NCBI RefSeq assembly: GCF_963676685.1
Contig: NC_092344.1
Span: 29,946,001 to 30,010,000, forward strand
Source: Mytilus edulis
Taxonomy: Eukaryota
DNA: 64,000 nucleotides
Direction: 5' to 3'
Below the pieces are notes generated by a model that did no database searches, had not been told where the DNA came from, and saw only the letters and a list, made by a program, of their open reading frames with translations. A program made the position numbers and the translations under genes. The first letter of the stretch is position 1. Each line of letters begins with the position of its first letter. Of this stretch, positions 1-64,000 are shown one piece after another.

Positions 1-2643
1 AAGAGACACTTCTGATGAATTATAAACTTAATTACTTTGATCTTTTTTCAGAGGCGATTGAAATGAAATAAACTTGTTCAAATTCAAATACCAGAAACTT
101 AAATGTATATATATATTCAACAAATGCATCAGTCCATATACACCAATTAATTTTAGTCCATGTAAACCAATTCATTAGAAAGCTATACCACAATCAACAA
201 TAGGACATTTTCAGTCTTTATATAATGAAATTTTGAAGCCACTGAAGGCTTTGACACTGATTTTTGGGGAAATTTCGTATAAGTTATATAAGCCTATAGA
301 AGAGATTCATAAAGGTTCCATGGCATGTCTTGGCTGGTGGGACCTTGGCCAAGCTAAGCTGGTCAATCCAAGCATGAAGACTTGGTAATGACATAACTGC
401 AGAAATAATCGAAATAGTGTACCAGTCTCTGCCAATGGTTGATATCAAATACTCAAAACATGTATAATATTACATAGAGAATCAATTTCAAATCTGGAGC
501 AAATCAATTTCAAATCTGGAGCATTTCATAAATAAATCATTTATAATAAATGAAATGATCATAATAGTTGTCTGTGTTAATGAATCTCAAATCACTAATC
601 TAGATGAATAACACAAGCATGAATCGTTTAAGGATCTCATAGTTATAAATGCATCAAAATCAAGTTTTAAATGCAAAGTTATTAACTTTATACATAATTG
701 GTTTAAGCACCACTTTCAATTGTTCTTAACTTTATTTGCAGTTTGAGCTTTCTAAAGTCCCAAAATATTTCAGTTTTTTATTAGTTGTTTCATCTTTATT
801 CTCTCCTTAACTTTCAATTGAATTTTTAAAATTAATTTGACCATGCTACAATTTATTTCGTTTTAAGTCAGCTTATATAAGAGCAAGTGACTGGGGTTTT
901 TTGTGGGTTTTTTTTATATATTTATAATGTTTTAATGTTATTTTTTCTTGGCTTTTTTTTCTCTCTGATATAGATAAGAATACCTTCCACTGAAGGTGAC
1001 ATGTCTTTTGGTAATTTGGCTGCATGTTTTAACATTCTCTGTACAAATGACTATTCGTTAGAATGGTGTTTTTTTTCTCTTGTTTCTCTTGTACTACTTC
1101 TAACTGGTAGTGGTATGATAAATGTTATAAAACTAGGCCCTAGTACTTGTGTTATAAAGTATGCTCATTTAAACAGATGTGATATTAATTAATCATTCTG
1201 TGGTAATATGATGTAATATAAACTGCTCCTTTACAATTTGAAATATGGATATTAATATTCTTTAAAAAAATGCAAATTTTGTTACAAGTGACCGATTACT
1301 TCTTTTAAATGATGTCAGCTGTACAGCTAAACCTATTTCTTTTTTCAAGCATGTAAGTTATACAATGTATTTTAAAAGGGTCAATTGATGATCACTTGTT
1401 CATCCTGCATACAAAAAAGTTTGTTAAAATAAAATTCAAACTACGACCTACCTTTTTCTCAAATTCAAAATAAATGAATGCACATCCGTCCATACTAATT
1501 TGAAAGTTCTATTTCAAAAGCACTGGTAACCTAGTAACATACCAATATACAGAAAAAGTTCCAATCCCCATTGTTCTATTGTCTCATAAAAAATACATAT
1601 TCTTCTTTCAAAGCCTTGAACCCCCATTGACATTCTATTTTTAAATCATTTTTATTCAATATTTAACAGTCCTAATTAATTCCTTTTATAATTGTTATAT
1701 TATTTTTTTCTATAAAAGATCATTAAATTATTTATTTCTGACACCCATGATAAATTTTCCCATGAATTAAAATTATTTCTTTTTTATCGAAAATCATTCG
1801 GTCATCGGGTTAATAATGTTGAATATGCCAAAAAACCTAATCACATTATCTATTGATAACATATTTAACAGTAGTTATTAAAGCAATGATTGACAAAGAA
1901 GATAAAAGACCTGGAACAACCCACATAACCAAAAAATACTTGAAAGAAAAAAATGATGACCATGGACAAAGCAATTGACAGCTTTGCTTTGTACCACATA
2001 AGAATATGTCCCTTAATTATCTTTTTTTCTCTCCTGGCAGGAGTTCATCGCGTGGCCATCAGGTCAATTGCATTTCAAGGTTTTTTTAAAAACATTCCAT
2101 AGTCAATTATCTTTTTATCGATCAGTAATTACTGAATGTAAAAGTACTGAAAGACAAAAGACTACTAGCCACGGGTTGCTGCTTCACTATGGAAACAGTT
2201 TACGTCTGCTGTTAATGATGACCTCGGACACATGCCAAAAATATACTTGCTTTTTTAGAAATATGAAACATGAAAGAGAAAGAATGTAATTTAAAATAGA
2301 AAAGTTACAACATGTTAGAGCAGAGACGGGGTCACAGTCAGTTCATCCTTAAACCATTTACTATCTATTAATGAGAGCTATCAACTTCACAAAAAATAAC
2401 TGATTATATAAGTTAAGTAAGCTATAAAGAAGGGTCATTCCCTGTTCAACTCTATTAAATGTATATACTTGTGACCTACGCCATAAACAATTGTTCAATA
2501 TTGACTGGTATATCTACTACAAGTTAAAACACAAGTTGGACAATCTTCAAGCAGTTGTCAGATTGGATTTATATCTAAGAAAAGTTTTTATGAATTTGGA
2601 ATTCCTATAACATTCCTAAGACTTATAGAAATAACCTCCGTAG

Positions 2644-2735
2644 ATTATACTAAATTTTATATATCATCTTGGGGACGATTATACTATATTTTATATATCA
2701 TCTTGGGGACATTTATACTATATTTTATATCATCT
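2644..2735. repeat. ~34-bp tandem repeat (about 2.7 copies)
   Basis: ttatacta.attttatatatcatcttggggac repeated. Confidence 0.8.
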
Positions 2736-5700
2736 AAAAACTGGTAGCTTTATTTTGATATTGGAGCTGTTATATTTTTCAATTTTTATTTAATATTTAG
2801 AATTTTCTAGAAATTAAATCTTATATGAAAATTTTGAAAGTAAGTGTCTTTTTATTCTATAGCATATTATTCTTCTCTAACAAGTCTTGGTTATTTATAC
2901 TGATGGTATTCTAAGAAATGTATCGACTAAGGACACATAAACTCAGACTTAAGACTGCTAAAAAAATGCTCATCTGGTGGGTGAGCAAAAATTTTGTATA
3001 AGACATACAGGAACCGAAGCCATGAAGGGAGAAATCCAAAAGACATCTAAATATATAGAAATATACCAACTTTAGGTATTTTGTCAAGATGAGGGCCATG
3101 AAATGTAATTCTGAATGTTGATGGTAATATTTCTAGGTCAGGTTACTTTTACAAATGGAGTGAGTCAGTGTGCAGGACATAGAAAACATGTACCTCCTGT
3201 ATGACATACTATCTGCCTGGATAAGCGTAAGTAAGGAAAAGAAAAAAACGAGCTTTGGAAGGAAACATTACACACAATATAAATATTACATCAGTACATA
3301 TATTATCTAAAGGCCAAACTTAATCAATATTTACATACTTTGAACAAAGATTACAGTACAAAAATGTCTCAGCAATCAACTTAATGTGTAAATAAAAGTC
3401 TCAACAAATTTAATAGTAATAATACTGAACATGTTGATCAAGGTCCAAGGAAAAATAAGAGAATCAACTCTTAAAGAAATAGTACCAATAGAACTCTTTC
3501 TTGAATGTGTTATTATACTGTAGCGCATTGAATCCACAAACTTTAATAAAATTTAGAATTAAGTAATATTTTACTATTATTTAGTTCAACCAGACTAAGA
3601 ATAAATAAAACCCAGCCCTCTGCAATTAATTGAAAACTCTACTGTTTAATTGATACTATATTGCAAATCAAACTTGTAGTACTTGAAGTCCTTCTGAATT
3701 TGTCAGTTGACCAATAACTTGAAGCACTTAGACATGGTGGCACCTAAACTGAAGGTTAATCCAGTATGATGTGACAACTAATCCAAAATCATTCTTTTCC
3801 TTGTCATATAAACATACACAAAGTTTAATACATTGGATCATTTAGACCTATATACATTTTATGATTGAGAGTACTATTCTTCATTTTATGATTTAGACCT
3901 ATTCTTCATTTTATGATTTAGACCTACATATGTATTCTAAATTTTATGATTAAGACCTTTTCTACATGATTTAGACCTAATCTAGCTGCTTTTATTGTAA
4001 AAATGCTGAAGGAACAATATTGCAAAATATCATGAGAAAGTATGTACAGTTTCAATTGTGATTGACAGTGAATTGACCTACTGCTACAATGACTAGTAAA
4101 TTGAAAGATATCCAAGTTCAAATCCTTAATTTACACTTCAGAAATCAAGAATAAGACTTCTATAATTCTTATTCTTTACTTGGAAGCTCCTTCAAAATAG
4201 ACCAAACTAACGAATGTTATCATTTCAGAAAAGCTGAAGTCTTAACAAATGGGTGTAAGATATTAGTTTTGTATTTCCTTTATTATATTACAGTAGTTAG
4301 TGAAAACACTCCAATTTACATAAGGATATAAGTACTTAACAACTCTCTCCACAACAGGAAAGTCATTATATATCAACAGTTTCTAGGTGGACAGCTTATA
4401 ATTTGTACTGATATGTCTAGCATTAAAATGTTCACAAAATGTATGTTAAATGATAGACACCTTAGTGGAATTCACTAAAAACCTTTTTTTTTAAAGTTGT
4501 TATTTTAGCTGTTATTCCATTCCCTTTTTTAAAAATTTTAAAGTACAATTTTCTTTCATAGGTCTGCACGCAATTCATTCAAACAAGTCAGTTGAGGGTA
4601 CTAAATACAATTATAGAAATCTAAATGCTTTACTTTGGAAAATAGACAGTCAGTTAGAAATTCTGTTCTCCTAAATGACAGTTGAAAATTGATCACCGAT
4701 ACTTAGAACCAGTATGATATTTCTTGCTGATCAACTTTTCTTGCCTTATCATTTGACAAAAAACATACTTTAGAAAATGTAACAGCAGTAACTCTAAAGA
4801 AAATATGAATCACAGTAGCGTGATATATGACATTTGGAAAACCCGGCAATAGAAAGTACATGTGCTTCTCATCATACACACCATCCTAAATACCAAAGAT
4901 CTTGGAACACAGGTGCTGAAGAAAATCGGTGACATAGATCTGGCAATAATAGTTGCAATAGGAAATTATCAAACCAATATGTGCCAATGGATGGTTTATA
5001 TTAATTTTTCCTGTTATTGGAATGGTCTAATTCATTAATAATAAGGTTACTGTTACAAAATAACACAATAATTACATTTTTTGGTCATTCATTTTACCTA
5101 AAATAAACTTAGCTGTTATATTATTTGCATCAATGATACCGGGATGCTGTGCAGTGTGTCATAGGTCAGAAAAGTTTGGCTGACAAATATATTTTTTCAG
5201 TCCTGAAATTTTGGCATAATTTTGCTGGTTGTTCAAAAATCTTTTTTTGGCTCATTAATCCTTTTCATTCCTTGATTTTGATTTAATATGCCCTTTGTGG
5301 CCCAAGGACAGAACCCTTATCAACAACAACAAAAATAGGACTTGCAACAAAATGAAGTTTTCAGACAGAGAAAACAGATAAGATCAAAACAGAAAATAAT
5401 GTTTAACCACAACCTAAATTATTATCATTATAACACCAACAAAATATTTCTTCTTTTTCATAATACATTCTGCTGAGGCAATTAATAGGTCTGAAATTAA
5501 ATTTGGTTATCTTAAAAATCAGGATGTCGTCAGAAACTGACTATTATCGTCACTATCGCAAAATGACCTGCTCTTACTTGTACAAATGTACTCAATCTAA
5601 TACTACGCATTATAAAGTTGAAACTTTAAGTATTGAACTGTTCCAATAACAGGATAAATACATTACTCTATTACTCATCAATGACCAAACAATGAACTTA

Positions 5701-8700
5701 AAACTGATTCCCTGCTACTGATGTAAAGGAAACAGTTGAATTGATGTAATGGAGGTAGAAGGAAGTATAAAGAAGTTGTTGAACTCTGTCATTTACAGCT
5801 TAATCCAAAACCTTTTCCTCACAAATCCAATATCTGATTATCAACAGTAACAATCAATGTATTATTGATCACAAATATCTGTTTGAACCGACTGACACGG
5901 ATTCTTCATCAGTTAATAACTTCTGTACTAAAATAACCTATAAAGAGTTCTGAGTACCATTATACAGAAAAAGAACTTGATATCTCAGTAATTTGTATGG
6001 AGATTTGATTAGAAAACCAGTCTTTGGTCTTGTATCAATTTTGATGAATCTTTTGTCTTATTTCAGTCTTGCTTTCTGGTATATTATTCTGGGATGCTAA
6101 AAATATAGATGTAGGATATAGATTGCAAAATAATATATACAATATAATAATGAGTATGCTCTTTGTGAGCCCATTTAATGGAAATGAGAAATAACTTCCT
6201 TTTTCCTATCCAAATATCTTCCCTTTAATTTGTGCATAATGTATAACTGCCGATAAATCTAAAGTGACATTTGATGATTTAAATTGTAAATTCATGATTT
6301 TTTTTTTATTTAATTTTTTTTTTGGTCATGGAAATGCAACACTTTTGTGACTAATGAATGTTTTAACAAAAAGCCGTCCACCCAAGAGACAATTAGCAAA
6401 GATTTGGTGACAAAATCCATCTGCAACATGGTTATTATAGTCGTAGCCAGATAAATCTGCATTTCACTAAACACAAAACAGATGACTACATGAAATAAAT
6501 TATTCCAATGCAATTATTACATAACACCTCTCTGACCTAGTTTCCACTAAGTGACACTACATACTAACAGATTCCACACCCCTTTTCCTATAATTGATGA
6601 GAACTACACATTTATTTGACACAGTAATCAATAAGATGGCCTAATTAATGTATTGATTCTATATATAACTGACCAAAGTCCTGTGAGTCATACAAATCAA
6701 TATTAGAATGGAATTTCCTTTCTGATTCCAAATTTAAAACAGTTTTAGAAATTATTTATACCACCCCCTACCATGTTATAATTGTTAATTCAATCCACTT
6801 TAGATTCAATAATGTGATTAAATGATGATTGAGGAAAACAGAACTGGTGAAATACTAAATGAAGAGTGTTCAATACATCAGTCAATTTCTGAAACAGACA
6901 CTTTTAAAATAGAAGAAAGGAGAATAGGACAGTTTAACGAAAAGAAGAGAGAAAATGTCCAGGAGAAAGAGATAATATAAAGATATCCTTTGGATTATAT
7001 TCTTAGTGCATATCGCATATCGACAGCAACTTATCAAAGTTAAACCTCAGCATCAATACTCCAAAATTGACATAACAGAAGCTGGCAACTTGAACAAAAA
7101 AATTAATGATCTATTTTTTGCTATTCACAAAGACAGGTAAATTAATTAGCAGATAGAATCTGAGAGATAAGTACACAAGCTCAATCAAGTATGACATTAA
7201 GTATTCTGCCAGATCACATTATATAACGTCAGGACATTACCCTCCCAAAACCTATTGAATATTGTATGGTATACCATGCTGGGAAATAAACTTAATGTCT
7301 ATTCAAGCTAGACCTACTGACTGTCATTGAAAATCAATCAAAAATCTACTTTTCACCTCAAGAATCTAATTAGAAAGTTTAAGGTCGGTCAACTTTCCAC
7401 TACATCTATAATGATTTAATTCTATTATATAAAATACATCACGTAAGCACAGGTAACCAGGTCATTGGCCTCCAGAGTGAAAACTTCTGTTCAAACACCC
7501 CTCCCCCTTTTCCCTTCAGCTTATTGAATATGAAATAGATAAATATCGAAATAATACACATCAACTTCTAACTTTAGAGCATTTATTTCAAATGTATTTT
7601 TATTTTGAGGGATCACTTGGCTTTAAAGTTATTAAACCCAAAAAGATTTTTTTTTAGTATTTTTTTCCCCCCTTTATTCTCTCCCCTTTTCCTATTCGTA
7701 ATAAGGTCAATGTATATGTTTTTCCTTCCGATCAGTAACAAAAGTACAAGCAGCATTTTTGGCAGCCAGATATGTTTATATTTACCCTAGTAATAAATAA
7801 ACCATGCAGTATGACTATACATAGAATTACCTACTTTTATGATACCGCAAAGTGTTAAAATCGTTTCTTTTATTAGAACTTGTTATCATCAGCATCAAAA
7901 TATATTTGAACATTAAATATGTAACAAGTTTTAAGTATCAATAAATCTATGCAAATATTGTACATTTAACACTGATTTTAAACCACATAAATAAGACATT
8001 AATTTTTAATGTAGTTCTGGTAAAAATAAACCAAAGTTCACACAAATTTTTTTTAAATAAATTTAAATGCAATTTTAATTTAGCAAACTGATGGGATTTA
8101 AGTTACAGCATAGGACAAACATATAATAAATTTAATTTAAATTTGTTTTATAACATAAATGCATTTTCGATAGACATCAGTAGTTTTACTTTTAATCTAA
8201 AAATACTTATGGTATATTGCCCCCAGTTAATCATAAATCTTTGGCTTTTTTACTTTTTAGGCTATAAAAAATTTGAAGAAGTTATAACAAGCCTGACACA
8301 AAAATTCTTTCCTACATCGATGAATTTGTATAAAAATATGACAAGAAATTTAAAACCTAGCTACCATACTAATTTGCATAAATTTACCATTTCTACAAAA
8401 TATATATGATTTGATTCACTTAATGTATATTTTTGATAGATTACTTGTAATGAACGAAATTTTAATGTTCCCCCCTCAGGAGGGATTAGTGAAGCTGAAC
8501 TAATCTAGGTCAAGACAATCATCAGTGTAGGCATTCCAGGTCAGTAGTTCAACCTCATTAAATCAATCACCTATAAAAGGCCTTTACAGGGGTAGAAATA
8601 CCAGGTCATTCTGGTTTATGGCATAGCTATAGGAAAGAAAAATTAACAGCTAGAAGAATGAACAATACAAGTGTGAACACATTTCTAGTAGATCTGATTG

Positions 8701-8983
8701 TTCAGTTTCTTAGTAGGTGACAAAACCACGCATTCAACAAATCTATTTTTGAGTGTAAATTTCATTATACAAAAATCAGTTATAAGTATAGCATTGGTCT
8801 TTTGTGATTAAAATAAATATGTCAATGATTAATGGTGTCAGCAGATGTGATACCATGTAGGTGTGTCATAAATAACCTACTCCTATAATCAAACTCAAAA
8901 GCATTTTTTTTCTGTGCATGTGACTAAAAGTCTTATAAACTTTTGATATTAAAGTAGAAATTTCACAACTACATGTACTGATA

Positions 8984-9310
8984 AACTAGAGGCTCCAAAG
9001 ACCCTGTGTCACTCACCTTGGTCTTAGTAAAGATTCAACAAAGAATATTCTCTTACATTGTATAACTCTGTCATCTGACAGTTTTTAACTGTTTTGACGG
9101 ACAAGAAGAGGAGCTCAACAGTGTTAACATTTTTGCAGATGTCCGAATTTCTCTTTTGATAACAGTTTTCAAAATAATAGACAAAACTTGCAATTTGCAC
9201 CTTTGTTCTATGTTTAGCCATGTCAACCATCTTGAATGGCAGGCGAGGTCATTGGATACATTTTTTAAACTAGATACTCTAATAATGATTGTGGCCAAGT
9301 TTGATTTGAT
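8984..9310 (+). mobile_element. Degenerate HINE-like element 5' part (AACTAGAGGCTC family); related remnants at ~22312-22800 and ~17830-17960
   Basis: AACTAGAGGCTCCAAAGACCCTGTGTCACTCACCTTGG start, recognised from memory as a common bivalve repeat head. Confidence 0.45.
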
Positions 9311-9558
9311 CTTTCTGTGAACACAATTTATCTTTCTGTGAACACACAATTTATCTTTTCAGTGAAAACACAGTTAATCGATATGTGAACACACAACAAC
9401 CAATATGTACTGGTTAATCTCATTTGTAGACCTGTCTCCATAACTTATCAAGTTGACTTTTGTTCCTGCAAAATTCTTTAATGATTTCAAACTTCTCTGT
9501 CAACTCAATTAGTATGGGCTATTTTTGGTTAAGATTGTATCTATCTATAAATAGTTAC

Positions 9559-9693
9559 CCCTAATTTTTCCGGATCCATATTTTTAATATCTTTGCCATT
9601 GATTTGATTGTCTTTAAACATCTGAGCATATCTGTAGAGTCTGACACAGGCCATCCATTCTACAACGTTTTCACAAGTCCAATTCTCTATAGG
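9559..9693 (-). CDS. PIK3R1: Coding exon, 135 nt, phase 0-0: PIENWTCENVVEWMACVRLYRYAQMFKDNQINGKDIKNMDPEKLG; N-terminal two-thirds of a SAM domain
   Basis: TATTTCTATTTTTAG acceptor, GGG|GTAACT donor; SAM consensus W-x4-V-x2-W-M-x4-L-x2-Y-x3-F-x4-I-x-G. Confidence 0.92.
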
Positions 9694-10299
9694 CTAAAAA
9701 TAGAAATAGTATCTACTGAACGAAAAAGAAAAAAACATTTTATAACTTTAGAAGTAGTATTCTGGAGTGTTTCCTCATCAGGATTTCTTGAACCCCCCAA
9801 CCCCCAAAGAAAACACAGTATTGAATTTTTTTTTTAGTAACTGCTAAGTCACCTTTTAGTTTTAATATGTTTGAAATCAATTTTTTTCAAAGTTTCAGTT
9901 GACTCAAAAACAAAAACAATGTTTAGTTTCTTTCAACCAAGTTTATTTGAAAATATTTCCATAATGCATTTAAAATACATAGATATGAAATGTCACATAG
10001 AGTTCGTGCAAGGATCTTATTCATATCAATTTTACTATTAAAATTATTGTACAAAATAAAAACAGGAATGTGTATCTATTCTAGCTTATACATGTAACAA
10101 GTTGCCCTTTGTTCTAAATTTATATGTTAATCGACTCTTCAAGTGTGTCATATTGTTTCATATCAGTTTGTAATGAATGGGTGGTACCAAATTCAGGAAT
10201 CAAAGAAAATTCTTAGATACATAAAATTAAAAGTGTTCAGGGGTTGTCACTTGTTAATGTTGTCAATAAGTGTTTCTTGTTACTTAATTTTTTATACTG

Positions 10300-10491
10300 A
10301 TTAGATTGTTGGTTTTCTTGTTTGAATGATTTTCACTAGTCATTTTTGAGGGCCTTTATAGCTTGCTAATCAGGGTTAGCCAAGGCTCCGTGTTGAAGAC
10401 CGTACTTTGACCTATAATGGTTTACTTAAACAACTTGTGACTTGGATGGAGAGTTGTCTCATTGGCACTCATACCACATCTTCTTATATCT
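10300..10491 (-). mobile_element. Copy of a dispersed repeat family with terminus ATAAGAAGATGTGGTATGA(G/T)TGCCAATGAGACAAC
   Basis: About a dozen copies or fragments in the window: ~16985-17180, 25103-25285, 28610-28700, 29143-29240, 32875-32960, 33345-33426, 46065-46168, 51680-51805, 52925-52995, 56960-57135, 62195-62300. Confidence 0.8.
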
Positions 10492-11459
10492 TTTTAAATA
10501 CAGCCATTTCTCACATCTGTTTTATTTTTTAGAGAATTTTTTTTTTTTTACAAAAACTGATTTCAAAATTCAGTGAAGAGACTAATCCCATAAAAATTTC
10601 TATGACAGCTCTCTATTTTTTTTTGGTTTCTGCAAAAATGTTGAGTTAGCATGTGGTGTTTATAATATCTGTCTGCTCTAATTGAACAGCTCAATGGTAT
10701 ATGAACTGTCTATACTATTTTCATGAGGAGTAGGTTAACAAATGATTTCTATCCCAGATACCAATTTGAGGTTGATTTATCATACTATTACCAATCTAGA
10801 ATTTTTTCCCTTAAAAAAATACATATAAAACAAGACAGTCCTAGATCCATGCACAAGAAAGTGAAAATTTCATATCTTCTCTCAATTATACAACGTTAAG
10901 TAGTGCTATAAATTTGTCATTTCATACTGATAAAGGCGACCAATAATATTACTTAACTAACAGATGTTTTAAACACAAAATTGTAAATCTTTGAAAGTTT
11001 TAGGAAAATGCACAAGCACATTTGGGGTTGACCCTCCCCCTTTTTTCTAAATTAAAAAAAAATAAAAATTGGAAATATTTTTTTATGTATCCTGCCTTTC
11101 AAGATTTATTTGAAAACTAAATTATTTTTTTGATATGGTTTTTAAACCAGTTTAATCTTGCAATTTATTGAAAAAATTAAATTTAGTAAAAAAAATCAAA
11201 ATCACATATATATAATGAAAAAAAAAATATACTTTTCTTGATTAGTATTGTGTATTTCATTTTCATCCCTTCTTGCAACAATTTAAATTGTCACCTATAG
11301 ATTGAGAAAGAAACCATGTGGTGTCTGTGAACTAACATAATATAATTGATGTGACAGTTTAATTTGAAAATATGGTGTTTTCTAAGTGGTGCAGGAGATA
11401 AGTACACTTTTTATTCAACATCATTTTGATGCAAATTCTTGGGCTTAGTTCATAGACTG

Positions 11460-11730
11460 AAGAATGTGTCCATAGTACATGGATGCCCCTCTCACACTAT
11501 CATTTTCTATGTTCAGTGGACCGTGAAATCATGGTCAAAACTCTTATTTGGCATTAAAATTTGAAGGATCAGATCATAGGTAACATGTGTAATAAGTTTC
11601 AAGTTGATATAACTTCAACTTCATCAAAAACTACCTTAACCAAAATTTTTAACCTGAGATGGGCAAACTGACAAATAGATGAACAAATGAACAGACAGAA
11701 AAACATAATGCCCCTCAGTGGGGCATAAAA
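11460..11730 (+). mobile_element. HINE/DINE-1-like (Helentron-derived) non-autonomous element
   Basis: 5' AAGAATGTGTCC..GGATGCCCC subterminal motif, degenerate GACA/GAAC microsatellite, 3' hairpin ATGCCCC..GGGGCAT + AAAA; a 3' fragment of the same family lies at ~23115-23260. Confidence 0.65.
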
Positions 11731-12901
11731 ACGTAGAAAAAAGGGAAAGATATTACGTTTAATTTAAAAGAAACGTATTTGCATCTTATAATGTGTGAAT
11801 TAATTAGTGAGTTGTGTAAGAATACACTACTTAGCATGCCTATTGTTACAAGGTGAATCATGGGAGGCGCCAATAAATCATTTTAATTATTGAAAATAGA
11901 TTTCATTCAATCTAAAAATATGAAAATTTATTCAAATATGTCATTTTCATCCATCAAACATGTAAAAAAGTGAACATAATAGTCACAGTCTGTAAACCCT
12001 CATGTATATTTATGACATTTCATTCCCTTTGAACTCATACAGAATCATAAGCCATGGCTGCTTATAAATATGATATAACACAAAAGAAGTAAAAAGTTAC
12101 AGCATTAAATCTCATCAAAATGGTTTACACTTGAATAATTTTAAATTTAACCAATTTCAGTAAATCACCAAAGCTAACAAGTACAAAGGAACCTTTCTTC
12201 TCACTAAAACATGCTGTGTCATATCTCATCATGTATATACAACATCTACATACATTATAATACATGTTTATTTTCGATTTGTTTGTGATGGTGGGTTATT
12301 GTCTTATTGATATTCTAACCTATATCTCTAATTAAACATGTGATAATCCTTGTCCAAAAAAAATCTAATATCAGTGCATTACAAATCTATTCATAGCATT
12401 CCCATAAATTTCTCGAGAATGTATTTGATTAAATTTCCTATGCCATAATGATAATAAAAGTAACTATCTGAAACATCTGCAAAATATGTTTTTTTTTTTC
12501 AAATATATTTTAGAATATCAGGACAATTGAAAATATGCATTTAAATACAATCTTACCATTTTACTGGTATGATGGAAAAATAAATGACATTATTAGAATC
12601 TGAAGAAATAAATCTGTCAGATTCCATCAGTATACCATTTATAGACAATATACATCTCTATAAATCTAGGCGAGGGTGGAAAGGTTGACGTAAGGTAACA
12701 AGTAGTTCCATGCATTACACCTACCTGGTGTCTCACTGTAACTACTTGTCATCTTTCAGTCAAAAAAAGTCAATAACTCCTCTATTTAAAACTAAATATA
12801 TTCAGACCCTCAGCAATAAAAACTTGAAGAATTTGATGAATCTTGTGACTGTAGGTGACAAGGAGACAAAAGTCAATGTTAAAAGAGAACATGATTTTAT
12901 A

Positions 12902-13111
12902 CTGAGGATTCATAATTATTTGTTGGATACCAATTTTCATGGTTTTGGTGGGTACAGGTGAACCACGAATTCAAATGATCAACGAATTACATATTTTCTA
13001 TAGGATGTAAATGCAGAGAGTGAGTAAACCCACGAAATCAAATACCTTTGAAAATACAAGTTTTCCTCAATCTATGAAAATTGATACCCACGAAAATAAA
13101 TGAATCCACAG
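12902..13111 (+). mobile_element. ~210-bp MITE with TA flanks (Tc1/mariner-type target)
   Basis: TA|CTGAGGATTCAT ... ATGAATCCACAG|TA; second copy at 29954-30162. Confidence 0.8.
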
Positions 13112-13600
13112 TACACATGATTCAGGCTTCAAGAAGTCAGCTACACCAGATGCAGACTTCATTTCACACCTTTTCTATCATTTTCTACTAGTGAATAACA
13201 AATGTATTTGAAAACAGTCCTTGGTCAACAGTCAGTTCTTAAAAGGAAAGTTGCTAATCAAATTGTTTGGTTGACTAACTGTTGGAATTTGGACACAAAA
13301 CTTTATATTTTAGTAATAATGCTGATTGATCCCAAAAATCATGATTAAGGCTTGGTAGTTTATTTGACCTTAAGTCTAGTGGATAGTAAAAGTCTACTGG
13401 TTTTCATCTTTAGAAACAGAGGACTTGGTTATACCATATCTAAAATCAGCTCTATCAAAAACAGCAATTTAACTAGTATTTAAGCATAATAATTTTGTTA
13501 GAGATATTTTGATTAAAAAAAAAGTAACCTCTTCAAACAAGTCCAAAAATAATTAGACAAAGATGGAGTGACTGACAGCTATATTGACCTGAGTACATAC

Positions 13601-13704
13601 CACATAAGTACTGTGTACTGGAGTACTGGGCGCTGGATTTCCTCTGGTACAACTGGATTGGACTTCTACATCCCAACATGAAGCATGGCATACTTGGTTA
13701 CATC
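13601..13704 (-). CDS. PIK3R1: Coding exon, 104 nt, phase 1-0: (G)CNQVCHASCWDVEVQSSCTRGNPAPSTPVHSTYV; end of C1 domain + linker
   Basis: TTTTTCCTTATTTTCTAG acceptor, GTG|GTATGT donor; locally GC-richer; supplies C-X4-H-X2-C-X8-C. Confidence 0.92.
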
Positions 13705-14399
13705 CTAGAAAATAAGGAAAAAAACAGAGTATTTTATTAATTTCAACATTTTCTACATTTAAATGTTAACATTGTTTAATGACCTTAAAGTGGTGTCTGC
13801 TCTTTGGTCTGATTGTTGTCTCTTTGACATATTCCCCATTTCCATTCTCAATTTTATTGAGTTTTTTTTTTTGTAAGCATGTAACTAATTTATTTCTTTT
13901 TTTTCACAAAGGTTTAAGTGGGTACACTTCCTTCAACCATTTAACTTGAAAAGTAAGCATTTTGCAATGACCTTGAACAAAATAGTTTACTGGGTTGTAT
14001 GTAACCCCAAATATCTAATGCAAAGAAATAGGTAAAAAATAAATAATTACTAATAATAATGCAATTGTTTCACATCAGAGTTTGTAATTCAACATCAAAT
14101 CTTGAATTGCCTTCAAGATTGAAGTCTATGACATAATTCTTGCAATAAAACCACCAGAGAACCAATAAAAGTTGATTTCAGTTGCCAAAAAAAAATGGTC
14201 ACCCAGCTATGCCTTTATCTACTTCCATATATGGAAATGTCACATACTGTAAAGTGATCCTGTAAACTCTTTAACTTAAGTGAACTGATGATTATAAAGG
14301 TTGAGACATGCTATAAACTCAATTAACGGGTCTGTAAAGACCAATTCTAGGATAATAAAAGATTGTATGACATTCTCAAGTCACTAATGCTGAAATGAA

Positions 14400-16195
14400 C
14401 CAATTTTACTGTTACAGTGACATTTAGTTCTGAAAACCATAAGATTCCTTGAAAAAAACACCTGTCAGACAAAAAAAATGGAAACTAGATTTTACTATTA
14501 TAGAGACATTTAGTTCTAAAAACCTTGAGGTTCCTTGAAAGAATCTGTCAGAGAAAAAAAGTAAACCTAGATTTTACTGTTACAGAGACATTTAGTTTTT
14601 AAAACCCTGAGGTTCCTTAGAATTTAAACATCTGTCAGAGAAAAAAAGTCAAACTAGATTTTACTGTTACAGAGACATTTATTTCTGAAAACCATAAAAT
14701 TCCTTAAAAACACCTGTCAGACATAAAAATGGAAACTAGATTTTACTGTTTCAGAGACATTTAGTTCTAAAAAAACATGAGGTTCCTTTAAACACCTGTC
14801 AGACAAAAAATGGAAACTAGATTTTACTGTTACAATGACATTTAGTTCCTTAGAAAAACCTGATGGTCAGAAAATGGAAAACTAGATTTTATTATTACAA
14901 CTTACAGAGACATTTAGATCTAAAAACCCTGAGGTTTCTTAGAAACACCTGTCAGAGAAAAAAAACAAGTGTAACTGTGAGCAGTAAACTGTGAGCTACT
15001 GCTCACTGATGATACCCCCGCCGCAAGTGGATAATGTCAATTGTGTATGTAAGTGTTCGTTAAACAGGAAGTTGTCAAGTGATGAATCTGAAAATGCATC
15101 ACACAGTATAGCTGACTTATATAAATCCTGAAAGGCTGAAACCAAATTTCAGAAATGCGGGCATTGTAGTTCCTGAGATAAATGCGACGATAATTTTCAA
15201 CTTGGCCATCATGTGTAAAATGATACAAGTGTTCGGTAAACAGGAAGATGTCGAGTGATGAATCTGAAAATGCATTACACGGTATGGCTGACTTATATAA
15301 ACCCTGTAAACCAAAATTCAGAAATCCTGGCATTGTAGTTCCTGAGAAAAATGTGACGAAATATTCATGGGACGGATGGACTAGACGGACAGAGGTAAAT
15401 CAAAGCAGGGGTATAAAAATTGAAACTAGATTTTACTGTTACAGAGACATTTACTGGTAGTTCTAATAAACTATTAACCGCTACACAGACATTTGTCTCG
15501 CCTTTTTGTAATTTTAATAATACAAATGTTGAAATTAATAGAAAAACTTTAACATGTAAGTTTTGCAAATATTCAAATTCAATAAACCATGACTGAAGGT
15601 ACATGGCTAAACAATATCCATGGAATGTGTGCCAATGCTAAAACAACTGCATACCAAATACCATTGTCTTATCATAAGTAGTTCCTTTTTAACAAACCTT
15701 AACAACCAAATACATGTAAATGTATTTACAAAGCAAAATTTTAAAGTCCATAAACAATAAGGGGATAAACTTCATAGTAAAATGAGATGCGCCAATGATA
15801 ATACAAAGTAACTGCATACCAAATATCAATGACCTACCACTAGTGGTTCCCCACAAACAGATCTAATCACAAACTTATACATGAAAACTAAGGAAAAGTT
15901 CAAAGTCAATAGACCATGACTGAGGGGGCAGGTCAAATAATCTCCATGAAAATGAGATATGCTGCCGCTACTGATGCTGGAAACAGCATACCTTAGTGTC
16001 TCTCTTTTTGACTCTGTCATGGAGAGACAAAAACCATGAGGGTCCCACAGAAACACCTGCCAGACAGACAAAAAAACTAGATTTTACTATTACAGAGACA
16101 TTTAGTTCTAAAAACCATGAGGTTCCTTAGAAACACAGTCAGACAAAAAAATGGAATCTAAATTTTACTGTTACAGAGATTAAGTTCTTAAAACC
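14400..16195. repeat. Degenerate ~82-bp tandem array interrupted by two HINE-like insertions
   Basis: aaactagattttactgttacagagacatttagttctaaaaacc..gaggttcctt..cacctgtcaga recurs at ~14483, 14565, 14652, 14733, 14814, 14879, then 15423, 16074 and 16155. Confidence 0.85.
14964..15419 (+). mobile_element. HINE-like element with an internal ~185-bp duplication, inserted in the 82-bp array
   Basis: Starts AACAAG..GATACCCCC, two copies of aagtgttcg.taaacaggaag..gtgatgaatctgaaaatgcat, GGAC microsatellite, ends GGGGTATAAAA. Confidence 0.7.
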
Positions 16196-16984
16196 AGTAG
16201 ATGAGGAGTCTATGGGAACTATAAACAAACTTTTAGAATATCATTGCTTTGCAATTTTCTGTCTTGACTTTGCAGTTGGTTAAACTTTCTGACCATTTGA
16301 ACATTTTGATTTGATAAAACAACTTAAAATTAGGTCAAAATTTTGAAAAGAGTGAAACACTTACAATTCATAGCCACTCTAAATATACCATTTTAAATCT
16401 TATTTGGCATTATATGTAGCATTATTTGGCAAGCAATGGAGTTTCTCTTCATTTGGGATTAGATCTGATAGAGGATTTAAGGTCTAATTTTATACCCTGA
16501 GGCCAATTTTAGACACTTTAATATCATATTTTATTTTTTAGAGAAATATTATTTAAATAAAGAGTGATAGAGGTCAATAACCAAGTTGTCCTTTAATGAC
16601 ACTGATGACCTTAATCACTGGATGTTTAATTTACAATAGTCATGTTCTAGGGTATTTAAGATATTCTTAATAGGCTTTAATCCGACTGGCTATTTCTTTA
16701 GTAAATTTGCTGTAACATTGTTGATATAAAATAGGCAAATGATTCAGTTACAGTAACCTTCATTTTCCCCTTTAGAAGCATATAAGTATCAATATGTTTA
16801 AAATTATAATAAAGCAGAATATGTGTTGAGTTGTATAGGGGCTGGTCAGTATATTTGTATTTGAAAAGCTCAATGACAATTAGGGCCAAACAATAATTGT
16901 GATCATAAGTGTTCTAGGATTCAGAATCAAGATTCAATACTGAGTCTCCCTACATACAAACAGAGGTTTCTTGCATTCTATATG

Positions 16985-17180
16985 GATTAGACCATGGCTT
17001 ATCCTGTTTGAATGGTTTTACACTAGTCATTTTTGGGGCCCTTTATAGCTTGCTGGTCGGTGTGAACCAAGGCTCGATGTTGAAAGCTGTACTTAGACCT
17101 ATATTGGTTCACTTTTACAAATTGTGAATTGGATGGAGAGTTGTCTCTTTAGCAGTCATACCACGTCTTCTTATATCTGT
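16985..17180 (-). mobile_element. Copy of the same dispersed repeat family
   Basis: Aligns with 10300-10491 (tttgaatg..ttt.cactagtcattttt..ggcc.ttatagcttgct ... ggatggagagttgtctc). Confidence 0.75.
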
Positions 17181-17961
17181 ATGAAATGTGTTTTATTAAA
17201 CATACCGGTATATAATATAAGGTTCCAAAGTGATAATTTTTTAAAGAACACCAATTTTTGCCAGGACAAAAAATGATAAATATGTAAATGTACTGCTAAG
17301 TATATCTGAAGTGATTTAACCTAACTACAATTATCACCTAGTTTTTTTCTCAAACCACAACACTTGGGTGTAAGAGAATATAAAGTTGGCTATAAAAACA
17401 GAATAGATTCTGCTAAGTGTCCTTTAAATGACCAATTTACAATTCCTTCACAAAGACTTCAAAGTTATTATAATTTAGGTCATTATACAATTTATTTTGA
17501 CCTAATTTATCATTTAAGTCTTTTATAGTCCTATTCTTGCAGTTAAAATAGCCGAAAATTGAGTAGGATTATCCACATTTCAATGAATAAATTATGGAAA
17601 CCAGGTTGAAGAAATAAGTATAATGTATTCAGGTCTAAATATAAATGTATAAATTACCATTCAAAAGATTCATATTTTGTAACAAAAGTACCCCGGTAGT
17701 AAAATTGGATCTTAGATAATTTGATATTAGGTAGGGATTTTGTAAAGATCTAACTATTAATAAACAAGTACATATCGAACAAATAAATTCTATTTACAGA
17801 ACACAATTATAAGAAAAAAAGTCAATTCACTGACAATTTCATCTATGCTGACCTATTTGCAGATCTAGATTTTTGTTTTTACTGTTTCTATCATAATTCT
17901 GATAGTCGTTTTCAAGATATTGGAAAAAAAAACAATAAAAAATTGTAAAAATCGTCATTAA

Positions 17962-18508
17962 GGTGGTATAGGAGTCTAAAATAAAAATGATAGAATTTGT
18001 TCATACTTTGTCAAAATGTAGTATCTATTGATATATGGTCAAAAATTTAATAAAAATGATAGGTCAGCTACAGGTTGTGACAAAATGACAGAATTTGAAT
18101 GGATTATACCGGAAAAAACACCATTTTGTGATTAGAAACAAAAGAAATTGATAGAATTGTACAATAATAAGAAAAGATAGCTTTCAGACATGATGCTTTA
18201 AGAATATCAAATGAAAAAATAGGGTCACCGTACGTTTCCCCTCCCCTAAAATACAAAATAGGAAAATTCCATGTAGATTCCTTCAGAAAATGCACTGTTT
18301 TAGAGTTACCTCCCCTTAAAATGCCTATTTAAAAACATTTAAAAACAACCAAAAAAATTCTATACTTATTATAAACTTGTTCTTTTCAATGAAAATTCAC
18401 ACTAAATATCTACATTCCTGCATCAAATTTTGCTAACTTGATAGAAAATCTGGACCTCAGGTTCTCTGTCTTTTACAATCCAAGATGGCGAAAGACACCC
18501 ATACCATC
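17962..18508. mobile_element. Kolobok-like non-autonomous element (TTAA TSD, ~16-bp imperfect TIR)
   Basis: TTAA|GGTGGTATAGGAGTCT ... AGACACCCATACCATC|TTAA; purine-purine termini with a TTAA target. Confidence 0.75.
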
Positions 18509-18728
18509 TTAAAGGCTATATTGAATTTCAATATTAAAGGAGTTGACTGGTGATATCTGCCATTTGTCTTCTCAGAGTTTATCTTATTTGTGGATCTTGC
18601 TTTTTTGCAAGATGTATATTTTTATAAGAGATTTATGGGGCATGCAGATCTTCTTAACAAAACAGTTGATGCACAGAAGCATTAAAATGTGTAAACATTC
18701 AACACTGTTATCGTCCTGTAAAATTGTT

Positions 18729-19671
18729 AACAAGAGTGCATACACTGAAATGTCTAGCCTTCTTTACTAATCATTGATATTATGTTGATAGTCCTAAACA
18801 AAAAGCTTTATCACAACTCTGTCACATAAACTAAACATAAACCAAGAAAACTAAATATTGACCTTTGAAAAAAGAAAATGAGGTCAAGGTCAGATGAACC
18901 ATGCCAGGCAGGCATGTACAGCTAACAATTCTTCCATACACCAAATATAGTTGAGCTATTGCCTTATAGTATTAGAAAAAAAGACCAAAACTCAAAAACT
19001 TAACTTTGACCACTAAACCATGAAAATGAGGTCAAGGTCAGATGACACCTGCCAGCTAGACATGTACACTTTACAATCATTCCATACACCAAAGATAGTT
19101 GACCTGTTGCATACAGTATAAGAAAAACAGACCAAAACACAAAACCCCAACTATAACCACTGAACCATGAAAATGAGAACAAGGTCAGATGACACCTGTC
19201 AGTTGGACATGTACACCTTACAGTGCTTCCATTCACTGAATATACTAGACCTATTGCTTAAAGAATCACAGATATGGACTTGACCACCAAAACTTAACCT
19301 TGTTCACTGATCCATGAAATGAGGTCTAGGTCAAGTGACAACTGTCTGACGGGCATTATGACCTTGCAAGGTACGCACATACCAAATATAGTTATCCTAT
19401 TACTTATAGTAAGAGAGAATTTAACATTACAAAAAATCTTATCTTTTTTTTCAAGTGGTCACTGAACCATGAAAATGAGGTCAAGGACATTGGACATGTG
19501 ACTGACGGAAACTTCATAACATGAGGCATCCATATACCAAGTATGAAGCATCCAGGTCTTCCGCCTTCTAAAATATAAAGCTTTTAAGAAGTGAGCTAAC
19601 ACCCCTGCCGCCGCCCGATCACTAACCCTATGTCCAGCTTTCTGCGACAAAAGTTGAAGGCTCGACAAAAA
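18729..19671 (+). mobile_element. HINE-like element carrying ~5 internal ~147-bp tandem units
   Basis: AACAAGAGTG start; aaatgaggtcaagg at ~18877, 19024, 19171, 19317, 19474; GCC microsatellite; 3' hairpin TGTC.AGC..GCT.GACA + AAAA. Confidence 0.75.
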
Positions 19672-20459
19672 CTACCAAAAAAATTGACCTAACACAGTAG
19701 AAGACCAGTTTAATTCAAACACAACTCCAAATTAAATTTGTAGGTTATAATATATGTCGTACAGGTTGACTGACCTACTTCTTTTATTCCCTGGGTATGA
19801 TAACAAGTAAAATTTTACTCTAAAAAGTCAAGGGAAAATACTTCTTTCTTTCTTTCTTTTTTCTTTCAATGACTTAAGATATATGGTTATTAAAGCTATC
19901 AGATTTATTGTGACACTATATTTTGTCAACAAAGGTAAAATGTGTCCCCTACCAAGATTTTCACCTTAGTTTTGACATATACCTTACAATAGAAGTTTGA
20001 TAGTATCAGAATTGATCTACTTTTCACTAAGCAAACACAATGACACTCTTACATTTAATCTTGACATAAAAAATATGTTACGTCACCTTTAGATCAAACT
20101 TTACAATTTGAAAATGTAATCATATTTTATGAACAATACTTGACACCACATTTACAATATTTAAGAAATAACATGATCAAATCACAATAATTTTGTTACC
20201 TTTTTGTACTTTAGAAACTGGGAACAGATTTTTCTTTTCAAATGCTTTATAAGCCTTACTCACTGACAAAAGATCTAAGTGTAACATTAAGTAAAAAAAA
20301 TATATGTTTCCTTTGACCTTGTTGTAATTAATTCTTCACTCTTACAACCTTTTCACAATTCACTAAAAAGATGAGAACAAGAAAAAAAAGCCAAAACACC
20401 ACAAATATTTACTTTATCTGTACTTTAATTTAAAAGTTCAACAGTAATTCAACCTTTGT

Positions 20460-22290
20460 GAACTGAAGAAAAATCCTGAATCATCAATGCTGAGGGACTT
20501 ATATTTTCACCTCTTCACAAAAGAATTTTCAATCAAAAGTATGATATTTTATGAAAGGGGCTCTGGTTTTTATCAGTATTGAGAAAATTTGAAATGAAAT
20601 TAAATTTACTGAAATATTAGCTGAACAAATAAACACACATTTGTAAAGCAATGCATTTCCTTGATTTGAGAAGCAGGAAGTACAAATACTGCATTTAGTA
20701 AGTGGGAGTTACAAAGTTTGAAAAACACCAATTTTATGAGACAGCTTTAAAAGTTTGTTTCATTTAACAAATATGTATATTTGATAGGTAACTTTTGTAA
20801 AACACAAAATCAATTCCTTATCGATAATTTGCAGAAGTTCAGCTTCAAATCTTTTGAATTGGAATTTCTGATATAGCAGTTGAAAAGACTAAGCATGAAA
20901 ATAAGGAGATGTTATGCATAAAATAATGAGACAAATTTAACCTATATGTACTATTTCACAAAAGAATCTTCAATCAAATGGTTGTAAGTTATCATAATAC
21001 ATTCCCATTCGTCTGGGAAGTAAAGATGTTTAATAAAAAGAGTGGGAGGTTACAAATTTTGAAAATCAGCAATTTTCTTAGACCACTTTAAATGTTTGTT
21101 TCCTGAAACATAGATGTATATTTGATCTCAAAATCACTTCCTTATTAGCAATTTACAGAAGTTCACCTTCAAATCTTTTGAATCTTTTTTTCACATTGCA
21201 GTTTTTGTTGAAGAATATATAGCTTGTACATGTACATAAAACAATGAGACAGTAATTTAACCTATACATACTAAAGAAAATTTTGAATCATCAAAGCTCC
21301 AGGACTATTTCACAAAAAAAAATCTTCAATCAGTTTAAATGTAATAATCATCATTTTTTTACGAGTACTACAAAATTTAAAAAGTAATTCAATGGACTTT
21401 CAAGTTGTTGTTTTTTATAAATTAGTTAGACTGGTTGACTCCAGGTCATTTGGCCTTAAAGACGTCATTGAACAACTGGGTTTTACAGTGACGTAAAAAC
21501 ATGAGTATTGTGACAAAGGGAATGGTTTTGAACGTGTGTAAATTTTGAAAGTCGTTTATTTTATTGAAATATTAGCAAAACAACAAGCTAAATATTTCCT
21601 TGATTTGAGAACCAGGAAGTAAATCCTTGTATAGTGCAACAGAACACAAATGGGAGGTAACAACACTTAGAAACAGCATGTTTAAGTCACAGCTTATTGC
21701 TTGATTTGTTTAACAATTATATAAGTTTTGTAAAACAGAAAATCGATTCTTCCCAGAAAATTACAGAAGTTTAAGGCTTCAATTCTTTGGAATTTTATTG
21801 AAAATTCTTATAGCAGTTTTTGTTGACGAAATTTTCTAAAAAGGGAGATGTTAAGCATTATTTAAGACAATGAGAGTCGGAGTCAGTTATTTTACCTAAA
21901 GGAGTAGGCCCAGTATTAGACCCCTTTTTGGCCCCAAAATATAGCAGTTTTACAAAATTGTTAAAATGTAAACTTTTAGTTATTTATTGGAAAGTAGAAT
22001 GCTTCTGCTACATAAATATGGGCTGTTTTTGACAATACAATGCACATGTATATAGGGTACTTGAGCACCATAAAGTCATGCTAAATTACAGAAATCTTCA
22101 CAATTTTAGCATTTTAGTTAAATTTTAGACGGTTTCCATCTTTAAGTGCATACAAAAAAAAATACACTTTGATGTAACAGCTTTCATTTGTTTTATATAA
22201 AAATAGTTGATAAGTACTTTTGTAAAAGAAAGAAGTTAGGCTTCAAACCTTTTGAATTTCAATTCTTTTATATAGCAGTTTTTGTTGAAG
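20460..22290. repeat. Old degenerate long-period tandem duplication (3-4 partial copies), interrupted at ~21900-22140 by a transposon-end fragment
   Basis: gaagtt.a..cttcaa..cttttgaat at ~20834, 21158, 21766, 22232; tgggag.t.acaa at ~20703, 21043, 21650; tttccttgatttgaga at ~20656 and 21596. Confidence 0.6.
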
Positions 22291-22929
22291 AATATACAAA
22301 ATGTAGGGACTTACAAGAGCTGGTGTCAATCACCTGTATCTTCAACAATGGCAACTTTTTAGTCAAAATCATCATTATTAAAGTATTATTAGAGTTAACT
22401 ATAACAATTGTAGTCATGTTGATATTTCATATAGTTCTTATCATGCTGACAAATTTTCCATTTTGAAGTTGCTACCTAATAGCATTTTAAAGAAATTAGT
22501 AAAAACTTTAAAAATAGATAAAAATTGTCATTAAAGGGCAATAACTCTAATAAGAAGTCAACTAAAGATTTCAGCTATGTTAAATTTATTTGAAGATCCT
22601 GTCATCCTGATCATGTTTGTCTTTTACTGATTCTATCTATCAATTATGCAAAAAGAAAAAGAAGAAAATAGTCATTACAGGGCAATAACTTAAATAAGGA
22701 GTCGTCTGATAATCTTGGTCATAATGACTTATTTGTAGATGTTGCCTTGCTGATCATTTTGGCAATTAAAAGTTCTGTCTATCTATTATAATTTTCAGGA
22801 CCAGTGTCCAGGGATGGAACCCACAACCACATGCACTTCAGGAGACCATGCTAACAATAAAAAACAACAATGGCAATGGATATATTTCTATTCTTAACAG
22901 ATTCCTTTGGATTTTTGTTTTCTACATAC

Positions 22930-22977
22930 CTGTACACCTTTTGCCAACTTTACCAGTACCCCATATGAAATCATTAC
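22930..22977 (-). CDS. PIK3R1: Coding exon, 48 nt, phase 1-1: (C)NDFIWGTGKVGKRCT(G); middle of C1 domain
   Basis: TTTTTTCTTTTCTTTCAG acceptor, CAG|GTATGT donor; FIWG..K.G..C is the typical C1 core. Confidence 0.92.
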
Positions 22978-25102
22978 CTGAAAGAAAAGAAAAAATCCAT
23001 TGATGGCATCTCTTTGTATAAAGCATATGAATATCATACAGTATGTAGTTTTTTCCAAAAAAATCAGGTTAAGTTTAGTAACATGATGATGTTTCAAAAG
23101 GACCAGATATTTATACCAGTTTCAAGTTGATCAAATTCATCAAAAACTACCTTGACCAAAAACTTTAACCTGAAGAGGGACAGAAGGACAAATGAACGAA
23201 CAAACCGACGCACAGACCAGAAAACATAATGAACCTCTACTATCGTAGGTGGGGCATAATAATTATTCTGAAATAAATCTCCTCAAAATACAATTCAATA
23301 GAATCAGGTGCATATAATACAGATGAACGCAAATGCCCTGAATTATTAACTTAAGGCATTTAAGAGCAGTAGGAGTTGATTTAAAGTATCAATTCAAGTC
23401 GCGCCTCAACATCTAAATCTTGTAAGCCAAACATGTTCCAACTTCTAAAATTAAACAGATTGGTATTAAAAATCGTATGCAGTGAATCCTCTTGTGATGT
23501 TATAATGCTAACCACAAAGTCGTTTACAGTGAGAGCATTTAAAATGTTTCCCTACTGACCTTATTTAGAAAGCAACAATATTGACTGAGATCCAATAGAC
23601 TGTGTAGGAAGCTACTAGGTTAATAATGTTATATTTAGTAATCAAATTTAATCATGTGACAATATATAGAAAGATTTTTCTTTTTAAGACATATAAAATA
23701 TTTATTACTTCAAAAATGGTGTCATTCTTTTATTCAATTTAGACAGAACTGTCACAAAAATTAATTTTACTTGGAATTCATTTGAAAAATTATTGTCGTA
23801 AGACACAAATTTTTCTATTTTTTTTACACATTTACCTGTATAAAACTAGAATACTATTACGATAAAATTATGTAGTCATAGGAAAATAAATGATATTGTC
23901 AAAAGCTTTTCCATAAGAAATAAATAATATCTTATCTAAGATTGCAGATTCATAATAAAGTGGCCACTTGATAGTTTGAATAATGTTCCTCTTTATTTTC
24001 TGAATTAAAACCAGACAAACAAATCTGTAGCCATGTAACTTTGTTCCCCCTCCCCATGATCACTAAATTTTGGTGCCAGCACTTAAAAAAAATAATTTAT
24101 CAGCAAAATGACTATCAACATGAACATTACTATCATTATTTGGTAACAAGCTTTAAGAGAGAGAAATTGTATAAAGATTTGGTTGCCTTTATAAGAATAT
24201 AGTTATCAAAGGTACCAGGATTATAATTTAGTACGCCAGAAAGTTAGAACTTCAATAAAAACAAACCAGTTCTTTTTTTTCTTATTTCTGTCAGCAACTG
24301 TACAAGTTGGCACAATCATTATAATAATATCTGATGATTTCTTATCTGACTTTGGCACAATATTTTTTGCTTTTTTTCTATTTTCATTTGTTTTAATTGG
24401 GTTTTAACTTTTGGAATATCTTTCTTGGCCCTACGAACCATGTGCAGAATCATGTAATTCCTAAACCTGTTGACAGAACACATCACTGGTAATCTGACAA
24501 ATGTTAAATATTTACTTATGATATCCTTGGAAGATTGCAACAAAACTTTTTGTCCTTGGACTATAAAGTCAATATCAAATCACCAGTCTACAAGAATGAA
24601 TACAAGGGTCATATACTGTCTTCATATAATATTACATCTATAGAAATCATAGAGATAAATTAGAACCATAATATTATTGTCAAGATTTACAGCACATGAA
24701 TTCTGGCATGTGCAGCATGAAAATACATGATGGACTATATAACTGGCGTCACAAAGGAACAAAACATATTCACCAACATATAAAAGTGTAAAAGGTATAC
24801 TATTCTCAAATAGTTGTCAAGATCCTCAGCCAAACAGCATAATGATCAACATTTGTTCACATTTAACCTTTTTCTCTTAAAGAAACCTTGCTAACACAAA
24901 AGATTCTCTTCACATCAAAATTTATACAAAGTAACAGAAAATTAGGGTCTTATAGTATGAATACAAGGAATGTGTTTATTTTCACATGTTTAATAACCAA
25001 TGTTATGTATTGAAGCTTCCAAAATACTCAACCGTATGCAATTCTTTTGATAACTATGAATTATAAAAGAAATTACATCTTTTGTTGATGCAATAATATC
25101 AA

Positions 25103-25285
25103 TAGATAAGGAAGATGTGGTATGAGTGCCAATGAGACAACCCTCCATCCAAGTAACAATTTATAAAAGTAAACCTTTATAGGTCAATGTACGGCCTTCG
25201 ACACAAAGCTTTGGTTCACACCGAACAGCAAGGGCCCCAAAAATTACTAGTGTAAAATTATTCAAACTGGAAAAACCAAAGGTGT
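25103..25285 (+). mobile_element. Copy of the same dispersed repeat family, opposite orientation
   Basis: gaagatgtggtatgagtgccaatgagacaaccctccatccaag is the reverse complement of the 10440-10491 end. Confidence 0.75.
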
Positions 25286-27082
25286 AATTTATCAAGCTCA
25301 GTAGTGAATAAAAATGTCCCATCTACTAGGGCCTAAACAAGGCTCCAAGAACATAGAATCCACACAAAAGATCACAACCAGTGTGCATCTGAAATGTCTC
25401 ACCTGAGTTACTGATCACAAGTCTTAGAATAAAGTTACACAACAAATATTATACAAAATAAACATTTCCAATGATCAATGTAAATGAAGTCCCGGTCATA
25501 TCAATCTTGTCAGACAGACATGAAGGCCTTACAATCATTCAATATACCAAACAGTGTTAACTTATTGGTCATAGTATCTGACTGAACCAAGAAGACTGAG
25601 CTTTGTTAGCCATGTGTGCTTAATGCTTCATTTATAGGTTTCAGAATTGGTGTTGTGTCCATTTCCCTAAACATGTATAAATTATTGTTTAGGGGAAAGC
25701 TAAACCCGCCTCCAGAATTTTTTGCTGTGTTGAAGACCCATTGGTTGCCTTGGGTTGTCTTCTACTTTTGTTTGGGTTGTTGCTTCTTTGACACATTCCC
25801 TGTTTCCATTCTCTATTCCAAAAGACCTTCAACCTTGGAAGTTATCTAGGTTCATCATTAGTCAAGATAAACATTTGTTAATGCTATGCTCGGCCTCACA
25901 AAGGCCATTGTAGCCTGTATGGTGAAGACAATGTGTGTTAAGCATGTAATGACATTGTAACACCCTACAGGATTAATAGTACAACAATACCTCCTTCCTA
26001 AAAGCTTGTTTACAATGCTGTATCAAGATAATAGAAGTCAAATCTAACATAAAACCTAACAGAATTATCCTGCAGCTTTCTCTTCATCTTCTTGTTCAAA
26101 TTTATAAAAAAAAATACATCACACATTTTCAACAATATAAATAGAATGAAGTTGCAAAATTCAATATATTTTTTTTTTAAAGAAATGGAACAAAAAGTGG
26201 GTTTTTTTCTTCTGTTTTCTACATTTCCAATTAGGTAAAGGATATTCAATGTTTTCCACGCAATTAAGAGGTTTTATTTTTACAACTTTCAAAATTCACA
26301 TTATACTGAAGTACAAAAAAGAAAATATGGTATGCATTTATAACAGATACAAGACCATCTCGGCCAAGGTTAATCCACTAGAAGTACTGATCAGCAAGTC
26401 ACTCAGTTTTGCAGAAAGTTCGTATTCAACACAAAAAAGGTTGAGTAATCAAGGTCACTGAAGAGCTGAATGATGTGAATGGTACTGCAATCAGTTTTCT
26501 AATCAGAAACATACATAATTTGTAAGTTTCCTTGTAGACATCATTGTAATCTATTGTCATAAATTACCATAACAGCTTAAGTTATCCTTAATAGCCTGAA
26601 TTTTTTGCACAAATAATGATATATCAGTAGGTAGACTCCAATTGCAGGGCAAAGAGAACTATTTGTTTACAAGTTCAATGCCACAGGAAAAGTGCAAGTG
26701 ACTGTTATACACAGGAAAACACTGTGTCATCAGATCAAATGGCTGGGTTTATTCAAAACTTTATTCTAAGTTGTCACTTGAGTATTGCAACCTGACCCAA
26801 TATATCAGTAAATACTATCATAATGTGTTTGCCTACTTTTTTAGTTTCAAATAAAACAGTTCTTGCTGTTTATTATGCAGCTTTAATTCGTCAATCATCT
26901 AAAGTAATACCTCAAAGGTTTTTATTTTGTAATGTACTTCTTTTTGATGATGTTTAAAAAAAGTGACAGTTAAAAGTTAATATGGTGATAATTCATATAA
27001 TTAGAAATATCTGTGACATCTTACAGCAATTACATATATTTATCACCTCTTGGAAATATCTAACATTGCATTCTGAGGTACA

Positions 27083-27378
27083 TCAGAGAATGTCACAGCC
27101 TACAGAGACTGAGATACTTCAGAGAATGAAGACTGTGATTCGTCAGAGAAAGTGTCAGCCTTCAGAGACTTAAATACGTCAGAGAATGAAGACTGAGATT
27201 TGTCAGAGAAAGTGTCAGCCTTCTGAGACTTAGATACGTCAGAGAAAGTGTCAGCCTTCTGAGACTTAGATATGTCAGAGAGAGAGAGAAAGTGTCAGCC
27301 TTCTGAGACTTAGATATATCAGAGAGAGAGAGAAAGTGTCAGCCTTCTGAGACTTAGATATGTCAAATGTCAGAGAAG
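27083..27378. repeat. Compound 36/23-bp minisatellite with expanding (GA)n
   Basis: gtcagagaaagtgtcagccttctgagacttagatac repeated ~6 times, interleaved with tcagagaatgaagactgagat. Confidence 0.85.
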
Positions 27379-29953
27379 GGTCTAAAAACAGCACATATAT
27401 ACAGCAGATAATTACACAATTGGTTTTCAAGTGTATAAAGGTAACTAGTGTTAATGCGTCTTTGTCTGACATTTATCTATTAGTCGTTATATTAAATTGT
27501 GATAAATATAATTATTAGTTGATAGTGACTTTTTATTATAATTTGACCAAGCCTGGTTGCATAGTTCTGTAACCTACAAAATGAACAATCTTTGACCTTT
27601 AGAGGGTTAGTGTCTTCTGTCGATCTATCTCTTCAAAGTACAAATACTACATTTATTTTCCCTGAATACCAAACCACTAACCTGACAAAAGTACAGACAA
27701 TCTCGTCTGTTATTTTTACAAAAATTAGTATACATGTACAAGATTACACCCAATGTTAATACAAGAAAATGTTACCCAATCAATTAGCAATGTGTCCAAT
27801 GAGGTAAAATGGAGGAGGAAAGAGCTGAATACTCTACAGTTTAAAACTAACCATAGTACACACACAGGTTCATGTTTATGTAGTGTTAACCACAATATTT
27901 GGACTTACTTAATTACGTGTTTCTCAGCCATTAAAACGTCTGCTTAATAAGGTTTACCTTGTATTACATCAAAGTTTGACCACAATTTGTGAAATTCTTC
28001 ATAATCTGGTTAACCACAAAAAATAAACTTGAAACTTTCTATCAATCAACTACTGCAATTATGAAAAATGGTTCAAAAACTTTCTAAAGCTATAAAAATA
28101 TAAATACGCAGAAAAGTCAATGTCTAATTAAACTTGCTAATTTGAAAGGTTCAGGGTCAGAACTAGACCTTAAAAGGTCTGCTATATAACACCTTGAATG
28201 GCTAACTGGTGAGAAAAAATAAATGAAAAGTAAAATCACAAAAATACTGAACGCCGAGGAAAATTCAAAAAGGAAAGTCCCCAATCAAATGGCAAAATCA
28301 TAAGTTCAAACAAATCAAACAAATGGATAATAACTGTCATATTCCTGACTGGTACAGGCATTTAAGTGAAACTTAAATTGCCTTGATATTGAAATTTCTC
28401 TCCAGACAGTCACCGAGGACATTTGTATTTATCAGACTAATGATACAATGTGCACATTGAACTCTTAAAAAAAAATGTTTATACATGTATAACTAAACAC
28501 AAGATTATTTTTTTTTCAACATCTTAATCGTAAAACTTGTGTACGGTAATTACTTATAGATATTGTACCTCAGTGTGAAGTTTTAGTATTGGTTTATCTC
28601 ATTGTCAAAGGCATATGGAGATCTATAATTGCTAATATTCACTTATTTGTAGTTTGAACTCTGGTGGATGGCTGTCTCATTTGCAAACATACTAGATATC
28701 ATTCGTTAAGTCCAAAAACCAAATGTGACAACTCACCCCTGTCAAATATATCTAGTAGTAGGTCAGAAAATTGCGGTATAAAATTTGTTGGATGGAGAGA
28801 AGGACTTACAAATGGTTGCGTTAACACTTTCACTCTGAGAATGGGGTATAATATCAAATTGATCTAGACTTCTTATATAACCTTTTCTCCATACTTATTT
28901 CATAACTTCAATGAAGCACATGCTTTTTATTTCGCTTTTGCTTAGTCATATATAGTTTGAGATAGCATGGAAGTACTACATGACTTTCATGGACAGAGTA
29001 TTTTTAATTGTGGTCAGGCTAATCCTCTTAATCTTTTAAATAATCCTCAGAAGATTTTTTCTTTCCAAAATCTGGAACATAACTTTTTTCTATTCTCTTT
29101 ACTCTGCCAAAAAAAAAAGTCATGTCAGTACCAGGATTATAAATATAAGAAGATGTGGTATGATTGCCAATGAGACAACTTATAATCCATCAAAGACAAA
29201 GGATTAGAACTACATCACCTTTAATGGCCTTCAACAATATCAAAATCCTCACTTTTTTCATCCAAAAAAAAATCATTTAGGGAGAAATTAAAGAAAGAAA
29301 TACATTTTGTAACAGAAAATACAAAAAAAAAATATTTCTAAATTCTCTATTGCAAACTGAGCATAAAAGTTTGGTAAGTTTCTATATGTCCTTATTCCAA
29401 GACACAACTTTCATATTTAATTTAAACATAATGTCAATCAATACTATTAAACAAACATAAGTATCAATAGGAATTAATCATGTGCAAAAACTGGCACAAA
29501 AATTAATCCTTTAGTGATTTGTCCAGCCAACAAGATGATCTCATTATCTACCATGATTTGGACTAATCACGCAGTGCTGATGGCAAAAAAAGAAAATATT
29601 TTTTCAACCTATTATGAGTATTTAATGCTCAGTACATAGTAATTTATTTTCTATTCAAATATGAGGCCCTACAATGATAACATAAGTCTTTTTATTCAGT
29701 CTAAAGTTTCCCCCAGATTAAAATGACCACCACTTTGACCACCGCATTGGTATTATACAGGCCTAATATAATGACATTGTGGTTTTAATCATTTCATACT
29801 TCAACTTTATAAATATAATTTGTTTTTTTTAAAGTAACTATGATATCTAAATGAAGCTTATTGAATGATGTTGTATGACCAAAGAGGGCTATATACTGAA
29901 GTCAAATGGCTTTGAAGATGTAATTGTCTATACATGTATTTCCAATTAATGTA

Positions 29954-30162
29954 CTGTGGATTCATTTATTTTCGTGGGTATCAATTTGCATGAATTGCTG
30001 AAAACTTGCATATTTGTGGATATTTTATTTTGTGGTTTTGCCAATCTCTGTATACAAAGCCTATTGAAATTATGTAATTCGTTAAAGATTTGAATTTGTG
30101 GTTCACCTGTTACCATGAAACCCAAGAAAATTGGTATCCAACGAATAATAATGAATCCACAT
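29954..30162 (-). mobile_element. Second, inverted copy of the ~210-bp TA-MITE
   Basis: TA|CTGTGGATTCATTT ... AATGAATCCACAT|TA; reverse complement aligns with 12902-13111. Confidence 0.8.
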
Positions 30163-32302
30163 TATTACAAAACAATGTCCCCAATTGTGTGTTTGAAGCA
30201 AGGTAGACATTAATAATTGATACCAAAGAAAGAACGTAGGAAGCCATCATGATCTAACTCACTTCTGCCCTTTATTAGTTATTCATATCAACAGCCTATA
30301 TCCAAGAAATGATTCACGTAAATACATGACTGGGTCCACATCTTACAAAAATCAATTAATAACAATGGTCCCCAGATTCAAGTTACTTTGGTTCAACGGG
30401 CTCAAATTTTTACATTATTACCACTTTTCAGTACAGGATTTTTTTAATATGAACTCTCTCATCATATATCTATTGATCAGAAAAATTCCCCAGTTTTTTT
30501 CCTGAATACTCCTCATTGGATACAATATAAAATTAAAGAGTCTATGGAAGATATATTATCTATAAAACTTCTTCAATCAATGCCACTGTCTGACATTTGA
30601 TAAAAAATATCATTTCCTGGTTCGTAGAACTGGCGTGGTGCAATGGAACCCCAAAGAATCTCTGTTAAAGTTCCTATAATAATGGATTCTACAAACTTTC
30701 TAAGAAAAGAAAAGGTCTCCTCCGCAAGACCTCCATTTAAACCCCTTTACCTGTTTATTTTGCCTTTAGCGTCAACCAAGGGTTGAAATGAAAGTCTGTC
30801 CAAGGTATCATTACTTTCAATATGCCCACTGAGTTCAAGTTCAATTATAATGAATAAAATATTAGTATGAAAAATTAATAAAATAATATCAATATCAACC
30901 TAGTAAAACTCCCAATGTCAGGGATTGTGCACAACATACCGTAATAAAGATATATAATTTGAAGCAATAGGACAAAGTCATTAATTTTTTCTTAATTAAA
31001 CATAGACAAATGCGTCATAAAGTTACTTGCTATATAACATACAACTCCAAGGGCGTAATGACTGCAGCAAATTTTAAAATGTGTATGACTGCTACAATAC
31101 TTATAAGTCCACTGTGACATTGAAAAGGATAAAATTCAATGATTTTATTTTCCAAGTTCAGTTACGCGAGTCTTTGTCAATAATCTGCCAAAAAGGGTCA
31201 CCTCCAAAAAAACATTGGATATTGTAAGCACCTGCTACTCTACAATAAAATCTATGCAAATTACTGAAACAAGACAAAAACACAAATATAGTATTTCAAA
31301 GCGTTACTTGGAACCATTTTTCAACTATTACTTTACCATGGATAAGCTTGGTACATTTAGGAAATCCAATGCATACATTTTTACCAACTGATCATATTTT
31401 GGCATTGACAGCGAAAAATTCCCCCATGATATAACTTTGAAAGATATATATAAAATCAATGCTGAGATAGAATTCAGGAATCAGTAAATTTTAACAAAAT
31501 CTTGATAAAACATCAGCACTTAAACCTAAAAGGACTAATGAGTTAAAATTGTAAAATGTTTTCACTGTCCCTTCATTGTTGCTTAACAGAAAATTCCACA
31601 CTAAAGAAAGTCTGAGATATGTTTACTTGATATTGTATCTGCTCAAGGAATATAATCCCTCTGCCAGATACTGAAAGATTCAAGTTCTGGAGTGATGTTT
31701 TTTTAAGGCTACAATATTGGCCTGAAAGTGACTGATCCCCCTAAGAAAAAACAACGAACAAACAAAACACAAAACACAATACCAAAAACACAAAAACCAA
31801 ATCCAAAAACACAAAAGCAGTTTAAAATATTAAATATACAACTGAAATGATATTAATATTAAAAGCTGTTATCAGATTTTTGCTTACCATGTGAAAACGT
31901 TAATTCCACAATCAATAATTAATCTTAGTGCAAATAACACTTTTAAACTGTCGGAAATTAAAAAGACATGCATATTGAACTTAAGAAGTCCAAATTCTAG
32001 AACACTGATCGAAGCTAAGAACTTTATGTACTAAATGCTCTGGAATAAAGTGTCAAGGCAGAATAATTAGAAAAACAACCAGAAATTATATTTTTGTATT
32101 TAAAGACAAAGAAACCAGTATTAAATTACAGTACCCTAAATTATCATTATGTATCAGCAAAACACAATTCATAAATTGTTATTGCAGATTCACTATTTTC
32201 ATTGGTACCAATGTAATTTTTGTGGTTTTACTGAAGAGAAGAAAATGTATTGGGATTTCTGCATATGCGCCAAAAGAAATGTGTATCTTAATCAAACTCT
32301 TA

Positions 32303-32381
32303 AAATTGTGGTTATACTGTATGAAAAGAAAATTGTGGTTGTACTGTATGAAAAGAAAATTGTGGTTGTACTGTATGAGAA
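32303..32381. repeat. 27-bp tandem triplication
   Basis: aaattgtggttgtactgtatgaaaaga x3. Confidence 0.85.
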
Positions 32382-34849
32382 GATCCCCCCCCCCCCCTTT
32401 TTATTTAATTAAGTAACTGATGGACTCTGCAATACAGATTTTATTAAAACTGCTGCAAACTACATAAAACTTTTTCCTATCAATTAAATAATAGAGTTTT
32501 CTTTTTTAATTTGTCCTATTTTGAGCATTGATATTTTTTGTACTGTTAGTAAAGTAAAATAAGAATAAAAAGACAAAATTGGGTAGATATGAATATTTAG
32601 ACAGCAACCCAAAGACACTAAATAAAACAACAGATATCTGGGATTCCCAACATATATATATTTGTTTAATATATATGTTTCCTCTGATAACTATATATAA
32701 TACTGCATTTGACCTGATTTTAATCTACCCATATATGAGCCACAGATATTTTTAGTCAAAGTTCAGGGTAAGTAAACAATTCAATCTAAATTTAGGTAAA
32801 ACACATCTATTTTAAATTTGACAAGACACATATAGATATAGGGTAATCTATGTATAAGACTAGAGTGTGTATGCACCTATAGTTGTTAATGTCTGTGTCA
32901 TTTTGGTCTTTTGTGGATAGTTGTCTCATTGGCAATCATACCACATCTTCTTTTTTATATGATTACTTCAAATAAGCTTGTATCAATAATACAATTCATT
33001 CCCCAAGCAGAGAACACGTCCCTACTTATATGCTTGACAAAACTTATACAATATACCTCAGAAAAAGATGTCAAGTGTTAATACTTTCCAGCTCTACTTA
33101 GAATAGCCATGACACGTAACAAGGTTGTTACCCAGAGGACCCTCATAACTAACAGATAACATATTGGCACAGCAAACAAATCAGGTCTACATACATTACA
33201 TAAAAAATGTAGTAGATTTTTACAAAAGGGGCATAACTCCTGGAAGCAACAAGTGTAAGTGATAACAAGTGAATTATTTGCTCTAAATAAATGAAGATGG
33301 CATACATTTTTGATGAACTCCAAATAGAAAAACCTGTTGAGTAGACTTTGACCTATAATGGTTTACTTTTACAAATTGTGACTTGGATGGAGATTTGTCT
33401 CACTGGCACTCATACCACATCTTCTTCACGTTTCTTTACATGTTTTCCCTATGTAAAATCATTTGAACAAAGACACTGCTACACCAATAATGCATGATAT
33501 TATACAGGCACCTAAAGTGTCCAATGATGATAGACCACCTTCCTCATTTCATTTTAACATTATGGAGTGAATACATGGAGCCAAATAAGACCTTTAAACT
33601 GCACATATTTCTTTACCCAATAACTTTCAATTTCTAACATCTTACAGAGTACTTAATTTCCCAGCCTCTTGCTCCCCTTAAAAGAAACTAAAAGTTTAAG
33701 ATAAAAAAGACAATTTTTAAAATTACAAATTACTCACTGTTCGAACATTATCACAGAATCTAAGCAATCACTGTTGGTAGGTTTCTCCAGTTGATCAATT
33801 GATGGACTAAATATTAAACAGACAAGCAAAATCAGGCTGCTTTTCTCTGATCAGCTGTTTCTTAGGGTTCAAAGACTATTTCATATAACAATAGTAACCC
33901 CTGAGTTTCAATCTTAGAATGTAATTATGAATCCTTGATTTTTTTTCTTCAAATTAATTGATAAAGTGATCAAAATACCTGTAGAAAATCTTTTTATGTC
34001 ATTACTGTCCAATATCTGGCACAACAGAAGGTCAGAAACTGTTGACAGATAACAGGTACATTGGTACTGGTTTTATAACCAGTTTCCAAATTGTGCATGC
34101 AATTGAATTACAGTGAGTGGTACAAGAAGTGGAAGCTACAGTGAATAACCCTTTCAAATAAAAATTAGACAAAAGGTTTTACAATACCACCCGTAGCATA
34201 GTCATCATGAACATGATAATATAAAAACCTGATTTTCAATTTTACAACTTCAGAACAAATTTAGTATATAGAATTTGGCATTCTTGTTTAATGAAACACA
34301 CCATTAATTTTCAAACCTTTTTCTTTACCTTTAGGTCTACTTTTATAGTATTCATTAAAAAGACCTTAACAATACAGAATTAAATATAGACTATATTTTA
34401 TATTTAGACTGCAAATGTCCAATATTGGGTTCTAAAATCAGCTGATTTGCATGGTCAAGGTCAACCATTGGAATTTTCTACAATAAAATCATGAGATACA
34501 AGAATGGTATTATACCATTATTATCCAGTATTTCATTTTAGCTCAAGTGTGCTTCTTGACTTCTAAGACAATAGAAATCCTCTTGCTAGACTACTTGAAT
34601 GAGTGTTTGTCCATTAATAATTTGCATAGCATTCCACTAAGACTTAAGACAATATTAGCATTTCACATTCAGTGTTATCTTACCTTGTCATATTTCTTAT
34701 TGAACTCAAGTGAGATGCTGTATCAGCTGATTCTCACGTGAGGGAAACTAGCATGTAGATCAGCAAATTCTTACTTTTACTTTCAGCAGTATTTCTTTGG
34801 TATAAATTTATCAATTTTTATGTCTATAAAAGGGACATTACTCCAGAAC

Positions 34850-35411
34850 AGTAAAATAGATGCAAACCTGAATCTCCAACCTGATATGGGTTTTGTGGTA
34901 ACAAGCATTAATTTGTGCATAACTTTTATTATATTTGGTTGAGGCAAACTTAAGTAAGAGAACAGTAACAAAAATTTCAGCGGTAAAAATGACAACACCC
35001 AATTTTGAACTTGATCTGTGTTTTGTGGTGATAAGCATTGTGTATGAATTTTATAACATTTGGTTGAGTCAAACTAAAGTTACAGAAAGGAAACCAATTT
35101 TGGGGACATAATGGATGGACGGGATGGGGTAACATTTTGTCTGTGTCATGCAGTTTTAAGCATTGTGTAAGAGTTTCATAAAATTTGGGTGGAGAAAACT
35201 AAAGTTATAACTACTAGTGCAGAAAGACATTTTATAAAGGGTCATAACTCTGGAACATTAAGTGACTGGTATCACTAATTCGACCTGTCTGCAAGTTTTG
35301 GTTTTAAGCATTGCGTATGAGTTTCTTAAAATTTGGATGAGGCAATTTCTAAGTTAGATTTTAGAAATGATAATGTGAATGCCCATGTTGCCCACAGAGG
35401 GGGTATAAAAA
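34850..35411 (+). mobile_element. HINE-like element remnant with internal repeats, ~95 bp downstream of the 84-nt exon donor
   Basis: Four copies of aagcatt..t..ata.atttggttgaggcaaact; GGAT/GGAC tract; ends GGGGGTATAAAAA. Confidence 0.55.
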
Positions 35412-35504
35412 CAGGGACTTTTTTATTAACACACATAATATGTTTGGTGGATTGATATAATGATTTCAGATGTCCACACTTTTGAATGTTTATTTAATAC
35501 TCAC

Positions 35505-35588
35505 AAAATGAACAGGTAACTGGTCTGACAAAATAACAATCTACTAGACGATGAGGAAGGGGCACAACTGGTGGTGGTGGTACTGGCT
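35505..35588 (-). CDS. PIK3R1: Coding exon, 84 nt, phase 1-1: (E/K)PVPPPPVVPLPHRLVDCYFVRPVTCSF(C); Pro-rich motif + first part of C1 domain
   Basis: Minus strand: CTTAAC branch point, TTGTTTTATTTTTACAG acceptor, GTGAGT donor; joins in frame to 22977-22930 to make CSFC. Confidence 0.9.
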
Positions 35589-38500
35589 CTGTAAAAATAA
35601 AACAATTCATGTTAAGTTACTGAGGAAATAACAATCTACTAGACGATGAGGAAGGGGCCACAACTAGTGGAGGTGGTACTGGCTCTGTAAAAATAAAACA
35701 ATGAATGTTAAGTTACTGAGGAAATAACAATCTACTAGACGATGAGGAAGGGCCACAACTGGTGGTGGTGGTACTGGCTCTGTAAAAATAAAACAATTCA
35801 TGTTAAGTTACTGAGGAAATAACAATCTACTAGACGATGAGGAAGGGGCCACAACTAGTGGAGGTGGTACTGGCTCTGTAAAAATAAAACAATGAATGTT
35901 AAGTTACTGAGGAAATAACAATCTACTAGACGATGAGGAAAGGGCCACAACTGGTGGTGGTGGTACTGGCTCTGTAAAAATAAAACAATTCATGTTAAGT
36001 TACTGAGGAAATAACAATCTACTAGACGATGAGGAAGGGGCCACAACTGGTGGAGGTGGTACTGGCTCTGTAAAATAAAACAATTCATGTTAAGTTACTG
36101 AGGAAATAACAATCTACTAGACGATGAGGAAGGGGCACAACTAGTGGTGGTGGTACTGGCTCTGTAAAAATAAAACAATGCATGTTAAGTTACTGAGGAA
36201 ATAACAATCTACTAGACGATGAGGAAGGGGCACAACTGGTGGAGGTGGTACTGGCTCTGTAAAAATAAAACAATGCATGTTAAGTTACTGAGGAAATAAC
36301 AATCTACTAGACGATGAGGAAGGGGCACAACTGGTGGTGGTGGTACTGGCTCTGTAAAAATAAAACAATTCATGTTAAGTTACTGAGGAAATAACAATCT
36401 ACTAGACGATGAGGAAGGGGCACAACTGGTGGAGGTGGTACTGGCTCTGTAAAAATAAAACAATTCATGTTAAGTTACTGAGGAAATAACAATCTACTAG
36501 ACGATGAGGAAAGGGCCACAACTGGTGGAGGTGGTACTGGCTCTGTAAAAATAAAACAATGAATGTTAAGTTACTGAGGAAATAACAATCTACTAGACGA
36601 TGAGGAAAGGGCCACAACTGGTGGAGGTGGTACTGGCTCTGTAAAAATAAAACAATGAATGTTAAGTTACTGAGGAAATAACAATCTACTAGACAATGAG
36701 GAAGGGGCACAACTGGTGGAGGTGGTACTGGCTCTGTAAAAATAAAACAATGAATGTTAAGTTACTGAGGAAATAACAATCTACTAGACAATGAGGAAGG
36801 GGCACAACTGGTGGAGGTGGTACTGGCTCTGTAAAAATAAAACAATGAATGTTAAGTTACTGAGGAAATAACAATCTACTAGACGATGAGGAAGGGGCAC
36901 AACTGGTGGTGGTGGTACTGGCTCTGTAAAAATAAAACAATTCATGTTAAGTTACTGAGGAAATAACAATCTACTAGACGATGAGGAAGGGGAACAACTG
37001 GTGGTGGTGGTACTGGCTCTGTAAAAATAAAACAATGCATGTTAAGTTACTGAGGAAATAACAATCTACTAGACGATGAGGAAGGGGAACAACTGGTGGT
37101 GGTGGTACTGGCTCTGTAAAAATAAAACAATGCATGTTAAGTTACAGAGGAAATAACAATCTACTAGACGATGAGGAAGGGGCACAACTGGTGGTGGTGG
37201 TACTGGCTCTGTAAAAATAAAACAATGCATGTTAAGTTACTGAGGAAATAACAATCTACTAGACGATGAGGAAAGGGCCACAACTGGTGGAGGTGGTACT
37301 GGCTCTGTAAAAATAAAACAATTCATGTTAAGTTACAGAGGAAATAACAATCTACTAGACGATGAGGAAGGGCCACAACTGGTGGTGGTGGTACTGGCTC
37401 TGTAAAAATAAAACAATTCATGTTAAGTTACAGAGGAAATAACAATCTACTAGACTATGAGGAAGGGGAACAACTGGTGGTGGTGGTACTGGCTCTGTAA
37501 AAATAAAACAATTCATGTTAAGTTACAGAGGAAATAACAATCTACTAGACGATGAGGAAGGGGAACAACTGGTGGTGGTGGTACTGGCTCTGTAAAAATA
37601 AAACAATTCATGTTAAGTTACTGAGGAAATAACAATCTACTAGACAATGAGGAAGGGGAACAACTGGTGGAGGTGGTACTGGCTCTGTAAAAATAAAACA
37701 ATTCATGTTAAGTTACAGAGGAAATAACAATCTACTAGACGATGAGGAAGGGGAACAACTGGTGGAGGTGGTACTGGCTCTGTAAAAATAAAACAATGCA
37801 TGTTAAGTTACTGAGGAAATAACAATCTACTAGACGATGAGGAAGGGGAACAACTGGTGGTGGTGGTACTGGCTCTGTAAAAATAAAACAATGCATGTTA
37901 AGTTACAGAGGAAATAACAATCTACTAGACGATGAGGAAGGGGAACAACTGGTGGTGGTGGTACTGGCTCTGTAAAAATAAAACAATTCATGTTAAGTTA
38001 CTGAGGAAATAACAATCTACTAGACGATGAGGAAGGGGCCACAACTGGTGGTGGTGGTACTGGCTCTGTAAAAATAAAACAATTCATGTTAAGTTACTGA
38101 GGAAATAACAATCTACTAGACGATGAGGAAGGGGCACAACTGGTGGTGGTGGTACTGGCTCTGTAAAAATAAAACAATTCATGTTAAGTTACAGAGGAAA
38201 TAACAATCTACTAGACGATGAGGAAGGGGAACAACTGGTGGTGGTGGTACTGGCTCTGTAAAAATAAAACAATGCATGTTAAGTTACTGAGGAAATAACA
38301 ATCTACTAGACGATGAGGAAGGGGAACAACTGGTGGTGGTGGTACTGGCTCTGTAAAAATAAAACAATGCATGTTAAGTTACTGAGGAAATAACAATCTA
38401 CTAGACGATGAGGAAGGGGCACAACTGGTGGTGGTGGTACTGGCTCTGTAAAAATAAAACAATTCATGTTAAGTTACTGAGGAAATAACAATCTACTAGA

Positions 38501-41500
38501 CGATGAGGAAAGGGCCACAACTGGTGGTGGTGGTACTGGCTCTGTAAAAATAAAACAATGAATGTTAAGTTACTGAGGAAATAACAATCTACTAGACGAT
38601 GAGGAAGGGGCACAACTGGTGGTGGTGGTACTGGCTCTGTAAAAATAAAACAATTCATGTTAAGTTACTGAGGAAATAACAATCTACTAGACGATGAGGA
38701 AGGGGAACAACTGGTGGAGGTGGTACTGGCTCTGTAAAAATAAAACAATTCATGTTAAGTTACTGAGGAAATAACAATCTACTAGACGATGAGGAAGGGG
38801 AACAACTGGTGGTGGTGGTACTGGCTCTGTAAAAATAAAACAATTCATGTTAAGTTACTGAGGAAATAACAATCTACTAGACGATGAGGAAGGGGAACAA
38901 CTGGTGGTGGTGGTACTGGCTCTGTAAAAATAAAACAATTCATGTTAAGTTACTGAGGAAATAACAATCTACAAGACGATGAGGAAGGGGCACAACTGGT
39001 GGTGGTGGTACTGGCTCTGTAAAAATAAAACAATGAATGTTAAGTTACTGAGGAAATAACAATCTACTAGACGATGAGGAAGGGGCACAACTGGTGGTGG
39101 TGGTACTGGCTCTGTAAAAATAAAACAATTCATGTTAAGTTACTGAGGAAATAACAATCTACTAGACGATGAGGAAGGGGCACAACTGGTGGAGGTGGTA
39201 TTGGCTCTGTAAAAATAAAACAATTCATGTTAAGTTACTGAGGAAATAACAATCTACTAGACGATGAGGAAGGGGCACAACTGGTGGAGGTGGTATTGGC
39301 TCTGTAAAAATAAAACAATTCATGTTAAGTTACTGAGGAAATAACAATCTACTAGACGATGAGGAAGGGGCCACAACTGGTGGTGGTGGTACTGGCTCTG
39401 TAAAAATAAAACAATTCATGTTAAGTTACTGAGGAAATAACAATCTACTAGACGATGAGGAAGGGGCCACAACTGGTGGAGGTGGTATTGGCTCTGTAAA
39501 AATAAAACAATTCATGTTAAGTTACTGAGGAAATAACAATCTACTAGACGATGAGGAAGGGGCCACAACTGGTGGAGGTGGTATTGGCTCTGTAAAAATA
39601 AAACAATTCATGTTAAGTTACTGAGGAAATAACAATCTACTAGACGATGAGGAAGGGTCCACAACTGGTGGTGGTGGTACTGGCTCTGTAAAAATAAAAC
39701 AATTCATGTTAAGTTACTGAGGAAATAACAATCTACCAGACAATGAGGAAGGGGCACAACTGGTGGTGGTGGTACTGGCTCTGTAAAAATAAAACAATTC
39801 ATGTTAAGTTACTGAGGAAATAACAATCTACTAGACGATGAGGAAGGGGCCACAACTGGTGGAGGTGGTATTGGCTCTGTAAAAATAAAACAATACATGT
39901 TAAGTTACTGAGGAAATAACAATCTACTAGACGATGAGGAAGGGGAACAACTGGTGGTGGTGGTACTGGCTCTGTAAAAATAAAACAATGCATGTTAAGT
40001 TACTGACAAAATAACAATCTACTAGACGATGAGGAAGGGGCACAACTAGTGGAGGTGGTACTGGCTCTGTAAAAATAAAACAATTCATGTTAAGTTACTG
40101 AGGAAATAACAATCTACTAGACAATGAGGAAGGGGCACAACTGGTGGTGGTGTTACTGGCTCTGTAAAAATAAAACAATTCATGTTAAGTTTCTGACAAA
40201 ATAACAATCTACTAGACGATGAGGAAGGGGCACAACTAGTGGAGGTGGTACTGGCTCTGTAAAAATAAAACAATTCATGTTAAGTTACTGAGGAAATAAC
40301 AATCTACTGGACGATGAGGAAGTGGCCACAACTGGTGGTGGTGGTACTGGCTCTGTAAAAATAAAACAATTCATGTTAAGTTACTGAGGAAATAACAATC
40401 TACTAGACGATGAGGAAGGGGAACAACTGGTAGAGGTGGTACTGGCTCTGTAAAAATAAAACAATGCATGTTAAGTTACTGAGGAAATACCAATCTACTA
40501 GACAATGAGAAAGGGCACAACTGGTGGTGGTGGTACTGGCTCTGTAAAAATAAAACAATTCATGTTAAGTCACTGAGGAAATAACAATCTACTAGACGAT
40601 GAGGAAGGGGAATAACTGGTGGAGGTGGTACTGGCTCTGTAAAAATAAAACAATGCATGTTAAGTTACTGAGGAAATAACAATCTACTAGACAATGAGGA
40701 AGGGGAACAACTGGTGGAGGTGGTACTGGCTCTGTAAAAATAAAACAATGCATGTTAAGTTACTGAGGAAATAACAATCTACTAGACGATGAGGAAGGGG
40801 CACAACTGGTGGAGGTGGTACTGGCTCTGTAAAAATAAAACAATTCATGTTAAGTTACTGAGGAAATAACAATCTACTAGACAATGAGGAAGGGGAACAA
40901 CTGGTGGAGGTGGTACTGGCTCTGTAAAAATAAAACAATTCATGTTAAGTTACTGAGGAAATAACAATCTACTAGACGATGAGGAAGGGGAACAACTGGT
41001 GGAGGTGGTACTGGCTCTGTAAAAATAAAACAATTCATGTTAAGTTACTGAGGAAATAACAATCTACTAGACAATGAGGAAGGGGAACAACTGGTGGAGG
41101 TGGTACTGGCTCTGTAAAAATAAAACAATTCATGTTAAGTTACTGAGGAAATAACAATCTACTAGACAATGAGGAAGGGGAACAACTGGTGGAGGTGGTA
41201 CTGGCTCTGTAAAAATAAAACAATGCATGTTAAGTTACTGAGGAAATAACAATCTACTAGACAATGAGGAAGGGGAACAACTGGTGGTGGCGGTACTGGC
41301 TCTGTAAAAATAAAACAATTCATGTTAAGTTACTGAGGAAATAACAATCTACTAGACGATGAGGAAGGGGCCACAACTGGTGGAGGTGGTATTGGCTCTG
41401 TAAAAATAAAACAATTCATGTTAAGTTACTGAGGAAATAACAATCTACTAGACGATGAGGAAGGGTCCACAACTGGTGGTGGTGGTACTGGCTCTGTAAA

Positions 41501-44208
41501 AATAAAACAATTCATGTTAAGTTACTGAGGAAATAACAATCTACCAGACGATGAGGAAGGGGCACAACTGGTGGTGGTGGTACTGGCTCTGTAAAAATAA
41601 AACAATTCATGTTAAGTTACTGAGGAAATAACAATCTACTAGACGATGAGGAAGGGGCCACAACTGGTGGAGGTGGTATTGGCTCTGTAAAAATAAAACA
41701 ATTCATGTTAAGTTACTGAGGAAATAACAATCTACTAGACGATGAGGAAGGGGCCACAACTGGTGGAGGTGGTATTGGCTCTGTAAAAATAAAACAATTC
41801 ATGTTAAGTTACTGAGGAAATAACAATCTACTAGACGATGAGGAAGGGTCCACAACTGGTGGTGGTGGTACTGGCTCTGTAAAAATAAAACAATTCATGT
41901 TAAGTTACTGAGGAAATAACAATCTACCAGACGATGAGGAAGGGGCACAACTGGTGGTGGTGGTACTGGCTCTGTAAAAATAAAACAATTCATGTTAAGT
42001 TACTGAGGAAATAACAATCTACTAGACGATGAGGAAGGGGCCACAACTGGTGGAGGTGGTATTGGCTCTGTAAAAATAAAACAATACATGTTAAGTTACT
42101 GAGGAAATAACAATCTACTAGACAATGAGGAAGGGGAACAACTGGTGGTGGTGGTACTGGCTCTGTAAAAATAAAACAATTCATGTTAAGTTACTGACAA
42201 AATAACAATCTACTAGACGATGAGGAAGGGGCACAACTAGTGGAGGTGGTACTGGCTCTGTAAAAATAAAACAATTCATGTTAAGTTACTGAGGAAATAA
42301 CAATCTACTGGATGATGAGGAAGTGGCCACAACTGGTGGTGGTGGTACTGGCTCTGTAAAAATAAAACAATTCATGTTAAGTTACTGAGGAAATAACAAT
42401 CTACTAGACGATGAGGAAGGGGAACAACTGGTAGAGGTGGTACTGGCTCTGTAAAAATAAAACAATGCATGTTAAGTTACTGAGGAAATAACAATCTACT
42501 AGACAATGAGAAAGGGCACAACTGGTGGTGGTGGTACTGGCTCTGTAAAAATAAAACAATTCATGTTAAGTCACTGAGGAAATAACAATCTACTAGACGA
42601 TGAGGAAGGGGAACAACTGGTGGAGGTGGTACTGGCTCTGTAAAAATAAAACAATGCATGTTAAGTTACTGACAAAATAACAATCTACTGGACGATGAGG
42701 AAGGGGAACAACTGGTGGAGGTGGTACTGGCTCTGTAAAAATAAAACAATGCATGTTAAGTTACTGAGGAAATAACAATCTACTAGACAATGAGGAAGGG
42801 GAACAACTGGTGGAGGTGGTACTGGCTCTGTAAAAATAAAACAATGCATGTTAAGTTACTGAGGAAATAACAATCTACTAGACGATGAGGAAGGGGCACA
42901 ACTGGTGGAGGTGGTACTGGCTCTGTAAAAATAAAACAATTCATGTTAAGTTACTGAGGAAATAACAATCTACTAGACAATGAGGAAGGGGAACAACTGG
43001 TGGAGGTGGTACTGGCTCTGTAAAAATAAAACAATTCATGTTAAGTTACTGAGGAAATAACAATCTACTAGACGATGAGGAAGGGGAACAACTGGTGGAG
43101 GTGGTACTGGCTCTGTAAAAATAAAACAATTCATGTTAAGTTACTGAGGAAATAACAATCTACTAGACAATGAGGAAGGGGAACAACTGGTGGAGGTGGT
43201 ACTGGCTCTGTAAAAATAAAACAATTCATGTTAAGTTACTGAGGAAATAACAATCTACTAGACAATGAGGAAGGGGAACAACTGGTGGAGGTGGTACTGG
43301 CTCTGTAAAAATAAAACAATGCATGTTAAGTTACTGAGGAAATAACAATCTACTAGACAATGAGGAAGGGGAACAACTGGTGGAGGTGGTACTGGCTCTG
43401 TAAAAATAAAACAATGCATGTTAAGTTACTGAGGAAATAACAATCTACTAGACGATGAGGAAGGGGAACAACTGGTGGAGGTGGTATTGGCTCTGTAAAA
43501 ATAAAACAATTCATGTTAAGTTACTGAGGAAATAACAATCTACTAGACGATGAGGAAGGGTCCACAACTGGTGGTGGTGGTACTGGCTCTGTAAAAATAA
43601 AACAATTCATGTTAAGTTACTGAGGAAATAACAATCTACTAGACGATGAGGAAGGGGCCACAACTGGTGGAGGTGGTACTGGCTCTGTAAAAATAAAACA
43701 ATTCATGTTAAGTTACTGAGGAAATAACAATCTACTAGACGATGAGGAAGGGGAACAACTGGTGGTGGTGGTATTGGCTCTGTAAAAATAAAACAATGAA
43801 TGTTAAATTACTGAGGAAATAACAATCTACTAGACGATGAGGAAGGGGCACAACTGGTGGTGGTGGTACTGGCTCTGTAAAAATAAAACAATTCATGTTA
43901 AGTTACTGAGGAAATAACAATCTACTAGACGATGAGGAAGGGGCCACAACTGGTGGTGGTGGTACTGGCTCTGTAAAAATAAAACAATGAATGTTAAGTT
44001 ACTGAGGAAAAACAATCTACTAGACGATGAGGAAGGGGCCACAACTGGTGGTGGTGGTACTGGCTCTGTAAAAATAAAACAATTCATGTTAAGTTACTGA
44101 GGAAATAACAATCTACTAGACGATGAGGAAGGGGCCACAACTGGTGGTGGTGGTACTGGCTCTGTAAAAATAAAACAATTCATGTTAAGTTACTGAGGAA
44201 AAACAATC
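35527..44208 (-). repeat. 95/96-bp tandem array (~91 units) derived from the 3' splice site and 5' part of the 84-nt exon
   Basis: Unit (+): gaggaaataacaatctactagacgatgaggaaggggcacaactggtggtggtggtactggctctgtaaaaataaaacaattcatgttaagttact. First acceptor at 35589, last at 44162: 8573 bp, about 90 intervals. Confidence 0.98.
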
Positions 44209-47200
44209 AACAACAGGTTTAAGAAGTGACTGCAACAGTGGTGTTCATGCAAGCTCTGTAAAAATAAGACAACTGCTGTTAAAGTTATTGACAATATTAT
44301 AACAATATTGTCAACAATGAGCAAAATCTCAACTGTATAGTAAGCTAAAAAGGCCTTTCATGACAAAATGAGAAAACAAACATACAAAACATTTATGAAA
44401 GACAGCTAAATAAATAAAGCAATGACATCCACTGAATTACAGGCTCTTAACTTTGGACATGCATTGCACAAAATGAGGCTGGGTTAAATATGTTTATAAC
44501 TATTACTGTTCTACCAGATGTGGCCTTGGAAACAGAAGTACTTTATATATATATGTATGCCAATAAATTGCTAGATAGCAATCCTTAACGTAACCCAATA
44601 AGTATTTTTTTAACTACTAAATATTTTTGATGAAGTCTTAAATAATCATTAATTCAGTGGGTAGATTGGTACAGCCATATTGTGGCCAATCATTATGATC
44701 AAGGGTACACAGTACTGAGTCTGTTTACCTATAACCTGTCCTTCAAGGATACCACACCTCATTAACTTACGTAAACCTAATTAACCCCTGACAGAAGACA
44801 TTAAACAAGCTCATACAACATATATATAAAATACAATTTAAAGGTTTAACTCTTTGATACTTATTCTAGAAATAGCTCCAGTGGCTGAAAATATAACAGT
44901 TCATGATGAACAGATGGCCCAGAACATGAAAATGTTACTTAGGATACTAAATCTAATATCGGTACATCAAAGTGGATACTTTTTTTATATAATAAGATAT
45001 CTGCAAAAGACTGTAATATGTATCTACTAGACAATTATCATTATAAGTACAATTTTGTCTACATAACATGAAAGTCATAATCCATGAAATTAGGGGCAAA
45101 ATATCTAATAACCCTTGTTTTGTTTGGTTGCTTCAGTGCAAAATAAGTGAAAGGAAACAAAACCCCAAGATACTCATACAAGAGGACAGTATATTTCATT
45201 TTCACAAATCACCAAAATTAATTTTGAAACCCAGTACAAAAAGACTGTAATTCTATGTTCTTTTATGTGCTACTTTTCCAAAACAGATTACATAAAATAG
45301 AAAAGGACTTTAAAATACCAGACTTTTCTTATCAATAATTAAATTTTGTGTATCATTATATCATCTATAATATAAAATGTATATATATCATTATTATTAG
45401 ATATATCCCAGCTTGCAGTATAACAATTAACAGATGAACTCACTGACACAGTGACCTACTGACATAATTGAAGATACACTTATAATTATACCACTATCAA
45501 GATAATAAAAATACCATAAACTTGATAGGAAGTTTAATTGGTTAAATCATTTAACATAGGATGTCTTGATAGAAAATTTATCTATAAAATGTCTTACTGT
45601 TGTAAAAGAATATCGATCAAATCCCAGATATATATGATTCATACAATGAAATCTTACATTTTAATGGAATCAGTAAAATACCTATCGATAGAAAACGTTA
45701 TGATATGTTTTAAAATATAAGGATTTCTGACTTTTAAAGGATCTGTTTACCAGGTTTTTAAGTATAACAACAGTATAAGAATCTACATTCTCAGAAAAAT
45801 ATAATTTTACAAAATATAATTTTCCTAACAAAAAAGAATTTAATTGGAATATTTCAATCTATAAATTAGCATTTTGATAATAAGCCTTTAGGTATTGCAT
45901 TACTTGACACAATTACTTAGACATTTAAACCTTTTGTTTCTTCCTATGGTTGCATAACACAAAAAAAATCATTACAATTTATTTTTCATGGTACCTTGTA
46001 GAATATACATATGTCGACTAAAAATAGATTACTTCCACTAAAATTTAACTTATTACAAAACAGATTATGCTGTATGGGCTTTGTTCATTGTTGAAGGCTG
46101 TACAGAGACATAACACTAAACAGATTTTATTGGTCTCTTGTGAAGAGATGTCTCATTAGCAATCCTTACCGCATCTTCTTTTTTATATTTAGTAATAGTT
46201 TCACATGTTTCCAAATCTATATTTCAGTAACTAACAAATTATTTCAGTCAACTTTTACACTTTCTGTCCGTAAGAACTATATCAACTCCAAAAAACTTTT
46301 TTGCTGGTGACTCACTATCAAGTGCAACAACTTGTTGTTAATGGTTTCTTTATTAGATATATTTGTATGCTTGTTTATTTTTAAGTCAGTTGTGTTGTCT
46401 GAAATGTATATTTACATAGTTTTTGTTGCTGGATCCCAATTATTGTCGCAGAACCTATCATGTCTGTTTGGGTAATTAATTGCTCATACAATATTTTGTC
46501 AATTGAACCAACAAGTGGTAGGTTCATCTAGATTATAAAACCTAATTTAGGTTTAACCCACTGTTTTCTTTTTGTAAAATGCCTGTACCAAGTCAGGAAT
46601 ATGACAGACATTTTCCATTCTTTCCAAATTGGTTGATATAAGTCTCACATTTGTTTTTGTCAGATTTTAATTGGACTTTCTCTTTTTGAATTTACTGTAA
46701 TCTAAGTTCTATATTTTTGTTAATGTTTTTTTAAGACTTCCCCTTTCAGAATAAACTGTAGATGTAGAATTCAATATTTTTGTTAATGTTTTGTTAGTAT
46801 TGTTTATATTCTGGTCATATTATCTACAGAGGGTCTCCTACATTTACAATAAGAAGATTAGAGTTTTATATTAGATCTACATATGTTCATCTGTAATTAC
46901 ATGTAGCCTACTTATTCCTCACCCAGAGAACTAAATCTGTGCTGATATTTTTACAATTATACAACTTTAATTACAGTCATATAAAGTTCAAATACAAAAT
47001 TACAGTAGGCAATGTAATATATATCCTGTATAGTTAAAGTTGACAAAAACTAGGATATAATAATATTACAGTCAACTCAAGTTCAATGGGTTGTTTTTAT
47101 TTTGTTGGAGTGTCTCAATGCAGACGAAAATAAAAAGTTGGCTAAAAATACACTAGACAATTGTTTCATTACTGAGGCAAAATTATCAAAAATCATCTTA

Positions 47201-48099
47201 TAATTTCATAAATTCAATTGAGACTCAAATTGGTCTGGGATAACTTGTTACTTGCTAAGTATATTCCTGTGTCAAATACATTGGTCACTATGACTAGGTC
47301 ATTAAAATGACCACTCATGTTTGTGATTAATTGTCCTTGCAGGCAAGCAATGGGTCTATTGTACCCTACTGACCTCAATATCTGTGAGATCAAATGATTA
47401 ATGGGGTAGAACCATAGGCTGTTTTATCAATCATATATTAATTGGACCAGAAAATGGATTTTCATTCAAACAAACAAATATTGTTAATTATTTATCTGCA
47501 CTACTTTTTATCTAAAGTTTAGTGAGACTGAGGTTGAAAAATGAGATTTAAAATATCCATATCAGATCAATTATGATTAAAGTTATAAAATGTGCTATGG
47601 CCCCAATCTGTTTTTCAAATGAAACTAATTAGTTTTAAATCATTTTTCTATCTATTTCACATATATCATTTTCAGGTTACAAAAAAGAAATATTGAAAAG
47701 TATTTTTCCTCCTCCAATCAAGGAGAGTTCAGAAAGTTGATAAGGTACACAGCCTGTCAAACTCTTATAGAAACTACATTAATCTCCGACATTAGATAGC
47801 AAATCTATTTGAAATTTGGTAATAATTACCTTTTTCTTAAATGTGTGTTTCATTCATAAATAAGAAATCTGATACTTATTTGTATGTGTTTAAAGTGCAA
47901 CAGAACTATTAACTAAGCTTTTACTGTGCACTACATCAGCTGTCTAAGTACAATATTGTCTCAAATATTTTATAAATCATTTCATTTAAGATAGATAATA
48001 TTGCATTTTCAGTAACTTTCATTCCCCCACTTAAATAGCCAAGGATTACTCACTATAAAACCAAGTACTGTTTTACTGTTAGACTGAGGGATAATATCA

Positions 48100-48838
48100 G
48101 ATTATTACATGGCATTTTTCATATCGCATGTATTATCAGCCCTAGGTTCAATATCAGCCCAAGAGCCGCATGGCTCGAGGGCTGATGTTGACCGAGTGCT
48201 GATTATACATGCGATATGAAAAATGACATGTTATGATCTTTTTATCATATGCTTCAACAATGGAGAAACAACAGATTCATATATTAATCCTTTCACGTGG
48301 TTCCCAAACAGAAGTTCAAAGAGTGAGAAGTTCACGGACGTAGGACCCCAAATTTAGTACATTCGACATGAAATCTTTCTACCATATGCCTCAACAGAGA
48401 AGAAAAACATTTAAATATGGACGAATTGACAAAAAAATTCATCAATACACATAATGAACACTATTAGGAAAAGTCAACTTTTTCAAAGTAACTTTCTAAA
48501 TTGTGTTTGAAACTTTTAAAAAATGCATTTATTTCATAATTTGTTTGTTTTTTTATTAATATTTTATACAATATACTTTTCAGTATCCAAATATTTGTTT
48601 TGTAATGTTTTTCACTGAAAACGTAGCATTGAGGTGTATTTTCCGGAATATGCCGAGTATCACCGGAATCGGCCATGCGATAACGTTACAGAAAGGCATG
48701 TGATAACAATCGAAGCATGTGATAAACTTTTCATATCAGCCCACTAAGCACCAATTCGATAAATATGGAATTTACGTAAATTTAATGCTATGATCATACA
48801 GTAAAAAATATATGTTATTTAGTCTAAGTATATGATAA
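48100..48838. mobile_element. Non-autonomous element with a long terminal hairpin, Crypton-like architecture
   Basis: ~60-bp-arm imperfect palindrome 48107-48231 (loop GCAT), then TTATCATATGCTT (~48242) inverted relative to AAGTATATGATAA (~48826-48838); CpG-richer than flanks. Confidence 0.55.
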
Positions 48839-49246
48839 CTAATTTTATCGTCTAGGTTGATGAAAAGAACTGAAATATGTGGACAATCTTTTAACAAGAA
48901 TAATAAAGAAACTTCTGTTCTTATTTCTAATGACTGTTATTAACAGGATAATTTGTTTTGTACTTTATATAAGAAGTCTCATTTATATAAGGATACTTGT
49001 GAAGACCCTATTTAAACCAGTAAAAAGATCATTTCTGGGATCAATCCAAAAAGGATGGATTTTTTTAGACTAATTTAAAGGATGATCCGTCTAAAAGTAA
49101 AAGTGACACATTTAGATATGAAAATATATCTGTGCAAGAGATGAAAATCATATAAATCTGTATATGTTTGGAAGCAAAAGCACAGCTGTGCTTAAAAAGA
49201 CATTATGGTTGGGAAAAAAGAAGAATTGTGGAGTGATGAACTGCCT

Positions 49247-50575
49247 TTTATCTTACTTATACTCTGGTATCCATGATCAGCTGATCAACCAAAGTTTATC
49301 TTACTTATACTCTGGTATCCATGATCAGCTGATCAACCAAAGTTTATCTTACTTCGTTATACTCTGGTATCCATGATCAGCTGATCAACCAAAGTTTATC
49401 TTACTTATACTCTGGTATCCATGATCAGCTGACCAACCAAAGTTTATCTTACTTCGTTATACTCTGGTATCCATGATCAGCTGATCAACCAAAGTTTATC
49501 TTACTTATACTCTGGTATCCATGATCAGCTGATCAACCAAAGTTTATCTTACTTATACTCTGGTATCCATGATCAGCTGACCAACCAAAGTTTATCTTAC
49601 TTATACTCTGGTATCCATGATCAGCTGATCAACCAAAGTTTATCTTACTTATACTCTGGTATCCATGATCGGCTAATCAACCAAAGTTTATCTTACTTCG
49701 TTATACTCTGGTATCCATGATCAGCTGATCAACCAAAGTTTATCTTACTTATAATCTGGTATCCATGATCAGCTGATCAACCAAAGTTTATCTTACTTAT
49801 ACTCTGGTATCCATGATCAGCTGATCAACCAAAGTTTATCTTACTTATACTCTGGTATCCATGATCAGCTGATCAACCAAAGTTTATCTTACTTATACTC
49901 TGGTATCCATGATCAGCTGATCAACCAAAGTTTATCTTACTTCGTTATACTCTGGTATCCATGATCAGCTGATCAACCAAAGTTTATCTTACTTATACTC
50001 TGGTATCCATGATCAGCTGACCAACCAAAGTTTATCTTACTTCGTTATACTCTGGTATCCATGATCAGCTGATCAACCAAAGTTTATCTTACTTATACTC
50101 TGGTATCCATGATCAGCTGATCAACCAAAGTTTATCTTAACTTATACTCTGGTATCCATAATCAGCTGATCAACCAAAGTTTAACTTACTTCGTTATACT
50201 CTGGTATCCATGATCAGCTGATCAACCAAAGTTTATCTTACTTCGTTATACTCTGGTATCCATGATCAGCTGATCAACCAAAGTTTATCTTACTTATACT
50301 CTGGTATCCATGATCAGCTGATCAACCAAAGTTTATCTTACTTATACTCTGGTATCCATGATCAGCTGATCAACCAAAGTTTATCTTACTTATACTCTGG
50401 TATCCATGATCAGCTGACCAACCTAAGTTTATCTTACTTATACTCTGGTATCCATGATCAGCTGATCAACCAAAGTTTATCTTACTTCGTTATACTCTGG
50501 TATCCATGATCAGCTGATCAACCAAAGTTTATCTTACTTATACTCTGGTATCCATGATCAGCTGATCAACCAAAG
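49247..50575. repeat. 48/52-bp minisatellite (~27 units) with a perfect 14-bp palindrome TGATCAGCTGATCA
   Basis: Unit tttatcttactt(cgtt)atactctggtatccatgatcagctgatcaaccaaag; measured spacings 48 and 52. Confidence 0.97.
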
Positions 50576-51825
50576 ACAAATCTCAGTGTTTAAACATAAA
50601 TTATATGCACTGATATATAAAAAAAAAAAAGAGTATCCATGATGAAATGCAGAAAACTGTTGTGCCTGAATAATAAAATGCACATGTTATCATATTCTTT
50701 TTTTATGATTGCTTGTTTTCAAAAAGTAAAGCAATTAGGTCAGACTCAGTGGTTCTTTTCCTTTTGTAGTGTAAACACACTGGATTCAAAAATATCCACT
50801 GGGTCAACCCAATGAAAAGTTAAATTGATTGTGTTCTTATTACTGTATGTTATATTATGCTCTATGTCAAGACTAACTTTTAAAAGTACATTCATTTTTA
50901 CCTTTTTAGAAGGTCAATAAAAATAGACTGTTGTTTAATTCTATCAAGAACTCCTCATAATGCTACTATTTTAATAAAATTTATTCATAGTAAATGACTG
51001 CATGATAAATCATATGACTACAGGCTGATAAAATGAAATTAGGAATTACATAAATTAAAGCACTGTTTGGGATAAAATTGCAATCAACATGTAAAAGCAT
51101 GCTCTTTTGTTTATATTCTTTTTCAAACAATGTAGAGTTTTAAAAATTCTAAATAAATGCTATCTTATTTTACAAAAATAAACCCTTTCAAAGAAAATTT
51201 AATCTTTTTCTTTTGTTCCAAAGTCAGAAAAACCTTTTAGTACTTGTTTGACCCCCATATGGCCTTGAATCTTAACAAAGGCAGCAAGCAATTTTCTGCC
51301 CCATTGACCCATCTGTCAATATGATGACCACAAACAAAGACCTGCATGTTTTACAAAGAAGCCAGACCTTGATAAAAGTTTTAGTTCACTGAATTTCAAT
51401 GGTCTAACATAAGTATCACACTGACTTACAATCAAGTTCTAACTTGTGTGTCCTTGACATCTTTCAGTTCATTAGGTCACAGATGTTAATCTTTCAAAAA
51501 TAAAATATTTAGAAGAAAAAAAGAAAATCACATAGGTTACTACAATAAACAAACCTAAACTTTGTCATTACTTATAACACAGTTTAAGTTATCAATTTGA
51601 GTTTTAACCTAATTTACAGAAAGTTGGAGCTCTGAAAACATAACATGTAAACTGATAAGCTTAAAATTAAACCTTCCTTTGATTATGGTTTTGCTCATTG
51701 TTGAAGGCTTGTCATTTACCTATAATTGTTTAAACTTGTACACTCTTTAGTCTCTGATGGAGAGTTGACTACGACATCGGCACTGACATACCACATATTC
51801 TTATTCATACATATCGGATGATACC

Positions 51826-52125
51826 ACCTCTGTGGCCTGTTTGCCTAAGTGCGAGAGTTTGTGGGTTCTAGAAACACAGACAGGTAAAACCAAAGACTTC
51901 AAAATTGATATTTGCTGATTGAAGACTTTGCACAGCATGCAGTATAATTTGAAGGAGTAAAAGCAAACACTGGTCACTTACAAGTCATAATAAGGTGTCA
52001 AGTTGTCTTTGGAACTAACACATTAAAAATCCTGCTCGGTATGTCAGTCTATTTCATAGCAGGGTAATTATTATATTACATTAACATGTTATGGTCCTAA
52101 ATTAGCTGCTGGACCTTAAAGCAGC
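51826..52125 (+). mobile_element. Degenerate tRNA-derived SINE with V-domain-like core
   Basis: B-box-like GGTTCTAG followed by GGTAAAACCAAAGACTTCAAAATTGATATTTGCTG..AAGGAGTAAAAGCAAACACTGG, resembling the V-SINE core (from recall). Confidence 0.5.
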
Positions 52126-55100
52126 CAACCATCATCTTAGTCAAAATGTAAAATGTAGGTCACAGCAACCACTTGTGGTACTGAACATATAATGTAATAG
52201 GATTACAATGGTGACCACTAAGCTTTCTTAGAATTCACTTCTAGCAAAACTCTTCCCGTTTGTTACACAAATTAACAGGCTTCTGTCAAAAGGAAATTAA
52301 AATTTTGAACAAAAGTAAATCCTTATAGCATTGTTTTTAATTTGTTTCATACAAAAATCAGTCAAAGCCTCCTCAGAGATTATATAACAAGGATTTCTTC
52401 AAGTGATGAATTTAACAAAATGAAATATATGTGTGAACATAATACATATATAATATAATGTATACGTAGCCAGGCATCATATCTACACACAAAAGCTTAA
52501 ATGATGACAAAACCATGTGAATTATTAAAACCTGAAACTAAAGTTCAATATCTAAGCAATGCCAGTGCCGTATGACTAAGACTATATTAGGAGTTCATTG
52601 TGTCACTATCTGTCCTCAATACATTATGGGTTCAAAATAATGTCATTAATATTTTATTCCTTCGACCTCTGTGTCATTTCAGGGTTACTAGTACTAATAT
52701 TGATTTTTGTGCTGAAGCTGTTTCATTGAGTGAGATCTGTTTCTTCTTTCAGTTCATTAGAATTTACAAACTAAAAAATGAATTTCAAATTTCTGAAGTT
52801 TTAAGGCAAGCCATTGTTTTATTAATCGTTCTCAGGATTGCTTAGAGCCATTTAAAATCCAAGGAACATGAGGTGTAAACCCAAAAAGGACCTTAAAACA
52901 ATAGCCAAAAAAATATGGCCTGATGTCTTTGTCATTTTGGTCTTTTGTGGAGTAGATGTCTCATTGGCAATCATACCACATCTTCTTTTTTATATGAACA
53001 AAGGAAGATCAAACTGAAATTTAGTTATGAAATTCATCAATTTGAATTTTCAATGTTTAAGCACCAACACTACCGGCATGATCAGAGCACTGAGTTGAGT
53101 TTCATTGGAAGTAGTCAGTGACAAGGTAAAAGTATTTAATAAAAATAACAATAAGATGATCTTTGATCTTTATATACCTGTCAGATTTCAAAAGTGTATT
53201 CTCTGCAAATTGTTTAAAGCTCAAACAATCTTTTCTTTTGAAACACTATATCACAACATTAAACAAATTGCAGCCAAGTGAAATAACACCAAGTCAGCAG
53301 AAAAAAAAGCTGATAAAAATGTTATCAATCGGTTAATAGGGTATTGATTCTATAAATTATTCTTTAATTCCTTACATAGCTCTTATCATTCAACATCCAT
53401 CAATTACTTTAATAAGAAGAATTTTCTCCAATCTGCTGTGAATGGCTGATTCTGAGTTATAAACCACAGAAAGCAGTGTTATCTATGGGTCACTAGGACT
53501 AGTTATTGATCAGGATTTTCTTTGACACCATTATAAAACCACTTGAGACACTGAGCTGGTTTATTGATTAGGGAAAACCATCACATTTCCTGACATGGAA
53601 ATTTATAATTATCCTGTCATATGTCTGCTTACACACCCTGTCATTTCTATCTAACTTACTGTTCTCAGAGGGATCAAGTAATTAAATATTATTCCTACAA
53701 CAAATTAATAAGAGAATTACTGATGGGTCTGATATCCAACTACAAAAATATATTCACAAGTATCAAGAAATTTGTATAGAGTAGAGTTGAAAACGATTGT
53801 CAACCGAATGTTTTGTTTATATGAAGGGGCCGTCATTTATAATAGGCTAATTATTATTTAGCCCAGAATTTGGTCAATATATGATTTTTGGAAAAGTTTT
53901 CGTTTATTTGATTTTTTTGGTTTATCATCATGTAATATTATATGGGCTTTAGAAATTAGTGATTAATTTTTTGTGTTCCTTCAGACTCGTATACCATAGA
54001 AAAACTCCATTTCTTGTCAGATTCCAAATAATAAATGAAAGCAGAAAGTTTTTGTTTTTTCACGATGTCTGTCATAACTAGTCAAGTTTCTGCAAAAAAA
54101 AAAAAAAAAAAAGATATCAACAGCCAAACATCATGCTGCTTGCAAATATTGTTAACCAGACTGTTCCATCAGCGGGATGGTGCCAGTTCTTCACTTGCTG
54201 GTCAAATTTGAATCATAGAAATTGTTATAAATCAAGTAAAATAAGCAATTTACTCCTCATTGTCAATGTTGGGTTGCTGTTTTAATCACTTATACACAAA
54301 ATCTCCTTTCAACCACAATAAGCATTAGTACTTATCTCCTATAATTAATATACAGCAAGCAGATGTTGAGACTTTGTACAGCTCAATAACTTATGGTTGT
54401 AATTGCACTGTGTCTAAACCACACCGGCAAAATTTGTTCGGACTCGATGGTATCTAACATCCGGCACAATGACGGAACATTAATAGACAGAAGAAAGCTA
54501 GGTTTCTCCTTATTTTTTAATTTTTTTGATGATATCGAAGAATATATATACATATACAACTATTTTCTAATGTGAGATGCAATATTTTCTACAACCGTTC
54601 TATATTAACGGAGAAATAAGTCAAAATGCATGTCAAAATGACGAATTGAGTGAAACTTGCCTCGAAATTGTTTAATTTCTCGTTAAATTGTTCACATTGT
54701 ACGGAAAGAAAGGTACGGGAAGATAGATATTGACACGGAGATTGCAAATTTAGTTATTATGAGCATCTCCATAATTGTATCTCTGTGTATGGAACGAAAG
54801 AAATGGGTCATGTCAAAATGGAACTGGCCGGTTTCGTCAATGTATACAACCCGGTTTCGTCATAGATTTCAAAATGCATAACCCGGTTTGGTCAAATAAA
54901 AAAAATCATAATCGCATTACATTATAATTGATTATTTAACTTCAGCGTTCAAAAGGAGTTTTGTGGGTCGTTGGAAAACAAGTTCGTTCACCGGACAACG
55001 GCTTATTATTTATATAAGTCTCAGATTCAAATAAATAATAAGCAAAAACTTGAATTCCTACTCTTATAAAACACAAATATTTTAATTTACTTTGCATACC

Positions 55101-56648
55101 GAAATTTTTTAACAGCATATTGAGATTAAAGCTCTCTAAATATGCGTTTTCTATATGAGTTATGGGAAAATATGTTGAACATGTTTAAACTTGAAATTAA
55201 AGTTTACGGTCTTAAAAATCGAAACACACAATTGACATGTGATTTTCTCGCACAAAAGGATGGACACCTTTATAAGTAATCTAATCATTCTATGTATGTA
55301 ATATTTTCTACAATCGTTAAAAATAAATCTTCTTAAGGATAAACGTTGATAATAAGACAACTGTATATGCATGCATAATCGACATAGAAAATGAATGTAG
55401 GATTACAACTACCATGCATTAAAAATTTTTTTTTTATCTCTTATTGTAACTATACTGCTATGTCCAAATTAGTATAATAGTCTCAGGTCATCGACAAAAT
55501 TCAATAATAATTATTTTGTTAACATTACTAAAAAAAGAGTCTGTACTGTCGCCGTTGTGTTATGATGATCGTACACTGACGTTGGTCAATATATTTTGAC
55601 AATATATACGGACAGACGGATTCAGTTTATTTCAAAGTGGACGTAATTCGAACAACTTTTACATACCACCGAGCGTAGCGAGTCGAACAATATTTTGATT
55701 ATTTTTTGCTTTACAAAATCGTTAAATACAGGAATCAATACAGTTTTGGCAACCAAAGGTGGGGTCGGGGCGTGCAACCTATACGTCATCTAGATTCGCC
55801 ATTTATCTTATAAAGTGTATACCGAATTAAAATATTGTAAGAAATGAGAAAACAGGGACACCCGGGAAATCGGATTATGTGAGTTGGATTATGTTTATAT
55901 AATAAATGCCGAATATCAAGTTCTTTTTTTCGATTTCTATACATTTTTTTCAAATATATATAAAAGTTATATAGCAAAAATGATAAGGCAGACAAATATA
56001 CAAATAAATCGACTTGGCCGATATCCTAATAAAACTTATTGACCTTTAATAACGAGGTTTTTTTTCATTTCTTTGCGTTTTTACACGCCCGTCCCAATTT
56101 TGACAGGACGTATTATTGTATACACCCGTCTGTCCGTCCGTCCTTCCTCCCATCCGTCCGTTCCTCCATCTATCAGTCATTCGGTCCGTCCGTCTGTCCG
56201 TCTATCTATCCGTCTTGTCCAGCATAAACATGTCGCACCGTAACTCTAGGACAGCTTATCTTAATAAAAAAAAAAAACAGATTATTTAAAAATGTCTATC
56301 AACATGAAAAGTTCATACAAATTCCAAGCGACAACCCGACCATAGAGCAGAAAACAGCCGAAGGCCACAATGGGTCTTCAATGAAGCGAGAAACTCACGC
56401 ATCCGGTGGCGTCCTTTAGCTGGCCCCTTAATAAATATTTATACTAGTTCAGTGATAGTGGACTTCATAGTAAACTGCGAATACATGTATATTTATTATA
56501 TTTAAGGGATAATTTTAACTATGATACAAGTTTTGGCACACATCGCGCATTTACTATACAGGCTCTGTCATCGGACGAGTTAAGGTTTATTCATCATTTT
56601 TTATTATTTGTACTTTTGTTGTACTGTTTGTGTCAGCGACAACACTTT

Positions 56649-56875
56649 GGAGGGCCCTCATGGGGTTTTTGATTATGTGATTACTTGGCCGTTTTTTTAA
56701 TGATTATTTGATTATTAAGCCAAATATTTCATGATTATTTGATTACCTAGGACTGTATTTTTAGTTTATGATTATTTGATTACTAAAGATAAGCAAATAT
56801 TTAATGATTATGTGATTATATTGGCAAAAAAATGGTGATTATGTGATTACTAGGACCCCCCCATGAGGGGCCTCC
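56649..56875. mobile_element. MITE nested in the large TIR element; 4-bp TSD CTTT (possibly Sola-like)
   Basis: CTTT|GGAGGGCCCTCATGGGG ... CCCCATGAGGGGCCTCC|CTTT; internal repeated GATTAT(G/T)TGATTA motif. Confidence 0.8.
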
Positions 56876-57672
56876 CTTTGACGCAGTCCATTCCCGAATC
56901 ACACGCTTGTAATTCCATGGTTGTCTTTGGTTGCTTTATACCATATGCGTTTTGAACATAAAATAGGCAGGTAGTTTTCTTGTTTGAATTGTTTTACATT
57001 TATAATTTAGGGCCCTGTTATAGCTTGCTTTCATGCAGTTTGTGTGTTTTTCTCATTGTTTAAGGCATACACTGACCTAAACTTGATTAATTCAACATAA
57101 TTGTTGTGTCTAAAAGAAAGTTGTCTCATTGTCAATGTTTATGGGATAAGTGGTTACCGTCACTTCTTCTTAATAAGACCTAGATATAAATGACGGTCAT
57201 GTTTTGCAAATCAACTTTTATTCACATTGAAAATACAAAACTGTCAGATATTGTTTTCGAAAGTTATCTTGAAGTTTCAATTGAATTTGAACTGTACAAA
57301 ACATGAATTTGAAAATAATGTGAAAACATGCCTATGAAAATAAATGTGCTTACCAGAAACGGGGAGAAAGTTACAAATCTCACTGCTATGTTATGGATGC
57401 TTAAGTGTGAAAACTCTCTTTAGTGCGCAAGTAACACAGTATATATAGTACCAGAAAATCTGGCAGGACTGCATGCATGATTACATGTAATTTGTGCAGA
57501 ACAGTATAGACTATAGTCGGTTTGGGACCGTTCGTCAATGATTGAATGCATAAATGTATTAATAATTGATAGTAAATATTGTAAACTAAGTGTATATAAT
57601 ATAGTATAGTAAATTAAAATTATGGCACAATCAAAACACATCCTTTTATTTTTCATCTTTACATACTAATAT

Positions 57673-57843
57673 CAGGCGCGGATCCAGCCATTTTAAAAAG
57701 GGGGGGGGGGGGGGGGGGGGGGGGGGGTCCCAACCCAGAGTAAAGGGGGGGTTCCAACTATATGCTCCCATTCAAATGCATTGATCGGCCAAAAAAAAGG
57801 GGGGTTCCAACCTCCGGACCCCCCCCCCCTGGATCCGCCACTG
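57673..57843. mobile_element. G-rich MITE nested in the large TIR element
   Basis: CAGGCGCGGATCCAG ... CTGGATCCGCCACTG termini, flanked by AATAT on both sides; internal GGGGG(T)TCCAAC repeats and a 28-nt G run. Confidence 0.8.
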
Positions 57844-59764
57844 AATATTATAAACAAAAAAAATATAATAATGTTACAAAATAATTAGATACCAGTGTTT
57901 GCCATTCAGTATTTATATTCCATTTAAAATTAGTTTGAAGTTAAGTGAAATAAGGGATACGCCTTTCATTAGGAAAATGTGTATTATCATAATTAACTAT
58001 GTCCAAAAGTGCCCGTTTAAAATATATTTTAACACGCCAAGTTTACTTTACAATAAATATATATTTAAATTCTCGAAAGACAATGTTCAGATCCGTGCCA
58101 AAGTTTCTCTTCATAAATTGTTTGTTAAAAAAAAACAAAAAAAACCGGGTGATATATATAGACGAAACCGGGTGATTGTGTAGTAACAACATTGACGAAA
58201 CCGGTTTATTTTAATTTGACATGACCCGTTTCTTTCGTTCCATACACAGAACTACAATTATTGAGATGCTCATAATAACTAAATTTGCAATCTCCGTGTC
58301 AATATCTATCTTCCCGTACCTTTCTTTCCGTACAATGTGAACAATTTAACGAGAAATTAAACAATTTCGAGGCAAGGTTCACTCAATTCGTCATTTTGAC
58401 ATGCATTTTGACTTATTTCTTCGTTAATATAGAACGGTTGTAGAAAATATTGCATATCACAATAGAAAATAGTTGTATATGTATATATATTCTTCGATAT
58501 CATAAAAAAAATAAGAAAATAAGGAGAAACCTAGCTTTCTTCTGTCTATTAATGTTCCGTCATTGTGCCGGATGTTAGATACCATCGAGTCCGAACAAAT
58601 TTTGCCGGTGTGGTTTAGACACAGTGAATTGGTAATAAAGATAGACCTAAAGGGATAAGGGAGATAAATATAGATCTGTTAAAATAAGGCATCATAAATA
58701 ATTCGATGTTGACCTACAAACCTATTTACTCCTTGTAAATTGACAAAATTAAAATAATCAAACAAAATCTTATCCTTGTTTGATTTCAGAAACTTGGTCA
58801 TTGACAGATATAAAGAAAGTTGGTTACCCACCGACTTATGATACCAGAATCTTCATACAATGTTTTGTTCTCCAATACTACATACATATTTCATTTCCCA
58901 GACGATCTTCATTAACATTTTTCTACATTTTTTTATAATAATTTGTTTTCTTTAAAGGATGTATAAACATGGTAAACCTTATTCCTTGTTATCATCAATA
59001 CTGTAATTGTTTTTGGAGGATAAGGCAGCCATAAATAGGGTATATTAAAACATTTTTAAATACACTTTTTGTTATAAATTTGTTTTTTGTTTTAAACAGA
59101 AGGTCACAGTGATAAGAGCCATTATACAAAGGAACAGCAGCATATAAGAATATTTATAGACAACCAAGAAAATATTATACAATAGCTAATGAATCACAAT
59201 AATCCTGAAGACATTGGTCATTGCCATACTGCTGACCACTAGTAAATTACTGTAAATGACCAATACAAAAACATCAAATTAAGAATAAACGCATTTATAG
59301 TATATGTCTGTTTAGCCAGTCTGTCTCGTGCATACAATTATAAATATTAACACAAAGAAAGCTGACCACTAATATATAAATAATGTGGATGATTCTGGTC
59401 AATGACATATATAATACCTGACCGCAGGTAGGCCAAGGGGTATTTGGCATTTTATCACTGGAAAGGACACTAACCCAGAAATCTTCAAATATTATTTATA
59501 GAAGAGATTAAAATTTGAATAAAAACCTTGATAACCAAATTTGTGGAAAAATGCTTCAGCTGAAGGCAAGTCAAAATATATAAATGTTAAAGAAAAATTA
59601 ATACTAGATAAACAGAAAGGCAGCAATGACATATATTCTACTAAATGTTTTTGGCAGAAAAAGGAGTGAAATCTTTAACTAGATATCAATGTGTGGTCCC
59701 TAAAGCATTAAGTGTAACAGTGTCAGTCCCAGCGTTTAAGCTAGTTGTTATGTATTCTATTGAA

Positions 59765-60382
59765 AACATTCACATGACACGGGTTATGTTCTTCTCATAT
59801 ATGTTATGATGGTATGATACTAAACCCCTAACGGGAATGATTGTGCCTGATGTTCATATGATGAAATCATAATCTTTTAGTCAGTTTATTGAAGTCTGGA
59901 GCTGGCATGTCAGTTAACTGCTAGTAGTCTGTTGTTATTTATGTATAATTGTCATTTTGTTTATTTTCTTTGGTTACATCTTCTGACATCAGACTCGGAC
60001 TTCTCTTGAACTGAATTTTAATGTGCGTATTGTTATGCGTTTACTTTTCTACATTGGTTAGAGGTATAGGGGGAGGGTTGAGATCTCACAAACATGTTTA
60101 ACCCCGCCGCATTTTTGCACCTGTCCCAAGTCAGGAGCCTCTGGCCTTTGTTAGTCTTGTATTATTTTAATTTTAGTTTCTTGTGTACAATTTGGAAATT
60201 AGTATGGCGTTCATTATCACTGGACTAGTATATATTTGTTTAGGGGCCAGCTGAAGGACGCGTCCGGGTGCGGGAATTTCTCGCTACATTGAAGACCGGT
60301 TGGTGACCCTCTGTTGTTGTTTTTTATTTGGTCGGGTTGTTGTCTCTTTGACACATTCCCAATTTCCATTCTCAATTTTATT
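59765..60382 (-). mobile_element. Young copy of an abundant interspersed repeat (terminus AATAAAATTGAGAATGGAAAT.GGGAATGTGTCAAAGAGACAAC on minus strand)
   Basis: Fragments of the same sequence at ~13790-13858, ~25665-25815 and, inverted, ~56330-56480. Confidence 0.75.
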
Positions 60383-61569
60383 CAAATAAGATGCAAATAT
60401 TATGGACATATCCTGACGATCGTTGGGTGTCTGAGAAATAAACTAATATCATAATATATCAATCAAGTATAAAATGTAGGTCAAGGTATCTCATATTGCA
60501 TATCAATGTTGTACTATACAAGAAAACTGTTATTGTGGATTATCATCAATACCTTATCATACTTAAAATAATCTGGCGTCAGTAAAGATATACAAAGGTT
60601 TATCAACCTTATTCTATATACTCCAGTCACATACTGGACAGTAACAGAACGCGATTCAAGTCAATTCAGGAGGTCAGGATAGGGAAAAAGGTCAAGATGA
60701 TGTCAAATTTGTAATTCTGTACATATTTCACATATCAAATAGCGGAACTTATCACAGACTTTTACCATTTTTTTTACTACGTTTTTTTTCAGGCTATATA
60801 AGTCAGATGGCAGATTTCTCATTTAACCAATAACATATACATATATATCATTAATTGCCTACATTCTAATAACAAAGCTATAGGCACCACCCTATCTATC
60901 ATACAATACAAAAGAAAATAGATGTAGCTTAACGACTTCTTTCAGGTGAGACAGTTTAACAATGAACTTTTGAAATCATACATATGTTGGGAGTTACTCA
61001 GAAGTTAAAACCATAACAGTCAAAAACTTGCCTTTAAAATAAGTGGTGAAGTCCTTCACCTGGTTCCTTGCATAAAGATTTGTGGAGCCAGCGTGACATT
61101 TATTTTGATGCACCTGAAAGCATTTTTCTCTAACGAGAGGTACTGCAAGGTATTTACTGCATAATGTATTCCAAAACATGACAATGACAGATCACCATCA
61201 TGGTAAAAATAGAGTTATCTATCTTTAAAAAACATCAAAACTGATATACTTCTACACAAAATTAGGAAAATTTAAATTTTTGGCGGGAAGGGGTTATAAT
61301 AAATAGCAATATACCATTATCACTTTTCAAATGAATAAATGTTTTTTCATTAAAAAAATTAATATTAAAACTAAATCATTAAGATTTGTGCTTCAATTTG
61401 CCCTAAATAGCTATTTTTAAAATATATCTTCATTTGCATTTTCTAGCATTACATCTCAAATAACAGCTTGGTTGCTCTTAAAACAAAGTTACACAGATCT
61501 AATTTTCAGATTAATTCATCTAGCATCAATTCTGTGCAATTGAAATTCTTATAATAAACAAAAATGAAG

Positions 61570-61971
61570 TGTCCACAGTACACCATGCCTGGCTCAAACT
61601 AACTCTGTCCATAGGACACCATGCCTGGCTTACACTATCAATGTCCACAGGACACCATGCCTGGCTCACTCTTTCACTGTCCACAGGACACCATGCCTGG
61701 CTCAAACTAACACTGTCCATAGAACACCATGCCTGGCTCACACTATCACTGTCCACCATGCCTGGCTCACTCTTTCACTGTCCACAGGACACCATGCCTG
61801 GCTCAAACTAACTCTGTCCATAGAACACCATGCCTGGCTCACACTATCACTGTCCACAGGACACCATGTCTGGCTATCACTGTCCACCATGCCTGGCTCA
61901 CACTGTCACTGTCTGTCATGCCTGGCTCACACTATCAAAGTCCACCATACCTGGCTCACACTATCACTGTT
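61570..61971. repeat. ~29-37-bp minisatellite (~12 units)
   Basis: gtcca(caggaca)ccatgcctggctcacactatcact repeated; explains the overlapping repetitive ORFs. Confidence 0.9.
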
Positions 61972-62394
61972 CATTGATTTAAGAAATTGTGGACAAAATC
62001 TGTATTTGGCAAATAAATTAAACAGTTACAGCATAATGGTACAAAACATTAACTTGAGGGACCAGAAATCTTAATGCCCCTCCTACTACCATAAGCATAT
62101 TTATGTTAATTAATGATGTTAAATATGAAAATTAGACCTACAGTAACTTGAAAACTAGTCATAGGAGCTGGACTTATTTTCATATATGTAGTGAATGATT
62201 GCAAATGAGCCAACTCCAAAATAGACCAAATGAGGTAGCAGTGAAAAATAACAACTTAAGGTCACATTACCGCCTTCAACAAATGAACAAAACCCAGACC
62301 ATAGTAAGATATAAAGCAAATCTTAGACAAAATAAAGTTCACAGCATAGCCTTCTCAAGTGAATATGTTTTTTCTCAGTGGAGTAGATTGATTG

Positions 62395-62585
62395 ACTAAT
62401 TGGCATTTAACCCCACTTTAAAGTTTAAACCCTATTGTTTTTATAGGTGGAGGAATCCTAAGTGCCAGAGGAGAGTGTACCACCAACCTTTGGTTTAAAA
62501 ACTTACAATCCTAGTCTTTTAAACTGTCATGTGCAGGGTTCAAATTCACAAACCTAGTGTTGACAGGCTACTGAAACCTGAGGCC
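62395..62585 (-). mobile_element. Degenerate tRNA-derived SINE fragment
   Basis: GGTGGAGGAA..AGTGCC.GAG..ACCACC.ACC and GGGTTCAAA.TCACAA.CCT resemble the reverse complement of a bivalve SINE head/core. Confidence 0.4.
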
Positions 62586-63949
62586 CCAAGTTGAGATTTA
62601 GGAGGTCATATTAAGCCCGCATCATTGGTGTTGCCTAGGAAAACAGTGATAACCAGATTAATGGTCTTTCAAACTCAATGTAGCTAATCAGGCTACATCT
62701 TATCTCAGGATTGATGCCACTATATACAAATGTAGCTAATGTGAAACTATCATTTCATGAAATTGTATAATTAGAGCGCCATAATCAAGTCAAAAGTTTA
62801 CCAACTGAAACAAGAATCACTTAGAATCTGTAATTAATACAAATATCAGCTCGATATCAACATTAGGACAACTGATAATTGGGATTAAAAATATTATTTT
62901 TTCTGACAATCCAAACATGGAATATTTGTAATTAGATCAACTAAATGATAGTAGCCTGCGTAGTACCAGTAGCTGTGTGCAGAGCACAGCAGACATATGA
63001 CGTACTGAAAATTTAGCTATTAATTGATTGCCAAATTTTGCCAGTTTTCATGGACTGAAAAAAGACTAATATTTTGTCTTTTTTTCATTCCCTTAAATGT
63101 TATATCTACAGAAAGAAAAGCAGGAGAAAGAAAACTATTTTTTCCTGGTAACATGCAAAAGTTGCAACAGAAAACATATTGCCCTATATATAAGTTACAA
63201 AACCTTTCACAATGAAACTTAGGGAAAATGTTCGTTTTTAAGATGGGAATTAATTATTCTCATATATTTTTATAAACATATACATTGTACAATTAATTGT
63301 AAAATAATGATCTTGATGAATTATCAAACTGCATGCTACTGTTTTACCAAGTGAATGCCACGAACACTAATATTATAAATATATTGAATCATCTGATCTT
63401 ATATTCCACTTTTAAACAATAAATCAAAAAGTTTAAAAACATCAAAGTGATAATGTTGTCAGGTGAAATATTACCTGACCATGTTTGACACGATGACCTC
63501 TTGGCCTTGTTTTAGTGATGACAGATGCAACATCTACTATCTGACAAACTATGCACTTACAACATTAAATCACTTTCAACTTGTCTTATTCCTACCTATG
63601 TTTGAATAAATTACCTGCTTAAACTGGGTCATATTCAATTGCATTTTTTTGTAATCTAATAATTTGCGATGTCAAAATATATAGGACTAAGACTTTAAAA
63701 ATGTTTACATAGTAAAAACACTAGGGCATTCAGAAAACGTGATTTCAAGTTTGTCCACAATTATAAGATTAACAAACACATTTTCAACCAAAAATTTTAT
63801 CTGGTATTTAAGAAAATCTGAAGACTTTACTTCTCTAGTTTTTCTGACGCTACCAAGTTTTAATAGTGTCCTCATAAATAAATACATGTAATAATCCTAA
63901 GATCACATCATAACTTTTTATTAACTCAGCTTCTTTTATTAAATCATAC

Positions 63950-64000
63950 CTACTTTTATTTGCTCACGTCCTATGATTCTCTACTTTTATTTGCTCACGT
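63950..64000. repeat. Start of a 31-bp tandem repeat, truncated by the window end
   Basis: ctacttttatttgctcacgt at 63950 and 63981. Confidence 0.6.

What the first reader, a model, noticed from the sequence alone, without database searches (positions are those of the whole stretch)
35505..44208. 8.7-kb satellite made from a coding exon's own 3' splice site: ~90 decoy acceptors precede the real C1 exon
Seen: on the gene's strand each unit is GTAACTTAACATGAATTGTTTTATTTTTACAG|AGCCAGTACCACCACCACCAGTTGTGCCCCTTCCTCATCGTCTAGTAGATTGTTATTTCCTCA. That is the branch point, pyrimidine tract, AG and first ~60 nt of the real exon. Only the last-transcribed unit (35588-35505) continues into VRPVTCSF and the strong GTGAGT donor. 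The spliceosome therefore meets ~90 essentially identical acceptors first. Inference: correct mRNA must rely on exon definition by the distal donor. The array could act as a U2/U2AF sink or as a copy-number-dependent tuner of this PI3K regulatory subunit. For example, using the penultimate acceptor with the real donor gives 84+95 nt, a frameshift.
Basis: partly seen in the sequence, partly recalled or inferred. Interest (0 to 1): 0.88.

Follow-up and report, generated by a model that had tools for sequence, protein, structure and literature searches.

The report
Intron array of 91 copied splice acceptors
An intron of a PI3-kinase regulatory-subunit gene holds about 91 tandem copies of the next exon's own splice acceptor plus its first 60 bases, yet assembled transcripts use only the last, genuine acceptor, so it is a natural test case for splice-site choice and has no demonstrated function.

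Summary
A 95/96-nt unit is repeated about 91 times at 35531-44208. On the minus strand each unit carries a branch-like TTAAC, a pyrimidine tract, AG, and the first ~57-63 nt of exon 35588-35505.

The exon is real. Together with two further exons (22977-22930 and 13704-13601) it encodes a complete C1 domain. A SAM exon follows, then RhoGAP, SH2, iSH2 and SH2 exons, which is the p85-like PI3K regulatory subunit architecture.

RNA contigs from two studies join 35505 to 22977. One of them leaves the genome exactly at the true acceptor and runs into non-array sequence. An independent DNA data set gives about 83-fold k-mer depth on the acceptor core, so the array is not an assembly artefact. The unit occurs nowhere else in the 1.37-Gb genome.

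The functional ideas (U2AF sink, copy-number tuner) remain untested. No decoy use was seen, but only contigs covered the site.

The closest known case is the human F7 intron-7 minisatellite of pseudo-donors.

The scan read this same stretch once more (s1-834705). It also noted similar arrays at two other loci of this genome; I did not check those.

The parts
35531..44208 (-). Tandem array of 95/96-nt units, about 91 copies. On the transcribed strand each unit is a 32-nt spacer (GTAACT..TTAAC..pyrimidine tract..ACAG) followed by a 62-64-nt copy of the exon's start.
   Evidence: TRF; unit splitting and variant table; found only at this locus in the genome; about 83-fold k-mer depth in an independent DNA run
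44209..44325 (-). Eroded upstream edge of the array: about 1.4 diverged units, the full one 67% identical to the core. It still carries ..TTATTTTTACAG|AGC and ..CCTCA|GTAACT.
   Evidence: Sequence; local alignment to the consensus scores 49 against a shuffle maximum of 28; identity 0.67
35589..35620 (-). Authentic 3' splice-site module of exon A: branch-like TTAAC at 35615-35611, pyrimidine tract, AG at 35590-35589. It is identical to the decoy modules.
   Evidence: Sequence; an RNA contig stops matching the genome at 35589
35505..35588 (-). Exon A, 84 nt, phase 1 at both ends. It encodes PVPPPPVVPLPHRLVDCYFVRPVTCSF, a Pro-rich linker plus the first third of a C1 domain (H-x12-C-x2-). The first ~57 nt are shared with every unit.
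   Evidence: Translation; alignment to orthologues P0032, P0080 and P0112; RNA contigs of X1 and X3 cover it and splice out of it
35499..35504 (-). Authentic donor TTT|GTGAGT of exon A
   Evidence: Sequence. Contigs of X1 and X3 leave the genome at 35503. The 30 reported letters next to that point equal exon B from its third base (22975 downwards). The two bases in between (GT) fit both the intron start at 35504-35503 and the start of exon B at 22977-22976.
22930..22977 (-). Exon B, 48 nt, encoding (C)NDFIWGTGKVGKRCT(G), the middle of the C1 domain
   Evidence: Only hit of a phase- and motif-constrained search; identical to the loose end of the RNA contigs; tblastn to orthologues
13601..13704 (-). 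Exon C, 104 nt, encoding CNQVCHASCWDVEVQSSC..., the end of the C1 domain and a linker
   Evidence: Sequence and phases
9559..9693 (-). SAM-domain exon, 135 nt; its inferred donor is GGG|GTAACT
   Evidence: Pfam SAM_2, E 9.6e-9; 45-58% identity to p85-like orthologues; splice contexts

Best explanation
This is an intronic minisatellite. It arose when a ~95-nt segment spanning the 3' splice site of a coding exon was duplicated in tandem. The segment held 32 nt of intron (branch site, pyrimidine tract, AG) and the first 63 nt of the exon that starts the first C1 domain of a p85-like PI3K regulatory subunit. Unequal exchange then expanded and homogenised it to about 91 copies, including one block duplication of about 22 units. 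The whole array lies inside one intron of at least 8.7 kb and is removed with that intron. The dominant mRNA joins an upstream exon, not yet located, to the last acceptor at 35588. The inferred reasons are these. Only the last copy is followed by the complete 84-nt exon and a GTGAGT donor. Each decoy is followed after 63 nt by TCA|GTAACT, whose position overlaps the next unit's branch site: the branch A lies 9 nt from the pseudo-donor and the spacer is only 32 nt. U1 and U2 therefore cannot both sit on one spacer, and adjacent units cannot be spliced to each other. Any decoy acceptor used with read-through to the real donor meets an in-frame stop and should be removed by nonsense-mediated decay. 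The array is most likely a tolerated, neutral or slightly costly structural feature and not a regulator. Shown here: the anatomy, the gene identity, use of the real exon and acceptor, and the copy number. Inferred: why the last site wins, and neutrality.
For: The copying went from exon to array: the copied part holds the HRLVDCYF start of a C1 domain that is conserved in orthologues from bee, crinoid, gastropod and octopus. The gene model rests on exons A, B and C giving H-x12-C-x2-C-x12-C-x2-C-x4-H-x2-C-x8-C with matching phases. A SAM exon follows, and RhoGAP, SH2, iSH2 and SH2 exons lie further down the same strand. RNA evidence: the 651-nt X1 contig matches the stretch only at 35503-35589. 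Its downstream loose end equals exon B. It has 169 nt more beyond the laid piece at 35589, and no piece or joint places them on the array units in the stretch. The X3 contig shows the same A-to-B join. No joints were reported among units. DNA evidence: the X16 flank contig 35053-35560 has depth 11.1, against 925 for the acceptor-core unitig. The unit occurs only at this locus. All 91 decoys give a stop within 2-56 codons. The eroded edge units and the block duplication fit growth by unequal exchange. There is no special RNA structure, z = -1.28.
Against: The pseudo-donor hexamer GTAACT is the same one inferred for the genuine donor of the SAM exon, so the decoy 'exons' are not obviously undefinable. 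Sixty-one of them are 63 nt, open and frame-preserving. The pyrimidine tract plus AG core is markedly less variable than the rest of the unit: 1 of 23 columns against 31 of 74, post hoc Fisher p = 0.0007. That could reflect constraint, though homogenisation could also produce it. Only assembled contigs covered the exon, and contigs drop rare isoforms. The one raw RNA run had no reads on it. The upstream exon was not located. The scan notes similar arrays at two other loci of this genome (unchecked), so some systematic process may be involved.
Confidence: 0.7

Rival explanations
1. The array is a functional decoy array. The ~91 competent 3' splice-site modules bind U2AF/U2, or pyrimidine-tract proteins, on the nascent intron. 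They slow or divert splicing, some of it into stop-containing products, so that array length tunes the output of this PI3K regulatory subunit.
For: Nearly all units keep a complete branch/pyrimidine tract/AG module, and this core is the least variable part of the unit. Every decoy leads to a premature stop. Array sequence is present in RNA-run contigs at collapsed depth 4-6. Intronic repeat length is known to alter splicing in ABCA7 (PMC5954066).
Against: No decoy junction was seen. The array depth in RNA runs corresponds to about 0.05 per copy, under 1% of the exon depth, which is what ordinary pre-mRNA or trace DNA would give. Homogenisation explains the uniformity without selection. The gene is expressed at a low level, so a cell-wide sink effect is implausible. 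Similar arrays are reported at unrelated genes (unchecked), which argues for a mutational process and against gene-specific design.
Confidence: 0.12
2. The array is a variable cassette-exon array (scan note s1-834705). Each unit would be a 63-nt frame-preserving exon plus a 32-nt GT-AG spacer, and different numbers of Pro-rich half-C1 cassettes would be spliced into the protein.
For: Sixty-one units have 63-nt open pseudo-exons flanked by AG and GTAACT. GTAACT appears to work as a donor elsewhere in this gene.
Against: A 32-nt spacer with the branch A 9 nt from the donor cannot be spliced between neighbouring units. Twenty-six units are 64 nt and shift the frame, and 3 carry stops. No joints were found in RNA contigs of two studies, and the contig that crosses the true acceptor continues into non-array sequence. 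A repeated half C1 domain would lack its zinc ligands.
Confidence: 0.03
3. The array is an assembly artefact or has an inflated copy number. The real locus would hold one or a few units.
For: Long near-identical arrays are hard to assemble, and no long read spanning the array was examined.
Against: In a DNA run from another study and under another organism label, the acceptor-core unitig has depth 925 against 11.1 for the adjoining single-copy flank, about 83-fold. One contig runs from the flank through exon A into the shared part. The 50 distinct unit variants and the ordered block duplication look like a real array.
Confidence: 0.03
4. The array consists of alternative first exons. Each unit carries an in-frame ATG (MNCFIFTEPVPPPP...) 21 nt upstream of the 'acceptor'. 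Transcription could start inside the array and read straight into exon A without splicing at 35588.
For: An in-frame ATG with an open frame is present in most units (and the sequence). Some orthologue models begin only 6 residues before the C1 histidine (P0032).
Against: The RNA contig leaves the genome exactly at the AG, at 35589/35588. The sequence between the ATG and the exon is a textbook pyrimidine tract.
Confidence: 0.03

Closest known systems
Human F7 intron-7 37-bp minisatellite (Borensztajn et al. 2006, PMC1557585)
   Same: It is a tandem array inside an intron in which one unit spans the authentic exon-intron junction, so the real splice site has neighbours of identical sequence. Physiologically only the copy that adjoins the exon body is used. 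Here too only the exon-adjacent copy is seen in mRNA.
   Different: F7 repeats the donor, with 5-9 pseudo-sites downstream of the real one. Here the acceptor is repeated, with branch site, pyrimidine tract and about 60 nt of exon, about 91 times upstream of the real one. The decoys are therefore transcribed first, up to 8.7 kb ahead. A 5'-to-3' scanning rule, which explains F7, would predict the wrong site here. No experiments exist for this locus.
ABCA7 intron-18 25-bp VNTR (De Roeck et al. 2018, PMC5954066)
   Same: It is an intronic tandem repeat whose units begin with a splice-donor dinucleotide. A single unit can be retained through a cryptic site, and repeat length correlates with altered splicing.
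   Different: The ABCA7 unit is not a copy of an exon boundary with a full 3' splice-site module, and its effect on splicing was measured. Here no effect has been measured.
Tandem exon duplication and mutually exclusive exon clusters (e.g. Dscam1; my own knowledge, not checked here)
   Same: Both arise by tandem duplication of a segment that includes exon sequence and a splice site.
   Different: Those units are whole exons with spliceable introns, and they appear in mRNA. Here the unit lacks the last 21 nt of the exon and its donor, the spacer is 32 nt, and no unit was seen in RNA contigs.
Repeat-rich RNAs that recruit many copies of a splicing regulator (Yap et al. 2018, PMC6224606, title and abstract only; that the protein is PTBP1 is from my own knowledge)
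   Same: A transcript with many pyrimidine-rich repeats could in principle act as a multivalent binding platform. The unit here is 62% pyrimidine.
   Different: That RNA is an abundant, stable non-coding transcript. Here the repeats sit in an intron of a gene expressed at a low level, and the RNA does not accumulate.

Membership tests
Minisatellite spanning an exon-intron junction (F7 IVS7 type) | Head-to-tail array inside an intron, abutting the exon | tested here: met
   TRF gives 35531-44208, 91.1 copies. All 91 spacings are 94-96 nt, with no interruption.
Minisatellite spanning an exon-intron junction (F7 IVS7 type) | The exon-adjacent unit holds the authentic splice junction, and the other units carry pseudo-sites of the same sequence | tested here: met
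   The 18-nt acceptor context is identical in 90 of 92 units. The terminal unit equals the consensus up to exon position ~57.
Minisatellite spanning an exon-intron junction (F7 IVS7 type) | Only the site next to the exon body is used in mRNA | tested here: met
   Contigs of two RNA studies use exon 35588-35505, and one of them crosses the true acceptor into non-array sequence. No joints among units were reported. Caveat: contigs cannot exclude rare isoforms.
Minisatellite spanning an exon-intron junction (F7 IVS7 type) | Copy number varies among individuals (VNTR) | tested here: inconclusive
   The assembly holds 91 units. The depth ratio in another data set is about 83, which is too rough to show a difference.
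Tandemly duplicated alternative exons (cassette or mutually exclusive) | Each unit is a whole exon with both splice sites and an intron long enough to splice | tested here: not met
   The spacer is 32 nt and the branch-like A lies 9 nt from the pseudo-donor. The unit lacks the exon's last 21 nt.
Tandemly duplicated alternative exons (cassette or mutually exclusive) | Units appear in mature transcripts | tested here: not met
   No joints were seen in X1 or X3 contigs, and the raw RNA run had no coverage.
Recursive (ratchet) splice sites | Acceptor AG immediately followed by a donor GT | tested here: not met
   Every unit reads ..TTTTTACAG|AGCC.
p85-type PI3K regulatory subunit | SH2, inter-SH2 and SH2 core | tested here: met
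   Orthologues found through the SAM exon carry SH2 x2 and PI3K_P85_iSH2. Their SH2, iSH2 and cSH2 parts map exon by exon to the same strand of the same contig downstream of the window (E down to 3e-40).
p85-type PI3K regulatory subunit | Invertebrate N-terminal extension C1-SAM-(C1)-RhoGAP | tested here: met
   The first C1 comes from exons A, B and C, the SAM exon, and RhoGAP exons. The second C1 was not looked for.
Dispersed satellite or transposon-borne repeat | Copies at many loci in the genome | tested here: not met
   All 38 matches of a 4-unit probe fall within this one locus of the 1.37-Gb genome (the tool warns that very common words are skipped).

The most novel reading that the evidence does not exclude
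Arrays made of an exon's own splice site may be a recurrent class in this genome: this locus, plus two further loci noted by the scan and unchecked. At least here, the array might act as a length-dependent brake on splicing. Nascent decoy acceptors would engage U2AF/U2 or pyrimidine-tract proteins and delay or divert commitment to the real exon, so that array length sets the dose of the PI3K regulatory subunit.
Probability: 0.1. Interest if true: 0.85.

Novelty: new variant of a known kind. Interest (0 to 1): 0.55.

Why it matters
How the spliceosome chooses among equivalent sites is still debated; the candidates are scanning, first-come-first-served during transcription, and exon definition. 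This locus offers about 91 sequence-identical, apparently complete acceptor modules that are transcribed before the real one, in a conserved signalling gene, and the real one still wins. It mirrors the F7 pseudo-donor model with ten times as many sites, and a simple 5'-to-3' rule fails for it. It is directly usable for minigene and long-read tests. If array length varies among individuals, it also becomes a natural dose series. If it proves inert, it shows how much splice-site clutter an intron can carry without harm.

Tried and rejected
- **Pfam on the 27-aa exon A translation:** no hit, because it is too short. The exon was identified through phases, the C1 pattern and orthologues.
- **Regex for a one-exon second half of the C1 domain:** nothing found. 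The domain turned out to be split over three exons.
- **Raw RNA run X24:** 12.4 million reads were read. Five were laid, all on a dispersed repeat at 35004-35105 and none on the exon. There are therefore no junction counts.
- **Upstream exon:** tblastn of 36 long orthologue proteins against the window found exons A, B and SAM but nothing upstream of the array. Whole-genome mapping of P0099 and P0080 found no N-terminal exon either. The 169-nt upstream part of the X1 contig was not printed by the tool.
- **Second half of the SAM domain:** not found within 1-9558 by motif search.
- **RNA secondary structure masking the decoys:** three units fold no better than shuffles, z = -1.28.
- **Alternative start codon inside the unit:** rejected, because the contig leaves the genome at the AG.
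- **Recursive splicing:** rejected, because no GT follows the AG.
- **Variable-column test, spacer against exon-like part:** not significant, p = 0.11. The low variability of the pyrimidine tract plus AG core (p = 0.0007) is post hoc.
Exons were searched one by one, by reference.
Full report
**1. The observation**

Tandem Repeats Finder reports a single array at 35531-44208 with period 95, 91.1 copies and 96% matches. The array also shows up as a block of higher G+C and strong strand skew. I read the minus strand and split it on the acceptor motif. That gives 92 units with spacings of 95 nt (61 times), 96 nt (26 times) and 94 nt (4 times), with nothing inserted between them.

It is a 32-nt spacer, GTAACTTAACATGAATTGTTTTATTTTTACAG, followed by 63 nt beginning AGCCAGTACC.

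- The 18-nt acceptor context is identical in 90 of 92 units.
- Of the 91 units that precede the real exon, 90 keep a TTAAC branch-like motif whose A lies 23 nt before the AG.
- 89 keep the whole pyrimidine tract plus AG.
- 90 have no other AG between the branch-like motif and the acceptor.

The last unit matches the consensus up to about exon position 57. Only this unit continues as ...TTGTCAGACCAGTTACCTGTTCATTTT|GTGAGT. A probe of four units finds matches only at this locus in the 1.37-Gb genome.

**2. The exon and the gene**

Exon A (35588-35505) reads PVPPPPVVPLPHRLVDCYFVRPVTCSF and ends with one base of a codon. That is the H-x12-C-x2- start of a C1 domain.

I ran a search constrained by phase and by the C1 cysteine pattern between exon A and a downstream exon that holds the end of a C1 domain (13704-13601, CNQVCHASCWDVEVQSSC). 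It returned exactly one candidate: 22977-22930, encoding (C)NDFIWGTGKVGKRCT(G), with a good pyrimidine tract and a GTATGT donor. The three pieces have matching phases and together give a full C1 pattern.

The next exon (9693-9559) is a SAM domain (Pfam SAM_2, E 9.6e-9). Searching that exon alone against 1.84 billion proteins found long proteins with the architecture (SH3)-C1-SAM-C1-RhoGAP-SH2-iSH2-SH2. Several are named 'phosphatidylinositol 3-kinase regulatory subunit alpha(-like)' by their sources; the mollusc ones are unnamed. Their first C1 domain aligns with exons A and B, for example HVLVDVYFLTPILCKHCEDYVWGTGKVGVKC in P0080.

Mapping P0099 and P0080 on the window's own genome places RhoGAP, nSH2 (E 3e-40), iSH2 and cSH2 exons on the same strand of the same contig, 26-34 kb downstream of the SAM exon.

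The part of the unit that is copied contains the conserved HRLVDCYF, so the array was made from the exon and not the reverse.

I searched the exons one by one by reference. I did not build or search a joined spliced model.

**3. RNA and DNA evidence (stretch 34800-35810)**

*RNA contigs.* A 651-nt contig of run X1 matches the stretch only at 35503-35589. On the downstream side it carries loose letters, of which 30 were printed. Reverse-complemented, they equal exon B from its third base. That string occurs once in the window, at 22975. The two bases in between (GT) fit both the intron start and the start of exon B. A contig of X3, from another study, shows the same join.

On the upstream side the X1 contig has 169 more bases. 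The transcript therefore enters exon A through the true acceptor, from sequence that is not array. Because the array has no interruptions, the upstream exon must lie beyond 44325, and the whole array is intronic.

The spliced contigs also show that these 'RNA?' runs really are RNA.

*Array sequence in RNA runs.* Short 125-nt contigs that cross an unspliced acceptor are present at collapsed depth 4-6. Spread over about 91 copies, that is about 0.05 per copy, under 1% of the exon depth (6.6-11). Ordinary pre-mRNA or a trace of DNA would give this.

*Raw RNA run X24.* It had no read on the exon, so I have no junction counts.

*DNA.* Run X16 comes from another study and carries another organism label. 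One contig runs from the unique flank through exon A into the shared part (35053-35560) at depth 11.1. The unitig over the invariant acceptor core has depth 925, about 83-fold. The array is real and has roughly the assembled size.

**4. History of the array**

- The upstream edge (44325-44209) holds about 1.4 eroded units. The full one is 67% identical to the core and still has acceptor-like and donor-like ends.
- The core averages 95.8% pairwise identity, with 50 distinct unit sequences.
- There is a clear duplicated block at an offset of 22-23 units, about 2.1 kb.
- Four interior units carry the real exon's TTGTCA instead of the common TCCTCA at the unit's end.

All of this fits birth by a tandem duplication with break points at intron -32 and exon +63, then growth and homogenisation by unequal exchange, with old copies stranded at the far edge.

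**5. What decoy use would produce**

Any of the 91 decoy acceptors used with read-through to the real donor meets an in-frame stop within 2-56 codons. The penultimate unit is 96 nt, so that product would be 180 nt with a stop at codon 22.

Taken as stand-alone pseudo-exons (AG...|GTAACT), 61 units are 63 nt and open, 26 are 64 nt, and 3 are 62 nt with a stop. This is what scan note s1-834705 proposed. However, the spacer is 32 nt and the branch-like A is 9 nt from the pseudo-donor, so neighbouring units cannot be spliced to each other. No such joints were seen.

**6. How it most likely works**

*Shown:* the dominant transcript ignores about 91 sequence-identical acceptor modules that are transcribed first and uses the last one.

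*Inferred:* the last copy wins because it alone is followed by the complete exon and a GTGAGT donor (exon definition). In addition, U1 on a pseudo-donor and U2 on the branch site a few bases away exclude each other on the short spacer.

This inference has a weak point. GTAACT is also the inferred donor of the SAM exon of this same gene (GGG|GTAACT), so the pseudo-donor is not obviously dead.

RNA structure does not explain the choice (z = -1.28).

The pyrimidine tract plus AG core is the least variable part of the unit (1 of 23 variable columns against 31 of 74, p = 0.0007). That test is post hoc, and homogenisation could produce the same pattern.

Nothing here tests the 'sink' or 'tuner' ideas.

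**7. Comparison with what is known**

The nearest described case is the 37-bp minisatellite in intron 7 of human F7. Its first unit spans the exon-intron junction, so the real donor is followed by 5-9 identical pseudo-donors that stay silent (PMC1557585). Here the acceptor is repeated instead, with its branch site and 60 nt of exon, ten times as often and upstream of the real site. The 5'-to-3' scanning rule proposed for F7 would choose the wrong site here.

The ABCA7 intron-18 repeat shows that intronic repeat length can change splicing (PMC5954066). That effect was measured; here nothing has been measured.

This is not a cluster of alternative exons, not a recursive splice site, and not a dispersed satellite (see the membership table).

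The scan also holds unchecked notes of arrays made from an exon's own acceptor or donor at two other loci of this genome. If they are real, they point to a general mutational habit of this genome and away from gene-specific design.

**8. Verdict**

The structural reading is supported, and the functional reading is untested. The locus is a new variant of a known kind: a splice-junction minisatellite. It is of real use as a natural splice-site-choice experiment, and ordinary in the sense that no function is indicated.

Noticed in passing
window 34934-35105: This short stretch of the intron just downstream of exon A is a highly repeated dispersed element. In DNA run X16 its depth is about 6300 against 11 for the neighbouring single-copy sequence, and it is also abundant in the RNA runs. 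The only raw RNA reads laid on the stretch fell here.
   Followed up: no
window 49247-50575: A second tandem array lies upstream on the same strand side, with a 48-nt unit (TRF also reports periods 100 and 244) and 94-97% matches. Another first-stage note (s1-834970) reads it as AG-microexon-GT units. It lies about 5 kb upstream of the 95-nt array, possibly in the same intron.
   Followed up: no
window 9559 (donor of the SAM exon): The inferred donor of the SAM exon is GGG|GTAACT, a non-consensus hexamer (C at +5) identical to the pseudo-donor of every array unit. It is inferred from the reading frame and from homology, not confirmed by RNA.
   Followed up: partly
window 35547: The spliced X1 transcript contig carries G>A on the + strand, which is C>T at exon position 42 and gives CTA>TTA, Leu>Leu. 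This is a synonymous allele of the real exon.
   Followed up: no
window 61500-62000: ORFs on both strands show a repetitive peptide pattern (..SQAWCPVDS.. and ..HHAWLTLSLS..), which indicates another short tandem repeat.
   Followed up: no
same genome, other pieces (scan notes s1-836526, s1-835467): First-stage notes describe a PSMA4 intron with about 25 copies of the next exon's acceptor, and an exon flanked by arrays of its own acceptor (x17) and donor (x14). If these are real, splice-junction minisatellites recur in this genome.
   Followed up: no
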